Shown: piece by piece, positions 1 to 64,000 of the stretch
How the letters are laid out: the number at the start of each line of letters is the position of its first letter
How positions within the stretch are numbered: position 1 is the stretch's first letter
Assembly (NCBI GenBank): GCA_016931695.1
Contig: JAFGEI010000025.1
Coordinates: forward strand, 7,266-71,265
Reading direction: 5' to 3'
Source of the DNA: Anaerolineae bacterium
GTDB lineage: Bacteria > Chloroflexota > Anaerolineae > B4-G1 > DUEL01
DNA: 64,000 bases
Translations under genes and position numbers: made by a program
Notes under the pieces: generated by a model
The model's input: only the letters and a program-made list of their open reading frames with translations
What the model was told of the DNA's origin: nothing
Databases searched by the model: none

Positions 1-490
1 CGGACAGGGTTGCAGTGTCGACGGGCTTGAACTCTCCCCGCGCAATGCCCTCGTCAATGATCTGGGCCATAGAGTGCTGGATGGTCTGGAAAAGATCGCG
101 GAAGCTGATCGCGGCCCTGGGGTTGTGCAGGGCAAAGGCGCAGTATTCGACGAAAACGGGCAGCAGTTCCCGGTCGCTGCCGAGAAAGGCGTGGCCCACC
201 TGGCCCATCAGGCGCAGCTTGTCGGCCGCGCTGATAGACGCCGCGGGCAGTTCCTGGACGGTCCCCTCCAGCTGCTCCGCCCAGTTGGAGAAGAGGGACA
301 TGAAGAGGTCGTCTTTGCCGGAAAAGTAGTGGTAGAGGGTGCCCTGGCTCACCTCGGCGGCCTGGGCAATGTCGGACATCTTGGTATCGTGGAATCCCTG
401 TTGGGCAAAGACCTGTCGCGCTGCGGACAGGATCTGCGCCCGGCGCTGGCGGCGGATCTGTTGGTACTGCGCTCTGGTTCGGGGTGACAT
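1..490 (-). CDS. TetR/AcrR-family transcriptional regulator (5' part in window; stop lies beyond position 1)
   Basis: Reverse translation from ATG at 490 gives MSPRTRAQYQQIRRQRRAQILSAARQVFAQQGFHDTKMSDIAQAAEVSQGTLYHYFSGKDDLF..., a typical TetR N-terminal HTH. It is not in the ORF track because it runs off the window edge. RBS AGAGGTGG lies upstream on the minus strand. Confidence 0.8.
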   Translation of the reverse strand, partial: MSPRTRAQYQQIRRQRRAQILSAARQVFAQQGFHDTKMSDIAQAAEVSQGTLYHYFSGKDDLFMSLFSNWAEQLEGTVQELPAASISAADKLRLMGQVGHAFLGSDRELLPVFVEYCAFALHNPRAAISFRDLFQTIQHSMAQIIDEGIARGEFKPVDTATLS

Positions 491-501
491 GTCCACCTCT
501 T

Positions 502-521
502 TTGATTGACTGGTCAATCAA
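502..521. promoter_or_regulatory. Inverted repeat TTGATTGAC-TG-GTCAATCAA; candidate TetR operator overlapping the tetR promoter/TSS
   Basis: Perfect 9-bp arms with a 2-bp spacer. It is an AT-rich island in a GC-rich genome, between the minus-strand -10 (522-527) and the tetR ATG (490). Confidence 0.6.
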
Positions 522-550
522 AGTATATCACGGAAAGAAAAATCTGGCAA
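522..550 (-). promoter_or_regulatory. Sigma70-like promoter for tetR (minus strand): -35 TTGCCA (545-550), 17-bp spacer, -10 TATACT (522-527)
   Basis: Reverse complement reads ttgccaGATTTTTCTTTCCGTGAtatact. Spacing and consensus are good. Confidence 0.5.
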
Positions 551-563
551 CAGGTTACCCCGC

Positions 564-1685
564 TCATTCCAATTGCTTGCGGAAACGGGCCGCGGCAATG
601 ACCATGATGCTTACCCCAAAGACCGCCAGCGCCGCGACCTGCCCGGCGAGCACTTCCATCCCCACTCCCTTGAGGATAATCCCCCGCACGATGACCAGCA
701 TGTAGCGCAGGGGAATCAGGTAGCTGACCAGCTGCAAGAACGTCGGCATGGCCTCGATGGGAAAGAAAAAACCGCCCAAAAAGATCGCCGGCAGCATGGT
801 CATAAAAACGAGCAGCATCGCCTCTTGCTGCGTGTTGGAAATGCTGGAGAAAAAGATGCCGATGCCCAGCGAGGTCATCAAAAAGAGCCCCGAGATGAGC
901 AGCAGCAGTGTTACGCTGCCGTGGATCGGCACCTGGAACCAAAAGACGCCGATCGCCAGCACTTCGAGGACGTTGAAAAAGGCGACCAGGACGTAGGGCG
1001 CGACTTTGCCGACGATCAACTCGAGCGGCTGGATCGGCGTCACCATGAGTTGTTCGATCGTCCCGCGCTCCCGCTCGCGGACGATGGCCATGGCGGTCAG
1101 CAGGATGGTGATGGTAAAGAGCACCATGGCGATCAGGCCTGGAATCATAAAGTTGGCGCTCTTCATGTCCGGGTTGTACCAGATGCGGGGGTGAACCTCC
1201 AGCGCGGTCATCTCCTCCAGGGAGATACCCAAGCGGTCCTCGACCAGGGCCATGCTCTGGGCCTGTCCCACTTGCTGCGAGGCGGCAAAGACGGCGTTGG
1301 CGACGTTGGGATCAGAGCCGTCGATGACAAAGGCGACGCGGGCGGTTCTTCCCGCAGCAATGTCGGCGCCATAACCGGCCGGGATGATCAGGCCGGCGCG
1401 GACCGTCCCCCGGTCGACCAGGCGGCCCAGGTCGGCCTCGTTGGCGATGTAGGTTGTGATGTCAAAATAGCTGGAAGCCTGGTAGGCGGCGATCAGCTCG
1501 CGGCTTTGAGGGCTGCGATCGGCGTCCAGCACGGCGGTGCGCAGGTGTTCGATGTCGGTGGTGGCGGCGTAGCCGAGCAGGAACAACTGGATGACGGGAA
1601 TGAGGACAATGACCGCCAGCGTGCGCCGGTCGCGCACAATGTGGAGCAGTTCCTTGTGGGCAATGGTGAGGGTCCGTTCGATCAT
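564..1685 (-). CDS. ABC-2 type transporter permease (YadH/YhhJ-like)
   Basis: ORF 564..1925 minus. The start is chosen at internal MIERTLTIAHKELLHIVRDRRT, the typical ABC-2 permease N-terminus with a GGAGGTGG RBS. Six TM helices are predicted from hydrophobic blocks. No ATPase partner gene is adjacent. Confidence 0.85.
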   Translation of the reverse strand: MIERTLTIAHKELLHIVRDRRTLAVIVLIPVIQLFLLGYAATTDIEHLRTAVLDADRSPQSRELIAAYQASSYFDITTYIANEADLGRLVDRGTVRAGLIIPAGYGADIAAGRTARVAFVIDGSDPNVANAVFAASQQVGQAQSMALVEDRLGISLEEMTALEVHPRIWYNPDMKSANFMIPGLIAMVLFTITILLTAMAIVRERERGTIEQLMVTPIQPLELIVGKVAPYVLVAFFNVLEVLAIGVFWFQVPIHGSVTLLLLISGLFLMTSLGIGIFFSSISNTQQEAMLLVFMTMLPAIFLGGFFFPIEAMPTFLQLVSYLIPLRYMLVIVRGIILKGVGMEVLAGQVAALAVFGVSIMVIAAARFRKQLE

Positions 1686-1856
1686 TTCCCCACCTCCTTC
1701 GGTTGTGCCGCGATCAGGCCGCTTTGCGGTCCCATTCGCGTTGCCGCTGGCGGCGTTTGCGCGGCGCTCGTTCGTTTCGCCGGGTGCGGTGGGAACGCTG
1801 TCGTTCCTGCCGCGCGCCCCAGCGCCAGCGACGGTTGGCAGATACTCCCCGGTAAG

Positions 1857-1874
1857 ATACCGACCGGTCGGTAT
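1857..1874. promoter_or_regulatory. Perfect 18-bp palindrome ATACCGACCGGTCGGTAT; candidate operator
   Basis: Exact self-reverse-complement. It lies immediately downstream of a minus-strand TGtTATAAT box (1876-1884) upstream of the permease gene. This is a TetR-type operator geometry. Confidence 0.55.
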
Positions 1875-1875
1875 G

Positions 1876-1884
1876 ATTATAACA
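1876..1884 (-). promoter_or_regulatory. Extended -10 (TGtTATAAT) for the permease transcription unit
   Basis: Reverse complement of 1876-1884 reads TGTTATAAT. The palindrome sits at the predicted TSS. Confidence 0.4.
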
Positions 1885-1963
1885 CATTTGCCGCTGCCTG
1901 TCAATGGATCTTGCGGCGGGTGCATTTGCCGTTGCCGCCAAAGACAGATGCCCCCTGTTGCGG

Positions 1964-1991
1964 TTGCCTTTGTCGCGATTTTGACTATAGT
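1964..1991 (+). promoter_or_regulatory. Putative promoter: -35 TTGCCT (1964-1969), 16-bp spacer, -10 TATAGT (1986-1991)
   Basis: Consensus-like hexamers with a 16-bp spacer upstream of the 2033 gene. Confidence 0.35.
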
Positions 1992-2032
1992 ATCCAGTTG
2001 TAACGACCTGGTTGTTCCAGGGTGGGAGAAAG

Positions 2033-2992
2033 ATGGATTATCGCTACATTTTCCGGCGTGCCCTGCGCATCACGCGCCATCACAAGCGGTTGTTGCTGTT
2101 CGCGTTTCTCGCTGCCTTGATGCTGCCGGGCAGGATGGGCCTCAGCTGGCGCGACCTGCCCCCCGACGTGCAGAACCGCCTGGTGGATGTTGTCTATAGC
2201 GATGCCTTTATTCCTCTTGTCGTCCTGGCGGCCCTCCTGGCCCTTGCTGTTAGCCTGACCCTGGCAGTCTTGAGAGCGCTGGGCCGCGCCGCGTTGGTGC
2301 AGCAGGCCAATCGGGTGGAGAATGGCGGCGCACTTGACCTGGCGGCTGGATGGAAGTATGGGAAGGAGCAGGCGGGGCGGGTTTTTGTGGTCCGTTTCTT
2401 GCTTGCCCTGCCCGCCCTGCTTGTCTTTTCCCTGGGATTCACACCGTATATCCTCAGCGCCTACGTCTTTTACCTGCCCGCCGGCTCAGGTGAGGGCCTG
2501 GGGCGGATGCTGGAGAGCCTGGGTTTTTTCCTGGCCTGTTCCCTGCCGGCCGTCGGCCTGGCCCTGGTTTGGTTGATTCCTGCTCGCCTGCTGCAGCGGC
2601 TGGCGGTGCGGGCCTGCCTGCTGGAGAAACGCCCTCCCCGCGCCGGCATCGCCCGGGGTTGGGGCCTGGTGAAGGAAAATGCCGGCCGGATCGCTGTGTT
2701 GTGGGCGGCCCTGGCTTTGATTGACGTTGGCCTGTTCTTGTTCTTCCGGCTGCCCATCGCTGCGGCGACGGCGGCATTGTTCCTGCCGCTGCTGATTTTG
2801 ATTCACTCCTCACCCGTCGTCGGCTGGGTCGGTATCGCCGCCGTCATCTCCCTGTTCTGGCTGCTGGGGATGACCGTCGAGGGCCTGCGCGAAGTTCTCT
2901 TTTCCGTTTCCTGGACCCTGGGGTATCGGGAACTGACCGGGCTGGGCAGAACGGGGGAGGAGGAGTGGCTGGCGGAGAGCGCTCTTTTGTAA
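2033..2992 (+). CDS. Hypothetical polytopic membrane protein
   Basis: ORF 2012..2992. ATG at 2033 is preferred because it follows RBS GGGAGAAAG. The protein has multiple hydrophobic helices and no recognisable motif. Confidence 0.6.
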   Translation: MDYRYIFRRALRITRHHKRLLLFAFLAALMLPGRMGLSWRDLPPDVQNRLVDVVYSDAFIPLVVLAALLALAVSLTLAVLRALGRAALVQQANRVENGGALDLAAGWKYGKEQAGRVFVVRFLLALPALLVFSLGFTPYILSAYVFYLPAGSGEGLGRMLESLGFFLACSLPAVGLALVWLIPARLLQRLAVRACLLEKRPPRAGIARGWGLVKENAGRIAVLWAALALIDVGLFLFFRLPIAAATAALFLPLLILIHSSPVVGWVGIAAVISLFWLLGMTVEGLREVLFSVSWTLGYRELTGLGRTGEEEWLAESALL

Positions 2993-3055
2993 AACGGCAA
3001 AAATCCGCTGCGAATTCTCACCAATAAAGGATAAAAATTCCCACAAGAATTCGAC

Positions 3056-3084
3056 TTGACATGTAATGCCCATCAGCATATTAT
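3056..3084 (+). promoter_or_regulatory. Putative promoter: -35 TTGACA (3056-3061), 17-bp spacer, -10 TATTAT (3079-3084) in an AT-rich patch
   Basis: Perfect -35 and a good -10, about 130 nt upstream of the 3217 ATG. Confidence 0.4.
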
Positions 3085-3216
3085 TGTGGGGTGTGCGTCC
3101 AGCCATCCGCCCCGCGCTGCTCTCCCCCTACAAGGGGTAGGCTAGGGGGCGGCGTGGGCGGCAGCCCTGCGCCTTGGTAGTTGCCCGAGGCGAGGTCCCA
3201 TGGGGAGAAAAAGTTG

Positions 3217-5562
3217 ATGCGGGTTCACACCGAGACGCTGCAGCGAGTAGACGGGCAACGGCAGCCGGGCATATCCCCGGGTATTGCCGTGTTGACCCCT
3301 CCGCTGCGGCCGGCCAGGGGAAGAGATCAAGACCAGGTCTTTGTCATGCTCCTGGACGTGGAAGCGGCCGTGCCTTCCCGCCTTTGCCGCCAGGTTCGCG
3401 AGGCGGCGGCCCAGTCTTTTTGGAACACCCCGGGTGGAGTGACGGCAGCACTGCGGCGGGCTGTGGCTGCCGCCAATCAGGTGCTTTTGTCCTACAACCT
3501 GCATCACGCCGACGCCCCGCCCTTCCACGGCGCCTTTTCTTGTGGCGCGTTGCGTGCGGACGAGTTTTTCCTTGCCCAGGCTGGCCCTGCTCAGGCTTTT
3601 GCTGTCACCGGGGGGAGGCTGCAGAAATTTCCCCATCAGCTCCTCCCCGCTCTGGGATCTGATACCTACGTCGAGAGCTGTGTGGCCTATTTGCCGGTGC
3701 AGGCGGGGGATTTGTTGCTCCTCGCTTCGCACGAGCTGTCTCGGGCGGCCTCCGACGACGCCCTGCAGCGGGCGCTCTCCCTGGCCGACCCGGACGCGCT
3801 GCGGAACGGCCTGGAGCAGGTTGCTGAGGAACAGGACTTTTTTGCCGTGCTCGCCCAGTGGCTGGCGGACGAGGCGCCTGGCGCGCCCTCGCCCTCGGCT
3901 CGACGGCGCCGGATATCGCTTGCCCCGCCCTTGCCCCTCTCCGCTCTCAAGCGGGTTTTCTTACCCCAGGCCGCGCTGCCGCCGGAGGTGGAAGAGATTG
4001 CCCGTCCCGCCGATTATGCGGCCGGCCAGACCTCCGATGCCCTGGGCGGGGCGGAGCCAGAAGCGGACGATTTGACCGCGCAGTATGGGGTGCCTGCTCC
4101 CACCGCCCTGCGGTGGGAACCCGAACCAAACGGGGGGGAAGCGGAATCTGTTGCCCCACCCATACTGCCGGTGATCCGGCGGGAAGCCCCGGCGGATGCG
4201 ATGGCAGCGCGGGCGCCGCGCACCTCCTTGGTCGAACGCCTGCGCATTGCGCAGCGGCTGCGCCGGGCGGGCGGCTGGCTGTTGGGCCTGTCGATGGAGG
4301 TGCGCGGCGGCCTGCAAACTCTGTTCCGGCGCGCGCTGCCCGGCCGGGCCCCGCGCGCTCAGCCCCGCACGACACAAGAGCGCCAACCCCCACCGGAAAA
4401 TAAAAAGCTGATGATCGGCATCGCCATCGCCATTCTGGTCATTACCATATTGGTTACCTTGTGGACGTGGTTCAACTATGGCAGCCGGGTCCGCGAGCAG
4501 CAGGTTTTGTCCGAGGCGTCCCAGTACGCGGCCCAGGCGCGGGAATCCACCGATCCGCTGCAGCAGCGCGCTCATTGGGAAGCCGTCCTGGCGGTTCTCG
4601 CCGCGGTGGAAGGCAATCCCCAGGCGGCTCAACTGGCGGCAGAGGCGCAAGATGCCCTCGACCGCCTGGACCACGTCATTCGCGTCGATCCCGTCCTGCT
4701 CTGGGCTCCTGACGCGGCGCTGTCCGCACGACGGCTGGTTGCCCGAGGCTCCAGCCTCTTTTTTCTCGACGTTGAGAACCAGGCTGTGGCGCAACTGGCG
4801 CTGGCTGCAGGCGGGGTGGGGGGGAGCAGCCAGGTCGCTACGATTCTGGCCATGGGCGAGGAGCGGGACGATCAACAGGTGGCCGCACTGGTCGACATGG
4901 CCTGGAATCCCCCCGGGGGAGAATGGGCGTTTGATCGGCTGGTCGTCCTCGATGCGGACAGTCAATTGTGGGCCTATGATCCGGCCTGGCCGGATGCGAC
5001 CTGCCGGCTCCCCCTTGGCAGCAACCCGGAAGCAGGAGTGCCGGTCGCCTTGTCGACTTTTGGTGGCCGGCTGTTTTTGCTCGACCCGATGGCCGATCAA
5101 ATCTGGCGCTATTGGCCGCATGGTGGAGGGTATGCCGAGCCGCCAGATTCTTACTTTGCCGATGATGGCCCGCCACAGCCGCTCCAGTTTGCCCTCGATC
5201 TCGCCATCGACGGCAATGTCTACGTGTTGTTGGCCGACGGTCAGATCGCCAAGTATTTCGATGGTGAACCGATGCCCTTTGCGGTGACGGACGTGCCCCC
5301 GCCGCAGCCCGCTTTTGTTGCCGTCGCCGTTGCCCCCGACCGGGTCGATGGCCTGCTTTACTTGGCCGATGCAGTCGACGCGCGCATTGTCATCCTCGAC
5401 CACACTGGAGATTTCCAGGCCCAACTGCGGGCCAGCGCGGACGTGCTCCAGGGAGTACAATCGCTGGCACTGGACGATATGGGCAGCCGGATTTTCTTCC
5501 TGACCCAGAACGGCGTATACACCGCGCCGCTGCCAGCTTTATCCCCTGTCCCCTCGGGCTGA
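3217..5562 (+). CDS. Bitopic membrane protein: N-terminal degenerate PP2C-like domain, one TM helix, C-terminal extracytoplasmic beta-propeller-like domain
   Basis: ORF 3181..5562. ATG 3217 follows a GGGGAG RBS. The N-terminal region aligns by eye to PP2C motifs (GDSRAYL -> GPAQAFAV; LLLCSDGL -> LLLASHEL), but the metal-binding Asp and Gly residues are replaced. The TM helix is LMIGIAIAILVITILVTLWTWF. The C-terminal 370 aa are rich in W/D/G repeats. Confidence 0.7.
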   Translation: MRVHTETLQRVDGQRQPGISPGIAVLTPPLRPARGRDQDQVFVMLLDVEAAVPSRLCRQVREAAAQSFWNTPGGVTAALRRAVAAANQVLLSYNLHHADAPPFHGAFSCGALRADEFFLAQAGPAQAFAVTGGRLQKFPHQLLPALGSDTYVESCVAYLPVQAGDLLLLASHELSRAASDDALQRALSLADPDALRNGLEQVAEEQDFFAVLAQWLADEAPGAPSPSARRRRISLAPPLPLSALKRVFLPQAALPPEVEEIARPADYAAGQTSDALGGAEPEADDLTAQYGVPAPTALRWEPEPNGGEAESVAPPILPVIRREAPADAMAARAPRTSLVERLRIAQRLRRAGGWLLGLSMEVRGGLQTLFRRALPGRAPRAQPRTTQERQPPPENKKLMIGIAIAILVITILVTLWTWFNYGSRVREQQVLSEASQYAAQARESTDPLQQRAHWEAVLAVLAAVEGNPQAAQLAAEAQDALDRLDHVIRVDPVLLWAPDAALSARRLVARGSSLFFLDVENQAVAQLALAAGGVGGSSQVATILAMGEERDDQQVAALVDMAWNPPGGEWAFDRLVVLDADSQLWAYDPAWPDATCRLPLGSNPEAGVPVALSTFGGRLFLLDPMADQIWRYWPHGGGYAEPPDSYFADDGPPQPLQFALDLAIDGNVYVLLADGQIAKYFDGEPMPFAVTDVPPPQPAFVAVAVAPDRVDGLLYLADAVDARIVILDHTGDFQAQLRASADVLQGVQSLALDDMGSRIFFLTQNGVYTAPLPALSPVPSG

Positions 5563-5590
5563 GGCAGAGAGGGGTATAAGAAGGACGCTG

Positions 5591-6112
5591 ATGGTTGAAC
5601 AACGGATCGTCTCACATGCGACAATTGACTCTCCCATTGGGCAACTGTGGCTTGCTGCGACCCCGAAGGGCTTGTGCTGCGTTGGCCTGCCTGGCCAGGG
5701 GCGGGAAGAACTGGCCGCCTGGGTCGGACGGCGCCTGCGCCCGGCAAAAATTGTCCAGGACGCTGCGGCGCTCGATGCTGCCGCGGCCCAGTTGATCGAG
5801 TACCTGAACCAGGATCGCCAGGTTTTCGACCTGCCCCTGGACGTGTACGGTACGCTTTTCCAGCAGCAGGTCTGGGCCCAGGTGGCGCTGATCCCCTATG
5901 GCGTGACGGCGACGTATGGCGAGGTTGCTCGCCGCTTGGGGCGGTCGCTCGGGGCCGCCCGTGCCGTGGGGGCAGCAGTTGGCGCCAACCCGCTGCCGCT
6001 CGTCATTCCTTGCCATCGCGTCGTCGGCGCCGGCGGCGCACTGACCGGCTATGGCGGTGGATTGGAGATCAAGGCCGCTCTCCTGCGGCGAGAAGGAGCA
6101 ATCGAAGGATGA
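5591..6112 (+). CDS. ogt: Methylated-DNA--protein-cysteine S-methyltransferase
   Basis: The PCHRVV active-site motif and the C-terminal wHTH pattern YGEVARRLGRSLGAARAVGAAVGANPLPLVIPCHRVV are present. Confidence 0.9.
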   Translation: MVEQRIVSHATIDSPIGQLWLAATPKGLCCVGLPGQGREELAAWVGRRLRPAKIVQDAAALDAAAAQLIEYLNQDRQVFDLPLDVYGTLFQQQVWAQVALIPYGVTATYGEVARRLGRSLGAARAVGAAVGANPLPLVIPCHRVVGAGGALTGYGGGLEIKAALLRREGAIEG

Positions 6113-6693
6113 AAAGCTTGAGAATGGTGCTGGCTTTGCTGGCGCTGTCGCTGGCAGCCCTGGCCTGTAACTATCCTACGCTTCAACCTTCCCCTCCGGT
6201 GACAGTGACTCCTTACGTGCCGGAGGTGGAGGGAACGTCCGCGCCGCCACCGTCGCCATCGCCTCTCCCTGAACCCACTCCCGTTGTGGAAGAGCCCGAG
6301 CTGACGACAGAGCCCGGTTCTCCCACTCCCGAGCCCAGCCCGACCGAGAACGGCACCCCATCAGTTACGCCGACCGTGCCTGTCAGCACCGGCCCGCTGA
6401 ATTTCGAGGCGCCGAACAACCCGATCGGCTGGGAGGACGTCGGGGGCGGGCAGTACGAGGTGAGCATCGCCATTCACGTCACCGGCGGTGCGCCGCCGTT
6501 TCGGATTTCGGACTCGCTCTTTGCGCCGGGGACAGTCTTTCACTCCCCCGGGCGGGATTACACGCTCGTTTTTGCCTGGAGCGGATGCGGCGGCGTGTCC
6601 CATACCATTACCGTCGAGTCGGCCGACGGGCAGACCTCCTCGCAAAGCCACTGGGTCTTTCCTCTCTGGTGCCCACCGACGCCGAACCCTTGA
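6109..6693 (+). CDS. Secreted/lipoprotein with Pro/Thr/Ser-rich linker and a Cys-containing C-terminal domain
   Basis: ATG 6109 overlaps the ogt stop (ATGA). The signal peptide MKSLRMVLALLALSLAALAC has a lipobox-like LAC. A long PTS-rich linker is followed by a roughly 110-aa globular domain. Confidence 0.7.
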   Translation: MKSLRMVLALLALSLAALACNYPTLQPSPPVTVTPYVPEVEGTSAPPPSPSPLPEPTPVVEEPELTTEPGSPTPEPSPTENGTPSVTPTVPVSTGPLNFEAPNNPIGWEDVGGGQYEVSIAIHVTGGAPPFRISDSLFAPGTVFHSPGRDYTLVFAWSGCGGVSHTITVESADGQTSSQSHWVFPLWCPPTPNP

Positions 6694-7010
6694 GCCATTT
6701 CAATGCCTTCTTTCTTGCCGGCCGCGGGGGGAACTCGAGGCGCGTACTGGCTCCCATAAAGCTGGTTCCCCAGGCGGGGAGCCTGGGGAACCATCAGCCA
6801 AGGAAAGGAGGAGAGGCGCGGTGCGGCTTTTGTATGCCACACCAACCTCGCTCTTATACTACCCGAAAATGGCCCGGGCACGTAGTGACAAACGACATTG
6901 GTTACATATGATGAATTGCAGTTACCTGGCCCCTCACTGCGCTCGCCCGGCCCGGAACACGGGCCAGGTTCCTGCCCCAAGTTTTGAGCGATACCACCTT
7001 TCCCCGGCAT

Positions 7011-7039
7011 TTGACACCTGACCTCACTTGTGTTATGAT
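7011..7039 (+). promoter_or_regulatory. Promoter for infC-rpmI-rplT: -35 TTGACA (7011-7016), 17-bp spacer, -10 TATGAT (7034-7039)
   Basis: Near-consensus hexamers. The leader to the infC start (7196) is about 150 nt. Confidence 0.5.
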
Positions 7040-7195
7040 TGCCCCGTGCATGTCCTCAAGAAACATGCCATTATTTTTTGACGTGTAACTGCTCGGGCCG
7101 CTTGCCGTAATGATGCGCGCCCAAAGCAGAGGAGCAACCTATGGGAGACGGGCTGGGCAGTTGCGTCAAATGTATCGAAAGCGAGGGAGACAGCC

Positions 7196-7744
7196 ATCAG
7201 AAGAAGACGCCCTAAAAAGTTTCGCAAGGACCTCAGAGCGGTCTATCGAGTCAACAGGCAGATTCAGGCCGCTGAGGTTCGGCTCATTGGTCCAGAGGGA
7301 GAACACGTTGGCATCGTTCCAATCCGCGAGGCATTGGAGCGGGCCTATGAGGCAAATCTGGACCTGGTAGAAGTGTCGCCCAATGCGGAACCACCGGTTG
7401 TTCGGGTGATGGACTTTAACAAGTTCATCTACGAGCAGTCAAAGAAGGAGCGAGAGGCCCGCCAGAGCCAAAAGCAAGTTGAGGTCAAAGAGATTCGCTT
7501 CCGCCCCAAGACCAACGAGCATCACCGCGAGATCAAGATTGAGCAGGCTCGCGGATGGTTGGACGAGGGGAACAAGGTCAAGGTGCGCATCCGTTTCCGC
7601 GGCCGAGAGATTACGTATCCCGAGCTGGCGCAGGAACAGTTGACCGAAGTGGCGGATGAGCTGGCGGATATCGCAGTGGTAGAGCAGCAGCCAAATATGG
7701 AAGGGCGAACCATGTTGATGATTCTTGCGCCCAAGAAAAAGTAG
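7196..7744 (+). CDS. infC: Translation initiation factor IF-3, predicted non-AUG (ATC) start
   Basis: The ORF track only gives the C-terminal part from an internal TTG (7334). The same frame is open upstream and reads IRRRRPKKFRKDLRAVYRVNRQIQAAEVRLIGPEGEHVGIVPIREALERAYEANLDLVEVSPNAEPPVVRVMDFNKF..., which is the IF-3 N-domain. No ATG/GTG/TTG is in frame upstream. ATC at 7196 sits 6 nt after RBS GAGGGAG (7183-7189). Confidence 0.85.
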   Translation: MRRRRPKKFRKDLRAVYRVNRQIQAAEVRLIGPEGEHVGIVPIREALERAYEANLDLVEVSPNAEPPVVRVMDFNKFIYEQSKKEREARQSQKQVEVKEIRFRPKTNEHHREIKIEQARGWLDEGNKVKVRIRFRGREITYPELAQEQLTEVADELADIAVVEQQPNMEGRTMLMILAPKKK

Positions 7745-7764
7745 GGCGACAGGGGAGATAGAAC

Positions 7765-7983
7765 GTGCCAAAGATCAAGACACATAAATCGACGTCCAAG
7801 CGCTTTCGCCGTTCGAGAGGGGGAAAGGGCAAGTTGATGCGCACCAAGCAGGGGAAATCCCACAACCGGCGCAAGAAGCAGACCAGCACCAAGCGGCTCT
7901 TTTCCGAGATGATCGTGGTCGATTCCACGGGCATCAAGCGCCGGGTGGAACGGCTGGCGCCATATTTGGACCAGAAGGGGTAA
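7765..7983 (+). CDS. rpmI: 50S ribosomal protein L35
   Basis: GTG start. [38 protein letters not shown] is the L35 signature. Confidence 0.9.
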
Positions 7984-7990
7984 TGGAACT

Positions 7991-8341
7991 GTGAGAGTAA
8001 AAGGCGGAAGCAGGACGCGGTATCGCCATAAAAAGATTCTCCGGCAAACCCGGGGCTACTATGGCTCTCGCCACAGCCTTTGGCGCCGGGCGAATGAAGC
8101 CTGGATGAAGGCTCACTGGTATGCCTACCGGGATCGGCGCAACCGACGTCGAGAACTACGGCGTTTGTGGATTGCCCGCATTAATGCGGCAGCGCGACAG
8201 AATGGGATTTCCTACAGCCGTTTCATCTACGGGCTGAAGGAAGCCGGCATTGAGCTGGATCGCAAGATACTGGCGGATATCGCCGTGCGCGACCCGGGAA
8301 CCTTTGCCCAAATTGCAGCAGCGGCAAAAGAAAGAATCTAG
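7991..8341 (+). CDS. rplT: 50S ribosomal protein L20
   Basis: GTG start. [25 protein letters not shown]...[36 protein letters not shown] is canonical L20. Confidence 0.92.
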
Positions 8342-8362
8342 GTCTCGGCTGGGCGGAACAAA

Positions 8363-8396
8363 AACGGAGGCGGCCGCCTCTGTTTTTGTTTTGTTT
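8363..8396 (+). terminator. Rho-independent terminator after rplT
   Basis: GC hairpin GGAGGCGGCCGCCTC followed by TGTTTTTGTTTTGTTT. Confidence 0.6.
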
Positions 8397-8403
8397 CCCG
8401 CAC

Positions 8404-8431
8404 TTGCTGTTTTTGGCAGTTGTGGTACAAT
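8404..8431 (+). promoter_or_regulatory. Promoter for cspA: -35 TTGCTG (8404-8409), 16-bp spacer, extended -10 TGgTACAAT (8423-8431)
   Basis: Followed by a roughly 115-nt 5' UTR before the GTG at 8548, typical of cold-shock mRNAs. Confidence 0.5.
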
Positions 8432-8547
8432 AGGCCAGTAGGTGAAGTGGGTTTTGGCTGCTAGAATGACTGCCCAGACTTGCGGAAACTGGGTGGTCTT
8501 TTTTATTTGCCTGACCGCTTCATAATCCATATAGGAGTATAGATAGA

Positions 8548-8757
8548 GTGACTGAAAGAGAAACCGGAACCGTCAAATGGTTCAACAACAGCAAGGGATA
8601 TGGCTTTATCGCCCGCGATAATGGAGGGGATGTGTTTGTCCACTTTTCTTCCATCGATAGCGATGGCTTTCGCGCGCTGGATGAAAACCAGCAAGTTGAA
8701 TTCGCCGTCGAACAAGGATCCAAGGGCTTGCAGGCTGTCCACGTAAGGCCGCTATAA
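8548..8757 (+). CDS. cspA: Cold-shock protein (CspA family)
   Basis: [30 protein letters not shown] carries the RNP1/RNP2 CSD motifs. Confidence 0.92.
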
Positions 8758-8784
8758 CCAGGCCTCACCTCAACTGGAGGAAAT

Positions 8785-9072
8785 ATGACCAAGAAACTGT
8801 ATGTAGGAAATCTGAGCTACTCGACCACCAACGCGACGCTCTCTGAACTCTTTGGAGCTGTCGGAGAAGTCGAATCTGTCAACCTCATCACCGACCGCAT
8901 GACGGGCCAATCGAAGGGCTTTGCCTTTGTCGAAATGGCAGAACATTCCGCAGCCCTGGAGGCCATCGAGCAGCTCAACGGGAAAGAATTGGATGGCCGT
9001 TCGATCAAGGTCGCCGAAGCTCGCCCCCGGCAAGACAATCGTGGGGAAGGACAGCGCGGCCGCCGTTGGTAG
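8785..9072 (+). CDS. RRM-domain RNA-binding protein
   Basis: KLYVGNLSY (RNP2) and KGFAFVEM (RNP1) are present, with a Gly/Arg-rich tail. Confidence 0.88.
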   Translation: MTKKLYVGNLSYSTTNATLSELFGAVGEVESVNLITDRMTGQSKGFAFVEMAEHSAALEAIEQLNGKELDGRSIKVAEARPRQDNRGEGQRGRRW

Positions 9073-9150
9073 AATAACCGCAACGATCCGGAAATCGGCC
9101 TGGATGTTCCGCCCTGTGCGGAGCAAAACCAGATAACCGCCGAGCAGACT

Positions 9151-9187
9151 GTCGCGTGGCTTTTCCGCATGCCACGCGACTTTTTTT
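9151..9187 (+). terminator. Rho-independent terminator after the RRM gene
   Basis: Perfect 10-bp inverted repeat GTCGCGTGGC...GCCACGCGAC with a 10-nt loop, then TTTTTTT. Confidence 0.75.
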
Positions 9188-9255
9188 GCCGTGCCCTTGG
9201 AAGTGCTTTCCCGGCCAACAGACACGGCCGGTTGGCATGCATTCAGCGGCAAACG

Positions 9256-9264
9256 TGCTATAAT
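9256..9264 (+). promoter_or_regulatory. Extended -10 TGcTATAAT driving a leaderless transcript of the zinc-ribbon operon
   Basis: The -10 ends at 9264 and the ATG is at 9273 with no SD in between. The predicted TSS is 1-2 nt before the ATG. Confidence 0.55.
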
Positions 9265-9272
9265 AGTGCCCC

Positions 9273-10079
9273 ATGGACAAACCAGTCTCCGTTCAGCAGT
9301 TCAAATGCACCCAGTGCGGCGGAGAGCTGCATCCCGACGAAGGGCAGCGGTTTGTCACCTGCCCCTATTGCAGCTCCACCGTCTACCTCGACAAGTCCTG
9401 CGTCGTTTTTCACTGGTACCTGGCCCCCACGCTCGACGAGGGCAAAGCGCGGGCAGCTCTTGCGCGCTGGATGGCCGGCAACGAAACGGTCAAAGACCTG
9501 GACAAGAAATCCCGCGTCGTCGCGGTCACATTCCAATACTTTCCCATCTGGTACTTGAAGCAGCGCCGGGAAGGGCGGGAGAACATTTTCCTGGAACTTG
9601 CAGCCGCGACCTCGGTGAGCGAACTCAAGCGCCTCCATCTTCCCGCTGGCGACTTGCGGCGCTACGACCCGGTGCTGGATGCGACGGCGCAGCCGCCGAC
9701 GGTCCCCCTGCAGGCGGCGCTGGACTGGCTGGCAGAACGAAACGTCGATGCGGCCGAGATCGTCGAGAGCGCATTGGTGCACGTCCCACTGTATGCTTTC
9801 AAGTACCAATACGACGACCAGCGGTATACCGCCGTCGTCGAGGGCGCGACGGGCAGGGTGTTTGCCAATATCTATCCGGCCAAGGCCGAAGCGCCGTACC
9901 TGTTCGTGGGCGGGCTGACCGCCGCGGTCTTTTTCTGCCTGGCGACCTTGCCCGTCGCCGGGGCGTTGATCGAGGGCGGAGAGGGGCTGGGAATCGGCCT
10001 GCTGCTCCTGCTGGCATTGGGAGTCCCGGCTGCGCTGCTGCTGCTTGGGCTGGCAGCCTGGGTGGCCTCGAGAGTATGA
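9273..10079 (+). CDS. Zinc-ribbon membrane protein, paralog 1 (uncharacterised family)
   Basis: N-terminal CTQCGGELHPDEGQRFVTCPYC, a soluble middle domain and two C-terminal TM helices. The stop overlaps the next start (ATGA). Confidence 0.7.
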   Translation: MDKPVSVQQFKCTQCGGELHPDEGQRFVTCPYCSSTVYLDKSCVVFHWYLAPTLDEGKARAALARWMAGNETVKDLDKKSRVVAVTFQYFPIWYLKQRREGRENIFLELAAATSVSELKRLHLPAGDLRRYDPVLDATAQPPTVPLQAALDWLAERNVDAAEIVESALVHVPLYAFKYQYDDQRYTAVVEGATGRVFANIYPAKAEAPYLFVGGLTAAVFFCLATLPVAGALIEGGEGLGIGLLLLLALGVPAALLLLGLAAWVASRV

Positions 10080-11110
10080 GCGAGAAAAAAGCACTGCACG
10101 GCCTGGGATGTCCCCAATGCGGGGGCATTATCTCCATCCCCGAGGGGCAGATCGTGGTCCAGTGCCCCTACTGCGACTTGTGTTCGCTGGTGCAAGGGGA
10201 GCGAGGTCTGCGGCGCTACCAGGTCGCCCGCCGTGTCGACCGCAGCCAGGCGCTGGCGCAGCTCGAGAGCTTTTTCTCCCGCAGCGCGGTGGCGCGGGAC
10301 GTCGCCCGGCGGGCGCAGCTGGAGCAAGTCTTGCTGGTCCATCTTCCATTCTGGGCGGTCTGGGCGCGGGTGCTGGGTTGGATTTTCGGTCAGAAGCGCG
10401 TTCAACAAGGAAAGAACGTCCGCTACGACCCCCGCGAGGTCAAGGTCGCCGAGATGATGGTCTGGAGCGGCGCCGCTTGTGACGTGGGTGAGTTCGGCGT
10501 CGAGCAAATTCCCTTGAAGGGGAAAGCGGTCGAACCCTTTGCCGCCGACGCACTCCACGCCAGCGGCCTGGTCTTTGAGCCTACCGGTTCCGTCAGCGAC
10601 GCCGAGGCAGCGGCAAAGGTGGATTTCGAGACCCGCGTCCGCGATCTGGCGGGCCTTGACCGGATCGGGCAGGTCTTTGTCCGCCTCGTCCGCCAGCGGA
10701 TGGGACTGGTCTATTACCCGCTGTGGGTGGTCCGCTACCTTTACCGCGAGCGGGCCTTCCAGCTCGTGGTGGATGGCGCCTCGGGCGAGATATTGTACGG
10801 CAAGGCGCCCGGCAGCACGCTCTACCGGGCGGCGGTGCTGGTGGGCGGGATGGCCCTGGGAGCGCTGCTGATAGTCGATGGCGCAGCCCTCGCCTTTTAC
10901 CTGGCGACGCGGATGGACGACGACGGCGTGGCCGGGTTGATCGTCGGCGGGATTGCGGCCATTGGCTTTGGCGCCGCCTTGATGGCCCGGGCATACAAAA
11001 AGTTCCGCTACGGCGAGCAGTACGAGTACCGGGGTTTCGAAAAGCGGAAACAGCGCCGGCGCCAGAGCAAGGAAGGCGCCGTCCTGCGCGCGCGGGAGGA
11101 GGAGGGATGA
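10076..11110 (+). CDS. Zinc-ribbon membrane protein, paralog 2 (uncharacterised family)
   Basis: The ORF track frame 9191..11110 is open. The real start is taken at ATG 10076 (MSEKKALHGLGCPQCGGIISIPEGQIVVQCPYC). It shares the Y.Y..R...VVDGASG motif and C-terminal TM helices with paralog 1. The stop overlaps the next start (ATGA). Confidence 0.7.
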   Translation: MSEKKALHGLGCPQCGGIISIPEGQIVVQCPYCDLCSLVQGERGLRRYQVARRVDRSQALAQLESFFSRSAVARDVARRAQLEQVLLVHLPFWAVWARVLGWIFGQKRVQQGKNVRYDPREVKVAEMMVWSGAACDVGEFGVEQIPLKGKAVEPFAADALHASGLVFEPTGSVSDAEAAAKVDFETRVRDLAGLDRIGQVFVRLVRQRMGLVYYPLWVVRYLYRERAFQLVVDGASGEILYGKAPGSTLYRAAVLVGGMALGALLIVDGAALAFYLATRMDDDGVAGLIVGGIAAIGFGAALMARAYKKFRYGEQYEYRGFEKRKQRRRQSKEGAVLRAREEEG

Positions 11111-11646
11111 CCGCGCCGGTGCAACTGATCCCCCTGCGCTGCCTGCGCTGCGAGACGCCGCTCCCCGCCCAGCCGGACGAGGTCGCCTGGGTCTGCCAGC
11201 AGTGCGGGCAGGGCCTGCTGCTGGACGAAGAGGCGGGACTGGTCCCGCTGGCGGTCCACTTTGCGGCCAACGTCCCAGGTACCGCTGGCCGTCCCTTCTG
11301 GGTTGCCAAGGGCCAGGTCGGCTTGCAGCGCCAGACCTATCACGGCTCCTCCAGGGCAAAGCAAGAAGCGGCTGCAATGTGGGATCGCCGGCAGCGCTTT
11401 TTTGTGCCCGCTTTTTCCTGCCCCCTGGACGTGCTGGTCGACGTGGGGGCGCGGATGCTGCTGAACCCGCCCGACCTGCAGCCCGGCGAGCCGGTGCCGT
11501 TCGCCCCGGTGACCCTCTCCCCCCTCGACGTCCGCCCGGTGGCCGAGTTCATCGTCATGGCCGTCGAGGCGGAACGAAAGGACAAGCTGAAGGCACTCCA
11601 TTTTGTCGTCGAGATGGAGCAGCCCGAGCTGTGGATACTCCCCTAG
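11107..11646 (+). CDS. Zinc-ribbon protein, paralog 3 (soluble; uncharacterised family)
   Basis: Start at ATG 11107 (MTAPVQLIPLRCLRCETPLPAQPDEVAWVCQQCGQ). It shares the P-F-W aromatic segment with paralogs 1 and 2. No TM helix is present. Confidence 0.65.
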   Translation: MTAPVQLIPLRCLRCETPLPAQPDEVAWVCQQCGQGLLLDEEAGLVPLAVHFAANVPGTAGRPFWVAKGQVGLQRQTYHGSSRAKQEAAAMWDRRQRFFVPAFSCPLDVLVDVGARMLLNPPDLQPGEPVPFAPVTLSPLDVRPVAEFIVMAVEAERKDKLKALHFVVEMEQPELWILP

Positions 11647-11685
11647 AACACAGCGGCCACGACAGGAACGGAGCAAGGTGAGCCG

Positions 11686-13047
11686 TCACGGGTAGACGGC
11701 GATTTGGGCGAATCCGGCCATCGTCGTGTCGATGGTCCGCTGGGCGCCGCTGATCTCGCCGACCCGAATCTCGTACGTTCCCCGCCCGCCGACGACGTAG
11801 GCAAAAGCCCGGTCGTCGATCCAGTTCACCGACTCGACCCGCGCCGCTTCCGCCGGGGGCACCAGCCGCTGCGGCGGCTGGCCGATCTCGCCCAGGTAGA
11901 CCTCGCCCGGCGCGTTCTGCCAGAACAGAAAGTGACGGCTGTCGGGATGCCAGCTCAAGAATTCGAGCGCACCGCTGGCATAGACCACGGCGCGAGCGCC
12001 GTCCCCGTCGGCGATGAACAGGTCGCGCGCGGCAGCCGCTCTCTCCTCGGCGGCGAGCGTGTAGGCGATGTGCGCCCGGTCGGGCGACCAGAAATCGTCA
12101 TCCATGGTGGCAGAGAGGAACTGTCCCGCGAGCGTATTGAGGCGTTGCGCTTCGCCGCGGCGGGGGATGCGCCACAGGTCGGCCGTCGCGCCCGGCGCGA
12201 AGGGATCGGAGGAAGAGATGGCGGCCAGTCCGTAGGCGCCGTCGGGGGACCACACCGGCGCCGGTTGGTAGGCGTACTCGCTGGCGGTGTTGACGAAATC
12301 GAACGAGACGATCGGCCCCCATTCCCCTCGCGCCAGGTTCCACACGGCCACCGCCGTGGGACTGCTGATCAGCATGTCGGCGCCGTCGGGGGAAAAGCTA
12401 AAGTTGCCGCCCTCCCCGTCCTGCAGGAGCTGAACCGGCTCCCGCGCCGCCAGGTCGATCCGCCACAGGTCCTGGTTGTGCATCAGCCCGTAGCCGATCA
12501 TCAGGTGGGTGTTGAACGCGACCGCCTGGCTGTCGGGGAACCACATCGCCTGGAGAGGCAGCCGGTCGATGGGTGCTGCCGCGTCCCCCCCCGCCGGCAC
12601 GCCGGTCTCTCCCGGCAGGTCCTCTGGCCCCACCAGGTGCCGCTCCCCGCTCCCGTCCGTTCCCACGACGCGCAGCTCGAGGCGCGGCAGGTCGGACGGG
12701 CCAGGCGCCAGCTGGCGGCGAAAGAGCACCCACGCGCCGTCCGGCGAGATCAAGGGATCGCTGTCCGCCCCGGCCGTCAGCTGGCGGGGCAGGGCCTGTT
12801 CCTCAAGCAGCGCAATCCAGAGCCCGCCGTCGCCGGTGTAGACGACGAACGACCCGTGCCCGGCCGCCGGTGACGGCGTCGGCAGTGGCGCTGGTGTCGG
12901 GCTCGACTCTGGCGGCAGAGCTGTCGGAGGTAGGGTCGTCGGGGACACCGGCGGCGGCTCGGCGGTGGGGATGGGAAACCCGCACGCCAGCGACAAGAGA
13001 ACCAACGCCAGCACGGCCAACAAAAAAGCCTGTCGATTCCGCATCAT
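11686..13047 (-). CDS. TolB-like beta-propeller lipoprotein (PD40 repeats)
   Basis: The signal peptide has lipobox LSLAC. Repeated SPDG(A/W/Y) blades are present (SPDGAWVLF, SPDGADMLIS, SPDGAYGLA, SPDRAHIAY). The start at MMRNRQ follows RBS GAGGTGA. Confidence 0.8.
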   Translation of the reverse strand: MMRNRQAFLLAVLALVLLSLACGFPIPTAEPPPVSPTTLPPTALPPESSPTPAPLPTPSPAAGHGSFVVYTGDGGLWIALLEEQALPRQLTAGADSDPLISPDGAWVLFRRQLAPGPSDLPRLELRVVGTDGSGERHLVGPEDLPGETGVPAGGDAAAPIDRLPLQAMWFPDSQAVAFNTHLMIGYGLMHNQDLWRIDLAAREPVQLLQDGEGGNFSFSPDGADMLISSPTAVAVWNLARGEWGPIVSFDFVNTASEYAYQPAPVWSPDGAYGLAAISSSDPFAPGATADLWRIPRRGEAQRLNTLAGQFLSATMDDDFWSPDRAHIAYTLAAEERAAAARDLFIADGDGARAVVYASGALEFLSWHPDSRHFLFWQNAPGEVYLGEIGQPPQRLVPPAEAARVESVNWIDDRAFAYVVGGRGTYEIRVGEISGAQRTIDTTMAGFAQIAVYP

Positions 13048-13129
13048 CTCATCACCTCGAGGGACAATCACTGCCTATCCCAAAGGTGTCTGGCACCTCT
13101 GGGCTTCCAATGAGCCATCGTCGCAGCAG

Positions 13130-16100
13130 TTACCTGCCTGCTGCGCTGCTTGCCCGGACCAGGGGCAGGAAAACCCGCCACGGCTCCAAGTTGATCCACG
13201 CTGCTCGCTCCCACGCCCCCCCAGCCCCGTCGTCGAGAAAAGCGACGCTGTAGAGCGGGGGATGGAGCGGCGCGCGGGGCAGGGTCAACTGGTAGGTGAC
13301 GGTTACCCGTTTCCCGACCGCCAGGGGCCCGCTCCAGCAGACTGCTCCTGGCAGGGGCTCTGCTGTCCCTCCTCCCAGCCAGGACAGGGTGTCCGTCAGC
13401 AAGATTGATTCGCCCGGCAACGAGATCACCGCCGTCGCCGACAGCGCGGCGCTCAAGCCGGCGTTCACCGCCTGCAGCGTGCAGGTGACCGTCCCACCGG
13501 GGCGGGCTGGCGAAGGGCTGCAGCCCAACCGCGACGGCGCCAGGTCCGGCGCGCCGACCCGCACCGCGGCCGCGCGCTGGAAGTGGATTCGCTGCTCCTC
13601 GATGCCCAGCGCGGCGACGTTGACGATGGGCGTGGCAGGGTCCAGCCCTTCCGCCACGGTGACGCAATAAGTTGCCGCCAGGGATTCTCCGGCAGCGAGC
13701 CCGCCCGACCAGGAAACCCGGCGCGTCGCCGGGTCGTAATTCAGCGGCGGGCCCAGGCTGCCGGGAACGAGGGCCAGGCTGAGCGGGATGGTGTTGGAAA
13801 GCGATGCCGTGATCGCCTCCGGCCCGTCGTTCGACAGGCGCAGGCTGTAGGTCAGCCCGCTTCCCGCAGCGACGACGGCGCGGTCGGCGGCAAAGGTCGA
13901 ACCGCCCATCCAGGACAGCCATCCCGTCACCTGGGACACGAGCTGCGGGCGCGCCTCCCGCGGCAGGGCTTCGAAGGGGAAGGGGAAAAAAACCGCCGCC
14001 TGCTGCCCCGCTCGCCGCGCCAGGCCCAGCCCGTGCCGCCGTTCGTCCCGCAGGAGGACGGCGGTGCCCGGCGTCGGCTCCACGCCGTCTGACCAGTTCG
14101 GGTAGGGATAATCCAGGAGCAAGTCCCCGTCGATGCCGACGACGGTCTCTTGCGGCGTCCTGCGCACCAGCGTCGGCGTCACGCCCTCGGTATACGTCAG
14201 CACGCCCAGGAATTCTTGGCCGAAGGGATCGAGGCCGTGCTCGTAGAGAAAATCCTGCGCCGAGAGAAAGAGCCTCCCCCCGCTCTCCAGGTAGGCCTGC
14301 AGGGTCGCCTCCTCGTCGGCGGTGATCGGCTGGTACCAGTCGTAGCCGGTCCACCAGACCACGACCGGGTACCAGCGCAGCACGTCGAGCGGCGGGCTGT
14401 GATCGCGGGAAGAGCCGAGGGCGGGGTGGGTCTGCCACAGGTCGTAGGGCAGGCCGGCCTCCTTTGCTGCCACCTGGTAGACCTTTTTCTGCTCGTACCA
14501 GCGGTCGTCGTCCACCAGCAGGATCGGGGCCGGCACCTTGGAGGTCAGCACCGCCGTCTGGCTGAGCGTGGGAGAGAGGGAGGATTGGGCGGTCAGGGTG
14601 ATCACGTCCAGGTCATTCCAGCCGGCGGTGATGGGCAGGGTGACGCTGACGACGACCGTACCAGAAGTGCAGGGCTCCAGGGTCAGGACGGCGGTGCTGA
14701 GCTGGGTGGGCCACGCATCGCCCGCCACGGCCAGGTGGATCGCATCGACCGGGCCGCCCTGGCCGACGTGCCGCAGCCGCAGGGCGTGGGTGACGACGGT
14801 CCCTGCTGCGCCGACCCGCGTCTGGGCCGGCGGCGTCATCTCCAGGCCGGCGGTGAGCGGGGCAGAGACCAGCCAGTCCAGGGCCCGCCCCATCACCGCG
14901 CGGCGGGCGCCCCGGTCGTCGATGCCCTCGAAGCCAAAGGAGAGGTAGACGACGCGATAGTCGAGACAGGTCCCGACCCGCACGCCGCCGAGGCCGTTTC
15001 CACGGTAGGCCAGCACTGGCGCGGCGGCGTCCGGGTCGGCCACGGCGACCACGTCGGGGAAGTGCTGGTTGTCGGCCCCGCCGGGGCCGGTGATGGTGAT
15101 GGCGATGCCGGCCATGATCTCGCCCGGCAGCCCCTCCAGGGTCCAGACGTTGCTGTTGTCCGCCTCCCAGGAGCATTTCAAATAGGCGCGGTAGTAGGGG
15201 GAAAAAGACCATCCGCCGTCCAGCAGGCCGACGTCCTGCCCGCTGAGCAACAACCGGCCTCCCCCGTCGAGGTAGCCGGTCACGGCGTCCGCCGCGCCGA
15301 TGAACCCCGGCGCGTCCCAGGGGGCGGACCAGACGACGGCGTCGTAGCGCAGCAGGTCCGCCGCGCCGGGCAGGTCCCCCGGCAGGCGGCGGATGGGCCA
15401 CTCGTCGTAGGCATAGGCCAGGTCGTCCAGCGCCGCGCGGTAGTAGGCGGCCTGGCTTTCGTAATACCAGCCGCCGCTGTCGACCAGGAGGAGGGTCGGG
15501 GCGGGGGGAAGGGCCAGGTCGATCACGGTTGTTTCCCCGGCTGTGACGACCGCCGTGGCAGTGACGACCCGGTAGCCCAGGCGCCGCGCCTGCACGGTAT
15601 AGACGCCGGCGGGCGGGGTAAAGGTGTAGGTCGCGCCGGTCGTTTCCAGGGGGGTGCCGAGCAGGGTGACGGTCGCGCTGAGCGGAGCGCCGCTGTCGGC
15701 GGCGGTGACGGCGCCGTGCAGGACGCCGCTCGGCAGGGGGGTCAGAAAGACGTTCTCCACCGTGGTCGCCCCGCTGATGACCTGAACGCCCCAGCAGGTC
15801 TCGGGTTGGTAGCCAAAGGCGGAAACGGCCAGGTCGTAGACGTCCGGGGCCAGCGCCAGCCGGTAGCCGCCCGCGTCGTCGGTGTGGGTCGTTCCGCCGC
15901 CCCCGCCGCCGTGCGGCGAGGCGGCGACCGTCGCCCCGCCAATGGGGGAGCCGCCGACCTGGCGCACCGTCCCGCTGACGTAGCCGGGCTGGGCCAGGGC
16001 GGCGACGGCAGCCAGGGCGTCGATGCGCCCCCAGCCGCTGTCGTTGTTGGGCACCACGTCGGTCAGGGGGACGGCGGTGCGGGTGATGATGGAGAGGGTG

Positions 16101-17416
16101 CGCGAGACCCCCAGCGTCGGGCTGACGGAGCGGAGCAATGCCGCCAGGCCGGTGACGTGGGGCGCCGCCATCGACGTGCCGTTGGCGGAGCCATAGACGC
16201 CGCCGGGCAGGCTGGAGACGACGTGCACCCCCGGCGCGACGATGTGGGGGCGAACCTGGCCCCACGGCGAAGGGCCGCGGCTGGAAAAGCTCGCCACCTC
16301 GTCGTACTCGTCGCTGGCCCCCACGGCGACCGACTCTGGCAGCGAGGCTGGCGAACCGACGCTGCCTTCCCCCGCGCCGTAATTGCCGCTGGCAAAGACG
16401 GGGAGCACCCCAATCGCTCGCAGTGCCTGCAGGTCAGGCTGAAAAGTCGTCAGTGCGCTGTTGGGACTGGACCAGGAGCAATTGACCACGTCGGGCGCGC
16501 GCTCGGGGTCGCCGCCCGGGGCCAGCAGCCACTGGAAACCGGCGTGAATCCAGGAATCGTAGGCATACCCTGCCCCGTTAAACACCTTGACCCCGATCCA
16601 CCGGGCACCGGGAGCGACGCCAATCCCTTCCCGGCCCACGGCGCTGCCCATCGTGTGTGTCCCGTGTCCATGATCGTCAATGGGGTAGAGCGAGCCATTG
16701 ATCGCGTCGTACCAGTTGCCGATGTGGTTGGGCGGGCCGTGGGGCGAAAAGCCGCGGTAGTTGGCCTGCAGGGCAGGGTGAAGCCAGTCGACGCCGGTGT
16801 CCATCCCCGCCACCACCGCGTTGGTGCCCGAAATGTGCAGGGCGGCCCAGACCTCGGGCGCGCCGATGCGGGCCACGTTCCACTCGGGGACGGCAAGCGG
16901 ACGGGCGGCTGCGCCCGGCTGGGGCGGGTCGGCAATCCACTGGCGGTAATGATCCAGCCGCACCAGGGCGACGTCGGGATGCGCGGCCAACAGCCGGACG
17001 GCGGCCGGGCGCGCCCGCACGGCAATCGCGTTGACGATCCAAAAAGGCGTGTAGGATTCGACCGCGCCCGCGGCCTGTTGCTGTTCCAGGCAAGCCCGCA
17101 ACGGCGCCTGGCTCTGTTCCGCCAGGGACTGCAGGCCGGCGACGAGGTGCGCGCGCACCTCTCCCGCCGCCGGAGCGGGCTGTTGGCGCAAAAAGAAAAT
17201 GACCGGCAGCATCTCCCCCGGCGCGGCGCCCGCCAGTGCGCGGAGCAGGGCGGGTTCGAGCGGCGCGGCGGGCAGCGGGCTGGTTGGCCGGGGCAGGGAC
17301 CCGCGCGCCATGGGAGAGGGAAGGGCCTTGGTGGGCGGCAGCCCTTCCGCTCCGGCGGGCAGCAGCAGGAGCGTGACCAGAACGACGGCCAAAAACCACG
17401 GCGCTATTTTCCGCAT
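13130..17416 (-). CDS. Very large secreted subtilisin-like (S8) serine protease with long C-terminal beta-rich domains
   Basis: The catalytic triad motifs are AGMDTGVD (Asp), HGHGTHTMGS (His) and GTSMAAPHVTGLAAL (Ser). The signal peptide is MRKIAPWFLAVVLVTLLLLPAGA. About 1000 aa follow the protease domain with Ig-like, CarboxypepD_reg-like and Gly-rich segments. Confidence 0.9.
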   Translation of the reverse strand: MRKIAPWFLAVVLVTLLLLPAGAEGLPPTKALPSPMARGSLPRPTSPLPAAPLEPALLRALAGAAPGEMLPVIFFLRQQPAPAAGEVRAHLVAGLQSLAEQSQAPLRACLEQQQAAGAVESYTPFWIVNAIAVRARPAAVRLLAAHPDVALVRLDHYRQWIADPPQPGAAARPLAVPEWNVARIGAPEVWAALHISGTNAVVAGMDTGVDWLHPALQANYRGFSPHGPPNHIGNWYDAINGSLYPIDDHGHGTHTMGSAVGREGIGVAPGARWIGVKVFNGAGYAYDSWIHAGFQWLLAPGGDPERAPDVVNCSWSSPNSALTTFQPDLQALRAIGVLPVFASGNYGAGEGSVGSPASLPESVAVGASDEYDEVASFSSRGPSPWGQVRPHIVAPGVHVVSSLPGGVYGSANGTSMAAPHVTGLAALLRSVSPTLGVSRTLSIITRTAVPLTDVVPNNDSGWGRIDALAAVAALAQPGYVSGTVRQVGGSPIGGATVAASPHGGGGGGTTHTDDAGGYRLALAPDVYDLAVSAFGYQPETCWGVQVISGATTVENVFLTPLPSGVLHGAVTAADSGAPLSATVTLLGTPLETTGATYTFTPPAGVYTVQARRLGYRVVTATAVVTAGETTVIDLALPPAPTLLLVDSGGWYYESQAAYYRAALDDLAYAYDEWPIRRLPGDLPGAADLLRYDAVVWSAPWDAPGFIGAADAVTGYLDGGGRLLLSGQDVGLLDGGWSFSPYYRAYLKCSWEADNSNVWTLEGLPGEIMAGIAITITGPGGADNQHFPDVVAVADPDAAAPVLAYRGNGLGGVRVGTCLDYRVVYLSFGFEGIDDRGARRAVMGRALDWLVSAPLTAGLEMTPPAQTRVGAAGTVVTHALRLRHVGQGGPVDAIHLAVAGDAWPTQLSTAVLTLEPCTSGTVVVSVTLPITAGWNDLDVITLTAQSSLSPTLSQTAVLTSKVPAPILLVDDDRWYEQKKVYQVAAKEAGLPYDLWQTHPALGSSRDHSPPLDVLRWYPVVVWWTGYDWYQPITADEEATLQAYLESGGRLFLSAQDFLYEHGLDPFGQEFLGVLTYTEGVTPTLVRRTPQETVVGIDGDLLLDYPYPNWSDGVEPTPGTAVLLRDERRHGLGLARRAGQQAAVFFPFPFEALPREARPQLVSQVTGWLSWMGGSTFAADRAVVAAGSGLTYSLRLSNDGPEAITASLSNTIPLSLALVPGSLGPPLNYDPATRRVSWSGGLAAGESLAATYCVTVAEGLDPATPIVNVAALGIEEQRIHFQRAAAVRVGAPDLAPSRLGCSPSPARPGGTVTCTLQAVNAGLSAALSATAVISLPGESILLTDTLSWLGGGTAEPLPGAVCWSGPLAVGKRVTVTYQLTLPRAPLHPPLYSVAFLDDGAGGAWERAAWINLEPWRVFLPLVRASSAAGR

Positions 17417-17422
17417 ACGTAC

Positions 17423-17431
17423 ATTATAGCA
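17423..17431 (-). promoter_or_regulatory. Extended -10 (TGcTATAAT on minus strand), 6 nt upstream of the S8 protease ATG (leaderless)
   Basis: Reverse complement of 17414-17431 reads TGCTATAATGTACGTATG. Confidence 0.5.
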
Positions 17432-17483
17432 CAGCGCGGCCCCCTGCCGCAACCAAACCGGGTTGCTGTTTTTCCCCCCTTTC

Positions 17484-17512
17484 TTGCCTTTCCGAGTCGT
17501 TGCGGGTACAAT
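17484..17512 (+). promoter_or_regulatory. Promoter for the molybdoenzyme operon: -35 TTGCCT (17484-17489), 17-bp spacer, -10 TACAAT (17507-17512)
   Basis: A roughly 105-nt leader follows, with inverted repeat GAGTCGTT...AACGACTC around the -10. Confidence 0.45.
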
Positions 17513-17622
17513 GGGAACGACTCAGCCAGCCGCCCTTTGAACGCCTTCCCACGCCGGAGATGGGAGAGCGGACGTGGGATAGCCGGCTGAATCACGGCAG
17601 GCTCAGTTGAAGGAGAAAGCCC

Positions 17623-18528
17623 ATGCTGGCAAGACCCGGTCTGGTATCGTTCGATTATGTACGAGCGCGCACCCCTGGAGAGGTCGTTCAACTCCTGGCC
17701 GAGCACGGCGCCGACGCGCGGTTGATGATGGGCGGCACCGACCTGCTGGTGCGCATCCGCGACGGCGCCGTCCGCCCGCGGCTGGTCGTCGATCTCAAGC
17801 ATCTGCCCGGCATGCGGGACATCTTGTACCAGCAGCAAGCCGGCTTGACCGTCGGCGCCGCGGTGACGATGAACCAGCTCGCCCGCCACCCGGCCGTGGT
17901 TGCCCACTACCCGCTCCTGGCACAGGCGGCAAATTCCGTCGCCTCGTACCCACTGCGCAACCGCGCCACCATCGGCGGCAACCTGTGCAACGCCTCCCCC
18001 TGCGCCGACACCGCCCCCCCCAGCTACGTCCTCGCGGGGCGAATCGTCGTCCACGGCAGCGCCGGCGAGCAAGAGGTGGCGATTGCCGACTTTTTCCGCG
18101 GTCCCGGCCAGACGGTGCTGCAACCCGGCCAATTTGTGACCGCCATCCGCTTTCCACCGTCCCCCGCTGCGGCATCCGGTCGCTACCTCAAGCTGGGGCG
18201 CAACAAAGCCGGCGACCTGGCCATCGTCAGCGTAGCCGTCCTCGGCTTCCCCGACGCGAGTGCCCCTTCCGGCTACCGCTTCCGCATCGCCCTGGGCGCT
18301 GTCGCGCCGGTCGTGCTGCGGGTGCCGGCGGCGGAGGAGTGGCTGGCCCACCATCCCCCCGGCGCAGAGACCTTTGCCCGCGCCGCCGACTTGGCCGCCG
18401 CGGCCGCTTCGCCCATCGATGACGTGCGCGCCAGCGCGGACTATCGGCGGGCGATGGTGCGGACGTTGACGCGGCGGGGGTTGAACGCCGTTGCCGACAC
18501 AATCGCCGCGCCGACCGGGTCGGCGTGA
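17623..18528 (+). CDS. Xanthine dehydrogenase family FAD-binding subunit (CoxM/XdhB-like)
   Basis: The family motif LMMGGTDLLVRIRDGAVRPRLVVDL...LARHPAV...NRATIGGNLCNASP is present. RBS GAAGGAG. Confidence 0.9.
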   Translation: MLARPGLVSFDYVRARTPGEVVQLLAEHGADARLMMGGTDLLVRIRDGAVRPRLVVDLKHLPGMRDILYQQQAGLTVGAAVTMNQLARHPAVVAHYPLLAQAANSVASYPLRNRATIGGNLCNASPCADTAPPSYVLAGRIVVHGSAGEQEVAIADFFRGPGQTVLQPGQFVTAIRFPPSPAAASGRYLKLGRNKAGDLAIVSVAVLGFPDASAPSGYRFRIALGAVAPVVLRVPAAEEWLAHHPPGAETFARAADLAAAAASPIDDVRASADYRRAMVRTLTRRGLNAVADTIAAPTGSA

Positions 18529-18544
18529 GAAGGGAGAAGGCAAA

Positions 18545-19018
18545 ATGGCCAACCATGCCATCACCGTCACCGTAAACGGCGTCAAAGAACGCGTCGACGT
18601 GCCCTCGAACATGACCCTGTTGGAAATGCTGCGCCAGCGCCTGGCCCTGACCGGGGCCAAGAACGGCTGCGGCGCGGGCGAGTGCGGCGCCTGCACCGTC
18701 CTGCTGGACGGCGAACCGGTCAACGCCTGCATGGTGCTGGCCGCAGAAGTGGACGGGGCCGCGGTCGTCACCGTCGAAGGGCTGGCTCAGGACGGCCAGT
18801 TGAGCGCCGTCCAGCAGGCGTTCGTCGAGGAAGGGGGCGTCCAGTGCGGCTTTTGCACGCCCGGCATGCTCATCTCGGCGCACGCCCTGCTGCAGCGCAA
18901 CCCGCGTCCCACCGAAGACGAGATCCGCGAGGCGCTGGTCGGCAACCTCTGCCGCTGTACCGGCTACACCCGCATCGTCCGCGCGGTGCAAAAAGCGGCC
19001 CAAGGAGGGGTAGAATGA
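18545..19018 (+). CDS. (2Fe-2S)-binding small subunit (CoxS-like)
   Basis: [11 protein letters not shown] and QCGFCTPGM...CRCTGY carry the two [2Fe-2S] cysteine clusters. Confidence 0.9.
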
Positions 19019-21345
19019 GCGAACAGACGACCAACCCCGTCGGCAAGAGCGTGCCCCGCGTGGACGCTTACGACAAGGTCACCGGCGCGGCGGCGTTTAC
19101 CGATGACCTGCAGTTTGGCCCTGGGCTGCTCTTTGGACGCGCGGTGCGCAGTCCATATCCCCACGCGCTGATCAAGCGCCTGGACGTGGGGCCGGCCCTG
19201 GAGCTGCGCGGCGTCAAGGCGGTGGTCACCGGCGCGGATACCCCCGGCTTTATCGGCCTCTACCTCAAGGACCGGCACATCTTTTGCACCGACCGGGTGC
19301 GCTACGTTGGGGACCCGGTGGCCGGGGTCGTCGCCGCCAGCGAAGAGATCGCCGAGGAAGCGGCCCGGCGGGTCGTGGTCGAGTACGAGGAACTGCCGGC
19401 CGTCCTGGACCCGCTGCAGGCGATCCAGCCCGACGCCCCGCTGCTGCACCCCGATCTCGGCTCGTACGACGTGGTGCCCTTCATCTTTCCCCAACCGGGC
19501 ACGAACATATCGAACGTCTTTCGCGTGCGCAAGGGCGACGTGGAGGGCGCGTGGGCGCAGTGCGACGCGGTCGTCGCGGACACCTACCGCGTCCCCCACA
19601 TTCAGCACGTGCCGATCGAACCCCACGTCGCCATTGCCCGCTGGGACCTGTCGGGGGAGGTGACGCTGTGGAGCAGCACCCAGTCCCCCTTTGCCCAGCG
19701 CGACCTGATCGCGCACACGTTGGGCATCTCCCAGGGCGACATGCGGGTGATCGGCAATTACATCGGCGGCGGATTCGGCTCCAAGGCCGGCGTGTCGATG
19801 GAGGCGTTGGCCGTGGCGATGGCGCGCCAGGTGCCGGGCCGCCCGGTCAAGGTGCGCATGACCCGCGAGGAAGAGTTCTACTGCTGCTTTGTGCGCCAGG
19901 GCCTGGTGGCCCGGGTCAAGATCGGCGGCACGAAAGAGGGGCGGATCCTGGCGCTGCAGGTGGAGTATTATTGGGACGCCGGGGCCTATACCGAGTACGG
20001 GGTCAACATCACCCGCGCCGCCGGCTATTCCTCCACCGGCCCCTACAACATTCCCAACGTCAAGACCGACTCTTATTGTCTCTACACCAACCATCCGGTC
20101 GGCGGGCCGATGCGCGGGTTCGGCATGCCGGAAATTCACTGGAGCATCGAGCAGTCGGTCGACCAGCTGGCGGAGGCGCTGGCGATCGATCCCGTCGCCT
20201 TCCGCCAGCGCAACTGTGTCCAGGGCGGCGACGTCATCGTGACCGGGATGACCATGCACCCCCACGGCCTCTCCGAGTGCATCGAGCGGGTCGCGCAGCG
20301 CATCGACTGGGGCAAAAAGGAGGTGCCCTCAGCCCCCCACAAGCGGCGCGGCAAGGGCGTCGCCGCCTGCTGGAAGGCGCCGGCGATGCCGCCCAACCCC
20401 GGCTCCGAGGCCTGGGTGCGCTTTAACGAGGACGCCACCGTCAGCGTCGGCGTCGGGGGGCAGGAATTGGGCCAGGGGGCGTTCACCGTCGCCGCCCAGG
20501 TCGCCGCCGAGGCGCTGGGCATCCCCTACGAATGGGTGCGCATCGCCAACCCCGTCGACACCAAGTACAGCCCCTACGAATGGCAGACCGTCGCCAGCCG
20601 CATCACCTGGTCGATGGGCAACGCGGTCAAGGCCGCCGCCGAGGACGCCCGGCGGCAGATTCTCGAGATCGTCGCCCGCTACTGGGATCAGGACCCCGGC
20701 GACCTGGACATCCGCGGCGGCGAGGTGGTCTCGTCCAAGAGCGAGCAGTCCCTCTCGCTGCGCAACCTGGTCGTCTACGGCCTGCCGCTGCCGGACGACC
20801 AGGGCTGGATCGGCGGCCCGATCATTGGCCGCGGCAAGTTTATGCCCACCTACGTCACTGGCCTCGACCCGGAGACGGGCCAGGGAGCGCGGGCGGTGGT
20901 CCATTACACCACCGGCGCCCAGGCAGCCGAGGTGGAGGTCGACCTGGAGACCGGCCGCGTCGAGCTGCTGTGCATCGCCGCGGCCTACGACGTGGGCAAA
21001 GCGATCAACCCCGAGCAGGTCCACGCCCAGTTGGAGGGCGGCGTGGTGCAGGGAGCCAGCTCGGCACTGCTGGAGGCGCTGACGTTCCAGGACGGGCGCC
21101 CGGTCAACGCCTCCTTCGTCGACTACCGGATCATGACGGCGGTCGACGCGCCGCAGCGGATCCTGACCGATTTCGTGGAGGTGCCGCAGGACGATGGGCC
21201 GTGGGGCGCGCGCGGCGTCGGCGAGCACCCGATGATCGCCACCGCGCCGGCCATCGCCAACGCCATCTATGACGCCCTGGGCATCCGCTTCAACGACCTG
21301 CCGCTGACGGCGGAAAAGATCTATTTGGCGCTGCAAGGGGCGTAG
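19015..21345 (+). CDS. Molybdopterin-binding large subunit of a xanthine dehydrogenase family oxidoreductase
   Basis: ATG 19015 overlaps the upstream stop (ATGA). Family hallmarks are GNYIGGGFGSKAGVS and the C-terminal region. The form I CODH motif AYRCSFR is absent. Confidence 0.9.
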   Translation: MSEQTTNPVGKSVPRVDAYDKVTGAAAFTDDLQFGPGLLFGRAVRSPYPHALIKRLDVGPALELRGVKAVVTGADTPGFIGLYLKDRHIFCTDRVRYVGDPVAGVVAASEEIAEEAARRVVVEYEELPAVLDPLQAIQPDAPLLHPDLGSYDVVPFIFPQPGTNISNVFRVRKGDVEGAWAQCDAVVADTYRVPHIQHVPIEPHVAIARWDLSGEVTLWSSTQSPFAQRDLIAHTLGISQGDMRVIGNYIGGGFGSKAGVSMEALAVAMARQVPGRPVKVRMTREEEFYCCFVRQGLVARVKIGGTKEGRILALQVEYYWDAGAYTEYGVNITRAAGYSSTGPYNIPNVKTDSYCLYTNHPVGGPMRGFGMPEIHWSIEQSVDQLAEALAIDPVAFRQRNCVQGGDVIVTGMTMHPHGLSECIERVAQRIDWGKKEVPSAPHKRRGKGVAACWKAPAMPPNPGSEAWVRFNEDATVSVGVGGQELGQGAFTVAAQVAAEALGIPYEWVRIANPVDTKYSPYEWQTVASRITWSMGNAVKAAAEDARRQILEIVARYWDQDPGDLDIRGGEVVSSKSEQSLSLRNLVVYGLPLPDDQGWIGGPIIGRGKFMPTYVTGLDPETGQGARAVVHYTTGAQAAEVEVDLETGRVELLCIAAAYDVGKAINPEQVHAQLEGGVVQGASSALLEALTFQDGRPVNASFVDYRIMTAVDAPQRILTDFVEVPQDDGPWGARGVGEHPMIATAPAIANAIYDALGIRFNDLPLTAEKIYLALQGA

Positions 21346-21394
21346 AAGCGCGTGGATGGGCCAGAGTGAAACTCTGGCCCATCCACGCGCTTCT
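21346..21394. terminator. Strong bidirectional hairpin (21-bp perfect stem, 7-nt loop) between convergent genes; member of a repeated GGATGGGCC...GGCCCATCC element
   Basis: AAGCGCGTGGATGGGCCAGAG tgaaact CTCTGGCCCATCCACGCGCTT. A second partial copy CTCTGGCCCATCC is at 21399-21411. Confidence 0.55.
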
Positions 21395-21519
21395 TGTACT
21401 CTGGCCCATCCCCAGCAATCCCCAGTGCAACCTGGCGGAAATCCTCGCCCGGTTCACTCGCTCATAGGGGATTGCCAGATCCCGGCCGAGCGCGAAACCG
21501 GCGATCGATTTCTACCGAC

Positions 21520-23004
21520 CTAGCTTGCCGGCGCGCCAAAGATGAGGCTGACCAGGCAGATCACGCAGCTCAGGAAAATCGTCGCCGTGATCCCCAGCGC
21601 CAGCCATATTCGCCCGGAAGCCTTGCCCAACCAGGCAAAGAGCGGCTCCTTCCCGGCCAGCTCCTTTTCCACGCCCGCCAGCCGGTCGCGCCGCCGCCAG
21701 ATGATCCACGCCAGGTAGGGCAGCCCCAGCAAGAACACGCTGAGCCCAAAAAAGGCGTCGAGCGCCTGTTCGAACGACGGGTCCAACTGCCCGCTGGCGA
21801 CGTCGCGGACGTTGACCGAAAAGAGGGTCAGGCTGATGATTAGCAGTACAAAGCCAAAGCCGAGCAGGATGCGCCCGCTGCGGGGAACAATCGTCCCCTC
21901 CTTGTTGGCAAAGGAAGAAACGGTGCCCAAGACGCCATAGACCATCAAGGCGACGAAAAGGAGCAGCGGGGGAAAAAGGCCCAGTCTCTCCAGCGCCAGA
22001 CCCAACGGGTCGGAAATGTCCTGGCCCTCCACGGTCATCATCAAGCCGAGGATAAAAATCGGGATGACGATGCTGAGAGCGAGGACAATCGACATGTTCC
22101 GCGCGTTCCAGCGGCGCAAGAGGGCCAGCACGATCATCAGCATCGTCAGCGGCAGGACGGTGACGAGGGCGTCCAAAAAAAAGACTTGGCCCAGCCGGGT
22201 ATCCAGCCCGTTCATGGCGATGGCAAAAAGCGCCAGCGCGGGACGGATCAGGATCAGGCAAACCGTCAGGGCGCCCAGGAACTCGCCGGGGAAGAGGCGG
22301 CGCAAGGTGGTGACGACGCCGCGCGCAACGCTGACCGCCATGTCGACGACGGCCAGGCCGAAAAAGAACCACAGGGGGATCGTGAGCATGCTGAACAGGC
22401 TGGAGACGGCGTGCAGGGCGTCGGCCAGGGCGTCGTTCGTTTGGTAGGAGAAAAAGAACAGCAGGACGTAAAAGAGCATCGCCATCAGCCAAAAAAAGAA
22501 TTCGACCAACGGGAAATCGCGCCAGTAGCGCCGCCCGCGGGTGAGAAAATAGGTGACGACGACCCCGATGACCAATGGCGGAGCGGTGCAAAACCAGACG
22601 ACCATGACGTTACCCTGGGGGAGAAAGAGAAACAGCTGGACGAAGGCGAGTGCAATGAGCGGCACAAAGACCCGCCGCCGGCAGTCGGTGGCGCCGGTGA
22701 GGATATAGGCCCAGCTCAGGGCGAATGACAGCCCGCTGATGACGATTACCGGAAAGGGAATCTGCCGCATGCCGATTTCTTCCGTGGGCAGATAGGTCGT
22801 CATTGGGAGGTTGTCGTACAGCAGTTCCACGAGCAGGGCCAGCCCCAGCAGGACAAAAACGCCGAGATAGCCCAGGAGTGCCAGGATTTTGAGGCTGAGC
22901 GAGAGGCCCCGAAAATCGATCAGCGCATCGCGAAAGGGGAGGAGAAAAAGGCGCAGCACGCGCGGTATGAGGTTGAAAGCTTTTTGCAATGGGTGATTGG
23001 ACAT
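21520..23004 (-). CDS. Hypothetical polytopic membrane protein (about 12 TM)
   Basis: ORF 21520..23067. The start is likely MSNHPLQKAF (23004). The protein is very hydrophobic and no motif is recognised. Confidence 0.6.
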   Translation of the reverse strand: MSNHPLQKAFNLIPRVLRLFLLPFRDALIDFRGLSLSLKILALLGYLGVFVLLGLALLVELLYDNLPMTTYLPTEEIGMRQIPFPVIVISGLSFALSWAYILTGATDCRRRVFVPLIALAFVQLFLFLPQGNVMVVWFCTAPPLVIGVVVTYFLTRGRRYWRDFPLVEFFFWLMAMLFYVLLFFFSYQTNDALADALHAVSSLFSMLTIPLWFFFGLAVVDMAVSVARGVVTTLRRLFPGEFLGALTVCLILIRPALALFAIAMNGLDTRLGQVFFLDALVTVLPLTMLMIVLALLRRWNARNMSIVLALSIVIPIFILGLMMTVEGQDISDPLGLALERLGLFPPLLLFVALMVYGVLGTVSSFANKEGTIVPRSGRILLGFGFVLLIISLTLFSVNVRDVASGQLDPSFEQALDAFFGLSVFLLGLPYLAWIIWRRRDRLAGVEKELAGKEPLFAWLGKASGRIWLALGITATIFLSCVICLVSLIFGAPAS

Positions 23005-23103
23005 AGTAGCGCGTATTGTAGCATAATGGGGCCGGAGTACAACTCCAGCCCCTTCCCTGCTCCACAAAACGCTTCCGCTTGGAAATCCCTCGGCCGTACC
23101 TCC

Positions 23104-23131
23104 TTGACCTCCTATCCATTGATGGTAGAAT
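23104..23131 (+). promoter_or_regulatory. Promoter for ABC exporter operon: -35 TTGACC (23104-23109), 16-bp spacer, -10 TAGAAT (23126-23131)
   Basis: Followed by RBS GAGGAG and GTG 23178. Confidence 0.45.
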
Positions 23132-23177
23132 ACCCGCCGGTATCTTGTGACTGTACAGCATTCAGAGGAGTGCGCCC

Positions 23178-25418
23178 GTGATTCGATTGACCAGGTATCT
23201 CAGGCCCTATCTGCCCATGGTGTTGATCGCCATCGTCCTCCTGTTTGCGCAGGCCAACTTTGACCTGGCGCTGCCGGACTATCTCTCGCGGATTGTCAAC
23301 GTCGGCATTCAGCAGGGTGGGGTGGAAAGCGCCGTTCCGCTGGCCGTCCGCCAGAGCCAGATGGAGCGGCTGATGATCTTTATCGCTGCCGAGGAGCAGG
23401 CAGAGGTGCTCGCCGCCTACACCCTGGTGGACCAGGACGCGCCGCAGTATGCGGACGCCGTTCGAGATTATCCCGTCCTGGAAAGCGAAGCGGTCTATGT
23501 TCTGAACGACGTCGAAGAGGAGACGATCGAGCAGTTGAACCCCGTGATGGGCAGGGCGATCCTCGTTGTATCCATGATCGAGCGCGTGGTGGCGGACCCG
23601 TCCCTCGTTGCCGAGATGGGGGGGGATTTCACGTTCGACCCCGGCATGATCCCGCCGGGCATGGACGTTTTCGCCTTCTTGCAGCAGCTGCCTGCGCCGG
23701 TGCTGGAGCGGATGGGCGGCATGATCGACGAGCGGTTTGGCGCGCTGGGGGAGAAAATGATCGTCCAGGCGGCGGCGGCCCCCATCCTGGCGGAGTATGC
23801 GGCGCTGGGCATGGACACGGAAAGCCTGCAGACCCGCTACATCCTGCGCGTTGGTGGGTGGATGCTGCTGCTGACCCTGCTGTCCGGCCTCTGCACCATC
23901 GCCGTCGGCTACCTGTCGGCCCGGACCGCGGCGGGGGCGGCGCGCGACGTGCGCCGGGGCCTGTTCCGCCGGGTCGAGAGCTTTTCCAACGCCGAGTTCG
24001 ACGCTTTTTCTACTGCATCGCTCATCACGCGCTCTACGAACGACATCACCCAGATCCAGATGGTCATTATCTTTTTGGTGCGCATGGTATTTTACGCGCC
24101 GATCATGGGCGTGGGTGGCGTCATCCGCGCCGTCGGCAAGGGCGGCTCGATGGGTTGGATCATTGCTGTGGCGGTGCTGGTGCTCATCGGCCTGGTCCTG
24201 ATCATCACTTCCATCGCCCTCCCCAAGTTCAAGGCCTTGCAACAGATGATCGACCGCATCAACCTGGTAGCGCGGGAAAGCCTGTCCGGCATGATGGTCA
24301 TCCGGGCGTTCAACCGCCAGGCGTTCGAGGAAAGGCGCTTTGACGAGGCCAACCTCGACCTGACCGCGGTCAGTCTCTTTGTCAACCGCTTGATAGTAGT
24401 CATGATGCCGACGATGATGCTGATCATGAACGGCCTCTTTATTACAATCATGTGGGTCGGTGCGCACCAGGTTGCCGAGGCCAACATGCAGGTCGGCGAC
24501 ATGATCGCCTTTATCCAGTATGCTATGCAAATTGTGATGTCGTTCCTGATGCTGACCATGTTGTTCATCATCCTGCCGCGCGCCTCGGTGTCGGCCGATC
24601 GAATCGCTGAGGTACTGGATACAGAGCCCGCGATTCGCGACCCCGAACAGCCGCTCCAGTTTCCCGTCTCACCCCGCGGGCGGATCGAGTTCCGCGACGT
24701 CTCTTTTCGCTATCCCGATGCGCTCGACGACGTGCTGTGCAACATTACCTTTACTGCCGAACCGGGTCAAACCACCGCTTTTATCGGCTCCACCGGCAGC
24801 GGCAAATCGACGCTGGTGAACCTGATCCCCCGCTTCTACGACGTGACCGAGGGCGCCATCCTCGTCGACGGCGTCGACGTCCGCCACGTCACCCAGCACG
24901 ACCTGCGCGAGCGCATCGGCTACATCCCGCAGACCGGTATCTTGTTCTCCGGCACCATCGAGAGCAACCTGCGCTACGCCGACGAGGACGCCAGCGCCGA
25001 AACCGTGCGCGAGGCGGTCGACATTGCCCAGGCGAGCGAGTTCATCTTTGCCCATCCAGCGGGCATGGATGCCGAAATATCTCAAGGCGGCACCAACGTC
25101 TCTGGGGGGCAGAAGCAGCGGCTGGCCATCGCCCGCGCCCTGGTCAAGAAACCCCCAATTTACATCTTTGACGACAGCTTTTCCGCCCTCGACTTTCGGA
25201 CCGAGTACGCCCTGCGAATGGCGCTCAAGGAGAAAACGGGGCAGAGCACGGTGCTGGTCGTGACCCAGCGGGTCTCGACGATCAAAAACGCGGAGCAGAT
25301 CGTTGTGTTGGATGAGGGGCGAATCGTCGGCAAGGGGACACATCGGCAGCTGATGGAGACATGCCAAACCTATCGCGAGATCGCCCTCTCCCAGTTGAGC
25401 GTGGAGGAACTGGCATGA
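23178..25418 (+). CDS. ABC exporter fused permease/ATPase subunit (heterodimer partner A) with a large insertion in the first external loop
   Basis: Walker A GSTGSGKST, signature LSGGQKQRLAIARAL and Walker B IYIFDDSFSALD. About 150 extra residues lie between TM1 and TM2. Confidence 0.88.
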   Translation: MIRLTRYLRPYLPMVLIAIVLLFAQANFDLALPDYLSRIVNVGIQQGGVESAVPLAVRQSQMERLMIFIAAEEQAEVLAAYTLVDQDAPQYADAVRDYPVLESEAVYVLNDVEEETIEQLNPVMGRAILVVSMIERVVADPSLVAEMGGDFTFDPGMIPPGMDVFAFLQQLPAPVLERMGGMIDERFGALGEKMIVQAAAAPILAEYAALGMDTESLQTRYILRVGGWMLLLTLLSGLCTIAVGYLSARTAAGAARDVRRGLFRRVESFSNAEFDAFSTASLITRSTNDITQIQMVIIFLVRMVFYAPIMGVGGVIRAVGKGGSMGWIIAVAVLVLIGLVLIITSIALPKFKALQQMIDRINLVARESLSGMMVIRAFNRQAFEERRFDEANLDLTAVSLFVNRLIVVMMPTMMLIMNGLFITIMWVGAHQVAEANMQVGDMIAFIQYAMQIVMSFLMLTMLFIILPRASVSADRIAEVLDTEPAIRDPEQPLQFPVSPRGRIEFRDVSFRYPDALDDVLCNITFTAEPGQTTAFIGSTGSGKSTLVNLIPRFYDVTEGAILVDGVDVRHVTQHDLRERIGYIPQTGILFSGTIESNLRYADEDASAETVREAVDIAQASEFIFAHPAGMDAEISQGGTNVSGGQKQRLAIARALVKKPPIYIFDDSFSALDFRTEYALRMALKEKTGQSTVLVVTQRVSTIKNAEQIVVLDEGRIVGKGTHRQLMETCQTYREIALSQLSVEELA

Positions 25419-27289
25419 GCGCCCATAACGGTGGGGCGGGCGGGCAGAGGCAGGGGATCCGGCGCGGCCCGTTTGGGCACCGCGGGCCGGCGGCCATGAT
25501 GCCCGGCGACAAGGCCCAGGATTTTGCGGGCACGATGGCCAAACTGATCCGCTACCTGGGCCGGTACCGGTGGCTGTTGATTGTCGTCTTGCTGTTTGCC
25601 GTCGCCTCGACGGCAGCCAGCATTGCCGGTCCCAAGTTATTGGGCCAGGCCACCACCCGGCTGTTCGAGGGGGTGCTGGCGCAGCTGAGCGGCAGCGGCG
25701 AGATCGACTTTCAGTACATTGGCCGGATACTGTTGCTGACTTTGGGTCTCTACCTGGTGTCCGCTATCTTTAGCTCTATCCAGGGTTGGATCATGGCCGA
25801 CATTTCGACCAACATCGCCTACCGCTTTCGCCGGGATATAGCTGAAAAGATCAACCGCATGCCGCTGAGCTATTTCGACCACACCACCCAGGGGGAGGTG
25901 CTCTCGCGCATCACGAACGACGTGGATACGATCAACCAGACGTTGAGCCAGGGGCTGACCCAGATCATCACCTCGGCCGTCACGGTGGTTGGGGTGTTGG
26001 CCATGATGTTTTCCATCAACTGGCTCATGACCGTGGTGGCGCTTTTAATCCTTCCCCTCTCGCTGGGCATGATCGCGCTGATCGTCAGGCAGTCGCAAAA
26101 GCATTTCAAGCGGCAGCAGGACTATTTGGGGCACGTCAACGGCCACGTGGAAGAGATGTACGGCGGGCATATCGTGGTCAAGGCGTTTAACGGCGAAGAA
26201 AAGAGCGTCCGGGTATTTGACGGCTTTAACAACATCCTCTACGATTCGGCCTGGAGGTCCCAGTTCTTGTCAGGCCTGATGATGCCGCTCATGATGTTCA
26301 TCGGCAACCTGGGTTACGTGGTGATCGCCGTGATGGGCGGCTGGCTGGCGGTCCGCGGTGCCATCACCGTCGGCGACATCCAGGCCTTTATCCAGTACGT
26401 CCGCTCGTTCATCCAACCCATCCGGCAGCTGGCCAACGTCGCGAACGTGCTCCAACAGACCGCTGCCGCGGCTGAGCGGGTGTTCGAGTTTCTCGACGAA
26501 GCGGAAGAGGTGGTCGAAACGGATCAGCCGTTGAAGCTGGAGCAGGTGCAGGGCCAGGTCGTGTTCGAGGACTTGCAGTTTGGCTATAACCCGGAGAAAA
26601 TCGTCATCAACTCGTTTAGCGCAGTCGCCCAGCCGGGGCAAAAAGTTGCCATCGTGGGGCCGACCGGCGCTGGCAAGACGACGATTGTCAAGCTGCTGAT
26701 GCGGTTCTACGACGTGAATGAAGGGGCAATCCTGGTGGACGGCCACGACGTCCGCGACTTGACCCGGCACGATTTGCGCCGTCTGTTCGGCATGGTGCTG
26801 CAAGACACCTGGCTGTTCAAGGGCAGCATCATGGAAAACATCCGCTACGGCCGGCTCGAGGCGACCGACGAACAGGTCATTGCGGCGGCTCAAACGGCCC
26901 ACGCCGACCATTTTGTGCGCACCCTGCCGGCCGGTTATCACATGGAGATCAACGAGGAGGGGACAAACGTCTCCCAGGGCCAGAAGCAGCTGCTGACCAT
27001 TGCCCGCGCCGTGCTGGCCAACCCGCCGATGCTCATTCTGGACGAAGCGACCAGCTCGGTCGATACCCGCACCGAGATCTTGATCCAGCAGGCGATGGAC
27101 AGATTGATGGCTGGCCGCACCAGCTTTATCATCGCCCACCGCCTGTCCACGATCCGCAACGCCGACGTCATCCTGGTCGTGAACGAGGGCGACATTGTCG
27201 AGAGCGGCCGGCACGAGGAATTGTTGGCGCGGGGCGGCTTTTACGCCGAGCTGTACAACAGCCAGTTCGCAAATGCCTACATCGAATAA
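25415..27289 (+). CDS. ABC exporter fused permease/ATPase subunit (heterodimer partner B)
   Basis: ATG 25415 overlaps the upstream stop (ATGA). Walker A GPTGAGKTT, signature VSQGQKQLLTIARAV and Walker B LILDEATSSVD. Confidence 0.9.
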   Translation: MSAHNGGAGGQRQGIRRGPFGHRGPAAMMPGDKAQDFAGTMAKLIRYLGRYRWLLIVVLLFAVASTAASIAGPKLLGQATTRLFEGVLAQLSGSGEIDFQYIGRILLLTLGLYLVSAIFSSIQGWIMADISTNIAYRFRRDIAEKINRMPLSYFDHTTQGEVLSRITNDVDTINQTLSQGLTQIITSAVTVVGVLAMMFSINWLMTVVALLILPLSLGMIALIVRQSQKHFKRQQDYLGHVNGHVEEMYGGHIVVKAFNGEEKSVRVFDGFNNILYDSAWRSQFLSGLMMPLMMFIGNLGYVVIAVMGGWLAVRGAITVGDIQAFIQYVRSFIQPIRQLANVANVLQQTAAAAERVFEFLDEAEEVVETDQPLKLEQVQGQVVFEDLQFGYNPEKIVINSFSAVAQPGQKVAIVGPTGAGKTTIVKLLMRFYDVNEGAILVDGHDVRDLTRHDLRRLFGMVLQDTWLFKGSIMENIRYGRLEATDEQVIAAAQTAHADHFVRTLPAGYHMEINEEGTNVSQGQKQLLTIARAVLANPPMLILDEATSSVDTRTEILIQQAMDRLMAGRTSFIIAHRLSTIRNADVILVVNEGDIVESGRHEELLARGGFYAELYNSQFANAYIE

Positions 27290-27333
27290 TGAGCCCATCA
27301 ACCCGATCGCCAAATCCCGATTCGGGACGAACT

Positions 27334-27361
27334 TGACATTCTCGCTAGAGCCACTACAATA
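27334..27361 (+). promoter_or_regulatory. Strong promoter: -35 TTGACA (27334-27339), 16-bp spacer, -10 TACAAT (27356-27361)
   Basis: Perfect -35. About 225 nt of structured leader lie before the ssb-like ATG (27587). Confidence 0.5.
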
Positions 27362-27586
27362 ACCGTCAGACGTCACGGCTCAGGCTGCTTGCCCACGGCA
27401 AAAAGACATCCAGGGGCGGCTGGCCGAGCCGCTGCGAACAAGCAACATAGCTCACATCACAGCCCAGGTCCAGTGAATCGGATACGTTGCACACGCGCCG
27501 GCCCCAGGGCCGGCGCGCGATCTTGAGGAGGTCAATGATGCTGACAATGTACACCACCTGCTCATTGGAATGGCGGGAGGCGGGAA

Positions 27587-27922
27587 ATGCTGCAGAATGA
27601 TTGCCGCTTCATTGGGAATTTAACCCACCCGCCGCACTTTCGCCGCGTTGGACAGTCCCAACTGCCCTTTTTGCGCCTCTATGTTGCGGTCGACAACGGC
27701 CAGGATGGCCCGGCCTACGTGCGGGTTGTCGCTTACGGCGAGATCGCCTTGCTGACCCACCCCTATCTTCAGACCGGCTCCAAGGTCATGGTCCAGGCCC
27801 GCTACCGCCAGCGCAAGCGGCACGACAACGGGGAAACGGTGCACGAGTTTGTAGCCCAGCACATTGTCTTTATCGACAAGATCGACTGGGAGCGCGGCGA
27901 CGCGGCGCGGCGCCAGGCGTAG
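27587..27922 (+). CDS. Short single-stranded DNA-binding (SSB-like OB-fold) protein lacking the acidic C-terminal tail
   Basis: NDCRFIGNLTHPPHFRRVGQSQLPFLRLYVAVDNG...VRVVAYGEIA...GSKVMVQARYRQRKRHDNGETVHEFVAQHIVF is an SSB OB-fold pattern. RBS GGGAGG. It ends without the DDDIPF-type tail. Confidence 0.7.
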   Translation: MLQNDCRFIGNLTHPPHFRRVGQSQLPFLRLYVAVDNGQDGPAYVRVVAYGEIALLTHPYLQTGSKVMVQARYRQRKRHDNGETVHEFVAQHIVFIDKIDWERGDAARRQA

Positions 27923-28014
27923 CCGCCTCTTTTCTGGGCTGTCGTTCCCCTCGCCGGCGGCAGGAGAGGGGCTCTCGGCCGTTGGAGCAGTGGCAAGGCA
28001 GTTACAATGAAATG

Positions 28015-28023
28015 TGGTATAAT
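28015..28023 (+). promoter_or_regulatory. Extended -10 TGgTATAAT 10 nt upstream of secA ATG (near-leaderless)
   Basis: No SD lies between 28024 and 28033. The homology-supported start MAQGIKGLLTRFVGDSN is at 28034. Confidence 0.45.
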
Positions 28024-28033
28024 GGCGCCACGT

Positions 28034-31333
<3,300 letters not shown>

Positions 31334-31358
31334 CAGGCGAGAAAGTAGGAGGAAAGTA

Positions 31359-31724
31359 ATGAACGACGTGACGAGGCGCTTGATGACCGATATGGACCCT
31401 GATCTGCTGACGTTTCTGCACAGCAAGGTCACTTCCTTCGTCAAGTGGGACCTGATCCGCTTCTTTCACGAAAACCCGCATACCGCCGACACGGCGGAGA
31501 ACATTGCGCGTTATGCAGGCCGCAACGTCGAGATGACCGAAGCCGAGTTGGTCGAGTTGACCGAGTTGGGGGTTCTGGTGAAAAATCAACTGGGATCGAT
31601 GGTCGTTTACTCGCTGTCCAATGACCCAGGGATCAGGGATCTGATTCGGCGCTTTGCCGAGGCGTCGGACGACCGCGAATTCCGGCGCAAAGCGATCTAT
31701 CACATCATTCGTGGTATGCGTTAG
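31359..31724 (+). CDS. Hypothetical small protein with probable winged-helix segment
   Basis: ATG 31359 follows RBS GTAGGAGGAAAG. The segment TAENIARYAGRNVEMTEAELVELTELGVL looks like an HTH. It is immediately upstream of the KaiC-like ATPase. Confidence 0.55.
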   Translation: MNDVTRRLMTDMDPDLLTFLHSKVTSFVKWDLIRFFHENPHTADTAENIARYAGRNVEMTEAELVELTELGVLVKNQLGSMVVYSLSNDPGIRDLIRRFAEASDDREFRRKAIYHIIRGMR

Positions 31725-31753
31725 GATATGTGGTACGGCGAAAGGAGAGAGGA

Positions 31754-32515
31754 ATGGATCGCGTAACGACAGGCATAGCCGGTCTGGACGACATGCTGCA
31801 GGGGGGATTTGTGCCCAATACGGCGATTTTGGTCGAAGGAGCGCCAGGCACCGGCAAGACCACGTTCGGTATGCAGTTTATCCATCATGGCATCGCCCAG
31901 TGTGACGAACCGGGCATCATTTTGACCTTTGAGCAGTTTCCCCGCCAGTACTATCGGGATGCGGCAAATTTCGGCTGGGATTTTCGCCGCTGGGAGGCGG
32001 AAGGCAAATTGCGCATCATGATGACCAGCCCCGAAGTCTCCCAGGCTTTTTTCCAGGAGGCCGGGGGGCAGATTGAACAGCTGACGCGGGAGGTGGGCGC
32101 TCGCCGCATCCTCGTCGATAGCATCTCCCACTTTGAACGCCTGGCGGCAGACCCGGTCCATCTGCGGCAGCTGGTCTATAGCTTTATCAACGGCTTGAAG
32201 CGGGAGGGGCTGACGGCAGTGCTGACGCGGGAGAATGTGGCCTTGCTGGGAGAGGCGGAAGGGCAGGACGAGAGTGTGCCCTTTATCGTCGATACCTACA
32301 TCCTGCTGCGCTATGTCGAGATGGACAGCGCGATTCGCAAGGCGCTGCTGGTGCTCAAAATGCGGGGCAGCTATCACGACAAGGACATCCGCCGCTTTAC
32401 AGTAACCTCCAAGGGAATCGAGGTTCATTCCAAGTTCGAGGGGCAGGAGGGGATCTTGAGCGGCAGTCCGCGCCGCATGGCGGAATCCTTCATCGAGGCC
32501 TTTGTGCGACGGTAG
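31754..32515 (+). CDS. Single-domain KaiC/RecA-superfamily ATPase
   Basis: Walker A GAPGTGKTTFGMQF and Walker B RILVDSIS. Resembles KaiC, RadA and ArlH-type modules. RBS AAGGAGAGAGG. Confidence 0.8.
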   Translation: MDRVTTGIAGLDDMLQGGFVPNTAILVEGAPGTGKTTFGMQFIHHGIAQCDEPGIILTFEQFPRQYYRDAANFGWDFRRWEAEGKLRIMMTSPEVSQAFFQEAGGQIEQLTREVGARRILVDSISHFERLAADPVHLRQLVYSFINGLKREGLTAVLTRENVALLGEAEGQDESVPFIVDTYILLRYVEMDSAIRKALLVLKMRGSYHDKDIRRFTVTSKGIEVHSKFEGQEGILSGSPRRMAESFIEAFVRR

Positions 32516-32523
32516 AAACGCGG

Positions 32524-32814
32524 ATGGAGATTGCAGTACGTATCACGGCGCTGATTACCTGGGCGGGTATTGCTTTCCTGCTCTTTATGCTCTGGCGCAT
32601 TGCTCGTTTTTACGAGATATCGTCAGGAAAGCGGGCCTACTCTTTCTTGTTTCTGCCCCCGCTCGTGTTCATGCCGGCCGGATCGTTGTGCTATGTTCTC
32701 CTGAATGTCGATTTTGTGGGCAGCCCGCTGGCCGATCTCTTGCTGTTATTGGGTGGGGTTCTGCTGGCGGTCGCCACCTTTCTCTTGGGCCAGATTATGG
32801 TGGGAGAACGATGA
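32524..32814 (+). CDS. Small membrane protein (3 TM), paralog A
   Basis: Hydrophobic 96-aa ORF ending ...GQIMVGER. The stop overlaps the next start (ATGA). Confidence 0.5.
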   Translation: MEIAVRITALITWAGIAFLLFMLWRIARFYEISSGKRAYSFLFLPPLVFMPAGSLCYVLLNVDFVGSPLADLLLLLGGVLLAVATFLLGQIMVGER

Positions 32815-33167
32815 ACAGCTGGCAGGTGCCGATCGAGATCATCACCACGCCGCTGGGACCCGCGAGCCTGGCCGCATTGATCGCCACTCTCTTTCTGTAC
32901 GCAAATCTCAGCCGCCGGCTGGGCGCAGTGACCAAAATGGCGCCATACTACAAGTGGTTCTATGTCGGTATGGCGTTCATCACCGCTGCCTTTGGCGTTT
33001 CTGTGCTGCGAAGTGCCGCTTTTCTTTCCTGCCACAGTGAACAGAATTTCCTGACCACGCCGGCTTTTGGACTGCTCTTTTATCATATCCCCTTGCTACT
33101 GGGAACAGTGGCTAGCCTGATTGCTGCCTGGCGGTACTGGGCGTGGCTGTTAGTTGGCGAGAGATAA
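32811..33167 (+). CDS. Small membrane protein (3-4 TM), paralog B
   Basis: ATG 32811. Ends ...AWLLVGER, the same C-terminal VGER as paralog A. The TAA stop overlaps the add ATG (TAATG). Confidence 0.5.
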   Translation: MNSWQVPIEIITTPLGPASLAALIATLFLYANLSRRLGAVTKMAPYYKWFYVGMAFITAAFGVSVLRSAAFLSCHSEQNFLTTPAFGLLFYHIPLLLGTVASLIAAWRYWAWLLVGER

Positions 33168-34240
33168 TGACCCACTTGGATCAAGTTAGAGAGCAGTTAA
33201 GCGCTGGCGACCTGGCAAAAGTGCGGAGTTTTTTCCATCACATGCCCAAGATCGATCTTCACCGGCACCTGGAAGGCTCCCTTCGCTTGCAAACCCTGAC
33301 CGAGATCGCCGTGGAGCACGGGATCGACCTGCCTGCCTATGGCATCGAGGAACTTCGCCCCTACGTCCAGGTCACCGGCGACAAGTACGACTTTCACGAA
33401 TTTCTGGCCAAATTTCGCTTGCTGCGCCGCTTCTACCGCAGCCAGGAGGCGGTCGAGCGGGTGGCCTACGAAGCGGTCGCCGACGCGGCCCAGGACAACA
33501 TCCGCTACCTGGAGCTGCGCTTTAACCCGGTGGCGCTTTCCCGTGCCCAAAACTTTTCTCTGCTCCAGGTGACAGAGTGGGTCAGCCGCGCGATTGCCCA
33601 GGCGCAAAAGGATCACAGCATCACGGCGCGGCTGATTCTGCAGATCGGCCGAGAAGAGAGCCTGCGAATTGCCGAAGAGATCGTCGACATCGGCATATCT
33701 CATCAGGATGTGGGCGTGGTCGGGATCGACCTGGCGGGGGACGAGATCAACTATCCTCCGCACCGTTTCGCTGCCCTCTTTTACAAAGCCCGGCAAGAAG
33801 GGCTGGGGATCACCGTTCACGCCGGCGAGGCGGGCGGCGCGGAGAACGTCCAGGCGGCGATTCACCTGCTCCACGCACAACGCATCGGCCACGGCGTGCG
33901 GGTGGTGGAGGACTCGAATATCGTCCACTTTGTCCGCAACAACGGCGTGACCCTCGAGGTCTGTCCCACCAGCAATCTCCAGACCGGCGTGGTGCTCAGC
34001 CTCAGTCACCACCCGCTGCTCGACCTGCTGGCGCTGGGAGTGCTGGTGACCATCAACACCGACGACCCCAGCATATCCGACACGACCCTCACCGATGAGT
34101 ACATGGTCGCCTTGCTCGCCATTGGACTGGAGGTCGACCATGTCCGCACGTCGGTCAAGAATTCCATCAACGCATCCTTCTTGCCGCAGCAGGAACGGCG
34201 ACTGCTTGGGGAGCAATTCCGGGAGTGGGATTCGGAATAG
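33167..34240 (+). CDS. add: Adenosine deaminase
   Basis: IDLHRHLEGS and TINTDDP are adenosine deaminase signatures. Size about 357 aa. Confidence 0.88.
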   Translation: MTHLDQVREQLSAGDLAKVRSFFHHMPKIDLHRHLEGSLRLQTLTEIAVEHGIDLPAYGIEELRPYVQVTGDKYDFHEFLAKFRLLRRFYRSQEAVERVAYEAVADAAQDNIRYLELRFNPVALSRAQNFSLLQVTEWVSRAIAQAQKDHSITARLILQIGREESLRIAEEIVDIGISHQDVGVVGIDLAGDEINYPPHRFAALFYKARQEGLGITVHAGEAGGAENVQAAIHLLHAQRIGHGVRVVEDSNIVHFVRNNGVTLEVCPTSNLQTGVVLSLSHHPLLDLLALGVLVTINTDDPSISDTTLTDEYMVALLAIGLEVDHVRTSVKNSINASFLPQQERRLLGEQFREWDSE

Positions 34241-34279
34241 GGAGAAACCACCCCGCCTGCCAGCCAGGGAGGAGGAGAG

Positions 34280-34310
34280 GTTGGGGTCTTGCCCCAACTT
34301 TCCCTTTTCC
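34280..34310 (+). terminator. Rho-independent terminator after add
   Basis: GTTGGGG tcttg CCCCAAC followed by TTTCCCTTTTCC. Confidence 0.6.
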
Positions 34311-34380
34311 TGCCGTGGGAGGGCAGCCGGATTTGTCAGGGTGAGCGATCCGTTCCCCGCTTCCGGCGATGAGGAGAGAT

Positions 34381-36075
34381 ATGAGCCAGGTGCTTTGCGA
34401 TCAAATTGCCGCGCTGGTCCTTCAGGCCCTCGATGCGGCCCAGTCAGCGGGGGATCTGCCCCCCTTCCCCCTGCCGGACCCGGCGGTCGAGCGCGGTCGT
34501 CACGAGCAGCACGGGGATTATGCCTCGTCGGTTTGCCTCAAGCTGGCCCGCGAGGCGCGGATGAACCCGCTCGAAATTGCCCAGCGGGCGATTGCCCATC
34601 TGTCTCCTGCCCCCTTTGTCGGCCGCGCTGAAGCGGTCGCGCCGGGTTATATCAATGTCTGGTTGGACGAGGACTGGCTGACCAGCCAGGTCGAACGGAT
34701 CCTGGCCGCTGGCAGCGACTTTGGCCGGCTGGATAAGGGCGGCGGGCAGCGGGTCCAGGTCGAATTCGTCAGCGCCAATCCCACCGGCCCGTTGACCATC
34801 GGCTCTACCCGCAACGCCGTCTTGGGCGACGCCCTGGCGTCGGTTCTGGAGGCGGCGGGCTGCCAGGTGGAGCGTGAGTATTACGTGAATGACGCCGGTT
34901 CCCAGATCCGCCGCTTTGGCGAGAGCGTCCTGGCTCGCTACGCCCAGGCGCTGGGGGAGGCGGCGCCTTTTCCTGAAGATGGCTACCACGGCAGCTATGT
35001 ACTCGGCCTCGGGCGCGAGCTGGCGGAGGAGGCGGGCCGCCGCTACCTGGAAATGGAACGCGTTGCAGCAGTCCACGCCGTCGCGGCCTGGGCGATTGGG
35101 CAAATACTGATCGGGGTGCGCCGCGACCTGGCCGAACTGGGTGTCGAGTTCGACACCTGGCGCCACGAGCAATCCTTCCGCGCGGAAGGGCTGCTCGACC
35201 AGGCCCTGACCAGGCTGAGAGCGGGCGGCTATGTCGTCGAGTATGATGGCGCGACGTGGTTCCGCCACCCCGACCTGGAGAAGGACGTGGTGCTGATCCG
35301 CTCTCCCCAGGTGATCCCCGAACCGGCCGAGCGGCCAACTTACCTGGCTTCCGACGCCGCTTACCTGCTGGACAAGCTGGTGAAAAGGGGCTTTGACCGG
35401 GCGATCTATGTCTGGGGCGCCGACCACCACGGCGACGTGCCCCGGCTCAAGGCGGCGGCCCAGGCCCTGGGCCTGGACCCCGAGCGGGCGGTGCTGGTTA
35501 TCTACCAGATGGTCAACCTCTGGCAGGGCGGCGAGGAGGTGCGCATGTCCAAGCGCACCGGCGATTTTGTCACCCTGCGCGAGCTGTTGGAACAGGTCGG
35601 CCCGGACCCCATCCGCTTTATGCTCCTGTCCCGCAGCGCCGATTCGACCATCGACTTTGACCTCGACCTGGCCGTGGAGCAGTCGGACCGCAACCCGGTC
35701 TATTACGTCCAGTACGCCCACGCCCGCATCGCCAGCATCCTCCGCCACGCCCAGGAGGAGGGCTGGGCCGTGGACGCGCCGGCCGATCTGGCCCTGCTGC
35801 ACCACCCCAGCGAACTGGGTCTCGTCCGCAAGATGTTGGAGCTGCCCGAGGTGATCGACCTGGCGGCGAGCCAGCTGAGCCCGCACTACCTGCCCTTTTA
35901 CGCCCAAGAGCTGGCGGCGGTCTTTCACGCCTTTTACCGCGACTGCCGCGTCGTCTCCTCCGAGCCCGGCGACGAGGGCCTGACCCGCGCCCGCCTGCGC
36001 CTGGTCCGGGCCGCCCAGGGGGTCCTGGCCCGCGTGCTGGCGCTGATGGGGATGAGCGCGCCGGAGCGGATGTAG
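34381..36075 (+). CDS. argS: Arginine--tRNA ligase
   Basis: The class I motif region [16 protein letters not shown] and the KMSK-like RMSKRTGDF are present. RBS GAGGAGAG precedes ATG 34381. Confidence 0.93.
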
Positions 36076-36196
36076 GCCTGTCTCGTACACAGGGAAAAGT
36101 CGCCTGCGCCCTCTTTGCCCTGGGTTACCTGGTCCGGAGGGGGGTTGTAACCCCCGACACACGCGCGTACATTTTCTTTCGGAGGCACATGTCGTC

Positions 36197-36757
36197 ATGG
36201 GATTGAAACCCGATCACTGGATCCGCGAAATGGCTGTCGAACAAAAGATGATCGAGCCCTTTGTCGATCACCAGGTGCGCGACGGCCTCATATCCTTTGG
36301 CCTCTCGTCGTATGGTTATGACATCCGCGTGGCCGAGGATTTCAAGATTTTCACCCCCGGTTTGGGCGACCTGACCGTCGTCGACCCCAAGCGTTTCGAC
36401 ACCCGCTCGATGGTCGATTATACCGGCGACGTCTGCGTCATCCCGCCCAACTCGTTCGCCCTGGCGCGGTCGGTAGAGTATTTTTGCGTCCCCCGCAACG
36501 TCCTCTGCATCTGCCTGGGCAAGTCGACCTATGCCCGTTGCGGCATCATCGTCAACATCACGCCTTTCGAGCCGGAATGGCAGGGCTTTGTCACGCTCGA
36601 AATCAGCAACACCACGCCGCTGCCGGCCAAGATCTATGCCGGGGAGGGCATCGCCCAGGTCCTCTTTTTCGAAGGGGACGAGGCGTGCACGGTCTCTTAC
36701 GCCGACAAAAAGGGCAAGTACCAGCACCAGCAAGCGATCGTCCTGCCGCGTCTGTGA
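36197..36757 (+). CDS. dcd: dCTP deaminase
   Basis: Collinear with the dCTP deaminase family ([30 protein letters not shown]). Confidence 0.93.
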
Positions 36758-36803
36758 TGTCACTGGCTGCCAGTGGCGCCGGTTCAGACGGAAGAGAACT
36801 GCC

Positions 36804-37898
36804 GTGACCAAGACACCGCTCTACCAACAGATTGCCGAGGCAATTCGCCGCGATATGCTCGACGGCACACTTTGCTCTGGGGACCCGCTGCCATCTGTGC
36901 GCGAAATGGCGGCCCGTTGGAATTGCACGCCGGGGACCGTTCAGCGTGCGTACAAGGAACTGGCGAGCCAGGGGCTGCTGGTCAGCCGCCCGGGCCAGGG
37001 CACGCACGTGCTGGAGGCAATCGCCAGGCAGGAAGGGGAATCGATCCGCCGCGCCAACCTGGTCCACCAGGCCGAGTCGTTCCTGTTGGGCGTGCTGACC
37101 GCGGGATACAGCCCGGCGGAGATCGAGCAGGCGGTGCGGCTGGCCCTGGATCGCTGGCGGGTTCTCGTTCAGCAGCCGCCCAGTTCGCCGCCGCAGAGCG
37201 TGCGCTTTGTCGGCAGCCACGACCACGCCCTCTCGCTCATCGCCGCCCGTTTCGGCAGCATTGCCCCCGGCTATACCGTCGACGTCAAGTTTGCCGGCAG
37301 CCTCGGGGGGCTGATCGCCCTGGCCCGCAAAGAAGCCGACGTCGCCGGAGGGCACCTGTGGGACGAAGAGAGCGATACTTACAACGAGCCCTTTGTCCGG
37401 CGGCTGCTGCCGGGCTGCCGGGTTGCCCTGCTGACGCTGGCGCACCGCCGGCTGGGCTTGATCACCGCGCCCGGAAATCCCGCCCGGCTGGTTACGCTCG
37501 CGGACGTGGCGTGTGCGGGCCTCCGCTTCGTCAACCGCCAGCCAGGCGCCGGCACCCGGGTCTGGCTCGATGTTCACCTGCGCCGCCAGGGCGTCGCGGC
37601 AGAAGAACTGTCGGGCTATGAGCACCAGGTATCGACCCATTCCGAGGTTGCCCTGGAGATCGCTGAGGGTCGGGCTGACGTCGGGCTGGGGATCGAGGCG
37701 GCGGCCCTGGCCTATGATTTGGGGTTTGTCCCGCTGGTCATGGAGCGCTACGACCTGATGATCCCGGCCGCGGCGTGGTCGTCCCCACCCATCCGGGCGC
37801 TTTCCCACTGGCTCTCCACCGCCGAGGCCCGCTCGGCGATCGAGGAATTGGGGGGCTATGACACCTCCGCAACCGGAACAGTGGCCTGGGTCGAGTGA
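36804..37898 (+). CDS. GntR-type HTH regulator fused to a PBP-like (ModA-like) substrate-binding domain
   Basis: GTG 36804. LYQQIAEAIRRDMLDGTLCSGDPLPSVREMAARWNCTPGTVQRAYKELASQGLL is a GntR HTH. The C-terminal roughly 250 aa resemble periplasmic-binding-protein type II folds. Confidence 0.75.
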   Translation: MTKTPLYQQIAEAIRRDMLDGTLCSGDPLPSVREMAARWNCTPGTVQRAYKELASQGLLVSRPGQGTHVLEAIARQEGESIRRANLVHQAESFLLGVLTAGYSPAEIEQAVRLALDRWRVLVQQPPSSPPQSVRFVGSHDHALSLIAARFGSIAPGYTVDVKFAGSLGGLIALARKEADVAGGHLWDEESDTYNEPFVRRLLPGCRVALLTLAHRRLGLITAPGNPARLVTLADVACAGLRFVNRQPGAGTRVWLDVHLRRQGVAAEELSGYEHQVSTHSEVALEIAEGRADVGLGIEAAALAYDLGFVPLVMERYDLMIPAAAWSSPPIRALSHWLSTAEARSAIEELGGYDTSATGTVAWVE

Positions 37899-39624
37899 GG
37901 CGCGGCCAACCCTGGAGCAGTGCCTGCTCCGGGTCGAGCCTGCGCGGCTGCGCGTCATCGCCGAGCACTGGGGCGTTGCACCGCTCCCGGGCAGCAAGCC
38001 GGAGGTCGTTGCGGCGCTGTCAGAGCGCATGCTGGCGCCGGGCGCAGTCGAGCGGGCCTGGCAGGCCCTGACCCCTGACGAGCAGGCCGCCCTGGAATCG
38101 CTGCGCGCCAGTGCGGGCAGAATGGCCTGGCCGACCTTTACCCGGCGCTGGGGCCAGGTGCGCCTGATGGGGCCCGGCCGCATGGCGCGCGAGCGGCCCT
38201 GGGAGAGCCCGCTTTCTCCCACCGAGGGCCTCTGGTACCGCGGCCTGGTCTTTCGCCTGCCCCTGCAAGCCCCCACCGGCCTGTACGAAGCGGCTTTGGT
38301 CCCGGCCGAGCTCGAGGCCCGCTTCCCCATTTCAGGCTTTGTGCCGCCCTTTTACCTGCAGCCCGCCGGCAGTCCGGCGGCGGTCTGCCCGGCCAGCGAT
38401 AATTTCCTGGACGATGCCTGTACTCTTCTCTCCTACCTGCAGAACCACGCCGTCGCGCCGGGCGCCGACGGGCGGTGGCCCGCGCCGGACACTGCGCGCC
38501 TGACCCGCCGCTTGCGGGACCGTGACCCCGGCCGGCTGGCCCTTTTGCACCACCTGGCCCACCGGCTGGGGTGGCTGCGCACGGACCCGGCCGGCCACCT
38601 GCGGCCCGACCCCCAGCCGGTCGCCGCGTGGCTCCAGTCCGCCACCGCCGAACAGCGGCGAACCTTGGCCCAGGCCTGGCGGGACGATCCCAGTTGGAAT
38701 GACCTGTGGCACGTGCCCACCCTTCGGCCGGACGATACCGGTTCCTGGCACAACGACGCCCTGCTGGCGCGGCAGGCGATTCTGCGCTACCTGGCGTCGT
38801 GCCAGCCGGGCGAGTGGTACGCCGTGGCCGCTTTCGTCGCCGCCGTCAAGGAGGCCGATCCCGACTTTCAGCGGCCGGACGGGGATTATTCGAACTGGTA
38901 CATCCGCGACGCGGCGACGGGAGAGTACCATCACGGCTTTGCATCCTGGGATGCCGTAGAGGGGGCGCTGATCCGTTACCTCATCACCGGCCCGCTCTTT
39001 TGGCTGGGATTGTCGAGCCTGGGCGGCGAGCAAGAGACCAACCACTATGGAATGTCCCTCTTTTGCCTCTCGGGCGGTGGGGCGGACTTGATGCGCCATG
39101 CCGAAGCAGCGGCAGCTGAGCCGGAGCCAGCACCGCTGGTCGTCCGCCCGGACCTGACCATTTTGATCCCTGCCCCGCTGCGCTACGAACGGTTCCAGGT
39201 CAGCCGGGTGGCGGATTGGGTCCGCGTGTACGAGGATTACGTCTATCGCCTGACTGCCAGCTCGCTGGCGCGGGCCCAAGAGCAAAAAATCTCCACCGAG
39301 CGGATTGTGGCCTTTTTGCAAGAGGTCGCCGGGAAGGACGTGCCGCGCACCGTGAGCGCCGCTCTCGCTCGTTGGGCCCAGCGGGGAACCCAGGTGCGGC
39401 TGGAGCAGGGCGTGCTGCTGCGGGTGAAGAACGAAGAGGTGATGCGCCAGGTGGCCGCCCACCCGGCCACCCGCCGCTTTATCCGCGAGGTCATTGGACC
39501 GCGGGCGGCGCTCGTCACGCCGGGCGGCTGGCCCCGCCTGGCGCGGGCGCTGGTCGAACTGGGATGGGTGCCGGATTTGAGCGGCGTAGAAGAGACGCTG
39601 GACGATGATGTCGATCCGGGATAA
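37858..39624 (+). CDS. Hypothetical protein (588 aa)
   Basis: Long ORF with high coding-style codon bias. It overlaps the upstream gene by 41 nt and galK by 20 nt. The start is uncertain (next in-frame ATG is 38026). Confidence 0.55.
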   Translation: MTPPQPEQWPGSSEARPTLEQCLLRVEPARLRVIAEHWGVAPLPGSKPEVVAALSERMLAPGAVERAWQALTPDEQAALESLRASAGRMAWPTFTRRWGQVRLMGPGRMARERPWESPLSPTEGLWYRGLVFRLPLQAPTGLYEAALVPAELEARFPISGFVPPFYLQPAGSPAAVCPASDNFLDDACTLLSYLQNHAVAPGADGRWPAPDTARLTRRLRDRDPGRLALLHHLAHRLGWLRTDPAGHLRPDPQPVAAWLQSATAEQRRTLAQAWRDDPSWNDLWHVPTLRPDDTGSWHNDALLARQAILRYLASCQPGEWYAVAAFVAAVKEADPDFQRPDGDYSNWYIRDAATGEYHHGFASWDAVEGALIRYLITGPLFWLGLSSLGGEQETNHYGMSLFCLSGGGADLMRHAEAAAAEPEPAPLVVRPDLTILIPAPLRYERFQVSRVADWVRVYEDYVYRLTASSLARAQEQKISTERIVAFLQEVAGKDVPRTVSAALARWAQRGTQVRLEQGVLLRVKNEEVMRQVAAHPATRRFIREVIGPRAALVTPGGWPRLARALVELGWVPDLSGVEETLDDDVDPG

Positions 39625-40774
39625 AGTGGTCGCGGGGTTTGTGACCCGCTACGGCCAGCCGCCGGACGTGGTGGTGCGGGCGCCGGGACGGGTCAACCTG
39701 CTGGGCGGGCACACCGATTACAACGAGGGCTATGTGCTGCCGGCAGCCATCGACCGCGCGGCCTGGGTGGCAGCAGCGGTGAGGACGGATCGGCAATCCC
39801 GCGTGCTCGCCCTCGACCGGGAGGAGGAAGCGGTTTTCGACCTGGACGCGATCGCTCCCCGGCAGGGAAATTGGAGCGACTATCCCCGCGGCGTTGCCTG
39901 GGCGCTGTCCGAGCGGGGGCTGGCGCTGCCCGCAATCGACGCCAGCCTGGCCTCCGACGTGCCGGTCGGGGCCGGGCTCTCTTCCTCTGCCGCCGTGGAA
40001 GTGGCCTTTGCCTGGGCGTGGCGCACGCTAGCCGGATTCGACCTGGACCGCATCTCCCTGGCCCTGGCCTGCCAGCAAGCGGAAAACGACTATGTGGGGG
40101 TTCGCTGTGGCGTGATGGACCAGGTGGCCTCGGCCTGTGGGCGGGCCGGCCATGCCTTGCTGCTCGACTGCCGAACGCTGCAGGTGGACCCGGTGCTGCT
40201 GCCAGAGACCGCCGCCATTGTCGTGGCCGATAGCCGCGTGAGGCGGTCGCTGGCTGCCTCCGAGTACAACCGCCGCCGCCAGGAGTGCGAGGAGGTGGTG
40301 CGGCAGCTCCAGCGGGAGCTGCCGCATGTCCGGTCGCTGCGGGACGTCTCGCCGGAGACGTTGGCGCAATGGGCGCACCGACTGCCCGTCGAGCTGTACC
40401 GTCGCGCTCGCCACGTCGTGACCGGCAACGCCCGCGTTTTGACGGCGGCGGCAGCGCTGCGATGCGGGGATTTGGCCGCGCTGGGGGAAGCGATGCGCCG
40501 CTGTCACGAGAGCCTGCGCGACGACTACCAGGTCAGCTCGCCGGAGCTGGACCTGTTAGCAGAGACAGCGTGGTCGGTTGGGGGATGTTACGGGGCCCGC
40601 CTCACCGGGGCCGGCTTTGGCGGCTGCGTCGTCGCCGTGGTGGATTCGGGAGCGGCCGGCAATCTCGTCGAATGCCTGAAGCGGGCGTTTCGAGATCACT
40701 TTGGCCAGCTCCCCGCCGCCTACACCTGCCACTCTGCCGACGGGGTGACCGCACAAGCCGCGTTGACTGGCTGA
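39605..40774 (+). CDS. galK: Galactokinase
   Basis: GRVNLLGGHTDYNEG, GAGLSSSAA and GARLTGAGFGGC are GHMP kinase and galactokinase signatures. Confidence 0.9.
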   Translation: MMSIRDKVVAGFVTRYGQPPDVVVRAPGRVNLLGGHTDYNEGYVLPAAIDRAAWVAAAVRTDRQSRVLALDREEEAVFDLDAIAPRQGNWSDYPRGVAWALSERGLALPAIDASLASDVPVGAGLSSSAAVEVAFAWAWRTLAGFDLDRISLALACQQAENDYVGVRCGVMDQVASACGRAGHALLLDCRTLQVDPVLLPETAAIVVADSRVRRSLAASEYNRRRQECEEVVRQLQRELPHVRSLRDVSPETLAQWAHRLPVELYRRARHVVTGNARVLTAAAALRCGDLAALGEAMRRCHESLRDDYQVSSPELDLLAETAWSVGGCYGARLTGAGFGGCVVAVVDSGAAGNLVECLKRAFRDHFGQLPAAYTCHSADGVTAQAALTG

Positions 40775-40789
40775 GCAGCTGGCGGGCGG

Positions 40790-45274
<4,485 letters not shown>

Positions 45275-45500
45275 GGTTCCTCCATACTTCCCGATTTATA
45301 TCGGCGGTAACGACCGCTTTCCCTTCTCCGGTCGTGGGAAGGCATGCGGGTGAAAGGGACGTGTCGTTACCCGGCGCGCAAAGACAAAGCGCCTGCCGAG
45401 CACCGCCGCGCTTTTTCAAGTGACAGGGATGGTCTCTCATCGGAATCTACATTATAGCCATAGAAGGCGATTTTGTCAAGGTTTTGCTGCATTAGCTTTT

Positions 45501-48500
45501 TCAGTTGAGGGGCAAACCGTCGCGGATGCGGCGGTAGAGGGCGGTGGTTTCGGACGAGGGGTCGATGTCCAGCTCGTACTGCAGGGCATCGATGCACCGC
45601 TGGTACTGGGCAAGGGCATGGCCGCGTTCCCCGCAGAGAGCGTAGGCGCGCATCAGTTGGCGGTAAAAACTCTCCCGCAGGTTGTCCATCTCTAATCCCC
45701 GGCAGAGTATTTGGATGGCGGTGCGGTATTGGCGCTTGGCCAGCAGCCGTCCGGCAAGTTCGTCGATGGCCGCCAGGCACTGCTCGCGCAGCGCTTCCCG
45801 GCGCATGAGACACCAGTCGGTATAGCAGTCTTCGAGAAAGTCCGCCTTGTAGAGCTGAGTGGCCTGCTGCAGCTTTTCCGCGCGCCGGCCAAGTTTCGAA
45901 TCGTTGAGCAGGTTCTCAAAGGCTTTGACGTCGAACCAGTATTCGAGATCGGGATGGATGGAGTACAGGTGCAGGTGGTGGTCAAAGTAGAGCGCCTCCT
46001 GGCGCAGCGCCCGATTGAGGCGGGATTTTGTGGAGTGAAATGTTGCCTTGACCTTGTGCGGCGGTAAATCCGGCCATAGCGCGGCAGCAATTTGATCCCG
46101 CGAGCGCGGCGCGTGGGTCAGCAGGTAGAAGAACAGGTGGCGCGCGGATGCTGCTTCCCACTCGGACAAGGTGATCTCGGCCCCGTCCCGTTCCACTCGC
46201 CCGTGCCCAAAACCAAAGATACGCAATTTATTTTGCTTCTCTACCGGCGGGAGAAACTGCTTCAAGACCGCCTGTGCAGTTTGTTCCATGCTCCGCATCT
46301 GCTCCAACGATGACGCCAGCAGGTCGCCGCCAATCCCCTGCTCACAGGCGCGTTCCAGAAGCGGCATCTGGTATCGCCCTTCGACGACAAAAAGAGGTTG
46401 CTGCTGCTGCTGGGGGTCGATCGTTTCGAACAATTCCTCCAGGCTGTTCAGCGCCTCTTGCTCTTGTCCTGTGGCAAACAAGGCGCAGGCGGCAAAGAAC
46501 CGCGCGCGGGCCAGTTCGCCCTGGGCTCCGATTTGGGCTAGCTGCTCGCAGGCAGCGGACAAAGTCGCCGTTCCAGTTTCGACCTCTCCCATCTCGACCT
46601 GGACGAGCCCTAGCGAGGCGCTATATCGGCCAAGCTGGTAGGGTGATTTTTGCTGCGCGGCAAGATCGAGGCCCTGTCGAATTGCCTGGCACGCCGCGGC
46701 CCGGTCGCCCTGGCAGCGATAGATCAACCCCAGCGTTTCTCGCCCGTACGCGGCAAGAAATTTGTGCTCCAACTCGTCGGCAATTGTCAGCCCCAGGGTA
46801 CAAAACTCGGCCGCCCGGGCCAACACCCCGAGGTCGCGCAGCAGTTCTCCCAGGCTGAGCAGCGTTCCGCCCTCCACTTGCCGGTAGCCGGACTGGCGGG
46901 CCAGTTCCAATGCCTCCAAGAGCAGGGGCAGCGATTCGCTGTACCGTCCCATTGTGTAGAGGCAAAAACCCACGTCGTTGAGGGCAATTGCCAGAGCGGA
47001 CGGATTGCCCAGCTGCCGCCGCATGGCAACCGCTTCCCGCTGCACGACGACCGCTTCTCTCAACTGCCCCTGCCGCTGCAGGCACGCCCCCAGCGCGAGA
47101 CGGGCAGAGGACTGGTCGAAGGGGTCGGCCTCTACCTGGGCGCAGTGGATGGCTTGCTGCAGGTGGTATTCGGCCTCTGCCAGCCGTCCCAGCGCCATGC
47201 AGGAGCGGCCGATGATGCGGTGCGCCTCGTACGTCACGGGGACGTTGGCCTCCTGGACCATCGCCAGGACCTCCCGGCCCAATTTGAGCGCATCCTCGTA
47301 CCGTCCCCGCCCCAACCAGAGCTGGCAGCGCAGCAGCTGGGCGTATGCCAGCCCTTGCGCGTCGGCAAGCGTCCGATAACCGCTCTCGGCAGTTTCGATC
47401 AGGGCGAGGGACTGCTCCATCTGCCCCAGAGCGTCGGCGGCGCGGGCAGAGAACAGGGCCAGGCGGGGAAAGCGTTCGCGCAGTGCTTCCGGCAGCGCCA
47501 ATGCCCAGGCCACCAGCGTGTCCAGGCGCCCGGTTTCGTGCATCCGCTTGGCCGCCGACTCCATCACTTTTCCGGCCTGGGCGTGCGCCTGCACGATAAG
47601 GTAGTGATGGACCGCCTCTTCAGGTTGGTCATAGGCCTCGAACCAGCGGGCGGCGCGGTGGTGCGCTGTGGCCCACTCGCTTTCCCGCTCGCGCTTGAAT
47701 TTTTCCTGGAGAAACTTTTGCATCAGGTGGTGATACTTGTACCAGCCCTGCTCCAGGCACGTCACGAACAAGTTCTGCTTCTCGATCAGGGTCAGCAGTT
47801 TGTCCGCTTCTGCCAGCCCCAGCGCCTCCCGGCAGAGATCCGGGTTCATGGCCTGCAAGGTCGAGGAGGCGAGGAGGAAATCCTTTACCGCGGGCTGTTG
47901 GTGGATCAAGACTTCCTGGGCCAGGTACTCGTAGACAGACTGCTCCAGGGGGGGGATGCGCAGCGCGGGCACTGTGCCCCCCGCGCCCGCGGCGTGGGCG
48001 GCGAGGAGGATGCAGGCGATCCATCCCTCCGACTGCTGCGCCAGCTCCGCGGCCTGTTGCTCGCTGAGAGAGAGATCAAAGTTCTGCGCCAGCAGCCGCT
48101 GGATCTCGTCGGCGCGAAAGCTGAGCGCCTCCTGGTCGATGTAGCCCACCTCGTAGCGCGCCGCCAGCCGCACCAGCGGCGCCAGGTTGGGCGCGGTACG
48201 ACCCGCCGTGACCACCAGAAACTGGCCCTGTTGGTAGTGCAACAGGCGCTGGAGGATCGCATCGACCTCGGGTGCACGTGCCAGGTGGTGGTAGTCGTCC
48301 AGTACCAACACGAACCAGTGCGGGACAACCTCGATCACCTCGTTGAGCAGTGCGTCGACGATGCCGGGCGCGCCGTGGGAGAGGTCCTGCTGCCCTTTCA
48401 GCACCTGGTGAGTGCGCGCGCCAAAGTCGGGGAAGCGGTGCTGCAGGCTGAGCAGCAGGTGTTCCAAAAAGATGTACGGGTCGCGGTCCTCGGGGTCCAG

Positions 48501-48701
48501 GCTGTACCAGCACACGGGGGCTTCCAGGTGGTGGGCAAAGTCGACCAGCAGCGTTGTCTTGCCGTAGCCGGCCGGGGCGGAGACGGTGATCAGCTTGCGG
48601 TCGGTCAGGTCGTAGAGCAGGCTGAGCAGCCGCTGGCGGGTGAGGAGGGATTCGCGTCGTTGGGGGAGCAGGACCTTGGTGACCAGCGGCGAGAGGGACA
48701 T
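45501..48701 (-). CDS. STAND-type NTPase transcriptional regulator with inverted SARP architecture (P-loop NTPase, TPR array, C-terminal OmpR-type wHTH plus BTAD)
   Basis: N-terminal Walker A APAGYGKTT with hhhhDD Walker B VLVLDDYH. A long middle region carries TPR-like repeats. The C-terminus has LRIFGFGHGRVERDGAEI...ASARHLFFYLLTHAPRSRDQIAAALWPD (wHTH) followed by LRESFYRQLMRAYALCGERGHALAQYQRCIDALQYELDIDPSSETTALYRRI (BTAD). Confidence 0.8.
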   Translation of the reverse strand: MSLSPLVTKVLLPQRRESLLTRQRLLSLLYDLTDRKLITVSAPAGYGKTTLLVDFAHHLEAPVCWYSLDPEDRDPYIFLEHLLLSLQHRFPDFGARTHQVLKGQQDLSHGAPGIVDALLNEVIEVVPHWFVLVLDDYHHLARAPEVDAILQRLLHYQQGQFLVVTAGRTAPNLAPLVRLAARYEVGYIDQEALSFRADEIQRLLAQNFDLSLSEQQAAELAQQSEGWIACILLAAHAAGAGGTVPALRIPPLEQSVYEYLAQEVLIHQQPAVKDFLLASSTLQAMNPDLCREALGLAEADKLLTLIEKQNLFVTCLEQGWYKYHHLMQKFLQEKFKRERESEWATAHHRAARWFEAYDQPEEAVHHYLIVQAHAQAGKVMESAAKRMHETGRLDTLVAWALALPEALRERFPRLALFSARAADALGQMEQSLALIETAESGYRTLADAQGLAYAQLLRCQLWLGRGRYEDALKLGREVLAMVQEANVPVTYEAHRIIGRSCMALGRLAEAEYHLQQAIHCAQVEADPFDQSSARLALGACLQRQGQLREAVVVQREAVAMRRQLGNPSALAIALNDVGFCLYTMGRYSESLPLLLEALELARQSGYRQVEGGTLLSLGELLRDLGVLARAAEFCTLGLTIADELEHKFLAAYGRETLGLIYRCQGDRAAACQAIRQGLDLAAQQKSPYQLGRYSASLGLVQVEMGEVETGTATLSAACEQLAQIGAQGELARARFFAACALFATGQEQEALNSLEELFETIDPQQQQQPLFVVEGRYQMPLLERACEQGIGGDLLASSLEQMRSMEQTAQAVLKQFLPPVEKQNKLRIFGFGHGRVERDGAEITLSEWEAASARHLFFYLLTHAPRSRDQIAAALWPDLPPHKVKATFHSTKSRLNRALRQEALYFDHHLHLYSIHPDLEYWFDVKAFENLLNDSKLGRRAEKLQQATQLYKADFLEDCYTDWCLMRREALREQCLAAIDELAGRLLAKRQYRTAIQILCRGLEMDNLRESFYRQLMRAYALCGERGHALAQYQRCIDALQYELDIDPSSETTALYRRIRDGLPLN

Positions 48702-48765
48702 GGGCTACCGTCTGCGGCGCGGGCTGCCGGCGGGGTGGTTGTCCCGGTCGGTGGGGTGCATTGTC

Positions 48766-51700
48766 CTATTCGGGCTGTCGTTCCACATAGATGGTGACGA
48801 CCTGCGATTCGGCCTGGTTGCCCGCCGCGTCATAGACCACCGCCCGGAAGCGTTGTGCACCCAGCGCGGAGAGAATCCAGTTGACGTTGTAGGGCGGGAA
48901 ATTCCGCACCGCAAAGGGTTCTTGCTCGTCGTTGTGGTAAAACTCGACCCGGTCGATGGCATAGTTGTCGGTGACCTCGGCGTTGACGTTGACCCACTCG
49001 TCTTCTCCCAAGGTGTAGGTCTTTTCTGCTGGGGGATAGGTCAGGTTGATGGTCGGCGGCGTGTTGTCGACCGTGACCTGGATGGTGGCCTGGCGCAGCG
49101 AGAGGTCGTGGTTCACCACCGTCAGCTGCAGGCTGTACAGGCCGTCCAATCCGGTCAGGTCCCAGTACTCTAGCACGTTGTTTTCCACTTGGTTGCCGTG
49201 GTCCGGCCCGATCTGAATCCACTCGCTGGGGTTCAACCCTTCTCCAAAAGCGAGTCGATAGAAGGCGAAGGAGCCGCCGCGCGCATTGCCGATAATCTCG
49301 ATCGGGCCGCTGGAGATGTAGGCGTAGGGAGTCGGTTGGGTAATGGCCACCTCTGGGTTGACGGGTGATGGCCCATAGACCGTGTCGTATTCGGTCGGCG
49401 GCGTTGCCGGGCGGTCCTCCTCGGGCAGGCTGGCCAGCCAATCGGCGGCCTCACGCGGGTAGACGGCAAAGACCTGCTCCTCGCACAGTTCGGGCGGCGT
49501 ATAGACGGTGCAGAGCCGGCCCGTCTCCCGGTTGACGGAAAAGGTCTGGTGGATGTCGCAGCGCTCGGTCGGCGCGGTGCCGGGGATGAACAGCTCGGTG
49601 ACCGTGGGACAGTGGGCGGTGGGCAAAAGGCCGGATACGGCACAGACGCTGTGCTCTTCCAGGCCATCGGGCCGGGTGAAGGGAACGATTTCCTCGCCCT
49701 GCAAGGCGTACTCCATCACCGCGTGCCAGATGGGCGCGGCGCCTTTGGAGCCGGGCAGGTTTTCCATCTCGCTGTTGTTGCTGTTGCCCACCCAGACCCC
49801 GGTGACGATCTGGGGGGTAAAGCCGACCGTCCAGGCGTCCCGCCAGTCGTTGGTCGAGCCGGTCTTGGCCGCCGCCGGGCGGTCCTGGGAGAGCTCCAGC
49901 GGGTTGGGGGAGCCAAAGGCTTCCCAGCGAGCCCGCCGGTCGGAGAGGATGTTGGTGATCAGGTAGGCCAGCGGCGGTTCAAAAATCACCTGCTGCTGGG
50001 GTTCCGTGTACTCGTACAGTACGTTCCCATTGCGATTCTCTACCCGCAGGACCGCTACCGGGTCCAGCTCGCGATATCCCTGCAGCCGCTGCTCTGTCGG
50101 GATGGGTTGGCCGATCATCACGCCGCCGTTGGCATAGACGGTGTTGGCGTAGGTGAGGTCGAGCAAGCGCACCTCGCCGCCGCCCAGGGTGAGGCTCAGC
50201 CCGTAAAACTCGAGCCCGCGGTCGAGGCTGTTGATGCCCATCCTGTGCGCCATGCGAATGGTGTTGTCCACGCCCGCCAGCTGCAGCGCCGCAACTGCCG
50301 GGACGTTGTAGGAACGAGCCAGCGCCAGCCGCAGCCGCTGGGGGCCGTGGTAGTCCCGGTCATAGTTTTCCGGCACGTAGGGGGCCTGGCCGGGCTGCTC
50401 GAAAGCGGTTCGCACGTCCCAAAAGAGGTGGGCGGCGTTATAGCCCTGGGAGAGCAGGGTGACGTAGGTGAACGGCTTGAAAGAAGAACCGGGCTGGCGC
50501 AGTCCCAGGGCGGCGTTAAAGTGGCCGTCGATGGACTCGTCCCAGTAATCGAGGCTGCCGACCATGGTCAGGATCTCGCCGGTGCCCGGCCGGATCACCA
50601 CTACTGCAGCGTTCGACACCTGGTGATCAAAGCCGACGTCGCTGGCACGCAGGGGGGGCAGGAAGCGGGCCGCTTCGCACCCCGCCGCAATTGCCTCGTC
50701 GAGCACCTCCTGGTCGCCCTCCCCCGACAGGCGGCGGACGTGCGTCTGGGCAGCGCACTCGGCCTGCAGTTGCAGGTCATAGTCGAGGGTGGTGTATACC
50801 CGCAGGCCGCCGCGGTTGACCAGCTCGGGCCCAAACATCTCTTCCAGCTCGTTGCGCACATAGACCGAAAAGTGAGGGGCCAGGAAATCGAACTGTTCTG
50901 TCGGCGAGGCCAGCTGCCACGGCTCGACCTTGGCGGCCTCCGCTTCCGCCTCGGTGATGCAGCCCTGCAGGACCATCTGGTCCAGCACCAGGTTCTGCCG
51001 CTCGCGGGCGGCGACGGGGTTGTGGAAGGGGTTCATCCAGGGGTACTGCGGAATCGCAGCCAGCGTTGCCGCTTCGCTCAGGCTCAACTCGCTGGCTGGC
51101 TTGCCGAAATAGATTTGAGCTGCCGATTCGATACCGTACGCCATCCCGCCGTAAGAGTTGGTGTTCAGGTACCATTCCAGGATCTGTTCCTTGTCGTAGC
51201 GGCGGGTGATCTCGACTGCCAGGATCCATTCCCTGATCTTGCGGGCATAGTCCTGGAATTCGGGACCCTCGACGCTCACGATGCGGTCGGCCGGATCGAT
51301 GAGCACGTTCTTGATCAACTGCTGGGTGATCGAGGAGCCGCCCTGGATCTGTTCGCCGCGCAGGTTCGAGATCAGGGCACGCGTGATGCCGCGCGGATCG
51401 ACGCCTGGGTTCTCCCAGTACGTGCGGTCTTCGATGGCGATCGTCGCGCAGATCATGTGCTCGGGGATCTCTTCCAGCGGTGCCCAGACCCGATCCCCGG
51501 CGTTGGGATCGATCACCTCCCACAGCAATACCTGCCCCGTGCGGTCATAGATGTGCGTCGTCTCAAAGTTTTCCTCGACAAACTCGATCTGCTCCGGTTC
51601 GGGCAGGTCCTGGGCAAAGTAGGCATAGACGCCGACGACGCTGCCCACCACGCCGGATACGGAAAGCAGCATCGAGGTCAAGAGCAGCAGCAGGGACATG

Positions 51701-51801
51701 GCGACGACCTGGAGCAGGCGGCCTGGGCCCGTGCGGGCCTTGGCCCGCTTGCGCTGCCGCCGCTGCAAGGTGACGATTCGGACGATCCACTTGGGTGTCA
51801 A
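48766..51801 (-). CDS. Class A penicillin-binding protein (PBP1A; glycosyltransferase plus transpeptidase) with C-terminal Ig-like extension
   Basis: GT51 motifs EDRTYWENPGVD, GGSSITQQL and RKIREW are present. Transpeptidase motifs include SSFKP (SxxK). A roughly 250-aa C-terminal extension carries two Ig-like repeats. TTG start with RBS GGAGGT. Confidence 0.9.
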   Translation of the reverse strand: MTPKWIVRIVTLQRRQRKRAKARTGPGRLLQVVAMSLLLLLTSMLLSVSGVVGSVVGVYAYFAQDLPEPEQIEFVEENFETTHIYDRTGQVLLWEVIDPNAGDRVWAPLEEIPEHMICATIAIEDRTYWENPGVDPRGITRALISNLRGEQIQGGSSITQQLIKNVLIDPADRIVSVEGPEFQDYARKIREWILAVEITRRYDKEQILEWYLNTNSYGGMAYGIESAAQIYFGKPASELSLSEAATLAAIPQYPWMNPFHNPVAARERQNLVLDQMVLQGCITEAEAEAAKVEPWQLASPTEQFDFLAPHFSVYVRNELEEMFGPELVNRGGLRVYTTLDYDLQLQAECAAQTHVRRLSGEGDQEVLDEAIAAGCEAARFLPPLRASDVGFDHQVSNAAVVVIRPGTGEILTMVGSLDYWDESIDGHFNAALGLRQPGSSFKPFTYVTLLSQGYNAAHLFWDVRTAFEQPGQAPYVPENYDRDYHGPQRLRLALARSYNVPAVAALQLAGVDNTIRMAHRMGINSLDRGLEFYGLSLTLGGGEVRLLDLTYANTVYANGGVMIGQPIPTEQRLQGYRELDPVAVLRVENRNGNVLYEYTEPQQQVIFEPPLAYLITNILSDRRARWEAFGSPNPLELSQDRPAAAKTGSTNDWRDAWTVGFTPQIVTGVWVGNSNNSEMENLPGSKGAAPIWHAVMEYALQGEEIVPFTRPDGLEEHSVCAVSGLLPTAHCPTVTELFIPGTAPTERCDIHQTFSVNRETGRLCTVYTPPELCEEQVFAVYPREAADWLASLPEEDRPATPPTEYDTVYGPSPVNPEVAITQPTPYAYISSGPIEIIGNARGGSFAFYRLAFGEGLNPSEWIQIGPDHGNQVENNVLEYWDLTGLDGLYSLQLTVVNHDLSLRQATIQVTVDNTPPTINLTYPPAEKTYTLGEDEWVNVNAEVTDNYAIDRVEFYHNDEQEPFAVRNFPPYNVNWILSALGAQRFRAVVYDAAGNQAESQVVTIYVERQPE

Positions 51802-51925
51802 GGATTACCTCCGCACATCATCGATTGCTACTGACCCATGCATAGTAACAGAAAGTACCCAAGTTGGCAAGTGAAAGAAAATTCGCAGCTTGTAGGGGCG
51901 AGGCACCACCTCGCCCCTACAAATG

Positions 51926-52663
51926 CTACGCCTCTTTTCTCAACACCAGAAAGTGGGACAGGCCAAAAGCACGCAGCGGTGTGCGTTCCAGCGTGTAGGT
52001 CACAATGCGCAGGACGTGGGCCAGCAGGGAGGAGCGGGCAGCGAGCTTGTCGTAGCCGGGGTAGATGGGAGTGTGGTACAACGGCCGGGCCGGCAGGCCG
52101 TGGAACAGGGCGCGCAGGCTGCGCCCTGTGTAGGCCCGCACGTGCGGGGCCAGGCGACGCCGCAGCACGTCCGGCAGGTAGTTGACCAGCGGGATGTTGC
52201 CGAAACGGTACCGTCCTCGCCAGTAGATGCCGTGGGTCTCGAAGGGATAGAGGCGGTTGGGGACGAAAACGACGATGCTTCCGCCGGGCCGCGCGACCCG
52301 CACCATCTCGGCGGCGCAGGCGCGGTCGTCGTCGACGTGCTCGAGGACCTCGTGGGAAAAGACGAGGTCGAAACTACCGTCGGCAAAGGGCAGCCGCTCG
52401 CCGAGCGACTGCACGACCCCGCCGGCCCGCTCCTGCGCCTGCCGCGCCCGCTCTCGCTCCAGCTCGACGCCAAAGACGTGGGCGGTGAGCTGCTGAAAAG
52501 CAGCGGTGTACATCCCCACGCCGCAGCCGACGTCCAGCACCCGCTGCCCGGCCGCATCGGCCCAGCGGCGGACCATCTCAAAGCGCCGCTCCTGTCCCGC
52601 CTGCCAGACCAGGGAGGGGCAGCCGCGGACAGCGCGGGGGTCGTCAATGGGGGCGTGGGTCAT
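51926..52663 (-). CDS. Class I SAM-dependent methyltransferase
   Basis: The start is taken at MTHAPIDD after RBS GGAAAGGAAAAG. Motif I is VLDVGCGVGMY. The longer ORF-track start (52879) is probably spurious. Confidence 0.75.
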   Translation of the reverse strand: MTHAPIDDPRAVRGCPSLVWQAGQERRFEMVRRWADAAGQRVLDVGCGVGMYTAAFQQLTAHVFGVELERERARQAQERAGGVVQSLGERLPFADGSFDLVFSHEVLEHVDDDRACAAEMVRVARPGGSIVVFVPNRLYPFETHGIYWRGRYRFGNIPLVNYLPDVLRRRLAPHVRAYTGRSLRALFHGLPARPLYHTPIYPGYDKLAARSSLLAHVLRIVTYTLERTPLRAFGLSHFLVLRKEA

Positions 52664-52691
52664 CTTTTCCTTTCCGGGTCCCCTGGTCTTT

Positions 52692-55600
52692 CTAGGGCAA
52701 CAACATCTCCAATTGAGCGAAATCGTCCGGCCCCAGCTGGTCGACGAGTTCCTGGGAGAGCGTATAGCCGGCCAGCATCTCTTCCTGGCTTGGCGACGTC
52801 CCGGCCGGCCAGGCGACGTCCAGGATGCGCGGGTAGTTGGTGCCGCCGGGCCGGCCGCCGACCTGCCATTGGGTCGCATCAGGTTCCAGCTCGCGCAGGT
52901 TGTCCGGCCCGTAGCCGTCGTGGCTCATGACCAGGACGGCGTACTGCCAGCTCGCCGGATCGTCCCCCAGCACCGACTGCGGCACCTTGACTGTCACCTT
53001 GCGCTGCCCCGGGTCGGGCAGGACCTGGATCTCGGTCTCGACCGCCTCCGGCTCGCCATCTGCACCTGGCTGGTAGAGGGTGGAGAACCAGCCGTTGACC
53101 CACAGCGCCCAATCCCAGCCGTAATCGGCGCCCAGGGCGGCGTTGCGGGAGGGCAGCAAGAGCCGCGCGCCGCTCCCCGGCCCGTCCTGATCGATGTAGA
53201 CGTCAAAGGACTGCAGGGAGAGGCCGGTGGGAGAGCCCCAGGCGTTGTCGACCGGGCCGCGGACGACGAACTTGAAGACGATGCTCTCCTCGTCATAGCC
53301 GACGCTAAAGCTGGTCAGGTCAAAGACCCCGCCCTGAAAGACCGAGTCGGTGGGGTAGTGATAGTCGCCCGGGCCATAGTCGTCTCCCTCCGGGTCGGCT
53401 ATCTCCAGCACCGTCGTCGTCCGCCCCAGGTCCGGCGTCACCAGGCGGGCTGGACCGCCCTCGGGCAGCACGGCGAGGTCGACCGGCCCTGTCTCTGCCG
53501 GCTGGCTAAAGACGGCGCGGAGGTTGACCGGGTCGCCGGTGTCCAACTGCGGGGCAATGACCGCGAAAGGAATTCCCAGCTCAATTGTCTTGCCGGCAAG
53601 GACAAAATCGGAGAGCGCCTGTGGCTCAATCCAGCCCCCGGCGCCATCGGCAGCGTAGAGGGTCGCCGCAACTGGCCTGGCTGACAGGGCTACCTCGAGC
53701 AAGTGGGTCGCGCCAAAGCCGAGCACCGTCTCCCGCCCGCCCCAGCGGGAGAAGGGGTTGGTCGCTCCGCCGCCGGGGACAGCGATATAGACGCCGAGGT
53801 ATGCTTCGCCCGCCTGGGGGGGGGCGGGCCATTCGCCAGGGCTGTCAAAGCGCAGGTAGAGATTTTGCGCGTCAAAGCCATAGGCCAGACGGTCAAACGT
53901 CTCCCCCGCCAGCGCCTGATAGTAGCCGCCCAGGGCCCACTCCTCCTCGTCGGCCTGGCCGTCGATCTGGGGGGAAATCAGGCCGGTGGCGGGCTGGTTG
54001 GGCGGCTGGGCCCGCTGCGGGATGACCGGCACGTCGAGAAAGGCCGGCGGTTCTTCTCCCAGCAGGCGGCAGACCTGCTGCAGGGTGCTGCGGAACTGCT
54101 GGTCGAAGGTGTCATCCTGGCCCGAGTCCTGGTCGGCCCCGTACCACCAGAACCAGTCCGACCCCTCGGCGACGTACATCATCTCCTGGGCGGCGGCCAG
54201 GCTCGCGGCGTCGATCGAGCGGCTGCCGCGCTCGTAGAGGGCCAGCAGTTCCCGCACCTGGTAGATATAGTCCCAGGCCTGGTTCTCCTCCTCCTCGCCG
54301 ATCCAGGTCGAGTAGGTGCCGTCGACCCAGGAACCGGCCCACAGGTCGTCGAGGGGCTGCGGCGCGGGGAACCACTCCAGGTACTCGGAGGGGGTCACGG
54401 TGACGATCTCTTCGTCCTCCGAAAGCAGTTGGTAGAGGGTGTGCAGGAATTCTTTGCCGTCGTTCTCGTAATACTCCCAGGCGTTCTCGCCGTCGAGGAT
54501 GACGGTGACGATGTGCGGTCCTTCCGTTCCCTGCTCTTGTAGTTGAGCGTGGATATTGTGCAGCCGGTCGACAAAGTCCTGCGCCGCCGCCTCGCCGTCC
54601 AGGCCGGAATAGGTGAACGAGACCTTGTCGGAGAGGACGTGGTCGCGGAAAAAGATGGCGACGGGCGCGGACACGATGCCGCCGCTCTCCTGGACCGTGT
54701 AGGGCTGGTAGAGCAGGTCGATCTCTTCGACGGTGTCGCTGCTGTCGCGTTCAAAGCCATCCATCTCCAGCGAATGGGCCAGCACCCGCTCGTCGGAGGC
54801 CATCCACTGGATGCCGGCCCGCCCGATCAGGCCGACCATGGCCTGGGCCACCGCGCCCTCGGCGGGCCACATGCCGCGCGGATCGACGCCAAAGTGATCG
54901 CGATAGTACTGCACTCCCAGCTCGACCTGGGCGACGGCGTCCTGGCCAAAGCGGAACGAGTCCGCCGGAAGCTCGGCGCCGGGCATGGCCTGGGTCGCCA
55001 GCCCGGTGTCGATGAGCAGGGGCAGGATGGGGTGGGCAAACGGGGTCATGGTCACCTCGATCTGGCCGTCCGCTTGCATCTCGCGGTGGAGCGGGATGAC
55101 CTCGTTAATGATGCGCCAATGTTCGTTGAGGATCGTCTCTTTATCCGCCTCGCTGTAATCCCGCCCCTGGGCGACCAGGGAGGCCAGCGGCTCCTCGGCC
55201 AGAAAATCGGGATCGGTCCAGCCGAGGTTAAAGAGCACCTGCAGGTCGCGGTAATCCTGCGCGGTCCAGACCGCCATCGCCGCCTGGATGTCGGCGTCGC
55301 TGGCGTCGGGCCGCATGTCCCGCAGCTCGACGTAGCGGGGAAAGCGCTCGATGATGTTGGCGTTGATGTCGAAAAAGTAGCGCAGGATGAACCACTTTTG
55401 CTCCGTGGTCAGCTGGTCGGCCGGGACGCGGCTCATCTCCCAGTACATGTCGGTCGCGCCGTTCGAGAGGTCGTCCAGCTGGCGGATCAGGCTGGGGGTC
55501 AGGTTGAAGGTGGCGTGGATGTCGGGGTATTCCTGCAGGATCGCTGCCATGTCGTAATAGTCCTTGGCGGCGTGGAGGCGGACCCACGGCTTGACATAGA

Positions 55601-55754
55601 TGCCAGTGTCCGGCTCCTGGTAGTAGACGGGTTGGTGCTGGTGCCAGATGATCGCCAGGTAGAGCACGTCCTCGTCGGGGCGGGACTGGCAGGTGGGAAA
55701 CAGGCCCACGGTCAGGGCGGCGAGGATGGCGAGGCAAAGCGTTTTGGTTTTCAT
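52692..55754 (-). CDS. Secreted GH57-family alpha-glucan-active enzyme with C-terminal glucodextranase-like domain
   Basis: Signal peptide. The GH57 region 1 (AIIWHQHQP), the catalytic Glu region (ILDGENAWEYY) and further GH57 regions are present. The C-terminal GDDYGPGDYHYPTD is typical of glucodextranase domain C. Confidence 0.85.
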   Translation of the reverse strand: MKTKTLCLAILAALTVGLFPTCQSRPDEDVLYLAIIWHQHQPVYYQEPDTGIYVKPWVRLHAAKDYYDMAAILQEYPDIHATFNLTPSLIRQLDDLSNGATDMYWEMSRVPADQLTTEQKWFILRYFFDINANIIERFPRYVELRDMRPDASDADIQAAMAVWTAQDYRDLQVLFNLGWTDPDFLAEEPLASLVAQGRDYSEADKETILNEHWRIINEVIPLHREMQADGQIEVTMTPFAHPILPLLIDTGLATQAMPGAELPADSFRFGQDAVAQVELGVQYYRDHFGVDPRGMWPAEGAVAQAMVGLIGRAGIQWMASDERVLAHSLEMDGFERDSSDTVEEIDLLYQPYTVQESGGIVSAPVAIFFRDHVLSDKVSFTYSGLDGEAAAQDFVDRLHNIHAQLQEQGTEGPHIVTVILDGENAWEYYENDGKEFLHTLYQLLSEDEEIVTVTPSEYLEWFPAPQPLDDLWAGSWVDGTYSTWIGEEEENQAWDYIYQVRELLALYERGSRSIDAASLAAAQEMMYVAEGSDWFWWYGADQDSGQDDTFDQQFRSTLQQVCRLLGEEPPAFLDVPVIPQRAQPPNQPATGLISPQIDGQADEEEWALGGYYQALAGETFDRLAYGFDAQNLYLRFDSPGEWPAPPQAGEAYLGVYIAVPGGGATNPFSRWGGRETVLGFGATHLLEVALSARPVAATLYAADGAGGWIEPQALSDFVLAGKTIELGIPFAVIAPQLDTGDPVNLRAVFSQPAETGPVDLAVLPEGGPARLVTPDLGRTTTVLEIADPEGDDYGPGDYHYPTDSVFQGGVFDLTSFSVGYDEESIVFKFVVRGPVDNAWGSPTGLSLQSFDVYIDQDGPGSGARLLLPSRNAALGADYGWDWALWVNGWFSTLYQPGADGEPEAVETEIQVLPDPGQRKVTVKVPQSVLGDDPASWQYAVLVMSHDGYGPDNLRELEPDATQWQVGGRPGGTNYPRILDVAWPAGTSPSQEEMLAGYTLSQELVDQLGPDDFAQLEMLLP

Positions 55755-55823
55755 CGTCTATCTCCTTTGTAGATGACGAGGGCTGCTGGCGGGAATTTTT
55801 ACGGCTTCCTTGTCATCACGCGG

Positions 55824-57524
55824 CTATTCCCGCCGTTCTAACAGCAGCACAATTCCCTGTCGCGGTGGCAGGTTTCCCCGTGGGATGTAGCTGAACGCAC
55901 CATCTTGGCCCACCGACAGATCACCGGCCCTCGTGTCGGTCAGCAAATCGAGGGCGTGGTACTCGCCGGGAGAGAGAGGCCCGGCAAACAGCGAGAGCGT
56001 GCAGTTGCGCTCCCGCTCGGCGCCGAAATTCGCCACCACCAACAGCGTCTCCGTTTCGTGGTGGCGCAGGAAGGCATAGACGCGGTTGCAGCTGCTCTCC
56101 AGCGGGATCAGCTCCCCCCAGCGCAGGGCGACGTGGTCGCTGCGCAGGTGGATCAGCCGCCGGTAGTGGCTGAGCAGCGAGTGGGGATCGGCCGATTCGG
56201 CCGCCACGTTGATGGTCGCATAGTCCTCGTTGACCGGGTTCCACGGCCGGCGGGTGGTGAACCCGGCGTGCGCGTCGTCGCTCCACTGCATCGGTGTGCG
56301 GATCGACGGGTCAGGCTTTTGCCCGCTCATGCCGATCTCTTCGCCATAATAGATAAAGGGCACGCCGGGCAGGGTCAGCAGCAGCGTTGCCGCCAACCTG
56401 GCCTGGTCGACGTCGCCGCCCAGCTCACTCATCACCCGCTCCTGGTCGTGGTTGGTCAGAAAAGTGGCGTATTGACCTTGCGGGTAGGCAGACTGGGCCT
56501 GCGTCACGACGTAGGCCAGCCAATCCGGGATGCCATTGTCCACCCCGTCGACGATCGCGCTCGCCAAGTCGAACTCAAAGACCAGGTCGAGTTCGTCGTC
56601 AACGACGTAGGAAGCGGCCTGGCTCGTGTCATCCCACACCTCGCCGACGGTCAGCACGTCGGGGCCGACGTCGTCGGTGAACCGGTCAAAGTCGGCCAGC
56701 CAGGCGTGGGTGGCGGCGGTGTTTTCCTGTTGCTGGCCTTCCTCGACGAGGTGGCGCGCGGCGTCGAGGCGAAAGCCGTCCGCCCCCATGTCGACCAGCC
56801 AGAAATGGGCCACGTCGTGCATCGCCGCCGTCACTTGCGGGTTGCGGTAGTTGAGGTCGGGCATCTGGTCCCAGAAGAGGCCGTAGTAGAAATCGTCGCC
56901 CCGGCGGTGCCAGACCCGCTGGTCCCACGGCCCGTTGTAGCCGGGGTTCTCCTCGCTCCAGACGTACCAGTCGCGGTAGGTCGCATCTGGGCCGACCGTG
57001 GCGTTGACGAACCAGGGATGGGCGGCGGAGGTGTGGTTCAGCACCAGGTCGACGATGACGCGGATGCCGCGGGCGTGGGCCGCGTCGATCAGGGCGCGGA
57101 AATCCTCGTTGGTGCCATAATCTTGCTCGACGGTCATATAGTCGGTCACGTCGTAGCCGTGGTAGCTGGGTGACTGGGCGATGGGCATGAGCCAGATGCC
57201 GCTGACGCCCAGGTCGTCGCTGGTGGTGGGATCGCCGTCGTTCAGATAATCCAGCTTTTCGATCAGGCCGGGCAGGTCGCCGATGCCGTCGCCATCGCTG
57301 TCGTAAAAACTGCGCACAAAGACTTGGTAAAAGACGGCGTCGTTCCACCAGCCGCTCTCGCCGGAGGGAGGCGGGACTGGGGTATCGGTTGGGGCGGCGG
57401 GGGGCAGCGTCGGGTTGCAGTTGGCAAGGACGAGCAGTGTCGTCAGCAGGGCAATTGCCCGCCCGCCAGGCCGGGATCGGGCCCGCGCCGGACGGCAGCG
57501 GTGAATGGCGAAACGTGTGGTCAT
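55824..57524 (-). CDS. GH13 alpha-amylase family lipoprotein
   Basis: Lipobox LVLANC. The GH13 conserved regions DLVLNH, GFRLDAARH, EVWD and FLTNHDQ are all present. Confidence 0.9.
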   Translation of the reverse strand: MTTRFAIHRCRPARARSRPGGRAIALLTTLLVLANCNPTLPPAAPTDTPVPPPSGESGWWNDAVFYQVFVRSFYDSDGDGIGDLPGLIEKLDYLNDGDPTTSDDLGVSGIWLMPIAQSPSYHGYDVTDYMTVEQDYGTNEDFRALIDAAHARGIRVIVDLVLNHTSAAHPWFVNATVGPDATYRDWYVWSEENPGYNGPWDQRVWHRRGDDFYYGLFWDQMPDLNYRNPQVTAAMHDVAHFWLVDMGADGFRLDAARHLVEEGQQQENTAATHAWLADFDRFTDDVGPDVLTVGEVWDDTSQAASYVVDDELDLVFEFDLASAIVDGVDNGIPDWLAYVVTQAQSAYPQGQYATFLTNHDQERVMSELGGDVDQARLAATLLLTLPGVPFIYYGEEIGMSGQKPDPSIRTPMQWSDDAHAGFTTRRPWNPVNEDYATINVAAESADPHSLLSHYRRLIHLRSDHVALRWGELIPLESSCNRVYAFLRHHETETLLVVANFGAERERNCTLSLFAGPLSPGEYHALDLLTDTRAGDLSVGQDGAFSYIPRGNLPPRQGIVLLLERRE

Positions 57525-57591
57525 GTTTCCTCGCAGCGGGAATTATAGTACAGTCTGCGGCGCAGGGCAAAAGACCGGTGTCGGGGTGCGC

Positions 57592-57620
57592 TTGCGCCTG
57601 CCGACAACTTGCACTATACT
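57592..57620 (+). promoter_or_regulatory. Putative promoter: -35 TTGCGC, 17-bp spacer, -10 TATACT
   Basis: Upstream of the 57637 gene. A short leader carries a weak SD. Confidence 0.35.
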
Positions 57621-57636
57621 GGAGTGAAAGGATCAG

Positions 57637-59121
57637 ATGACATCACTAATCGTGATCGATATTGACGGGCTGCGCCGTGACGTATTTCGCGACAGCCTGG
57701 AGGCGGGGAAACTGCCGCACGTCGAGCGCATCGTCGGCGGGCCGGGCGGCTCGTTTGCCTGCCACGTCGACGCGGTCAGCACCGCCCCCTCCATCACCTT
57801 TGCTGCCCAGGCCAGCATATTCACCGGCGAGCACCCCGGACGCCACGGCATCGCCGGCAACGAGAGCTTTGACCGGCTGGGGCGCATCTCGGATGGCCGG
57901 CCGCGCCACTTTGGCTTTGACGTCGGCTACACGCTGGCGGTGGACGACGCCGTCGCCGTGTTCACCGACGGGCTGGCCTCCCGGCTGCTCAGCCGGGACG
58001 TGTCCACGCTGTACGAGCAGGTGGCGCGGCGCGATTGGACCTCGGCTGTCTTTTACCACATGATCGCCCGCGGCGCTGGCGCCTGGACCCCGCCCGACGT
58101 GGTTGACATCGCCCGCTTCACCAAGGGCAACTGGCTGCTGGGCCTGGAGGCCGGGCGGTACGACGCGGGCATGCTCGACCAACTGCTCGCCTACCTGGGC
58201 GCGGGCCACCGGCCCGACGTCCTGACCGTCTATTTGATGGGGCTGGACCATCACAGCCACGCCCACGGCCCCGCGGGCCAGCCGGATTACCTGCAGGAAA
58301 TCGTCGATCCCCAGATCGGCCGCCTGCTGGACGGGCTGCAGGCGGCCGGCATGCTCGACGGGGCGGTCGTGGTGCTGGTCAGCGATCACGGCCAGATCGA
58401 GGTCGTGCCCGACGACCGCCATTCAATCCGCCTCGGCTTTCCCTTCGACCGCGAGCTGGGCCACCTCTTTGCCGCCCTCGGCCTCGACGTCCACGACATC
58501 CCCGGCGAGGACCCGGCATGCGATGCGGTCATGGGGCTCAACGGCGGGCTGGCCCACGTCTACCTGCAGCACCGCGCCGGGCGCTGGGCCGATCCGCCGC
58601 GCTACCAGGAGGACGTCCTGCCGGTGGCCGAGGCCTTTTACCAGCTGAACCGCAGCGGCAAGTACGAGCCGGAACTGGTCGGCAGCCTGGAGCTGATCCT
58701 GCTGCGAAACAGCGAGCAGGAGGGATGGCAGGGAGAGTACCGTGCCTACCTGGGCGGTGGGCAGACCCAGCCCCTGGCCGATTACCTGCAGGCCCATCCG
58801 GAACTCGATTACGTCGACGCCGTCAACCGCATCCGCCTCGCCGCCTCTGCCATGAGCGGCGACTTGATCCTCGCCGCCAACGGCGGCGCGGGGTTCTACT
58901 TTGGCGCGCCCATCGTCGGCGTGCACGGCGGGCTCTACCCGGGCGACTCGGAGGCGGTGCTGACCTTTGCCCTGCCCGGTGGCTCTGCCGACGACGTCGC
59001 CTGGCTGCGCGAGACGGTGAACGGCGTGATTGCGGACCGGCGGGCCAACGAAGGGCAGCGCCAGCCCAGCGTCGCCGACATGGTCCCGGCGGCCATGGCA
59101 CTTTTGCAGCCAGGACCATGA
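57637..59121 (+). CDS. Alkaline-phosphatase-superfamily enzyme (type I phosphodiesterase / nucleotide pyrophosphatase-like)
   Basis: VIDIDGLRRD is the N-terminal metal-site motif. HSHAHG and VSDHG are characteristic of the AP/NPP superfamily. Confidence 0.8.
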   Translation: MTSLIVIDIDGLRRDVFRDSLEAGKLPHVERIVGGPGGSFACHVDAVSTAPSITFAAQASIFTGEHPGRHGIAGNESFDRLGRISDGRPRHFGFDVGYTLAVDDAVAVFTDGLASRLLSRDVSTLYEQVARRDWTSAVFYHMIARGAGAWTPPDVVDIARFTKGNWLLGLEAGRYDAGMLDQLLAYLGAGHRPDVLTVYLMGLDHHSHAHGPAGQPDYLQEIVDPQIGRLLDGLQAAGMLDGAVVVLVSDHGQIEVVPDDRHSIRLGFPFDRELGHLFAALGLDVHDIPGEDPACDAVMGLNGGLAHVYLQHRAGRWADPPRYQEDVLPVAEAFYQLNRSGKYEPELVGSLELILLRNSEQEGWQGEYRAYLGGGQTQPLADYLQAHPELDYVDAVNRIRLAASAMSGDLILAANGGAGFYFGAPIVGVHGGLYPGDSEAVLTFALPGGSADDVAWLRETVNGVIADRRANEGQRQPSVADMVPAAMALLQPGP

Positions 59122-59981
59122 TCATCCTGTCGACCGGCTCCATCTATACCTACGGCACCGCCCGCGCCCTGGCCCTGGCGGCCGAGACCGGCTACGATGG
59201 CGTGGAAGTGACCATCGACGACCGCTGGGATACCCGCCAGCCGGCCTATCTGCGGCGTCTTGCCGAGACCTATGGCACCCCCATCGCCGCCTTGCACAGC
59301 CCCTTTGTCGCCACGGTGAGCGGCTGGCCGGCCTGCCAGCTCGAGCGGCTGAAGCGCTCGGTTGCGCTGGCCCAGGAACTGGGCACGCCGGTAGTCGTCA
59401 CCCACCTGCCCTTTCGCTTTTATGGCCTGCTGGGGCATTTGCACGGCTTGGGCTACCGCCGCTTTGTTCTGCCGCTGCCGCTGCCCTGGCTGCGGCGGGA
59501 ACCTTACTACTATGCCCTGCGCGATGGCCAGCTGCGGCAGCTGGAGGAGGCGGCTGGCGTGATCATCGCCGTGGAGAACATGCCCGCTTTCCCGCTGCTG
59601 GGCCGGCCGGTCGACATCCACTGGTTCAACCGCCTGGACGAGCTGGCCCGCTTTCCCCACCTCACCCTCGACACCACCCACCTGGGAACGTGGGGCCTGG
59701 ACCCGCTGCGCGTCTACGAACGGCTGCGGGGGCGGGTAGCCCACGTCCATCTATCCAACTTTGACGGGCGGGAGCACCGCTCTCCCCCCGATGGCGACCT
59801 GCCGCTGGCGGCGCTGCTGCGGCGCATGGCGGGCAGCGGCTACCGGGGGGCGATCAGTGTCGAGACTCACCCCGACGCGCTGGGGGCTGAAGACGAGGTG
59901 CAATGCCGGAGCGCGCTGCGGCGGGCGCTGCTTTTCTGCCGCGAGAATTTTGTCGAGGAGGAAGCCGATGTCAAACAATAG
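59118..59981 (+). CDS. Sugar phosphate isomerase/epimerase (xylose isomerase-like TIM barrel)
   Basis: ATG 59118 overlaps the upstream stop (ATGA). GYDGVEV, VVVTHL, VENMP and HVHLSNFDG match the TIM-barrel AP-endonuclease/xylose-isomerase-like family. Confidence 0.8.
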   Translation: MIILSTGSIYTYGTARALALAAETGYDGVEVTIDDRWDTRQPAYLRRLAETYGTPIAALHSPFVATVSGWPACQLERLKRSVALAQELGTPVVVTHLPFRFYGLLGHLHGLGYRRFVLPLPLPWLRREPYYYALRDGQLRQLEEAAGVIIAVENMPAFPLLGRPVDIHWFNRLDELARFPHLTLDTTHLGTWGLDPLRVYERLRGRVAHVHLSNFDGREHRSPPDGDLPLAALLRRMAGSGYRGAISVETHPDALGAEDEVQCRSALRRALLFCRENFVEEEADVKQ

Positions 59982-60582
59982 CAGCCGGACAATGCGGTTT
60001 CTCCAGCAAGAAAACGTGCGCTTGCAGGAAGAGAACCAGGTGCTGAAGGAGCAGGTCTCGGCTCTGCAGCGATACGTCCACGCTTTGCAACAACTGCAGG
60101 AAACGGTCCATCGCTTTACGCCAGAACAGGACATTCTGTCCCTGCTGGACGAGACGATGTACTGCGCCATGATGCTGCTGGACACCGCCGACGGATCGCT
60201 GATGCTGGTCGACGACGAGAGCAACGAACTGGTCTTTGTGCTGGTCCACGGCGCGGTGCGGGAGACGCTGCCCGGCTATCGCTTCGATCAGCGCAAGGGA
60301 ATTGCCGGCTGGGTGGCGGAGAACAAACAGCCGGCCGTTGTCAACGACGTCCGGGCCGATCCCCGCTTCATCTCCGAGGTCGACGAGTATTTCAGCTTCC
60401 ACACCCAGTCCCTGGTGGCGGTGCCGTTGATCGCCCGCAATAGGGTCTATGGCGTCATCGAGATGGTGAACAAGCAGGGGGGAGAGAATTTCACCGACGA
60501 GGACGTCAGCCTGCTGCTGATCGCGGCGACGCTCTGTGCCTCGGCGCTCGACTATGCCGCTTCAGGGGCGCCGGAGGGGTAA
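59968..60582 (+). CDS. GAF-domain protein with N-terminal coiled coil
   Basis: ATG 59968. A coiled coil (LQQENVRLQEENQVLKEQVSALQ) is followed by a GAF-like core (GSLMLVDDESNELVFV...GIAGWVAENKQPAVVNDV...VPLIARNRVYGVIEMVNK). Confidence 0.7.
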   Translation: MSNNSSRTMRFLQQENVRLQEENQVLKEQVSALQRYVHALQQLQETVHRFTPEQDILSLLDETMYCAMMLLDTADGSLMLVDDESNELVFVLVHGAVRETLPGYRFDQRKGIAGWVAENKQPAVVNDVRADPRFISEVDEYFSFHTQSLVAVPLIARNRVYGVIEMVNKQGGENFTDEDVSLLLIAATLCASALDYAASGAPEG

Positions 60583-60587
60583 AGTCA

Positions 60588-60617
60588 GGATGGGCCGGAG
60601 TTTAACTGTGGCCCATC
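60588..60617. repeat. Second copy of the GGATGGGCC...GGCCCATC palindromic element (REP-like), in the convergent gap GAF gene / ribF
   Basis: GGATGGGCCGGAGTTTAACTGTGGCCCATC, compared with GGATGGGCCAGAGTGAAACTCTGGCCCATCC at 21354-21384. A partial third arm CCATCTGTGG follows. Confidence 0.5.
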
Positions 60618-60651
60618 TGTGAACTCCAGTCCATCTGTGGGTCTCGTCGTG

Positions 60652-61581
60652 TCATCCCTCGTCATTTGCCAGGATCTGCCGCGCCTGGGCGATATCCTCC
60701 TGCATCTTTGCCACGAGTACGTTCAAGCTGGGAAATACTTGCTCGTCCCGCAGGCGGGCGACAAACTCCAGCCCCAGTTGCTGCCCGTACAGATCGCCGT
60801 TGAAATCGAGCAGGTGTGCTTCGACCGTGAGCTCGTCGTCGGCGATGGTCGGGCGCACCCCGACGTTGGTCACTGCCGGCCACGACCCCGCCCGTTCTGT
60901 CCGCGCGGTGCAGGCATAGACGCCGTTCGCCGGGATCAGGCGGCCTGCTGGCGGCGCCAGGTTTGCGGTGGGCACGCCGAGAGTGCGGCCCAATGCCCGC
61001 CCGTACACCACTTGGCCAGCCAGGTAATAGGGGCGCCCCAGGCAGCCGTTTGCCTCCGCCACGTCGCCGGCGGTGAGAGCGGCGCGAATGCGCGTGCTGC
61101 TGACCACTTTCCCCTTCCAGCGCAGCGGTTCCACGACCCGCATCGCAAATCCCATCCGCCGGCCCAGCTTTTGGAGATAGTCCACGTTCCCTTCCCGCCG
61201 GTGCCCCAGTGCAAAGTCGGGCCCGGCCCACAGCTCTTTCATCTGCAGGGATTGGCACAGCGAGGCCGCGAAACGGGCCGCCGAGGTGCCGGCGACGGCG
61301 GCAGTAAAACGGAGAACCACCAACAGGTCCACCTGCAGCTCCTCCAGCAACACCGCCCGCTCCTGCACCGTGGAGAGCGCCGCCACGGGACTCCGGCCCA
61401 GCATGGCGCCCGGTCGCGGGTCAAATGTCAACACTGCCGCATCGTGCCCGGCCTGGTGGGCCGTTTCAGTCATCGTGCCGATCAACTGCTGGTGGCCGCG
61501 GTGAATGCCGTCGAAGGTGCCGATGGCGATGTGGGTTGGGTGGGACGGATTTGCCACAGCAAGATCGTGGATGATCTTCAT
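60652..61581 (-). CDS. ribF: Bifunctional riboflavin kinase / FMN adenylyltransferase
   Basis: The start is taken at MKIIHDLAV. GTFDGIHRGHQQLI is the FAD synthetase motif. The C-terminal riboflavin kinase has PTANL...GVYA and the E...LLDF region. Confidence 0.9.
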   Translation of the reverse strand: MKIIHDLAVANPSHPTHIAIGTFDGIHRGHQQLIGTMTETAHQAGHDAAVLTFDPRPGAMLGRSPVAALSTVQERAVLLEELQVDLLVVLRFTAAVAGTSAARFAASLCQSLQMKELWAGPDFALGHRREGNVDYLQKLGRRMGFAMRVVEPLRWKGKVVSSTRIRAALTAGDVAEANGCLGRPYYLAGQVVYGRALGRTLGVPTANLAPPAGRLIPANGVYACTARTERAGSWPAVTNVGVRPTIADDELTVEAHLLDFNGDLYGQQLGLEFVARLRDEQVFPSLNVLVAKMQEDIAQARQILANDEG

Positions 61582-62456
61582 CGTGCTTCCTGGGCCAGGA
61601 CCTTGCGCGGCTGCCAGGCGCCGCGGTCGGCCTGATAGACCATCACGGCCAACAGGCCCCCCGCCGGCCCGTAGGCGCGGGCGACGGCACCGTCCGCCGC
61701 CGCCGCGGCGGCGCTCACCGCCTGGCCCGACTGCACCGCCCGCGCTTCCTGCTCGTCCAGTTCGAGCGCCGGGTAGCGCTGCAGCGCCGCGTCCATCGGC
61801 AGCAGCTGCGAGGGGAGCCGGGCGGGCGTCAGCGAATCCAGCGGCAGGGCGTCCTGCAGGTGGAAATCGCCGCTGGCGAGGCGGACCAGGCTCACCAGGT
61901 GCGCGCCGCAGCCCAGTTGTCGCCCCAGGTCGTGGGCCAGGGAGCGGATGTACGTACCTGGCGAGCAGGTGACCTCGAGGGTGAATTCGGGGGGTGCCCA
62001 ATCCTGCAGCGTCAGGCGCTCGATCTCTACCGGGCGCGGCTGGCGCGGCACCTCGATCCCTTGCCGTGCCAGATCGTAGAGCCGCCGCCCGCGGTGCCTG
62101 ACGGCGGAATACATCGGCGGGACCTGCAGAATCGGGCCGTGAAACGAGGAGAGAGCATCTTCCAGTTCTGCCCGGTCGACTGCCACCGGGCGCTCGGCTA
62201 CCACGACCCCTTCGACGTCGTAGGTGTCTGTCTCCTGCCCGAGACGGACCCGGGCCCGGTACTGCTTGGGCGAGTCGACGAGGTATTCGACCAGGCGCGT
62301 GGCTTGCCCCAGGCAGACGACGAGGACGCCGGTCGCCAGCGGGTCGAGGGTGCCGGCGTGGCCCACCCGGCGCTGCCGGGCGACCTGGCGCACGCGGTTG
62401 ACCACGTCGTGGGAGGTCAGCCTGCGGGGTTTATCAAGGTTGAGGATGCCGTTCAT
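61578..62456 (-). CDS. truB: tRNA pseudouridine(55) synthase
   Basis: The start is taken at MNGILNLDKP. The catalytic Asp region is GHAGTLDPLATGVL. A PUA-like C-terminus is present. The stop overlaps the ribF start (ATGA). Confidence 0.92.
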   Translation of the reverse strand: MNGILNLDKPRRLTSHDVVNRVRQVARQRRVGHAGTLDPLATGVLVVCLGQATRLVEYLVDSPKQYRARVRLGQETDTYDVEGVVVAERPVAVDRAELEDALSSFHGPILQVPPMYSAVRHRGRRLYDLARQGIEVPRQPRPVEIERLTLQDWAPPEFTLEVTCSPGTYIRSLAHDLGRQLGCGAHLVSLVRLASGDFHLQDALPLDSLTPARLPSQLLPMDAALQRYPALELDEQEARAVQSGQAVSAAAAAADGAVARAYGPAGGLLAVMVYQADRGAWQPRKVLAQEAR

Positions 62457-63441
62457 TGCCGGCGGCAGCCTGCTCGAGCTGTCGCGCCACGTCCTCGCGC
62501 AGGAGCGACAGCACCTGCTCTTGTGCTTCCTCGAGCGGGCCGGGAACCAGGCAGCCGGAGGCGAGGGCGTGCCCGCCGCCGCCAAGGGACAGGGCGATCC
62601 TGGAGACGTCAAAGCCCGGCACGGCGCGGAACCCGACCTCGATCTGCCCGTCTTCGCGCTCGGTAAAGACGGCCGAGGCGACGACTTCCTGAGCCCCGAT
62701 GAGCAGGTTTGAAAGTCCTGAGCTGGCATAGCTGTTGAGGCCGACCGCCCGCTGTACCGCTATGGGGACGCTGGTCCAGACGACGCCGTCCGCCGCCTCC
62801 AGCCGCGAGAGCGCGATGCCCCACAGCTTGATCGTCGGCAGCGACCGCTGGTCGAGGGTGCGGAAGGTGATGGTCGTCAGCGGCGCGCCCGCCTGCATCA
62901 GCTCGATCGCGATTTGCAACACCTCGGCGGTCACGTTGGACGTGCGAAAGCTCCGCGTGTCGGTAACCAGGCCGGTGAGAAGCGGGCCAGCGATCCGTTC
63001 GTCGATGGGAATCTCCAGGTAGCGGAAAAGCTGGTAGAGAATGTGGGTCGTCGATACCGCGGCGACGTCCACCAGGTTGACCATCCCGAACTGCAGGTTG
63101 GTGACGTGGTGGTCGACGTTCAACAGGGGCAGGGAATCCACCCCTGCAAGGTCGCCGATGCTGCCCATGCGGAACGGATCGGAACAGTCGAGGCAGATCA
63201 GCAGGTCAAAGGCCCCGGTTGGATTGGAGGTAATCTGGTTCGTCCCGGCAAGAAAACCAAAACGCTGCGGTATGGCGTCCTGGCAGGATAGGGTTGGTTC
63301 TTTGCCCAACGCGCGCAGGGCCCAGCCCATGCCAAGGAGGCTGCCCACGGCATCGCCATCTGGGGCGATGTGGGTCACCAGGAGCGGGTGGGTGCAGCTC
63401 AGCAGCAGGTTACGGCTCTGACTCAGGGCCTCCGGATTCAT
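62434..63441 (-). CDS. nrnA: DHH/DHHA1 phosphoesterase (NrnA-like oligoribonuclease / pAp phosphatase)
   Basis: HIAPDGDAVGS (DHH motif I), LDCSD and DHH at VDHHVTN are present. The C-terminus carries a GGGH motif (LSLGGGGHALASG). Confidence 0.85.
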   Translation of the reverse strand: MNPEALSQSRNLLLSCTHPLLVTHIAPDGDAVGSLLGMGWALRALGKEPTLSCQDAIPQRFGFLAGTNQITSNPTGAFDLLICLDCSDPFRMGSIGDLAGVDSLPLLNVDHHVTNLQFGMVNLVDVAAVSTTHILYQLFRYLEIPIDERIAGPLLTGLVTDTRSFRTSNVTAEVLQIAIELMQAGAPLTTITFRTLDQRSLPTIKLWGIALSRLEAADGVVWTSVPIAVQRAVGLNSYASSGLSNLLIGAQEVVASAVFTEREDGQIEVGFRAVPGFDVSRIALSLGGGGHALASGCLVPGPLEEAQEQVLSLLREDVARQLEQAAAGNERHPQP

Positions 63442-63781
63442 CGGTTAACAACTCGTCGAGGAGGCGGGAGATGCGTTCGCCCCGCTCCAGGGAATCGTCC
63501 AGGTAAAAGACCAATTCGGGCGTATTGCGCAGGCGGATTCGCTTTCCCAGCTCGCGGCGTAGGAACCCGGCTGCGCTGCGCAATCCCTCCAGCGCTTCCG
63601 CCTGCTCCTCCGGCCCGCCAAAGGTGCTAAAGTAGACGTGGGCGCGGGTGACGTCGGGGGTCACTTTGACCCCGGTGATGGTCACCATGTGAATTCGCGG
63701 ATCGTTGACCCGCGTCTGCAGTAGCTCGGTCAGGTGAACGCGGATCATTTCCGCGGCCCGCCCCAGGTATTTCTTACTCAT
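63410..63781 (-). CDS. rbfA: Ribosome-binding factor A
   Basis: RVNDPRIHMVTITGVKVTPDVTRAHVYFS is the RbfA KH-fold pattern. The start codon overlaps the infB stop by 1 nt. Confidence 0.9.
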   Translation of the reverse strand: MSKKYLGRAAEMIRVHLTELLQTRVNDPRIHMVTITGVKVTPDVTRAHVYFSTFGGPEEQAEALEGLRSAAGFLRRELGKRIRLRNTPELVFYLDDSLERGERISRLLDELLTDESGGPESEP

Positions 63782-64000
63782 CAATCAGCAGTTTTTTCTC
63801 TTTCCATCACATAGAACTCGATGACGTCGTTTTCTTGGAAATCGTGGAAATCTTCCAATCCCACGCCGCATTCAAAACCGGTCCGCACTTCGCGCACGTC
63901 CTTTTCAAAGCGCTTGAGGGAGGAGACGTGGCCATCGTGGATTTCCTGCCCCGTGCGCAGGACGCGCACCTTGGCGTTGCGTCGCACTTCCCCCTCAATG
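63781..64000 (-). CDS. infB: Translation initiation factor IF-2, C-terminal end only (gene continues beyond window)
   Basis: VRVLRTGQEIHDGHVSSLKRFEKDVREVRTGFECGVGLEDFHDFQENDVIEFY is the IF-2 C2 beta-barrel. Synteny infB-rbfA-truB-ribF supports the call. Confidence 0.85.
   Translation of the reverse strand, partial: IEGEVRRNAKVRVLRTGQEIHDGHVSSLKRFEKDVREVRTGFECGVGLEDFHDFQENDVIEFYVMEREKTAD

Follow-up and report, generated by a model that had tools for sequence, protein, structure and literature searches.

What do three consecutive genes encode that each begin with a zinc ribbon and whose products are annotated only as 'hypothetical', or misnamed RpoP or DUF1610? The genes, referred to here as A, B and C, lie in a 64-kb window of an Anaerolineae bacterium genome (64,000 nucleotides of contig JAFGEI010000025.1, the whole stretch analysed). 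The initial annotation, made from the sequence alone, described them as a leaderless, translationally coupled operon of three paralogous proteins belonging to no characterised family. All three open reading frames are present with the expected lengths, and both ATGA stop/start overlaps, at 10076 and 11107, are found in the sequence (Table 1). Each protein has hundreds to more than 1,000 homologues at E ≤ 1e-3, more than chance would give; A, B and C are genuine genes in a tight operon. GC and GC3 of the operon are native to the window; each of the three families is represented there only once, and Rfam has no match in it.

Table 1 Features of the A-B-C operon (positions in the window)
Feature	Position	Strand	Description
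Intrinsic terminator of the upstream RRM-protein gene	9152..9188	+	Insulates operon; GC-rich stem, 10-nt loop, T7 tail
Extended -10 element TGcTATAAT	9256..9264	+	Read in sequence; 3' edge 8 nt from gene A ATG
Gene A	9273..10079	+	268 aa, SamG/YdjG-like; >1000 homologues, paralogue of B, matches YdjG
Zinc ribbon of A, residues 12-33, CTQCGG...CPYC	9306..9371	+	C12, C15, C30, C33 invariant, 33 homologues
TM hairpin of A, ~residues 209-265	9897..10067	+	Two hydrophobic segments aligning with B TM helices
Gene B	10076..11110	+	344 aa, larger SamG/YdjG-like paralogue; >1000 homologues; hhalign to YdjG 97.7%
Zinc ribbon of B, residues 12-33, CPQCGG...CPYC	10109..10174	+	C30, C33 invariant; C12, C15 in ≥90%
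TM hairpin of B, ~residues 248-279 and 285-312	10817..11011	+	AF2 secondary structure, hydrophobic stretches in alignment
Shine-Dalgarno for gene C, GGGAGGAGGAGGG	11094..11106	+	Within final codons of B; read in sequence
Gene C	11107..11646	+	179 aa, soluble, N-terminal C4 ribbon
Zinc ribbon of C, residues 12-33, CLRC...CQQC	11140..11205	+	C12, C15, C30, C33 invariant

The triad is a conserved unit

Comparison of the operon across 80 fetched Anaerolineae species loci, among them that of the cultured Anaerolinea thermolimosa IMO-1, showed that the triad is a conserved syntenic unit: the A-B-C order is kept in essentially all of them, with protein identities of 41-73%, and the flanking genes vary. 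The csp and RRM-protein genes next to the operon, which had been offered as a hint to its function, are kept in 0 of the 80 related loci, and we rejected a functional tie to the csp, RRM and rplT neighbours, none of which is conserved there. A PLD-family gene similar to NucT and DrmC follows the triad by about 30 nt on the same strand in 38 of the 80 loci; its product carries an N-terminal signal or lipoprotein-like sequence and is therefore predicted to be exported. No homologue of this gene was found within the 64-kb window.

The triad also occurs far outside this class. It is found in locus L086, from an unclassified bacterium of 34% GC (E values of 2.6e-39 for A, 2e-40 for B and 5.9e-13 for C), in L096, from the archaeon Methanocorpusculum (4.5e-42, 5.9e-47 and 5.6e-10, respectively), and in two further loci, L088, where it lies beside an integrase, and L093. 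A joint profile of A and B matches 3,920 clusters at 50% identity (E ≤ 1e-3), some of them archaeal, and Methanofollis carries four tandem paralogues whose neighbours include a ParE toxin and an N6 methyltransferase.

The operon is predicted to produce a leaderless transcript

The upstream terminator that insulates the operon is borne out by a perfect 10-bp stem (9152-9161 / 9172-9181) followed by T7. Its fold has a dG of -26.4 kcal/mol (z = -4.5), and 0 of 200 shuffled sequences fold equally well; a simple scan overlooked it because of the 10-nt loop. Downstream, a TATAAT hexamer occupies 9259-9264, so close to the ATG of gene A at 9273 that the mRNA is expected to lack a leader. A single -35-like hexamer is present, TTGGCA at 9232-9237, but it is 21 nt away, suggesting that the promoter relies on the extended -10 element. 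Gene A has no Shine-Dalgarno sequence; csp, the RRM-protein gene and gene C carry clear GGAG-type ones.

This arrangement is conserved. Among 76 species loci compared for the -10 box, 68 have a TAnnnT box 5-8 nt (10 nt in two cases) upstream of an in-frame A start; 59 of these boxes read TATAAT and 43 have the TGn extension. The conserved position, along with the missing Shine-Dalgarno sequence, lends comparative support to the predicted leaderless mRNA. The extended -10 element would thus drive a single operon from a start site at, or a few nucleotides from, the gene A ATG, with translation of B depending on its overlap with A, and that of C on its overlap with B plus a strong Shine-Dalgarno sequence. 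A 2011 survey detected few leaderless genes in Chloroflexota (PMC3160421), and the conserved box would provide a clean comparative case of leaderless expression in this phylum.

A and B are paralogues and share only a zinc ribbon with C

Profile comparison of A with B gave an hhalign probability of 99.4%, indicating that the two are true paralogues. The proposed paralogy does not extend to C, which resembles A and B in the zinc ribbon alone: hhalign aligns only residues 1-43 or 1-49 (66-77% probability), and BLASTP finds no similarity past the ribbon. The four ribbon cysteines lie at residues 12, 15, 30 and 33 in all three proteins and are invariant or nearly so in alignments of 33 sequences per family; their spacing is CxxC-x14-CxxC rather than the 15-17 residues given in the initial annotation, and the single sequence in the B alignment lacking C12 and C15 is N-terminally truncated. 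An aromatic P-x-W motif is likewise invariant in all three (P91/W93 in A and B, P63/W65 in C). A and B share the Y.Y..R...VV(E/D)G..G motif and two C-terminal hydrophobic helices, again as first described.

In A, the ribbon is followed by an alpha/beta region with the invariant P-x-W and Y.Y...VEG.TG motifs and by a C-terminal transmembrane hairpin. B has the same order of parts and adds a basic C-terminal tail and, in its alpha/beta region, an insert with the invariant sequence ACDVGEFGV; conservation is strongest outside the ribbons, for example in this sequence and in YYPLW...VDG.SG..LYGKAPG. C continues from its ribbon into a beta-hairpin that carries P-F-W and then an alpha/beta domain for which no structural relative was detected. 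The AlphaFold 2 model of B is of moderate confidence (pLDDT 72), and structure and fold searches with it returned no significant or informative match; PDB sequence-profile searches with B and C likewise found none. A comparison of residues 40-135 of B with its residues 160-247 gave no support for a duplication inside the protein, with an hhalign probability of 10% and a match in the h-P-h-W motif only.

A and B are distant relatives of YdjG/SamG

Searches of A, B and C against Pfam, NCBIfam, PADLOC and PHROGs returned nothing but sub-threshold ribbon matches, of the TFIIB and RpoP types only, and no PADLOC family matches any of the three at E ≤ 1. For these databases, the proteins indeed belong to no characterised family. 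Overall the statement fails: the A+B profile aligns with Bacillus subtilis YdjG, since renamed SamG (sequence taken from locus L092), over 251 columns at an hhalign probability of 97.7% (E 2e-12), covering YdjG residues 51-335 from the second ribbon to the transmembrane segment, and hmmscan recovers YdjG in two collinear segments (E 3e-9 and 4e-9). The similarity is remote, at about 17% identity, and comes from comparing a profile with a single sequence. A and B are therefore distant relatives of YdjG/SamG, and the triad is not an orphan but a previously undescribed form of a family that is already characterised in part.

The resemblance extends to architecture. YdjG (341 aa, close to the 344 aa of B) has an N-terminal C4 ribbon, the same alpha/beta region and a C-terminal membrane segment, and two of its motifs match those of A and B: Y-I-P-F-W, which follows the first helix, and L-L-P-V-W-x-V-x-Y-x-Y ... 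N-G-Q-T-G-K-V-V-G-K-P-P, which precedes the transmembrane segment. YdjG differs in having two ribbons, the first of which matches Zn_Ribbon_TF, and one transmembrane segment, in contrast to the single ribbon and transmembrane hairpin of A and of B. B. subtilis has a single YdjG, with neither a paralogue pair nor a C-like protein, and reads its operon from a sigma-W promoter upstream of pspA, unlike the predicted leaderless promoter in Anaerolineae. A 30-mer ydjG primer sequence had no match in viral contigs.

YdjG is a membrane anchor of the PspA-YdjGHI complex; membrane recruitment of PspA and of the SPFH protein YdjI depends on YdjG and YdjH (PMC8581546; bioRxiv 10.64898/2026.02.06.704340). 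Its non-ribbon part is described as YpeB-related, with an NTF2-like fold (Ravi et al. 2024, PMC11237479). The operon typical of YdjG also contains pspA, ydjH (TPM) and ydjI (Band_7_1 SPFH). The surroundings of the Anaerolineae triad differ: tblastn with B. subtilis PspA, YdjH and YdjI as queries detected no PspA, YdjI-type SPFH or YdjH/TPM gene anywhere in the 64-kb window, nor in any of the 80 Anaerolineae loci up to 8 kb from the triad. In other lineages, A-B-C can be immediately preceded by a YdjI-type Band_7_1/Band_7 SPFH gene whose product has C-terminal zinc ribbons (L086/L087, L088 and L093), an arrangement seen in only three of the nine distinct non-Anaerolineae contexts inspected.

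A predicted zinc-ribbon complex at the membrane

Two natural fusions join B to C in one polypeptide (P0387, in which residues 2-318 correspond to B and 411-594 to C; P0438, in which the two parts span 6-314 and 376-553, respectively). These fusions imply that B binds C and that C is its likely partner. A third protein, P0362, is an apparent fusion of a kinase/AAA_16 region to B, and may be a gene-calling artefact.

The fusions and the transmembrane hairpins of A and B make the membrane-associated complex suggested by the initial annotation likely; A, B and C probably assemble through the module's zinc-ribbon proteins at the inner membrane surface of the cell. Each of A and B would present a cytoplasmic N-terminal C4 ribbon and an alpha/beta module, held by a C-terminal membrane anchor; because that anchor is a two-helix hairpin, both ends of the protein are predicted to be cytoplasmic. 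Soluble C would dock on B, and the three proteins together would build a heteromeric platform, with a stoichiometry and topology that we infer from these features. Homology to YdjG and the gene neighbourhood in other lineages suggest that the platform would most likely recruit or regulate membrane-maintenance machinery under membrane stress. Candidates for this machinery are SPFH/flotillin-like proteins, and possibly PspA/ESCRT-III-like ones, with genes at other sites of the Anaerolineae genome; the link to YdjG/SamG makes A, B and C candidate membrane receptors for SPFH or ESCRT-III-like machinery. In B. subtilis, what YdjG has outside its ribbons would then be the conserved core of a far larger family, whose members would usually act as a paralogue pair with a soluble partner. 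Taken as a whole, the model of a leaderless operon encoding a YdjG-like A/B pair that acts with C on the cytoplasmic membrane face in membrane or envelope homeostasis seems to us somewhat more probable than its negation, with its homology established and its function inferred. Against it stand the remoteness of the similarity to YdjG, the differences from YdjG in ribbon and transmembrane count, the lack of a C-like partner in B. subtilis, the missing PspA, SPFH and TPM genes near Anaerolineae triads, the presence of the SPFH gene in only three of the nine other contexts and the moderate confidence of the B model.

Alternative readings of the module

A-B-C may be the older arrangement, an ancient three-protein membrane module of Bacteria and Archaea that serves as a self-standing sensor or scaffold of membrane state, with Firmicutes YdjG/SamG a reduced single-gene offshoot wired later to PspA and SPFH. 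We regard this as possible but doubtful. If true, the triad would define a widespread system of membrane homeostasis that has so far gone unrecognised, with C adding a new protein fold. A homologous module could also have taken up an unrelated task, as a lineage-specific structural part of the cytoplasmic membrane or septum, for example by scaffolding the synthesis of lipids or of the cell wall in the filaments of Anaerolineae. Its presence in all 80 species loci and its frequent linkage to an exported PLD-family enzyme would suit such a role, as would the mislocalised peptidoglycan synthesis of ydjG and ydjH mutants under alkaline stress (PMC8581546). No cell-division or cell-wall gene is found among the conserved neighbours, however, and the occurrence of the triad in Methanocorpusculum and in a low-GC bacterium makes a role specific to Anaerolineae filaments unlikely; we consider a structural function of this kind improbable.

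The ribbons themselves raise the prospect of a membrane-tethered nucleic-acid-binding or transcription regulator, in which they would bind DNA, RNA, sigma or a transcription factor and release it on a membrane signal in anti-sigma fashion, with no recruitment of SPFH or PspA. The sole weak family matches are to TFIIB- and RpoP-type ribbons, the first YdjG ribbon resembles a transcription-factor ribbon model (Zn_Ribbon_TF), the operon comes after csp and an RRM-protein gene in the window, and SamG-SamH has been proposed to emit a stress signal restrained by SamI (bioRxiv 10.64898/2026.02.06.704340). Those two neighbours are not retained in any of the 80 loci, however, the conserved neighbours include no gene for a DNA-binding domain, a sigma factor or a regulator, and conservation peaks outside the ribbons, for example in the two motifs given above. 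Zinc ribbons like those of A, B and C also commonly mediate protein-protein contacts, and a regulator of this type appears to us rather improbable. An anti-phage or abortive-infection module is the least credible of the explanations considered. Here the hairpin proteins would permeabilise the membrane once C senses infection, with the NucT/DrmC-like PLD protein as nuclease effector; its gene in 38 of the 80 loci, the ParE toxin and N6 methyltransferase near the Methanofollis paralogues and the integrase next to L088 fit this picture. The module is present in 80 of the 80 species loci fetched, and in the window it occurs as a single copy with native GC and GC3. Defence genes are normally patchy and fast-evolving; these proteins stay at 41-73% identity across the loci. 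PADLOC and PHROGs gave zero matches, and the PLD protein is predicted to be exported and is missing from the window.

Comparison with other membrane-tethered systems

The preferred reading, a YdjG-like platform in membrane homeostasis, has a functional analogue in E. coli PspB/PspC, the phage-shock membrane receptor, in which, as in the proposed platform, small integral membrane proteins keep an effector of the ESCRT-III-like or SPFH kind on the cytoplasmic side of the membrane; the same analogy has been proposed for YdjG/H (bioRxiv 10.64898/2026.02.06.704340). It does not reflect sequence or domain relationship: PspB and PspC lack a zinc ribbon, and Pfam PspC has no match in A, B or C. ZAS (zf-HC2) anti-sigma factors resemble A and B in that a zinc-binding module at their N terminus lies in the cytoplasm and is tethered to the membrane. 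Unlike A and B, they carry HxxxCxxC within a helical anti-sigma domain, followed by a transmembrane segment and an extracytoplasmic domain; no ZAS Pfam match was found in A, B or C, and no sigma-factor gene is adjacent. The region described as NTF2-like in YdjG, in the manner of PepSY/YpeB-type modules, is common to A and B. Neither protein matches Pfam PepSY (PF03413), even at E ≤ 1. Both carry a G-x-T/S-G-x-V sequence after a beta-hairpin, which we take to resemble PepSY; classical PepSY domains are mostly extracytoplasmic, whereas the A/B module is predicted to be cytoplasmic.

A coupled zinc-ribbon operon with a predicted leaderless start

The three zinc-ribbon genes, here termed A, B and C, are joined by ATGA overlaps at both junctions, and their products have exact database matches in an Anaerolineae MAG (locus tags JW900_02490, 02495 and 02500). 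Each protein carries cysteines at residues 12, 15, 30 and 33 (CxxC-x14-CxxC), which are invariant or nearly so within each family in alignments of 33 sequences apiece. A and B have in common an invariant P91 and W93, a pair of hydrophobic helices in the C-terminal part and the motif Y.Y..R...VV(E/D)G; P63 and W65 are present in C. Homolog N-termini line up with the proposed starts of B and C, indicating that the long alternative frames upstream of these genes are not used. The initial annotation had described the three ribbon proteins and an operon, and both descriptions are confirmed. It had also proposed three-way paralogy, which holds in part. A and B are full-length paralogs (BLASTP 8e-14; hhalign 99.4%, E 2.5e-21), but C is not demonstrably a paralog, matching A and B only over the ribbon and following strand (residues 1–49; hhalign 66–77%).

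Features at the A-B-C locus, in window coordinates
Feature	Position	Strand	Description
Sigma-70-like pair	9048-9075	+	AGGACA-16-TAGAAT
Intrinsic terminator	9152-9161 / 9172-9181		After RRM-protein gene; 10-bp perfect stem and T7 tail
Candidate -10 box	9256-9264		TGcTATAAT, 8 nt from the ATG of A
Gene A	9273-10079	+	ORF, 268 aa
Gene B	10076-11110	+	ORF, 344 aa
Gene C	11107-11646	+	ORF, 179 aa
Converging gene	11686-13071	-	461-aa protein
Converging gene	13130-17452	-	1440-aa protein

Folding of the terminator ahead of A gave a dG of -26.4 kcal/mol and a z score of -4.5, confirming the earlier view that it is real. Gene A lacks a Shine-Dalgarno sequence; csp, the RRM-protein gene and gene C each carry an obvious GGAG motif. 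Among the 76 homologous loci with complete upstream sequence, 68 have a TAnnnT box 5–8 nt (two at 10 nt) upstream of an in-frame A start, with TATAAT in 59 of these boxes and a TGn extension in 43; at this GC content, such a placement would be expected by chance in a few percent of cases. Compared across loci, this recurrence argues strongly for a promoter with its -10 box at a fixed distance from the A start codon. Since a -10 box so near a start codon is a signature used for leaderless-gene prediction (PMC3160421), the leaderless start previously proposed for A stands as a prediction. The sole sigma-70-like -35/-10 pair returned by a consensus scan overlaps the RRM-protein stop codon, upstream of the terminator.

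Scanning one genome per GTDB species yielded 80 loci, all from Anaerolineae or Chloroflexota and including Anaerolinea thermolimosa IMO-1. The A-B-C order is kept in essentially all loci having room for the triad. None of the 80 retains csp, the RRM-protein gene, rplT or the window's downstream gene beside it, and annotated contexts also vary between loci. The GC content of the genes (0.64–0.68, against 0.646 for the window) is native to the window, which contains no further copy of A, B or C and, on either strand, no Rfam family at gathering score. Two genes converge on the operon. The nearer, whose stop lies only 39 nt from that of C with no terminator detected between them, encodes a protein whose N-terminus is hydrophobic and which gives faint matches of the Tricorn_N (beta-propeller) type; the farther encodes a secreted subtilisin-like protein, assigned by reading sequence motifs.

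A and B as distant relatives of YdjG/SamG

At E <= 1e-3 we recovered at least 1043 homologs of B, at least 1068 of A and 344 of C, all named 'hypothetical' or automatically RpoP/DUF1610. Curated family libraries and PDB sequence profiles gave no placement of the proteins, and fold searches with the moderate model of B (pLDDT 72) returned nothing informative. An exhaustive search with a combined A+B profile matched 3920 50%-identity clusters at E <= 1e-3, of which 1125 reached <= 1e-10, with members in Methanofollis and Methanocorpusculum. Complete triads occur at four places among the contexts of distant members: in a 34%-GC unclassified bacterium (locus L086; A 2.6e-39, B 2e-40, C 5.9e-13), in Methanocorpusculum (L096; A 4.5e-42, B 5.9e-47, C 5.6e-10) and at loci L088 and L093. 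Immediately upstream of the triad in L086/L087, L088 and L093 lies a gene for a Band_7_1/Band_7 SPFH protein that contains a low-complexity linker and ends in double zinc ribbons, the same architecture as Bacillus subtilis YdjI.

This SPFH gene pointed to the pspA-ydjGHI operon, whose YdjG has been described as a zinc-ribbon membrane protein (PMC9239133). We took a YdjG locus from a metagenome contig, found through a published ydjG primer sequence, and compared its product with the A+B profile. The two align at 97.7% probability (E 2e-12, 251 columns; hhalign), and hmmscan also matched. The alignment runs from the second ribbon of YdjG through Y-I-P-F-W and L-L-P-V-W...N-G-Q-T-G-K-V-V-G-K-P-P into the TM segment. 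As described by Ravi et al. 2024 (PMC11237479), YdjG has a pair of zinc ribbons, then an uncharacterised domain that is NTF2-like and related to YpeB, and a TM segment. Together, the profile match and this architecture show that A and B are distant members of the YdjG/SamG family, and not the orphans without a characterised family that they were taken to be. The module is a newly seen variant of a partly characterised kind, of moderate interest because it is large, unannotated and spans both prokaryotic domains.

In L088 (3208-3729) and L093 (749-1294), a gene for a helical protein of ~175 aa, with weak likeness to the Leptospira LIMLP_15305 family, precedes the SPFH gene and triad, which suggests a five-gene cluster. 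A PspC-domain gene lies ~3.4 kb upstream of the Methanocorpusculum triad (L096:2665-2922), which could be coincidence.

A putative platform at the cytoplasmic face of the membrane

The soluble parts of the proteins are predicted to be cytoplasmic, since no signal peptide accompanies the N-terminal ribbon, the hairpin consists of two helices and B ends in a basic tail. Two independent natural fusions of B-type and C-type proteins, P0387 (604 aa; Anaerolineae MAG JXM73_25625) and P0438 (565 aa; L094:6001-7698), argue that C binds B on that side; in P0387 the B and C parts are separated by two additional hydrophobic segments. In B. subtilis, membrane foci of YdjI and of PspA need both YdjG and the TPM-domain protein YdjH, and cell-wall synthesis is misplaced in mutants exposed to alkaline shock (PMC8581546). 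These proteins are renamed SamG, SamH and SamI in a 2026 preprint, which proposes that SamI restrains signalling by a SamG-SamH membrane complex (bioRxiv 10.64898/2026.02.06.704340). Given the predicted topology, the fusions and the YdjG/YdjH precedent, we propose that A, B and C would form a platform at the cytoplasmic face of the membrane that recruits or regulates membrane-maintenance proteins. The membrane complex suggested initially is thus retained as an inference from the B-C fusions and the hairpin.

The weak point of the platform model is that neither the window nor the 80 Anaerolineae loci have a PspA, YdjI-type or TPM gene near the triad. A membrane-tethered regulator is a possible alternative, although no regulatory neighbour is conserved. 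A defence system is unlikely: PADLOC gives no match, the composition is native, and every one of the 80 loci fetched from Anaerolineae species has the module. Archaea have the triad too, which makes a function confined to Anaerolineae filaments unlikely as well.

The commonest conserved neighbour of Anaerolineae triads, in 38 of 80 loci and absent from the window, encodes an exported PLD-family protein ~30 nt downstream. The gene (L081:11591-12661 and 37 other loci) lies on the same strand as C and may belong to the operon as its fourth gene in species having it. Its two-domain product (PLDc_2) has sub-threshold similarity to NucT and DrmC and an N-terminal signal or lipoprotein-like sequence.

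Other arrangements also occur. B is preceded by a C-type rather than an A-type gene in L095 (714-2962; order C-B-C) and L094 (5372-7698; C, then the B-C fusion). In P0362 (558 aa), part of a protein-kinase C-lobe and the beginning of an AAA_16 domain precede a B-type protein; this could be a genuine fusion or an artefact of gene calling. Methanofollis sp. W23 has a tandem array of four B-like paralogs (L084:6681-11430; 403, 406, 366 and 285 aa), the third and fourth without a zinc ribbon and with no A- or C-type gene detected among them; this array adjoins a ParE/DUF7557 pair and an N6 methyltransferase.

Follow-up and report, generated by a model that had tools for sequence, protein, structure and literature searches.

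The gene cluster and its setting

This locus raises two questions: what a single-domain KaiC-type ATPase, encoded beside a small winged-helix protein and two small membrane proteins, does in the midst of housekeeping genes, and whether the adenosine deaminase gene (add) that follows belongs with it. The window, by which we mean the whole 64 kb (64,000 nt) stretch of DNA analysed, derives from an Anaerolineae metagenome-assembled genome (MAG). The ORF calls placed five genes in a row on the plus strand (wHTH, KaiC-like ATPase, mem1, mem2 and add), as the first-pass annotation of this DNA had described, and both motifs quoted there, GAPGTGKTTFGMQF and RILVDSIS, were found again. The features of the locus, including the upstream secA gene, are as follows.

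secA, 28007..31333, plus strand: 1108-aa ORF, constant upstream neighbour of the wHTH gene
wHTH, 31359..31724, plus strand: 121-aa ArsR-like winged-helix protein, family-specific partner of this KaiC clade
KaiC-type ATPase, 31754..32515, plus strand: 253 aa, single-domain, CII-like RecA fold
mem1, 32524..32814, plus strand: 96-aa protein with three transmembrane (TM) helices, ending MVGER
mem2, 32811..33167, plus strand: 118-aa protein with three TM helices, ending LLVGER
add, 33167..34240, plus strand: 357-aa canonical adenosine deaminase, syntenic neighbour
terminator-like hairpin, 34277..34301, plus strand: after add, an 11-bp stem followed by CCCTTTTCCT

The ATPase gene runs from an ATG at 31754 to a stop at 32515, which gives a protein of 253 aa, one residue shorter than the 254 aa first reported; a GTG at 31730 could serve as the start instead. 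By the coordinates, the gap between the wHTH and KaiC genes is 29 nt rather than 30 nt. The KaiC stop codon is 8 nt from mem1, mem1 and mem2 overlap by ATGA, and mem2 and add by TAATG. The hairpin beyond add, a consensus match only, was the top-listed terminator-like site within 27300–37000 and possibly represents the end of the transcription unit. The surroundings are core housekeeping genes, namely secA, argS, dcd and what we take, by eye, to be infC-rpmI-rplT, and Rfam and tRNA scans of the window revealed no RNA elements.

Conservation of the cluster

When the neighbourhoods of ATPase homologues were surveyed, the wHTH gene and both membrane protein genes were found to co-occur, and the order secA, wHTH, KaiC, mem1, mem2 recurred in approximately 53 Anaerolineae/Thermoflexia genomes and one MAG labelled as Chloroflexia; most of the related loci were collected via KaiC, which biases the measured linkage. 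The four module genes keep their order and orientation in approximately 50 other genomes at 27–81% protein identity, which shows that they are real genes and not chance ORFs, and confirms the initial impression of a genuine, conserved and non-standard module. Median gaps in the related loci were 24 nt (wHTH–KaiC), 10 nt (KaiC–mem1) and −4 nt (mem1–mem2). The cluster is real, uncharacterised and found across the Anaerolineae. The constant secA neighbour, a histidine kinase partner and relatives in archaea and other phyla had all been missing from the first-pass annotation.

Natural variants of the module were also observed. On three independent contigs the wHTH, mem1, mem2 and kinase genes occur together without KaiC, and since KaiC is dispensable in this clade, its role may be accessory. 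One locus, L041, lacks the wHTH gene. No conserved operator common to the whole class was found upstream of the wHTH gene; a heptamer repeat in that position is specific to the Thermoflexales. A mobile element was ruled out, as mem2 had no plasmid match, and plasmid matches to KaiC did not exceed 41.5% identity and consisted of generic two-domain KaiC with a kinase.

The membrane proteins and the winged-helix protein

Judged from their sequences, mem1 and mem2 are true paralogues. Comparison with hhalign gave a probability of 91% (E 1e-6), set against <3% for the control, an archaeal TM partner, and when 5898 six-frame ORFs were searched with the mem2 HMM, mem1 ORFs accounted for 39 of the 47 matches ranking after true mem2. 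Natural mem1–mem2 fusions also exist (P0257, P0302, P0304 and L064). The proposal of paralogy in the first-pass annotation therefore stands, but the shared C-terminal VGER on which it relied does not, that ending being limited to close relatives. The conserved elements are instead the loops after TM1, which read (W)RIARFYExxSGxxxY in mem1 (a predicted cytoplasmic loop; 50 orthologues, at a median of 10 nt after KaiC) and LSRRLGxVTKMxPYYRxF in mem2 (54 orthologues, overlapping mem1 by ATGA in most loci), together with the mem2 C-terminal motif AWRYWxWL.

The pair constitutes a new small membrane-protein family. Neither protein matched Pfam or NCBIfam above noise, and a scan of 41 mem2-family members yielded scattered weak matches only, such as DUF2101 in 13 of the 41 (best E 0.017). 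In a set of 1.84 billion proteins, the mem2 family makes up only 245 representative clusters. An AF2 model of one natural fusion displayed 3+3 long helices, the packing of which we leave uninterpreted because the pTM was only 0.54; a PDB comparison of this model revealed no fold relatives (best E 0.66, TM <0.3). No ligand site is obvious in either protein, as the periplasmic loops are short and variable.

The wHTH protein has a winged-helix fold with the helix order of ArsR, and no ArsR-type Pfam or NCBIfam model matched it. Its best scores in these databases, DUF7342 (17.3 bits against 31.6) and HVO_A0114 (16.3 against 27.6), were below the cutoffs. Identity to ArsR/SmtB repressors is 10–20%, and the family is further set apart from them by an acidic putative recognition helix and by a highly conserved basic C-terminal helix, RQFRVKAIYHIIRGMR, which is specific to it. 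Because the orthologues are mildly acidic (median pI 5.6) and the putative recognition helix bears conserved glutamates, DNA binding by this protein is uncertain. In Armatimonadota, Acidobacteriota, Planctomycetota, a Woeseiaceae MAG and Nitrososphaerota, a gene of this family immediately precedes KaiC, and the family adjoins related KaiC genes on their upstream side in five bacterial phyla and Nitrososphaerota. In bacteria and archaea alike, it accompanies one KaiC clade.

The secA and add neighbours

In 50 of the 51 measurable related loci, secA lies 5–607 nt upstream of the wHTH gene on the same strand, and Pfam SecA domains were recorded in L079 and L083. The module could be tied to SecA and co-expressed with it, the ATPase and the membrane pair monitoring or assisting translocation or membrane-protein biogenesis, for example through the sensing of secretion stress. 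Consistent with such a role, secA immediately precedes the module on its strand wherever a related locus is long enough to show it, including loci where SecA identity is down to 45% and those of the KaiC-less clade; the gap in the window is 25 nt and contains no terminator-like site, and a strong promoter-like site (27333–27360) precedes an SSB-like ORF and secA. However, the width of the gap varies over this 5–607 nt range among the loci, and unrelated small genes, which from their motifs we presume to be DUF2442-like and DUF4160-like, are inserted in it in L014, L015 and L050. Nor was a secA match found directly upstream in the Nitrososphaerota loci examined or in distant bacterial wHTH–KaiC relatives, and as secA is universal, its co-occurrence is uninformative. 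We consider a functional tie to SecA unlikely.

A contribution of add to the module is less credible again, and we regard it as very improbable. The deaminase would then act in a nucleotide- or adenosine-linked pathway, or in a RADAR/Cad1-like defence system as an ATPase-controlled enzyme. Such a role would fit the TAATG stop-start overlap in the window, the presence of add downstream of most related modules, either directly or past the kinase gene, the overlap of the kinase and add genes in L080 and L081, and the match of add to the PADLOC CARF_ADA model (E 2e-56), which reflects shared deaminase homology. The tight coupling that the first-pass annotation had singled out loses its meaning on comparison, however: the TAATG overlap is unique to the window genome, the gap measures 1–174 nt in the other loci without a kinase, and a kinase gene intervenes in approximately 28 loci. 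The module persists where add is absent downstream (L017, L024 and L037) or interrupted by an inserted 262-aa ORF of no recognised family (L069). The enzyme itself passes the housekeeping equivalog model TIGR01430 (304.6 bits, cutoff 216.55; PF00962 E 2.3e-92), as expected of the canonical Add that had been recognised from the start, and scores only 21.9 bits against the RdrB cutoff of 800 (PADLOC E 0.027).

No RdrA match was present at the locus and PADLOC reported no system. Its matches to the other four genes were at noise level (PDC-M05A with the wHTH protein, E 2.4e-4; mad8 with KaiC, E 6e-4), and the core housekeeping context and the lack of mem2 on plasmids also argue against a defence role. 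A defence system, including RADAR, was ruled out, in agreement with the earlier dismissal of RADAR. We judge add to be a neighbour only, and the consequence for annotation is that it should not be assigned to the system.

It could also be argued that the genes share no function and remain adjacent only because genomes of this class rearrange slowly. The block from secA to add is indeed syntenic, in close relatives together with argS and dcd, so that synteny by itself reaches past the borders of the module. Against this, the 4 nt overlaps and gaps of approximately 10 nt within the module persist at 27–60% protein identity while the flanking gaps vary, two of the genes occur as fusions, and wHTH–KaiC pairs are found again in archaea and other phyla, where their genomic surroundings are unrelated. 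Chance retention of this kind is, in our view, highly implausible.

The KaiC-type ATPase

The ATPase is of the single-domain KaiC type, as first proposed. It matched PF06745 over residues 5–228 with 175.8 bits (cutoff 26.6, E 1.2e-51), and its closest relatives in the PDB (E 2e-84) are genuine KaiC proteins of circadian clocks, in an alignment that runs through the A-loop. It resembles the CII domain and retains an A-loop-like motif, ILSGSPRR. Among 55 orthologues, the Walker A motif GAPGTGKT, the residue E61, the Walker B motif LVDS and the Arg finger KMRGS (KxRGS) were invariant or nearly so. The positions equivalent to the phosphosites S431 and T432 are P177 and F178 in the window protein and A/P and F/Y across the 55 orthologues, with Ser or Thr in none of them. 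The scores for three archaeal KaiC subfamilies were below their cutoffs (TIGR03880, 134.2 against 249.45; TIGR03877, 116 against 307.25; TIGR03881, 95.2 against 247.8).

The possibility that the ATPase serves as a KaiC-based timer, be it an hourglass or a circadian oscillator, or as an ArlH-type accessory ATPase of an archaellum or pilus draws on its circadian PDB relatives and its A-loop-like motif, but is largely refuted by the tests run, since the protein has one domain and not two in tandem, no ORF between secA and argS resembles KaiB or KaiA, the phosphosites are replaced, the scores are far below the cutoffs of the circadian KaiC equivalogs (TIGR02655 and NF006799: 163.9 against 546.25 and 195.4 against 408), of ArlH (40.6 against 215) and of FlaH (47.9 against 194), and no archaellum or pilus genes accompany its neighbours secA, add, argS and dcd. 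The grouping with ArlH or a KaiBC clock that the first-pass annotation had raised was thus checked, and the ATPase falls outside both.

A proposed membrane-anchored signalling module

In approximately 28 related loci, about half of the total, a soluble PAS/GAF-HisKA-HATPase histidine kinase gene directly follows mem2 and precedes add, sometimes with a 4 nt overlap, and such a kinase gene is also found downstream of distant two-domain KaiC genes. The 64 kb window contains no orthologous kinase (HisKA plus HATPase_c). A GAF protein encoded at 59761–60582 is unrelated to the module kinase. No response regulator was identified anywhere, and no target genes of the module were identified.

The cluster most likely detects a signal at the membrane and passes it on, and the arrangement that we somewhat favour is a membrane-anchored KaiC/kinase signalling module, which would be inherited vertically across the class Anaerolineae. 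We infer its physical contacts, its membrane topology, and the direction, nature and output of its signal. In this arrangement, mem1 and mem2 would pair as a six-helix membrane unit with outward-facing N-termini, while the C-termini and the conserved basic loop that follows TM1 in each protein would face the cytoplasm. Joint action of the two is supported by their natural fusions and by the 3+3 helices in the model of one such fusion. This unit would act as a membrane sensor or anchor, and its cytoplasmic face would engage one or two transducers. The first would be the single-domain KaiC-type ATPase, acting as a hexamer and as a switch driven by nucleotides, not as a phospho-clock; the second, in many lineages, would be the soluble PAS/GAF histidine kinase. 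The ArsR-like wHTH protein would be the partner or output, either as an adaptor or as a transcription factor, the ATPase and the membrane complex then controlling how much of it is available. The lack of the kinase gene in the window lineage may have brought add into its stop-start overlap with mem2. Other than as conserved synteny, the signalling model does not account for secA as a constant neighbour or for add as a frequent one.

A broader reading is more doubtful, and we offer it tentatively. Together with the wHTH protein, mem1 and mem2 might form an undescribed membrane-sensing pathway universal to the Anaerolineae, which would work through the KaiC ATPase, the GAF kinase or both interchangeably, be co-expressed with SecA and report the state of the membrane or of secretion. 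The wHTH family might also serve the whole KaiC clade, in several bacterial phyla and Nitrososphaerota, as a general adaptor for output that involves neither KaiA nor KaiB.

Comparison with known KaiC systems

Apart from the clock protein of cyanobacteria, ATPases of the KaiC family are abundant but almost uncharacterised, their input and output routes included. For those of archaea, a role as signal-transduction hubs has been proposed (Makarova, Galperin and Koonin 2017, as cited in PMC5847659).

The closest parallel is found in Nitrososphaerota. Single-domain KaiC proteins without KaiB and phosphosites are already known (PMC5520375), and the modules of Nitrososphaerota share with ours a single RecA/KaiC domain of approximately 250–280 aa, the lack of KaiB and of clock phosphosites (PMC5520375), a small wHTH homologue encoded just ahead of KaiC (HMM E 1e-9 to 1e-15) and, immediately downstream of KaiC, a small membrane protein of the polytopic type. 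Six Nitrososphaerota loci show the order wHTH, KaiC, small TM protein, and the ATPases are 45% identical. In contrast, our module has a bacterial host, a single copy and a fixed position in the core genome, whereas the archaeal modules are multicopy within a genome and include an extra soluble protein of approximately 90–115 aa upstream. The membrane partner also differs, being a paralogous pair in Anaerolineae; homology of the archaeal TM protein to mem1 or mem2 was not detected (hhalign ≤2%).

Cyanobacterial and proteobacterial KaiC proteins provide the closest solved structures and share the CII-like domain with its Walker A and B motifs, catalytic Glu, Arg finger and A-loop-like motif. The histidine kinase gene that adjoins KaiC in many relatives recalls KaiC output via SasA and CikA, and KaiBC-kinase loci. 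Unlike these systems, the module has one KaiC domain instead of two, neither KaiA nor KaiB, A/P and F/Y in place of S431 and T432, and dedicated membrane proteins and a wHTH partner; the window also lacks the kinase.

GvpD with GvpE is a case similar to that of CirA and CsmR, and the window locus gave a weak match to the GvpD P-loop (E 0.003). In Haloferax, the KaiC-like CirA has been linked to the transcription factor CsmR, and post-translational modulation was proposed (PMC13286277). If our model is correct, the likeness lies in a KaiC-family ATPase proposed to modulate a transcription regulator; in the Haloferax system, the cirA and csmR genes are apparently non-adjacent, the regulator belongs to another family and membrane partners do not feature. 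As a case for study, the Anaerolineae module is compact and conserved; its membrane and winged-helix partners are both defined, many genomes add a kinase to them, and the natural variants without KaiC, kinase or wHTH make the wiring experimentally tractable.

The module and its genomic context

The best-supported reading of the locus, and one we hold to be somewhat the better bet, is a membrane-anchored signalling module with putative contacts, signal and output. The module consists of a small winged-helix-like protein (wHTH), a KaiC-type ATPase and two small membrane proteins, mem1 and mem2, and lies between secA and the adenosine deaminase gene add; argS and dcd follow add. Our coordinates agree in position and strand with the five genes, wHTH to add, of the first-pass annotation, but the ATPase is 253 aa, one residue shorter than the 254 aa described there. 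A protein identical to the window wHTH carries the Anaerolineae MAG locus tag JW900_02560.

Genes of the window locus
28007-31333, + strand: secA, ending 25 nt before the wHTH gene
31359-31724, + strand: wHTH, 121 aa
31754-32515, + strand: KaiC-type ATPase, 253 aa counted from the ATG, with an in-frame GTG at 31730
32524-32814, + strand: mem1, 96 aa
32811-33167, + strand: mem2, 118 aa, ATGA overlap with mem1
33167-34240, + strand: add, 357 aa, TAATG overlap with mem2

Scanning a single genome of each species gave 70 loci encoding ATPase relatives. The order secA, wHTH, KaiC, mem1, mem2 was found again in about 53, with KaiC identities of 44-81%, confirming strong linkage between ATPase and membrane proteins in other genomes, a check that the first-pass annotation had proposed. 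These loci belong to Anaerolineae, Thermoflexia/Thermoflexales, Ardenticatenales and one Chloroflexia-labelled MAG; nearly all sequences analysed were MAG-derived, and as the scan detects fairly close relatives only, all distributions are lower bounds. Across the related loci the median gap was 24 nt between wHTH and KaiC, 10 nt between KaiC and mem1, and -4 nt between mem1 and mem2, which overlapped or abutted in 37 of 50 loci, mostly via ATGA. This tight packing and recurrent order show that the genes are real and form a conserved unit, probably co-translated.

The principal alternative, a function linked to SecA, we regard as unlikely. It would account for an invariant neighbour that the signalling reading leaves unexplained, secA being found 5-607 nt 5' of the module in all loci with enough sequence. 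However, in some genomes other genes sit between the two, and no secA match lies directly upstream in the examined Nitrososphaerota loci or the distant bacterial wHTH-KaiC relatives.

Small genes between secA and the wHTH gene were seen at L014:180-668, L015:4075-4620 and L050:3997-4620; one is presumably DUF2442-like and a second, in L050, DUF4160-like, judging from their motifs. In Thermoflexales-type loci, tandem heptamer repeats (GTCAGTG/GTCAGTC, e.g. GGTCAGTCGTCAGTGGTCAGTCGTCAGTG) stand immediately before the wHTH ribosome-binding site, within the roughly 60 nt 5' of the start codon (L013, L016, L019, L050, L062, also L009 and L012). They could be operator or simple repeat DNA, and are absent from the window, where the same stretch is the secA 3' end.

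Upstream of secA, window positions 27333-27922 hold a sigma-70-like near-consensus promoter (TTGACA, 16 nt, TACAAT; 11 of 12 matches) and then, just 5' of secA, a 111 aa SSB-family ORF (PF00436, 38.5 bits); promoter and terminator calls in the window are consensus matches only. Positions 12000-20000 have a GC content of 0.69-0.715, against about 0.60-0.66 in the rest of the window, and include a 1440 aa minus-strand ORF (13130-17452) with a signal-peptide-like N-terminus.

The KaiC-type ATPase and its winged-helix partner

The ATPase matched Pfam KaiC at 175.8 bits, and the solved structures nearest to it are those of true KaiC proteins (E 2e-84), with KaiC CII scoring slightly above CI and the alignment extending through the A-loop-like ILSGSPRR. 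Walker A, E61, the Walker B aspartate, a K-x-R-G-S segment and a C-terminal FxxAF are invariant in 55 orthologues, in which E61 is followed by E or Q. None has Ser/Thr at the positions equivalent to S431/T432, where A/P and F/Y are found instead. The ATPase scored far under the curated cutoffs of the clock KaiC, ArlH/FlaH and archaeal KaiC subfamilies, and the secA-argS interval contains no KaiB-like ORF. With no KaiB-like ORF in that interval, no phosphosites and scores under the cutoffs, it is therefore assigned neither to ArlH nor to a KaiBC clock, groupings that the first-pass annotation had entertained; a clock function is poorly supported on all three counts, and a part in an archaellum on the ArlH/FlaH score. 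The protein fits published KaiC homologues of about 250 aa, mostly archaeal with few bacterial, which occur without KaiB or phosphosites (PMC5520375).

wHTH gave sub-threshold matches only, to DUF7342 and HVO_A0114. The family is mildly acidic (median pI 5.6) and has conserved glutamates in the putative recognition helix, and conservation is highest in a basic C-terminal helix, RQFRVKAIYHIIRGMR; wHTH may be either DNA-binding or an adaptor. Of 15 distant loci searched with the wHTH-family HMM, 11 have a member directly 5' of KaiC (Armatimonadota, Bryobacterales, Vicinamibacterales, Gemmataceae, Woeseiaceae and one archaeon), and most of the distant wHTH-KaiC loci have two-domain KaiC forms of 440-870 aa. 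The gene order is the same in six Nitrososphaerota loci: soluble protein (~90-115 aa), wHTH, single-domain KaiC (45% identity) and TM protein (~110-115 aa); one genome has two module copies. The presence of wHTH 5' of KaiC in distant phyla and archaea shows that the pair is old and widespread, with only the membrane partner varying by lineage.

The conserved Nitrososphaerota soluble proteins 5' of wHTH (L071:3387-3701, L073:3355-3702, L076:1879-2199, L078:1940-2212) matched no Pfam family and have no equivalent in the bacterial module.

A paralogous membrane pair

mem1 and mem2 each have three hydrophobic helices, and the positive-inside rule predicts an N-out, C-in topology. The basic loop after TM1, conserved in both and predicted to be cytoplasmic, reads (W)RIARFYExxSGxxxY in mem1 and LSRRLGxVTKMxPYYRxF in mem2, which also has a conserved C-terminal AWRYWxWL. 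The two had been proposed to be tandem paralogues on the strength of a shared VGER ending; the paralogy is upheld by profiles and HMM, but VGER occurs only in close relatives and is not its proof. Profile-profile alignment paired mem1 and mem2 in register with 91% probability, whereas a control, the unrelated small TM protein of the archaeal modules, scored below 3%. Searched against 5898 six-frame ORFs of the loci, the mem2 HMM ranked 54 true mem2 matches first; 39 of the 47 that followed were mem1 ORFs (best E 9e-6), and three classed as 'other' sit in loci whose mem1 tblastn had missed.

Natural mem1-mem2 fusions occur in proteins P0257, P0302 and P0304 and in locus L064. The AF2 model of one fusion has 3+3 long helices (pLDDT 77.9, pTM 0.54) and no PDB relative. 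Neither protein matched a Pfam or NCBIfam family, and the family is tiny, at 245 representative clusters among 1.84 billion proteins.

The histidine kinase, add and natural variants

In about 28 related loci, mem2 is followed by a soluble histidine kinase with PAS/GAF-HisKA-HATPase architecture, 583 to >1792 aa in length, and then by add. The mem2-kinase gap is usually <60 nt, sometimes a 4 nt overlap; kinases also come after distant two-domain KaiC genes. The Chloroflexia-labelled MAG and other phyla have the kinase; within Anaerolineae it occurs patchily, and the window clade lacks it, the window itself holding no orthologous kinase. The kinase at L083:5336-10339 is a giant of >1792 aa containing numerous GAF repeats; it and the mem2 stop overlap by 4 nt. 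The sole window match to the kinase sensor region is a stand-alone 273 aa GAF-domain protein (59761-60582), which is not a kinase orthologue.

The tight coupling to add, noted as unusual in the first-pass annotation, did not hold up as a meaningful feature: the 1 nt mem2-add overlap was found in the window alone, against distances of 1-174 nt in its kinase-less clade, the kinase intervenes in about 28 loci, and no add lies downstream of the module in L017, L024 and L037. We infer that the stop-start coupling would reflect loss of the kinase rather than any functional tie, loss being the direction favoured by parsimony only. A defence role, including RADAR, which the first-pass annotation had weighed and set aside, is poorly supported, as add passes the housekeeping equivalog TIGR01430 (304.6 bits, cutoff 216.55) and the mem2 family was not found on plasmids. 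In L069 (6522-8398), add is in two pieces around a 262 aa ORF rich in Cys-x-x-Cys, possibly a transposase; the module upstream is intact.

A reciprocal search from the mem2 side recovered a clade represented by three independent metagenome contigs (L079, L081, L082) with secA, wHTH, mem1, mem2 and a GAF histidine kinase and no KaiC gene; add follows the kinase in the two that reach that far. The full gene set is found in L080 and L083, and L041 is without the wHTH gene. In this small sample, found via KaiC/mem2, mem1 and mem2 stay constant, and KaiC, kinase and wHTH are each dispensable somewhere. add appears frameshifted in L079 and secA was called as two ORFs in L081, both probably assembly errors.

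A putative signalling module and its known relatives

Under the signalling reading, the six-helix mem1/mem2 unit would offer its conserved cytoplasmic loops to the KaiC-type ATPase switch, the GAF kinase, or both, and the winged-helix protein would be the output or an adaptor. Signalling ATPases of the KaiC family, and their ties to regulators and kinases, have already been described in broad terms. Three aspects may be new, though a 2017 survey may already cover part of this: the bacterial, class-wide, single-copy form of such a module; a dedicated paralogous membrane pair without known family or fold relative; and a wHTH family that accompanies this KaiC clade across phyla, archaea included. 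Precedents for the signalling module are the proposal, cited in PMC5847659, that archaeal KaiC-like ATPases act as signalling hubs, and the connection of Haloferax CirA with the regulator CsmR (PMC13286277).

Follow-up and report, generated by a model that had tools for sequence, protein, structure and literature searches.

A MalT-type STAND regulator with a C-terminal SARP module in an Anaerolineae bacterium: an intact, apparently orphan member of a widespread family

A long open reading frame of an Anaerolineae bacterium, lying on the minus strand between rpoC (40790-45274) and a gene of the PBP1A family (48766-51801), raises the question of what kind of regulator it encodes, and of what this regulator may control. 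The sequence-only reading of the locus had rightly named these two neighbours, both of which are on the minus strand and flank the gene, and had seen in its product an AfsR/SARP regulator of inverted domain order, monocistronic and with no obvious target in cis. These points are considered here over the whole stretch of DNA analysed, 64 kb in length and hereafter called the window.

The gene (45501-48701, minus strand) is a single open reading frame in the ORF list, starts with ATG, and its translation is a protein of 1066 aa, described below as a STAND regulator of the MalT type that ends in a SARP module. An identical protein is present in NCBI as 'MAG: tetratricopeptide repeat protein [Anaerolineae bacterium]', and the identical gene was found, together with its flanks, in a Logan contig, i.e. 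another assembly whose source sample may be the same. The motifs quoted earlier were all found in the translation, namely APAGYGKTT (aa 42-50), VLVLDDYH (aa 131-138), LRIFGFGHGRVERDG (aa 826-840) and LRESFYRQLMRAYALCGERGHALAQY (within the BTAD), and the proposed order NTPase, TPR, wHTH, BTAD was borne out by domain scans and structure models. A fusion or frameshift near 46300-46500, which had been raised as a possibility, is excluded: in alignments of full-length homologues, 12 at first and then 47, the proteins are collinear through the corresponding residues, aa 734-801. The window protein aligns end to end with over 100 homologues that are about 1064 aa long and come from many samples, so that the ORF is a real, intact gene and not a fusion artefact. 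In addition, all 33 family positions that are invariant in the 47-homologue alignment are kept, and the full-length AF2 model is confident (pLDDT 90.1, pTM 0.81).

The N-terminal part of the protein closely resembles that of MalT. Within the NOD, the nucleotide-binding P-loop domain (aa ~20-240; 47982-48644, minus strand), supported by a match to the MalT NOD of PDB entry 8bob, contains the Walker A motif APAGYGKTT (48552-48578, minus strand) and the Walker B motif VLVLDDYH (48288-48311, minus strand); within their cores, GYGKT (aa 45-49) and LVLDD (aa 132-136) in the translation, residues G45, K48 and D136 are invariant across the 47 homologues. The PDB sequence search matched 8bob with E=3.4e-30 over aa 8-371, and Foldseek superimposed the model on the same structure with a TMt of 0.84 (rmsd 3.1). 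The NCBIfam MalT model was matched with E=1.7e-69, aligning aa 8-560 to MalT residues 5-560; the score of 234.8 bits is far below the cutoff of 537 for the MalT equivalog NF003420. Pfam AAA_22 and AAA_16 fell slightly under their cutoffs, and neither NB-ARC nor GerE/LuxR families were matched in Pfam at E<=0.1. The P-loop domain is followed by the winged-helix domain of the NOD (aa ~256-323; 47733-47936, minus strand), supported by the secondary structure of the model and by PF25873 (WHD_MalT), a match taken from the precomputed annotation of the identical database protein. Pfam and the model then define an arm and a TPR-like sensor superhelix of about 24 helices (aa ~325-815; 46257-47729, minus strand), with a match to TPR_12 (E=3e-19) and a score of 44.1 bits, just short of the cutoff of 45, for TPR_MalT. 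The full-length model was also matched by Foldseek to 6mfv, the TPR-STAND protein PH0952. The STAND NTPase with a TPR array that had been recognized from the sequence alone is thus real, and the matches to the MalT NOD, in sequence as well as in the predicted structure, assign it to the MalT clade.

A linker that is predicted to be flexible (aa 816-825; 46227-46256, minus strand; the pLDDT of the full-length model drops below 50 at aa 819-822) leads to the C-terminal region, for which a model of the last 226 aa was obtained with a pLDDT of 96.8. In this model, aa 826-923 (45933-46226, minus strand) form an OmpR-type winged HTH, with beta structure at 826-842, helices at 851-862, 868-875 and 881-899, and a wing at 904-915; the recognition helix is KVKATFHSTKSRLNRAL (aa 883-899; 46005-46055, minus strand). 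The BTAD follows (aa 924-1060; 45522-45932, minus strand), and was matched by Pfam PF03704 with E=1.1e-26 over aa 925-1060, covering profile positions 3-146 of 146. The top six PDB matches of the C-terminal model were all SARP modules, namely those of EmbR (2fez/2ff4) and AfsR (8k60/8hvr), with TMq of 0.73-0.80, and the Foldseek alignments to the EmbR and AfsR SARP modules extended over 222-261 columns, wHTH included. It should be noted that Pfam Trans_reg_C did not match the wHTH even at E<=10, so that the evidence for this domain consists of structure prediction and of a match to BagI/FevR, an NCBIfam model specific for SARPs (E=4.6e-4, aa 867-1059). The Trans_reg_C/BTAD pair of the sequence-only reading therefore stands as a wHTH of SARP type plus a BTAD, not as a match to the Pfam family Trans_reg_C. 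Both the profile and the models indicate that the protein ends in a genuine SARP module, which spans aa 826-1060 of 1066 and hence is C-terminal, not N-terminal. As judged from the same data, the protein is a MalT-like STAND regulator in which a SARP module replaces the C-terminal LuxR HTH. Since a C-terminal DNA-binding effector is normal in the MalT clade, the difference lies in the type of effector and not in the order of the domains.

The window gene is a member of a widespread, unstudied family. It shares with the other members full-length collinearity, a length of about 1060 aa, and the combination of WHD_MalT, TPR_MalT and a C-terminal BTAD. Among the best 120 homologues, BTAD was present in 118 and WHD_MalT in 119, the exceptions including partial sequences; most of the 120 measure 1033-1126 aa, with 100% coverage and 33-61% identity, and the nearest database homologue is no closer than 61%. 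Of the 150 cluster representatives closest to the SARP module, 147 carried it at the C-terminus; it was N-terminal in two longer proteins, and the third exception, a protein of 249 aa, consisted of it entirely. The architecture MalT-NOD/TPR/C-terminal SARP was found at 44 genome loci from several phyla. The family is large and occurs mainly in Chloroflexota, with further members in Acidobacteriota, Armatimonadota, Desulfobacterota and elsewhere. Such proteins are labelled 'BTAD domain-containing putative transcriptional regulator' by NCBI and 'MalT / DNA-binding SARP' by JGI, and we found no paper describing the family.

What these proteins may control is suggested by the genes next to them. 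A cassette lies directly downstream of the regulator in all nine close relatives checked, and roughly half of the distant relatives have it too. It consists of a terminator, two to four tandem 12-bp boxes, a -10 element, the gene of a peptide A, an optional DUF5317 gene and the gene of a protein B. Peptide A is small and contains a hydrophobic stretch that resembles a signal sequence, and its Gly-rich C-terminal tail is short and conserved; the DUF5317 product is a membrane protein, and protein B is a small protein of the NHLP clan. The last box ends 6-8 bp ahead of the -10-like hexamer TAnnnT. The period of the boxes is mostly 12 bp, as compared with 11 or 22 bp for characterised SARPs, and their sequence covaries with the recognition helix. 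From these comparisons, we infer that the tandem boxes are a putative operator, and that the cassette is the evident target of the regulator.

None of this is found around the window copy. No homologues of A, B or C were detected in the 64-kb window at E<=1, nor does the window contain any box array or any SARP-type repeat array with a period of 11 or 22 bp; the window copy is the sole member of its clade without a cassette (0/1 vs 9/9). Conversely, PBP1A or rpoC neighbours occur at none of 87 related loci. In the recognition helix, the window protein has S890 and S893 where each of the clade's 10 related loci (9 proteins) has T and F, and F893S is unique. The protein also differs at 13 positions that are conserved in at least 85% of its relatives, including S167G beside the invariant R168. 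Given the lack of a cassette within 64 kb and the unique F893S, the window copy therefore appears to be an orphan, i.e. without a partner inside the window; the cassette and operator were either lost or never present. The earlier remark that no target is obvious in cis is correct as far as the window is concerned, but it does not extend to the family: because the relatives keep a partner and an operator in cis, the missing target is a peculiarity of the window copy. The 13 departures and the two changes in the helix could mean a change of specificity or early decay.

Nor do the transcription signals agree with a monocistronic gene flanked by hairpins. Both intergenic regions fold no better than shuffled sequences (z = -0.52, and z = +0.20 for the 64-bp gap at 48702-48765, minus strand, between the PBP1A stop and the regulator start). 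A scan revealed no terminator-like site between the regulator stop and the promoter of rpoC, and neither a terminator-like nor a promoter-like site in the upstream gap of 64 bp. A perfect sigma70-type promoter, TTGACA-17-TATAAT (45451-45479, minus strand; 12/12 consensus matches), starts 21 nt past the regulator stop and serves rpoC; it stands where the relatives have the terminator, boxes and peptide genes. Upstream, a hairpin (51920-51892, minus strand) and, after it, a promoter-like site TTGCCA-17-TACTAT (51870-51842, minus strand) precede the PBP1A gene. rpoC, the regulator and PBP1A are all on one strand, and the only upstream promoter-like site and hairpin lie ahead of PBP1A; therefore, co-transcription of PBP1A and the regulator is at least as likely as a monocistronic gene, and the signals at 51842-51920 are likely the start of a PBP1A-regulator transcript.

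We consider it probable that the window gene encodes a signal-dependent STAND activator, built on the MalT plan but with a SARP effector, whose own cassette and operator were lost or never present. The MalT plan runs from an N-terminal NOD (P-loop, helical and winged-helix domains) through an arm and a long TPR-like sensor to an effector that binds DNA at the C-terminus; from homology, the window protein would be expected to depend on ATP, to multimerise and to bind DNA. [quoted passage not shown] A ligand on the TPR sensor would lead to ATP binding and multimerisation, and the arrayed SARP modules would then bind tandem direct repeats that replace the -35 element, and recruit RNA polymerase. 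In the relatives, the boxes 6-8 bp ahead of the TAnnnT -10 element would drive the small cassette (A, optional DUF5317, B). The window copy is probably co-transcribed with PBP1A and, if active, would have its target promoter beyond the 64 kb seen.

It is also conceivable, though unlikely, that the family is an undescribed module for peptide signalling or for the control of RiPP-like peptides, and that the window gene is a retargeted solo receptor. The TPRs of the MalT-type STAND protein might sense the processed Gly/Cys-rich tail of the downstream peptide, or protein B, while the DUF5317 membrane protein might help in export or processing of the peptide; the SARP modules of the multimerised receptor, sitting on the 12-bp boxes, would activate the operon that encodes this same peptide, and so close a positive feedback loop. 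On this view, the window gene would be a 'solo' receptor similar to LuxR solos, retargeted by F893S, expressed together with a cell-wall synthase and listening to the peptides of other cells.

That the gene is a decaying relic, drifting without function after a rearrangement removed the cassette and operator, seems quite unlikely to us. Its unique position as the clade member without a cassette, the F893S and T890S substitutions in the recognition helix, the 13 departures from conserved positions, S167G next to R168 among them, and the lack of a terminator or promoter of its own are what a relic would show. However, the frame is uninterrupted over 3.2 kb, the 33 invariant positions are all intact, the fold is confidently predicted over the whole length, and the junction recurs in the Logan contig, maybe from the same sample.

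A local role, i.e. regulation of PBP1A, of rpoC or, by analogy with MalT, of the alpha-glucan genes 4-9 kb upstream (GH57, 52692-55754, and GH13 amylase, 55824-57524), is improbable. All these genes are near the regulator and on its strand, the sensor is MalT-like, and an 11-mer, TCGTTACCGCC, about 20 nt before the rpoC start codon is identical to an operator unit of one relative (L007). Yet the spacing of TCGTTACCGCC to the -10 element is wrong and it forms the 3' arm of a leader hairpin, no tandem box array is present in any of these intergenic regions, and the perfect consensus promoter of rpoC should need no activator; moreover, PBP1A and rpoC are near 0/87 related loci, and the protein scores 235 where the MalT equivalog requires 537.

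The inverted AfsR/SARP regulator of the sequence-only reading would correspond to a circular permutation of an AfsR-type large SARP of the NB-ARC clade, with the SARP module moved from the N- to the C-terminus. The domain order is real, and the three blocks of AfsR (SARP, STAND NTPase, TPR) are all present, with matches to NCBIfam AfsR (E=2.3e-19) and to AfsR in the PDB (8jke, E=8e-8). These matches, however, are restricted to the TPRs (aa 441-692), whereas the NOD matches MalT and, in Pfam at E<=0.1, no NB-ARC family, the families matched are WHD_MalT and TPR_MalT, and the MalT clade already has a C-terminal DNA-binding effector, which makes such a permutation very improbable.

STAND plus TPR is also the layout of Avs proteins. 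An anti-phage, Avs-like STAND protein whose TPRs sense a phage protein would share this layout, but is hardly credible: PADLOC yielded only a generic TPR match (E=6e-6), with neither Avs nor any further defence model, the protein carries a module for transcription activation in place of a nuclease or other toxic effector, and the relatives adjoin operator boxes and small peptide genes, not defence islands. Finally, the joining of a MalT-like ATPase gene and a small SARP gene by a frameshift or a chimeric contig, which the sequence-only reading had offered as a route to its own refutation and for which no supporting point was found, has a negligible probability in view of the more than 100 independent proteins collinear across the junction, the same gene and flanks in the second assembly (possibly from the same sample), and the linker, a short loop within a confident model.

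In the literature, the SARP is an actinobacterial, N-terminal DNA-binding module, while this family places it at the C-terminus of a MalT-type ATP switch. The comparative data provide the family with a directly testable putative operator and target, the small-peptide cassette, and make it a tractable entry to transcription control, and possibly to peptide signalling, in a phylum that has received little study. The copy in the window attracts less interest: it is an intact, apparently orphaned member whose recognition helix is altered.

Among known systems, the best full-length structural match is PH0952 of Pyrococcus horikoshii (6mfv; 720 columns, E=1e-14), which resembles the window protein in being a STAND transcription factor that senses through TPRs; PH0952 binds DNA through an ArsR-like domain at its N-terminus, whereas the window protein has the C-terminal SARP module for this. 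EmbR of Mycobacterium tuberculosis (2fez/2ff4) is the best structural match of the SARP module (E=5e-8, 234-261 columns, 23-24% identity), but combines it with a C-terminal FHA domain and, unlike the window protein, has no STAND ATPase or TPR sensor. The RRNPP regulators (PlcR-PapR, Rap-Phr, AimR-AimP) are TPR-bearing peptide sensors without a STAND ATPase or a SARP module. They may be compared to the relatives by analogy only, in that a TPR regulator is followed by a small peptide gene with an operator before it; the window copy itself has no peptide gene.

According to a 2024 review, SARPs are exclusive to actinobacteria, and the module is always N-terminal in the small, medium, large and SARP-LAL classes (PMC10972967). 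The SARP-LAL proteins (PimR, SanG, FilR) share with the window protein a SARP module on a MalT/LAL-like ATPase without a LuxR HTH (PMC10972967); unlike it, they have the SARP module at the N-terminus, are actinobacterial and are encoded inside antibiotic biosynthesis clusters. AfsR of Streptomyces coelicolor, a 'large SARP', has in common the SARP module, a STAND NOD and TPRs, and its SARP fold matches that of the window protein (8k60, 8hvr; TMq 0.75-0.80). Its small target gene afsS is immediately 3' of the regulator gene, as is a small gene in the relatives. The afs box spans -40 to -19 (PMC10936776), so that, by calculation, it ends 6 bp ahead of the -10 element, to be compared with 6-8 bp for the boxes of the relatives. 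The differences are an N-terminal SARP module, an NB-ARC NOD and a period of 11 bp in AfsR, versus a C-terminal SARP module, a MalT-clade NOD and 12 bp in the family, as well as the origin, Streptomyces in one case, Chloroflexota and other non-actinobacterial phyla in the other. The window protein aligns with MalT over its N-terminal 560 aa. Both proteins have a WHD_MalT domain followed by a TPR_MalT-like sensor, both end in an effector that binds DNA, and inducer- and ATP-driven multimerisation would be a further common trait (PMC6468293). The effector is a LuxR/GerE HTH in MalT and wHTH plus BTAD in the window protein; MalT acts at MalT boxes on maltodextrin genes, while the family would act at 12-bp tandem operators abutting the -10 element, ahead of genes for small peptides.

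The regulator is encoded by a single uninterrupted ORF at 45501-48701 (-), which begins with ATG and yields a protein of 1066 aa. The motifs quoted in the sequence-only reading are present in the translation, namely the Walker motifs APAGYGKTT (aa 42-50) and VLVLDDYH (aa 131-138) and the C-terminal motifs LRIFGFGHGRVERDG (aa 826-840) and LRESFYRQLMRAYALCGERGHALAQY, the latter within the last domain. In Pfam searches, aa 925-1060 matched BTAD (E=1e-26), aa 455-700 were covered by TPR families, and P-loop families matched aa 23-158 below threshold. Trans_reg_C, the Pfam model of the OmpR-type wHTH, gave no match at E<=10 on the isolated C-terminal 253 aa, and the wHTH was therefore tested by structure prediction. 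The six best PDB matches of the modelled aa 841-1066 (pLDDT 96.8) were all SARP modules (EmbR 2fez/2ff4 and the AfsR SARP domain 8k60/8hvr; TMq 0.73-0.80, 222-238 columns). The full-length model (pLDDT 90.1, pTM 0.81) supplied the N-terminal strands of the wHTH (aa 826-842), joined to the TPR superhelix by a short disordered linker (aa 819-822), and in the corresponding structure search EmbR aligned over 257-261 columns. The proposed domain order, NTPase, TPR, wHTH and BTAD, is confirmed, because the Pfam matches to BTAD, TPR and P-loop families are complemented by structure models showing the wHTH.

It had been considered that the ORF might be a fusion artefact of two genes, with a frameshift near 46300-46500. 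This is ruled out by the collinearity of the corresponding residues (aa 734-801) in alignments of 12 and 47 full-length members and by the confident model across the region; the artefact is rejected and the gene regarded as genuine. BTAD was found in 118 of the 120 best homologues; query coverage is 97-100% and length 1033-1126 aa in most of them. In addition, an identical protein from an Anaerolineae MAG had already been deposited, and the gene with both its junctions recurs in a separate Logan assembly, which may stem from the same sample. No paralogues were present within the 64-kb window, and no homologues above 61% identity, which were wanted for a selection test, were found.

MalT-clade regulators usually carry their DNA-binding effector at the C-terminus. 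The N-terminal 560 aa of the regulator align with residues 5-560 of MalT (NCBIfam NF003420, E=1.7e-69), and its NOD (nucleotide-binding oligomerisation domain) matches the solved NOD of MalT (8bob) both by sequence (E=3.4e-30) and by fold (TMt 0.84, rmsd 3.1). The TPR-STAND PH0952 (6mfv) was the top full-length structural match, the match to AfsR was confined to the TPRs (aa 441-692), and no NB-ARC family matched the regulator. The most fitting description of the regulator is a MalT-type STAND in which a SARP module takes the place of the LuxR HTH. The sequence-only reading had described a SARP order inverted with respect to AfsR: the order itself stands, but a permuted AfsR is rejected, since the clade of the NOD is that of MalT. 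It is also unlikely that the regulator is a defence STAND, because PADLOC returned no defence model, only a generic TPR match, and the effector is transcriptional.

A genome scan revealed 44 loci with a C-terminal SARP module on a MalT-type N-terminus, in Chloroflexota (Anaerolineae, Caldilineae and Ktedonobacteria, including Tengunoibacter tsumagoiensis), Acidobacteriota (Pyrinomonadaceae, Blastocatellia), Desulfosarcina variabilis and others. The SARP module alone, searched against 1.84 billion cluster representatives, gave 210 matches at E<=1e-30 and 18,064 at E<=1e-10. It lies at the extreme C-terminus in 147 of the best 150 representatives (about 60 of which are full-length, roughly 965-1370 aa), the exceptions being two longer proteins in which it is N-terminal and a 249-aa protein of which it makes up the whole. 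Such proteins are labelled 'MalT / DNA-binding SARP family' by JGI and 'BTAD domain-containing putative transcriptional regulator' by NCBI. The literature searched contained no paper describing the C-terminal SARP/BTAD arrangement; according to a 2024 review, SARPs occur exclusively in actinobacteria, and the SARP domain is N-terminal in every class (PMC10972967). The regulator belongs to a widespread variant, annotated in databases and experimentally uncharacterised, that combines two known kinds of regulator, a MalT-type STAND with a SARP output.

In all nine close relatives examined (loci L002, L003, L004, L005, L007, L008, L009, L017 and L088), two small genes follow the regulator on the same strand. 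The first encodes peptide A (52-57 aa), in which a basic N-terminus is followed by a hydrophobic helix and a short Gly-rich tail usually containing Cys (e.g. YA followed by CPSTGGGGCTGG); a probable signal-like segment and a CPxGGGGCxGG tail were noted at L002, L004, L005, L007 and L088. The second encodes protein B (67-111 aa), whose sub-threshold matches are to two NHLP-clan families, Os1348 (NF038399, with 39.2 bits where 40 are required) and Frankia_peptide of Pfam. Regulator and A are separated by a terminator hairpin followed by 2-4 tandem direct repeats of 12-bp period (consensus ACGTTTACCCCT), and a gap of 6 bp leads from the last unit to a -10 element of the form TAnnnT (TATAAT in L002, L004 and L088). 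Examples of this cassette are found at L002 13247-13949, L004 13103-13767, L005 5686-6478, L007 13220-13883 and L088 6872-7556; no description of a cassette downstream of the close homologues was found in the searched literature.

The plan recurs in more distant relatives, whose SARP modules show 25-38% identity, with other box sequences: TTTGAAGCCTG at four loci, TTTGGTGAGTG (x3), CCTTTGTCCCC (x3), CGTTCATAAC (x2) and a TTTGTC-type (x3), followed after 6-8 bp by a -10-like hexamer. Their A-like peptide (44-50 aa) has ...GAP and a Gly-rich tail, and a polytopic DUF5317 membrane protein (PF17248, E=1e-33), a family for which our literature search returned no description, is often encoded between A and B (L039 9270-10327, L034 8491-9559, L026 9266-10399, L020 9360-10621, L011 4159-5616, L046 6640-8016). 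The A gene is present in two tandem copies at locus L024, and the A-like peptides of L014 and L016 are internally repeated. Protein B was found at 21 of the 44 loci with a SARP C-terminus and at none of about 43 loci without one. Furthermore, the recognition helix covaries with the box: K[VA]KA[TSN]FHTTKFRL occurs with ACGTTTACC-type boxes at nine loci, RLKMRFKN[DE]xYRLRRA with TTTGAAGCCTG at four, and other helices pair with other boxes.

A cassette-like locus was seen in just one cultured strain, the Ktedonobacterium T. tsumagoiensis Uno3 (L023 3103-5304). Here, genes for protein B (77 aa) and for a 487-aa protein that contains the NRPS-condensation-like motif NHFLTDG lie upstream of the regulator and divergent from it; a 61-aa ORF between them, on the regulator's strand, might be A-like, though this is doubtful.

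In the window, domain matches bear out the neighbours that had been named: rpoC at 40790-45274 (-) (TIGR02386, 1672 bits) and a PBP1A-family gene at 48766-51801 (-) (Transgly, Transpeptidase and Big_7 domains), both on the strand of the regulator. The gene had also been called monocistronic and flanked by hairpins. The flanking hairpins were not recovered: the 64-bp gap to PBP1A (z = +0.20) and the 226-bp gap to rpoC (z = -0.52) fold no better than shuffled sequences, and a scan detected no terminator-like site beside either gene end. Monocistronic transcription is unsupported; a joint PBP1A-regulator transcript is plausible, because a hairpin (51920-51892 (-)) and a promoter-like site (51870-51842 (-)), both from the scan, precede PBP1A. 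Between these sites and the GH57 gene lies a SAM-methyltransferase-like ORF (approximately 51926-52662 (-), motif VLDVGCGVG), in a stretch where the mechanical ORF list holds overlapping ORFs on both strands. A sigma70 consensus promoter of rpoC (45451-45479 (-), TTGACA-17-TATAAT, 12/12 matches) starts 21 nt past the regulator stop codon with no intervening terminator, and leaves a leader of about 170 nt within 45275-45450 (-). It occupies the place where the relatives have terminator, boxes and peptide genes.

Some features of rpoC may be recorded here. The gene is not preceded by rpoB, and the other ORFs above 1000 aa in the 64 kb, none of them an RNA polymerase subunit, encode a subtilisin-like protease (13130-17452), SecA (28007-31333), PBP1A and the GH57 enzyme. 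A tandem repeat at its 3' end (40820-40978 (-), period 24/27/48, TRF score 210-215) encodes an acidic C-terminal tail of beta' with about six DDEMAELLE-like repeats. The leader contains a 73-nt hairpin (45302-45374 (-), -27.3 kcal/mol, z = -2.1, equalled by 15 of 500 shuffled sequences) based on a 9-bp inverted repeat, GGTAACGAC / GTCGTTACC, and holding two of the window's four CGTTACC heptamers; Rfam gave no match over the whole window, this hairpin included. Its 3' arm is a single 11-mer, TCGTTACCGCC, located about 20 nt ahead of the start codon of rpoC and identical to the first operator unit of L007. The spacing of this 11-mer to any -10 element is wrong for an operator, and it is probably unrelated to the regulator.

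The absence of an obvious target cluster in cis, as originally noted, holds. Homologues of A, B or DUF5317 were detected neither by tblastn nor by HMMs run against every stop-to-stop ORF of 25 aa or more in the 64-kb window. Searches of the window for an operator array yielded nothing, or no more than chance (1 candidate, 0.55 expected), whether for the consensus pattern with 3 mismatches, PWM pairs at 11, 12, 13 and 24 bp, TRF repeats at minimum score 30, any 11- or 12-bp tandem with at least 10/11 matches, or relaxed 8-of-9 repeats followed by TAnnnT. A role as local regulator of PBP1A, rpoC or the alpha-glucan genes GH57/GH13 appears unlikely, because no operators were found and synteny is not conserved, PBP1A and rpoC lying beside none of 87 related loci. 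MalT-like control of the neighbouring GH13 alpha-amylase (55824-57524 (-)) and GH57 enzyme with a glucodextranase C-terminal module (52692-55754 (-)) was considered and set aside, their upstream regions being devoid of boxes. The proximity of carbohydrate genes to a MalT-like regulator is probably a coincidence, since no operator-like repeats precede the GH13, GH57 or galactokinase (39605-40774 (+)) genes.

We interpret the window gene as an orphan but intact member of the family, which would act in trans on a promoter that lies beyond the 64 kb; an early-stage relic is the main alternative. The recognition helix of the regulator, KVKATFHSTKSRLNRAL (aa 883-899), has S890 and S893 where T and F occur in 10/10 related clade loci (nine distinct proteins), and the protein departs from its relatives at 13 further positions that are conserved in 85% of them or more. 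All 33 invariant positions of the family are kept, including G45 and K48 of Walker A, D136 of Walker B, and R168. The window copy, orphaned and changed in its recognition helix, is of moderate interest; the family-wide cassette of regulator, operator and peptide, outside the window, is the more interesting object. Overall, the sequence-only reading was largely right in its observation and right in part in its interpretation.

The fold and family of each domain, the relatives' cassette with its operator-like boxes and the helix-box covariation were computed, whereas the mechanism proposed here is inferred from MalT and PH0952 (PMC6468293) and from AfsR (PMC10936776). The resting protein would be an ADP-bound, autoinhibited monomer; binding of a ligand by the TPR sensor, together with ATP, would lead to multimerisation; and SARP modules lined up on the tandem repeats may stand in for the -35 contact and recruit RNA polymerase.

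As compared with known systems, the regulator has the NOD and the first 560 aa in common with MalT but differs in the effector, a LuxR HTH in MalT and a SARP module here. At afsS, the afs box of AfsR spans -40 to -19, and the target is a small gene adjoining that of the regulator (PMC10936776); we calculate from -19 that 6 bp separate the end of the box from the -10 element. Both the operator geometry and the small neighbouring target resemble the cassette of the relatives, although the repeat period is 11 in AfsR and 12 bp in the relatives.
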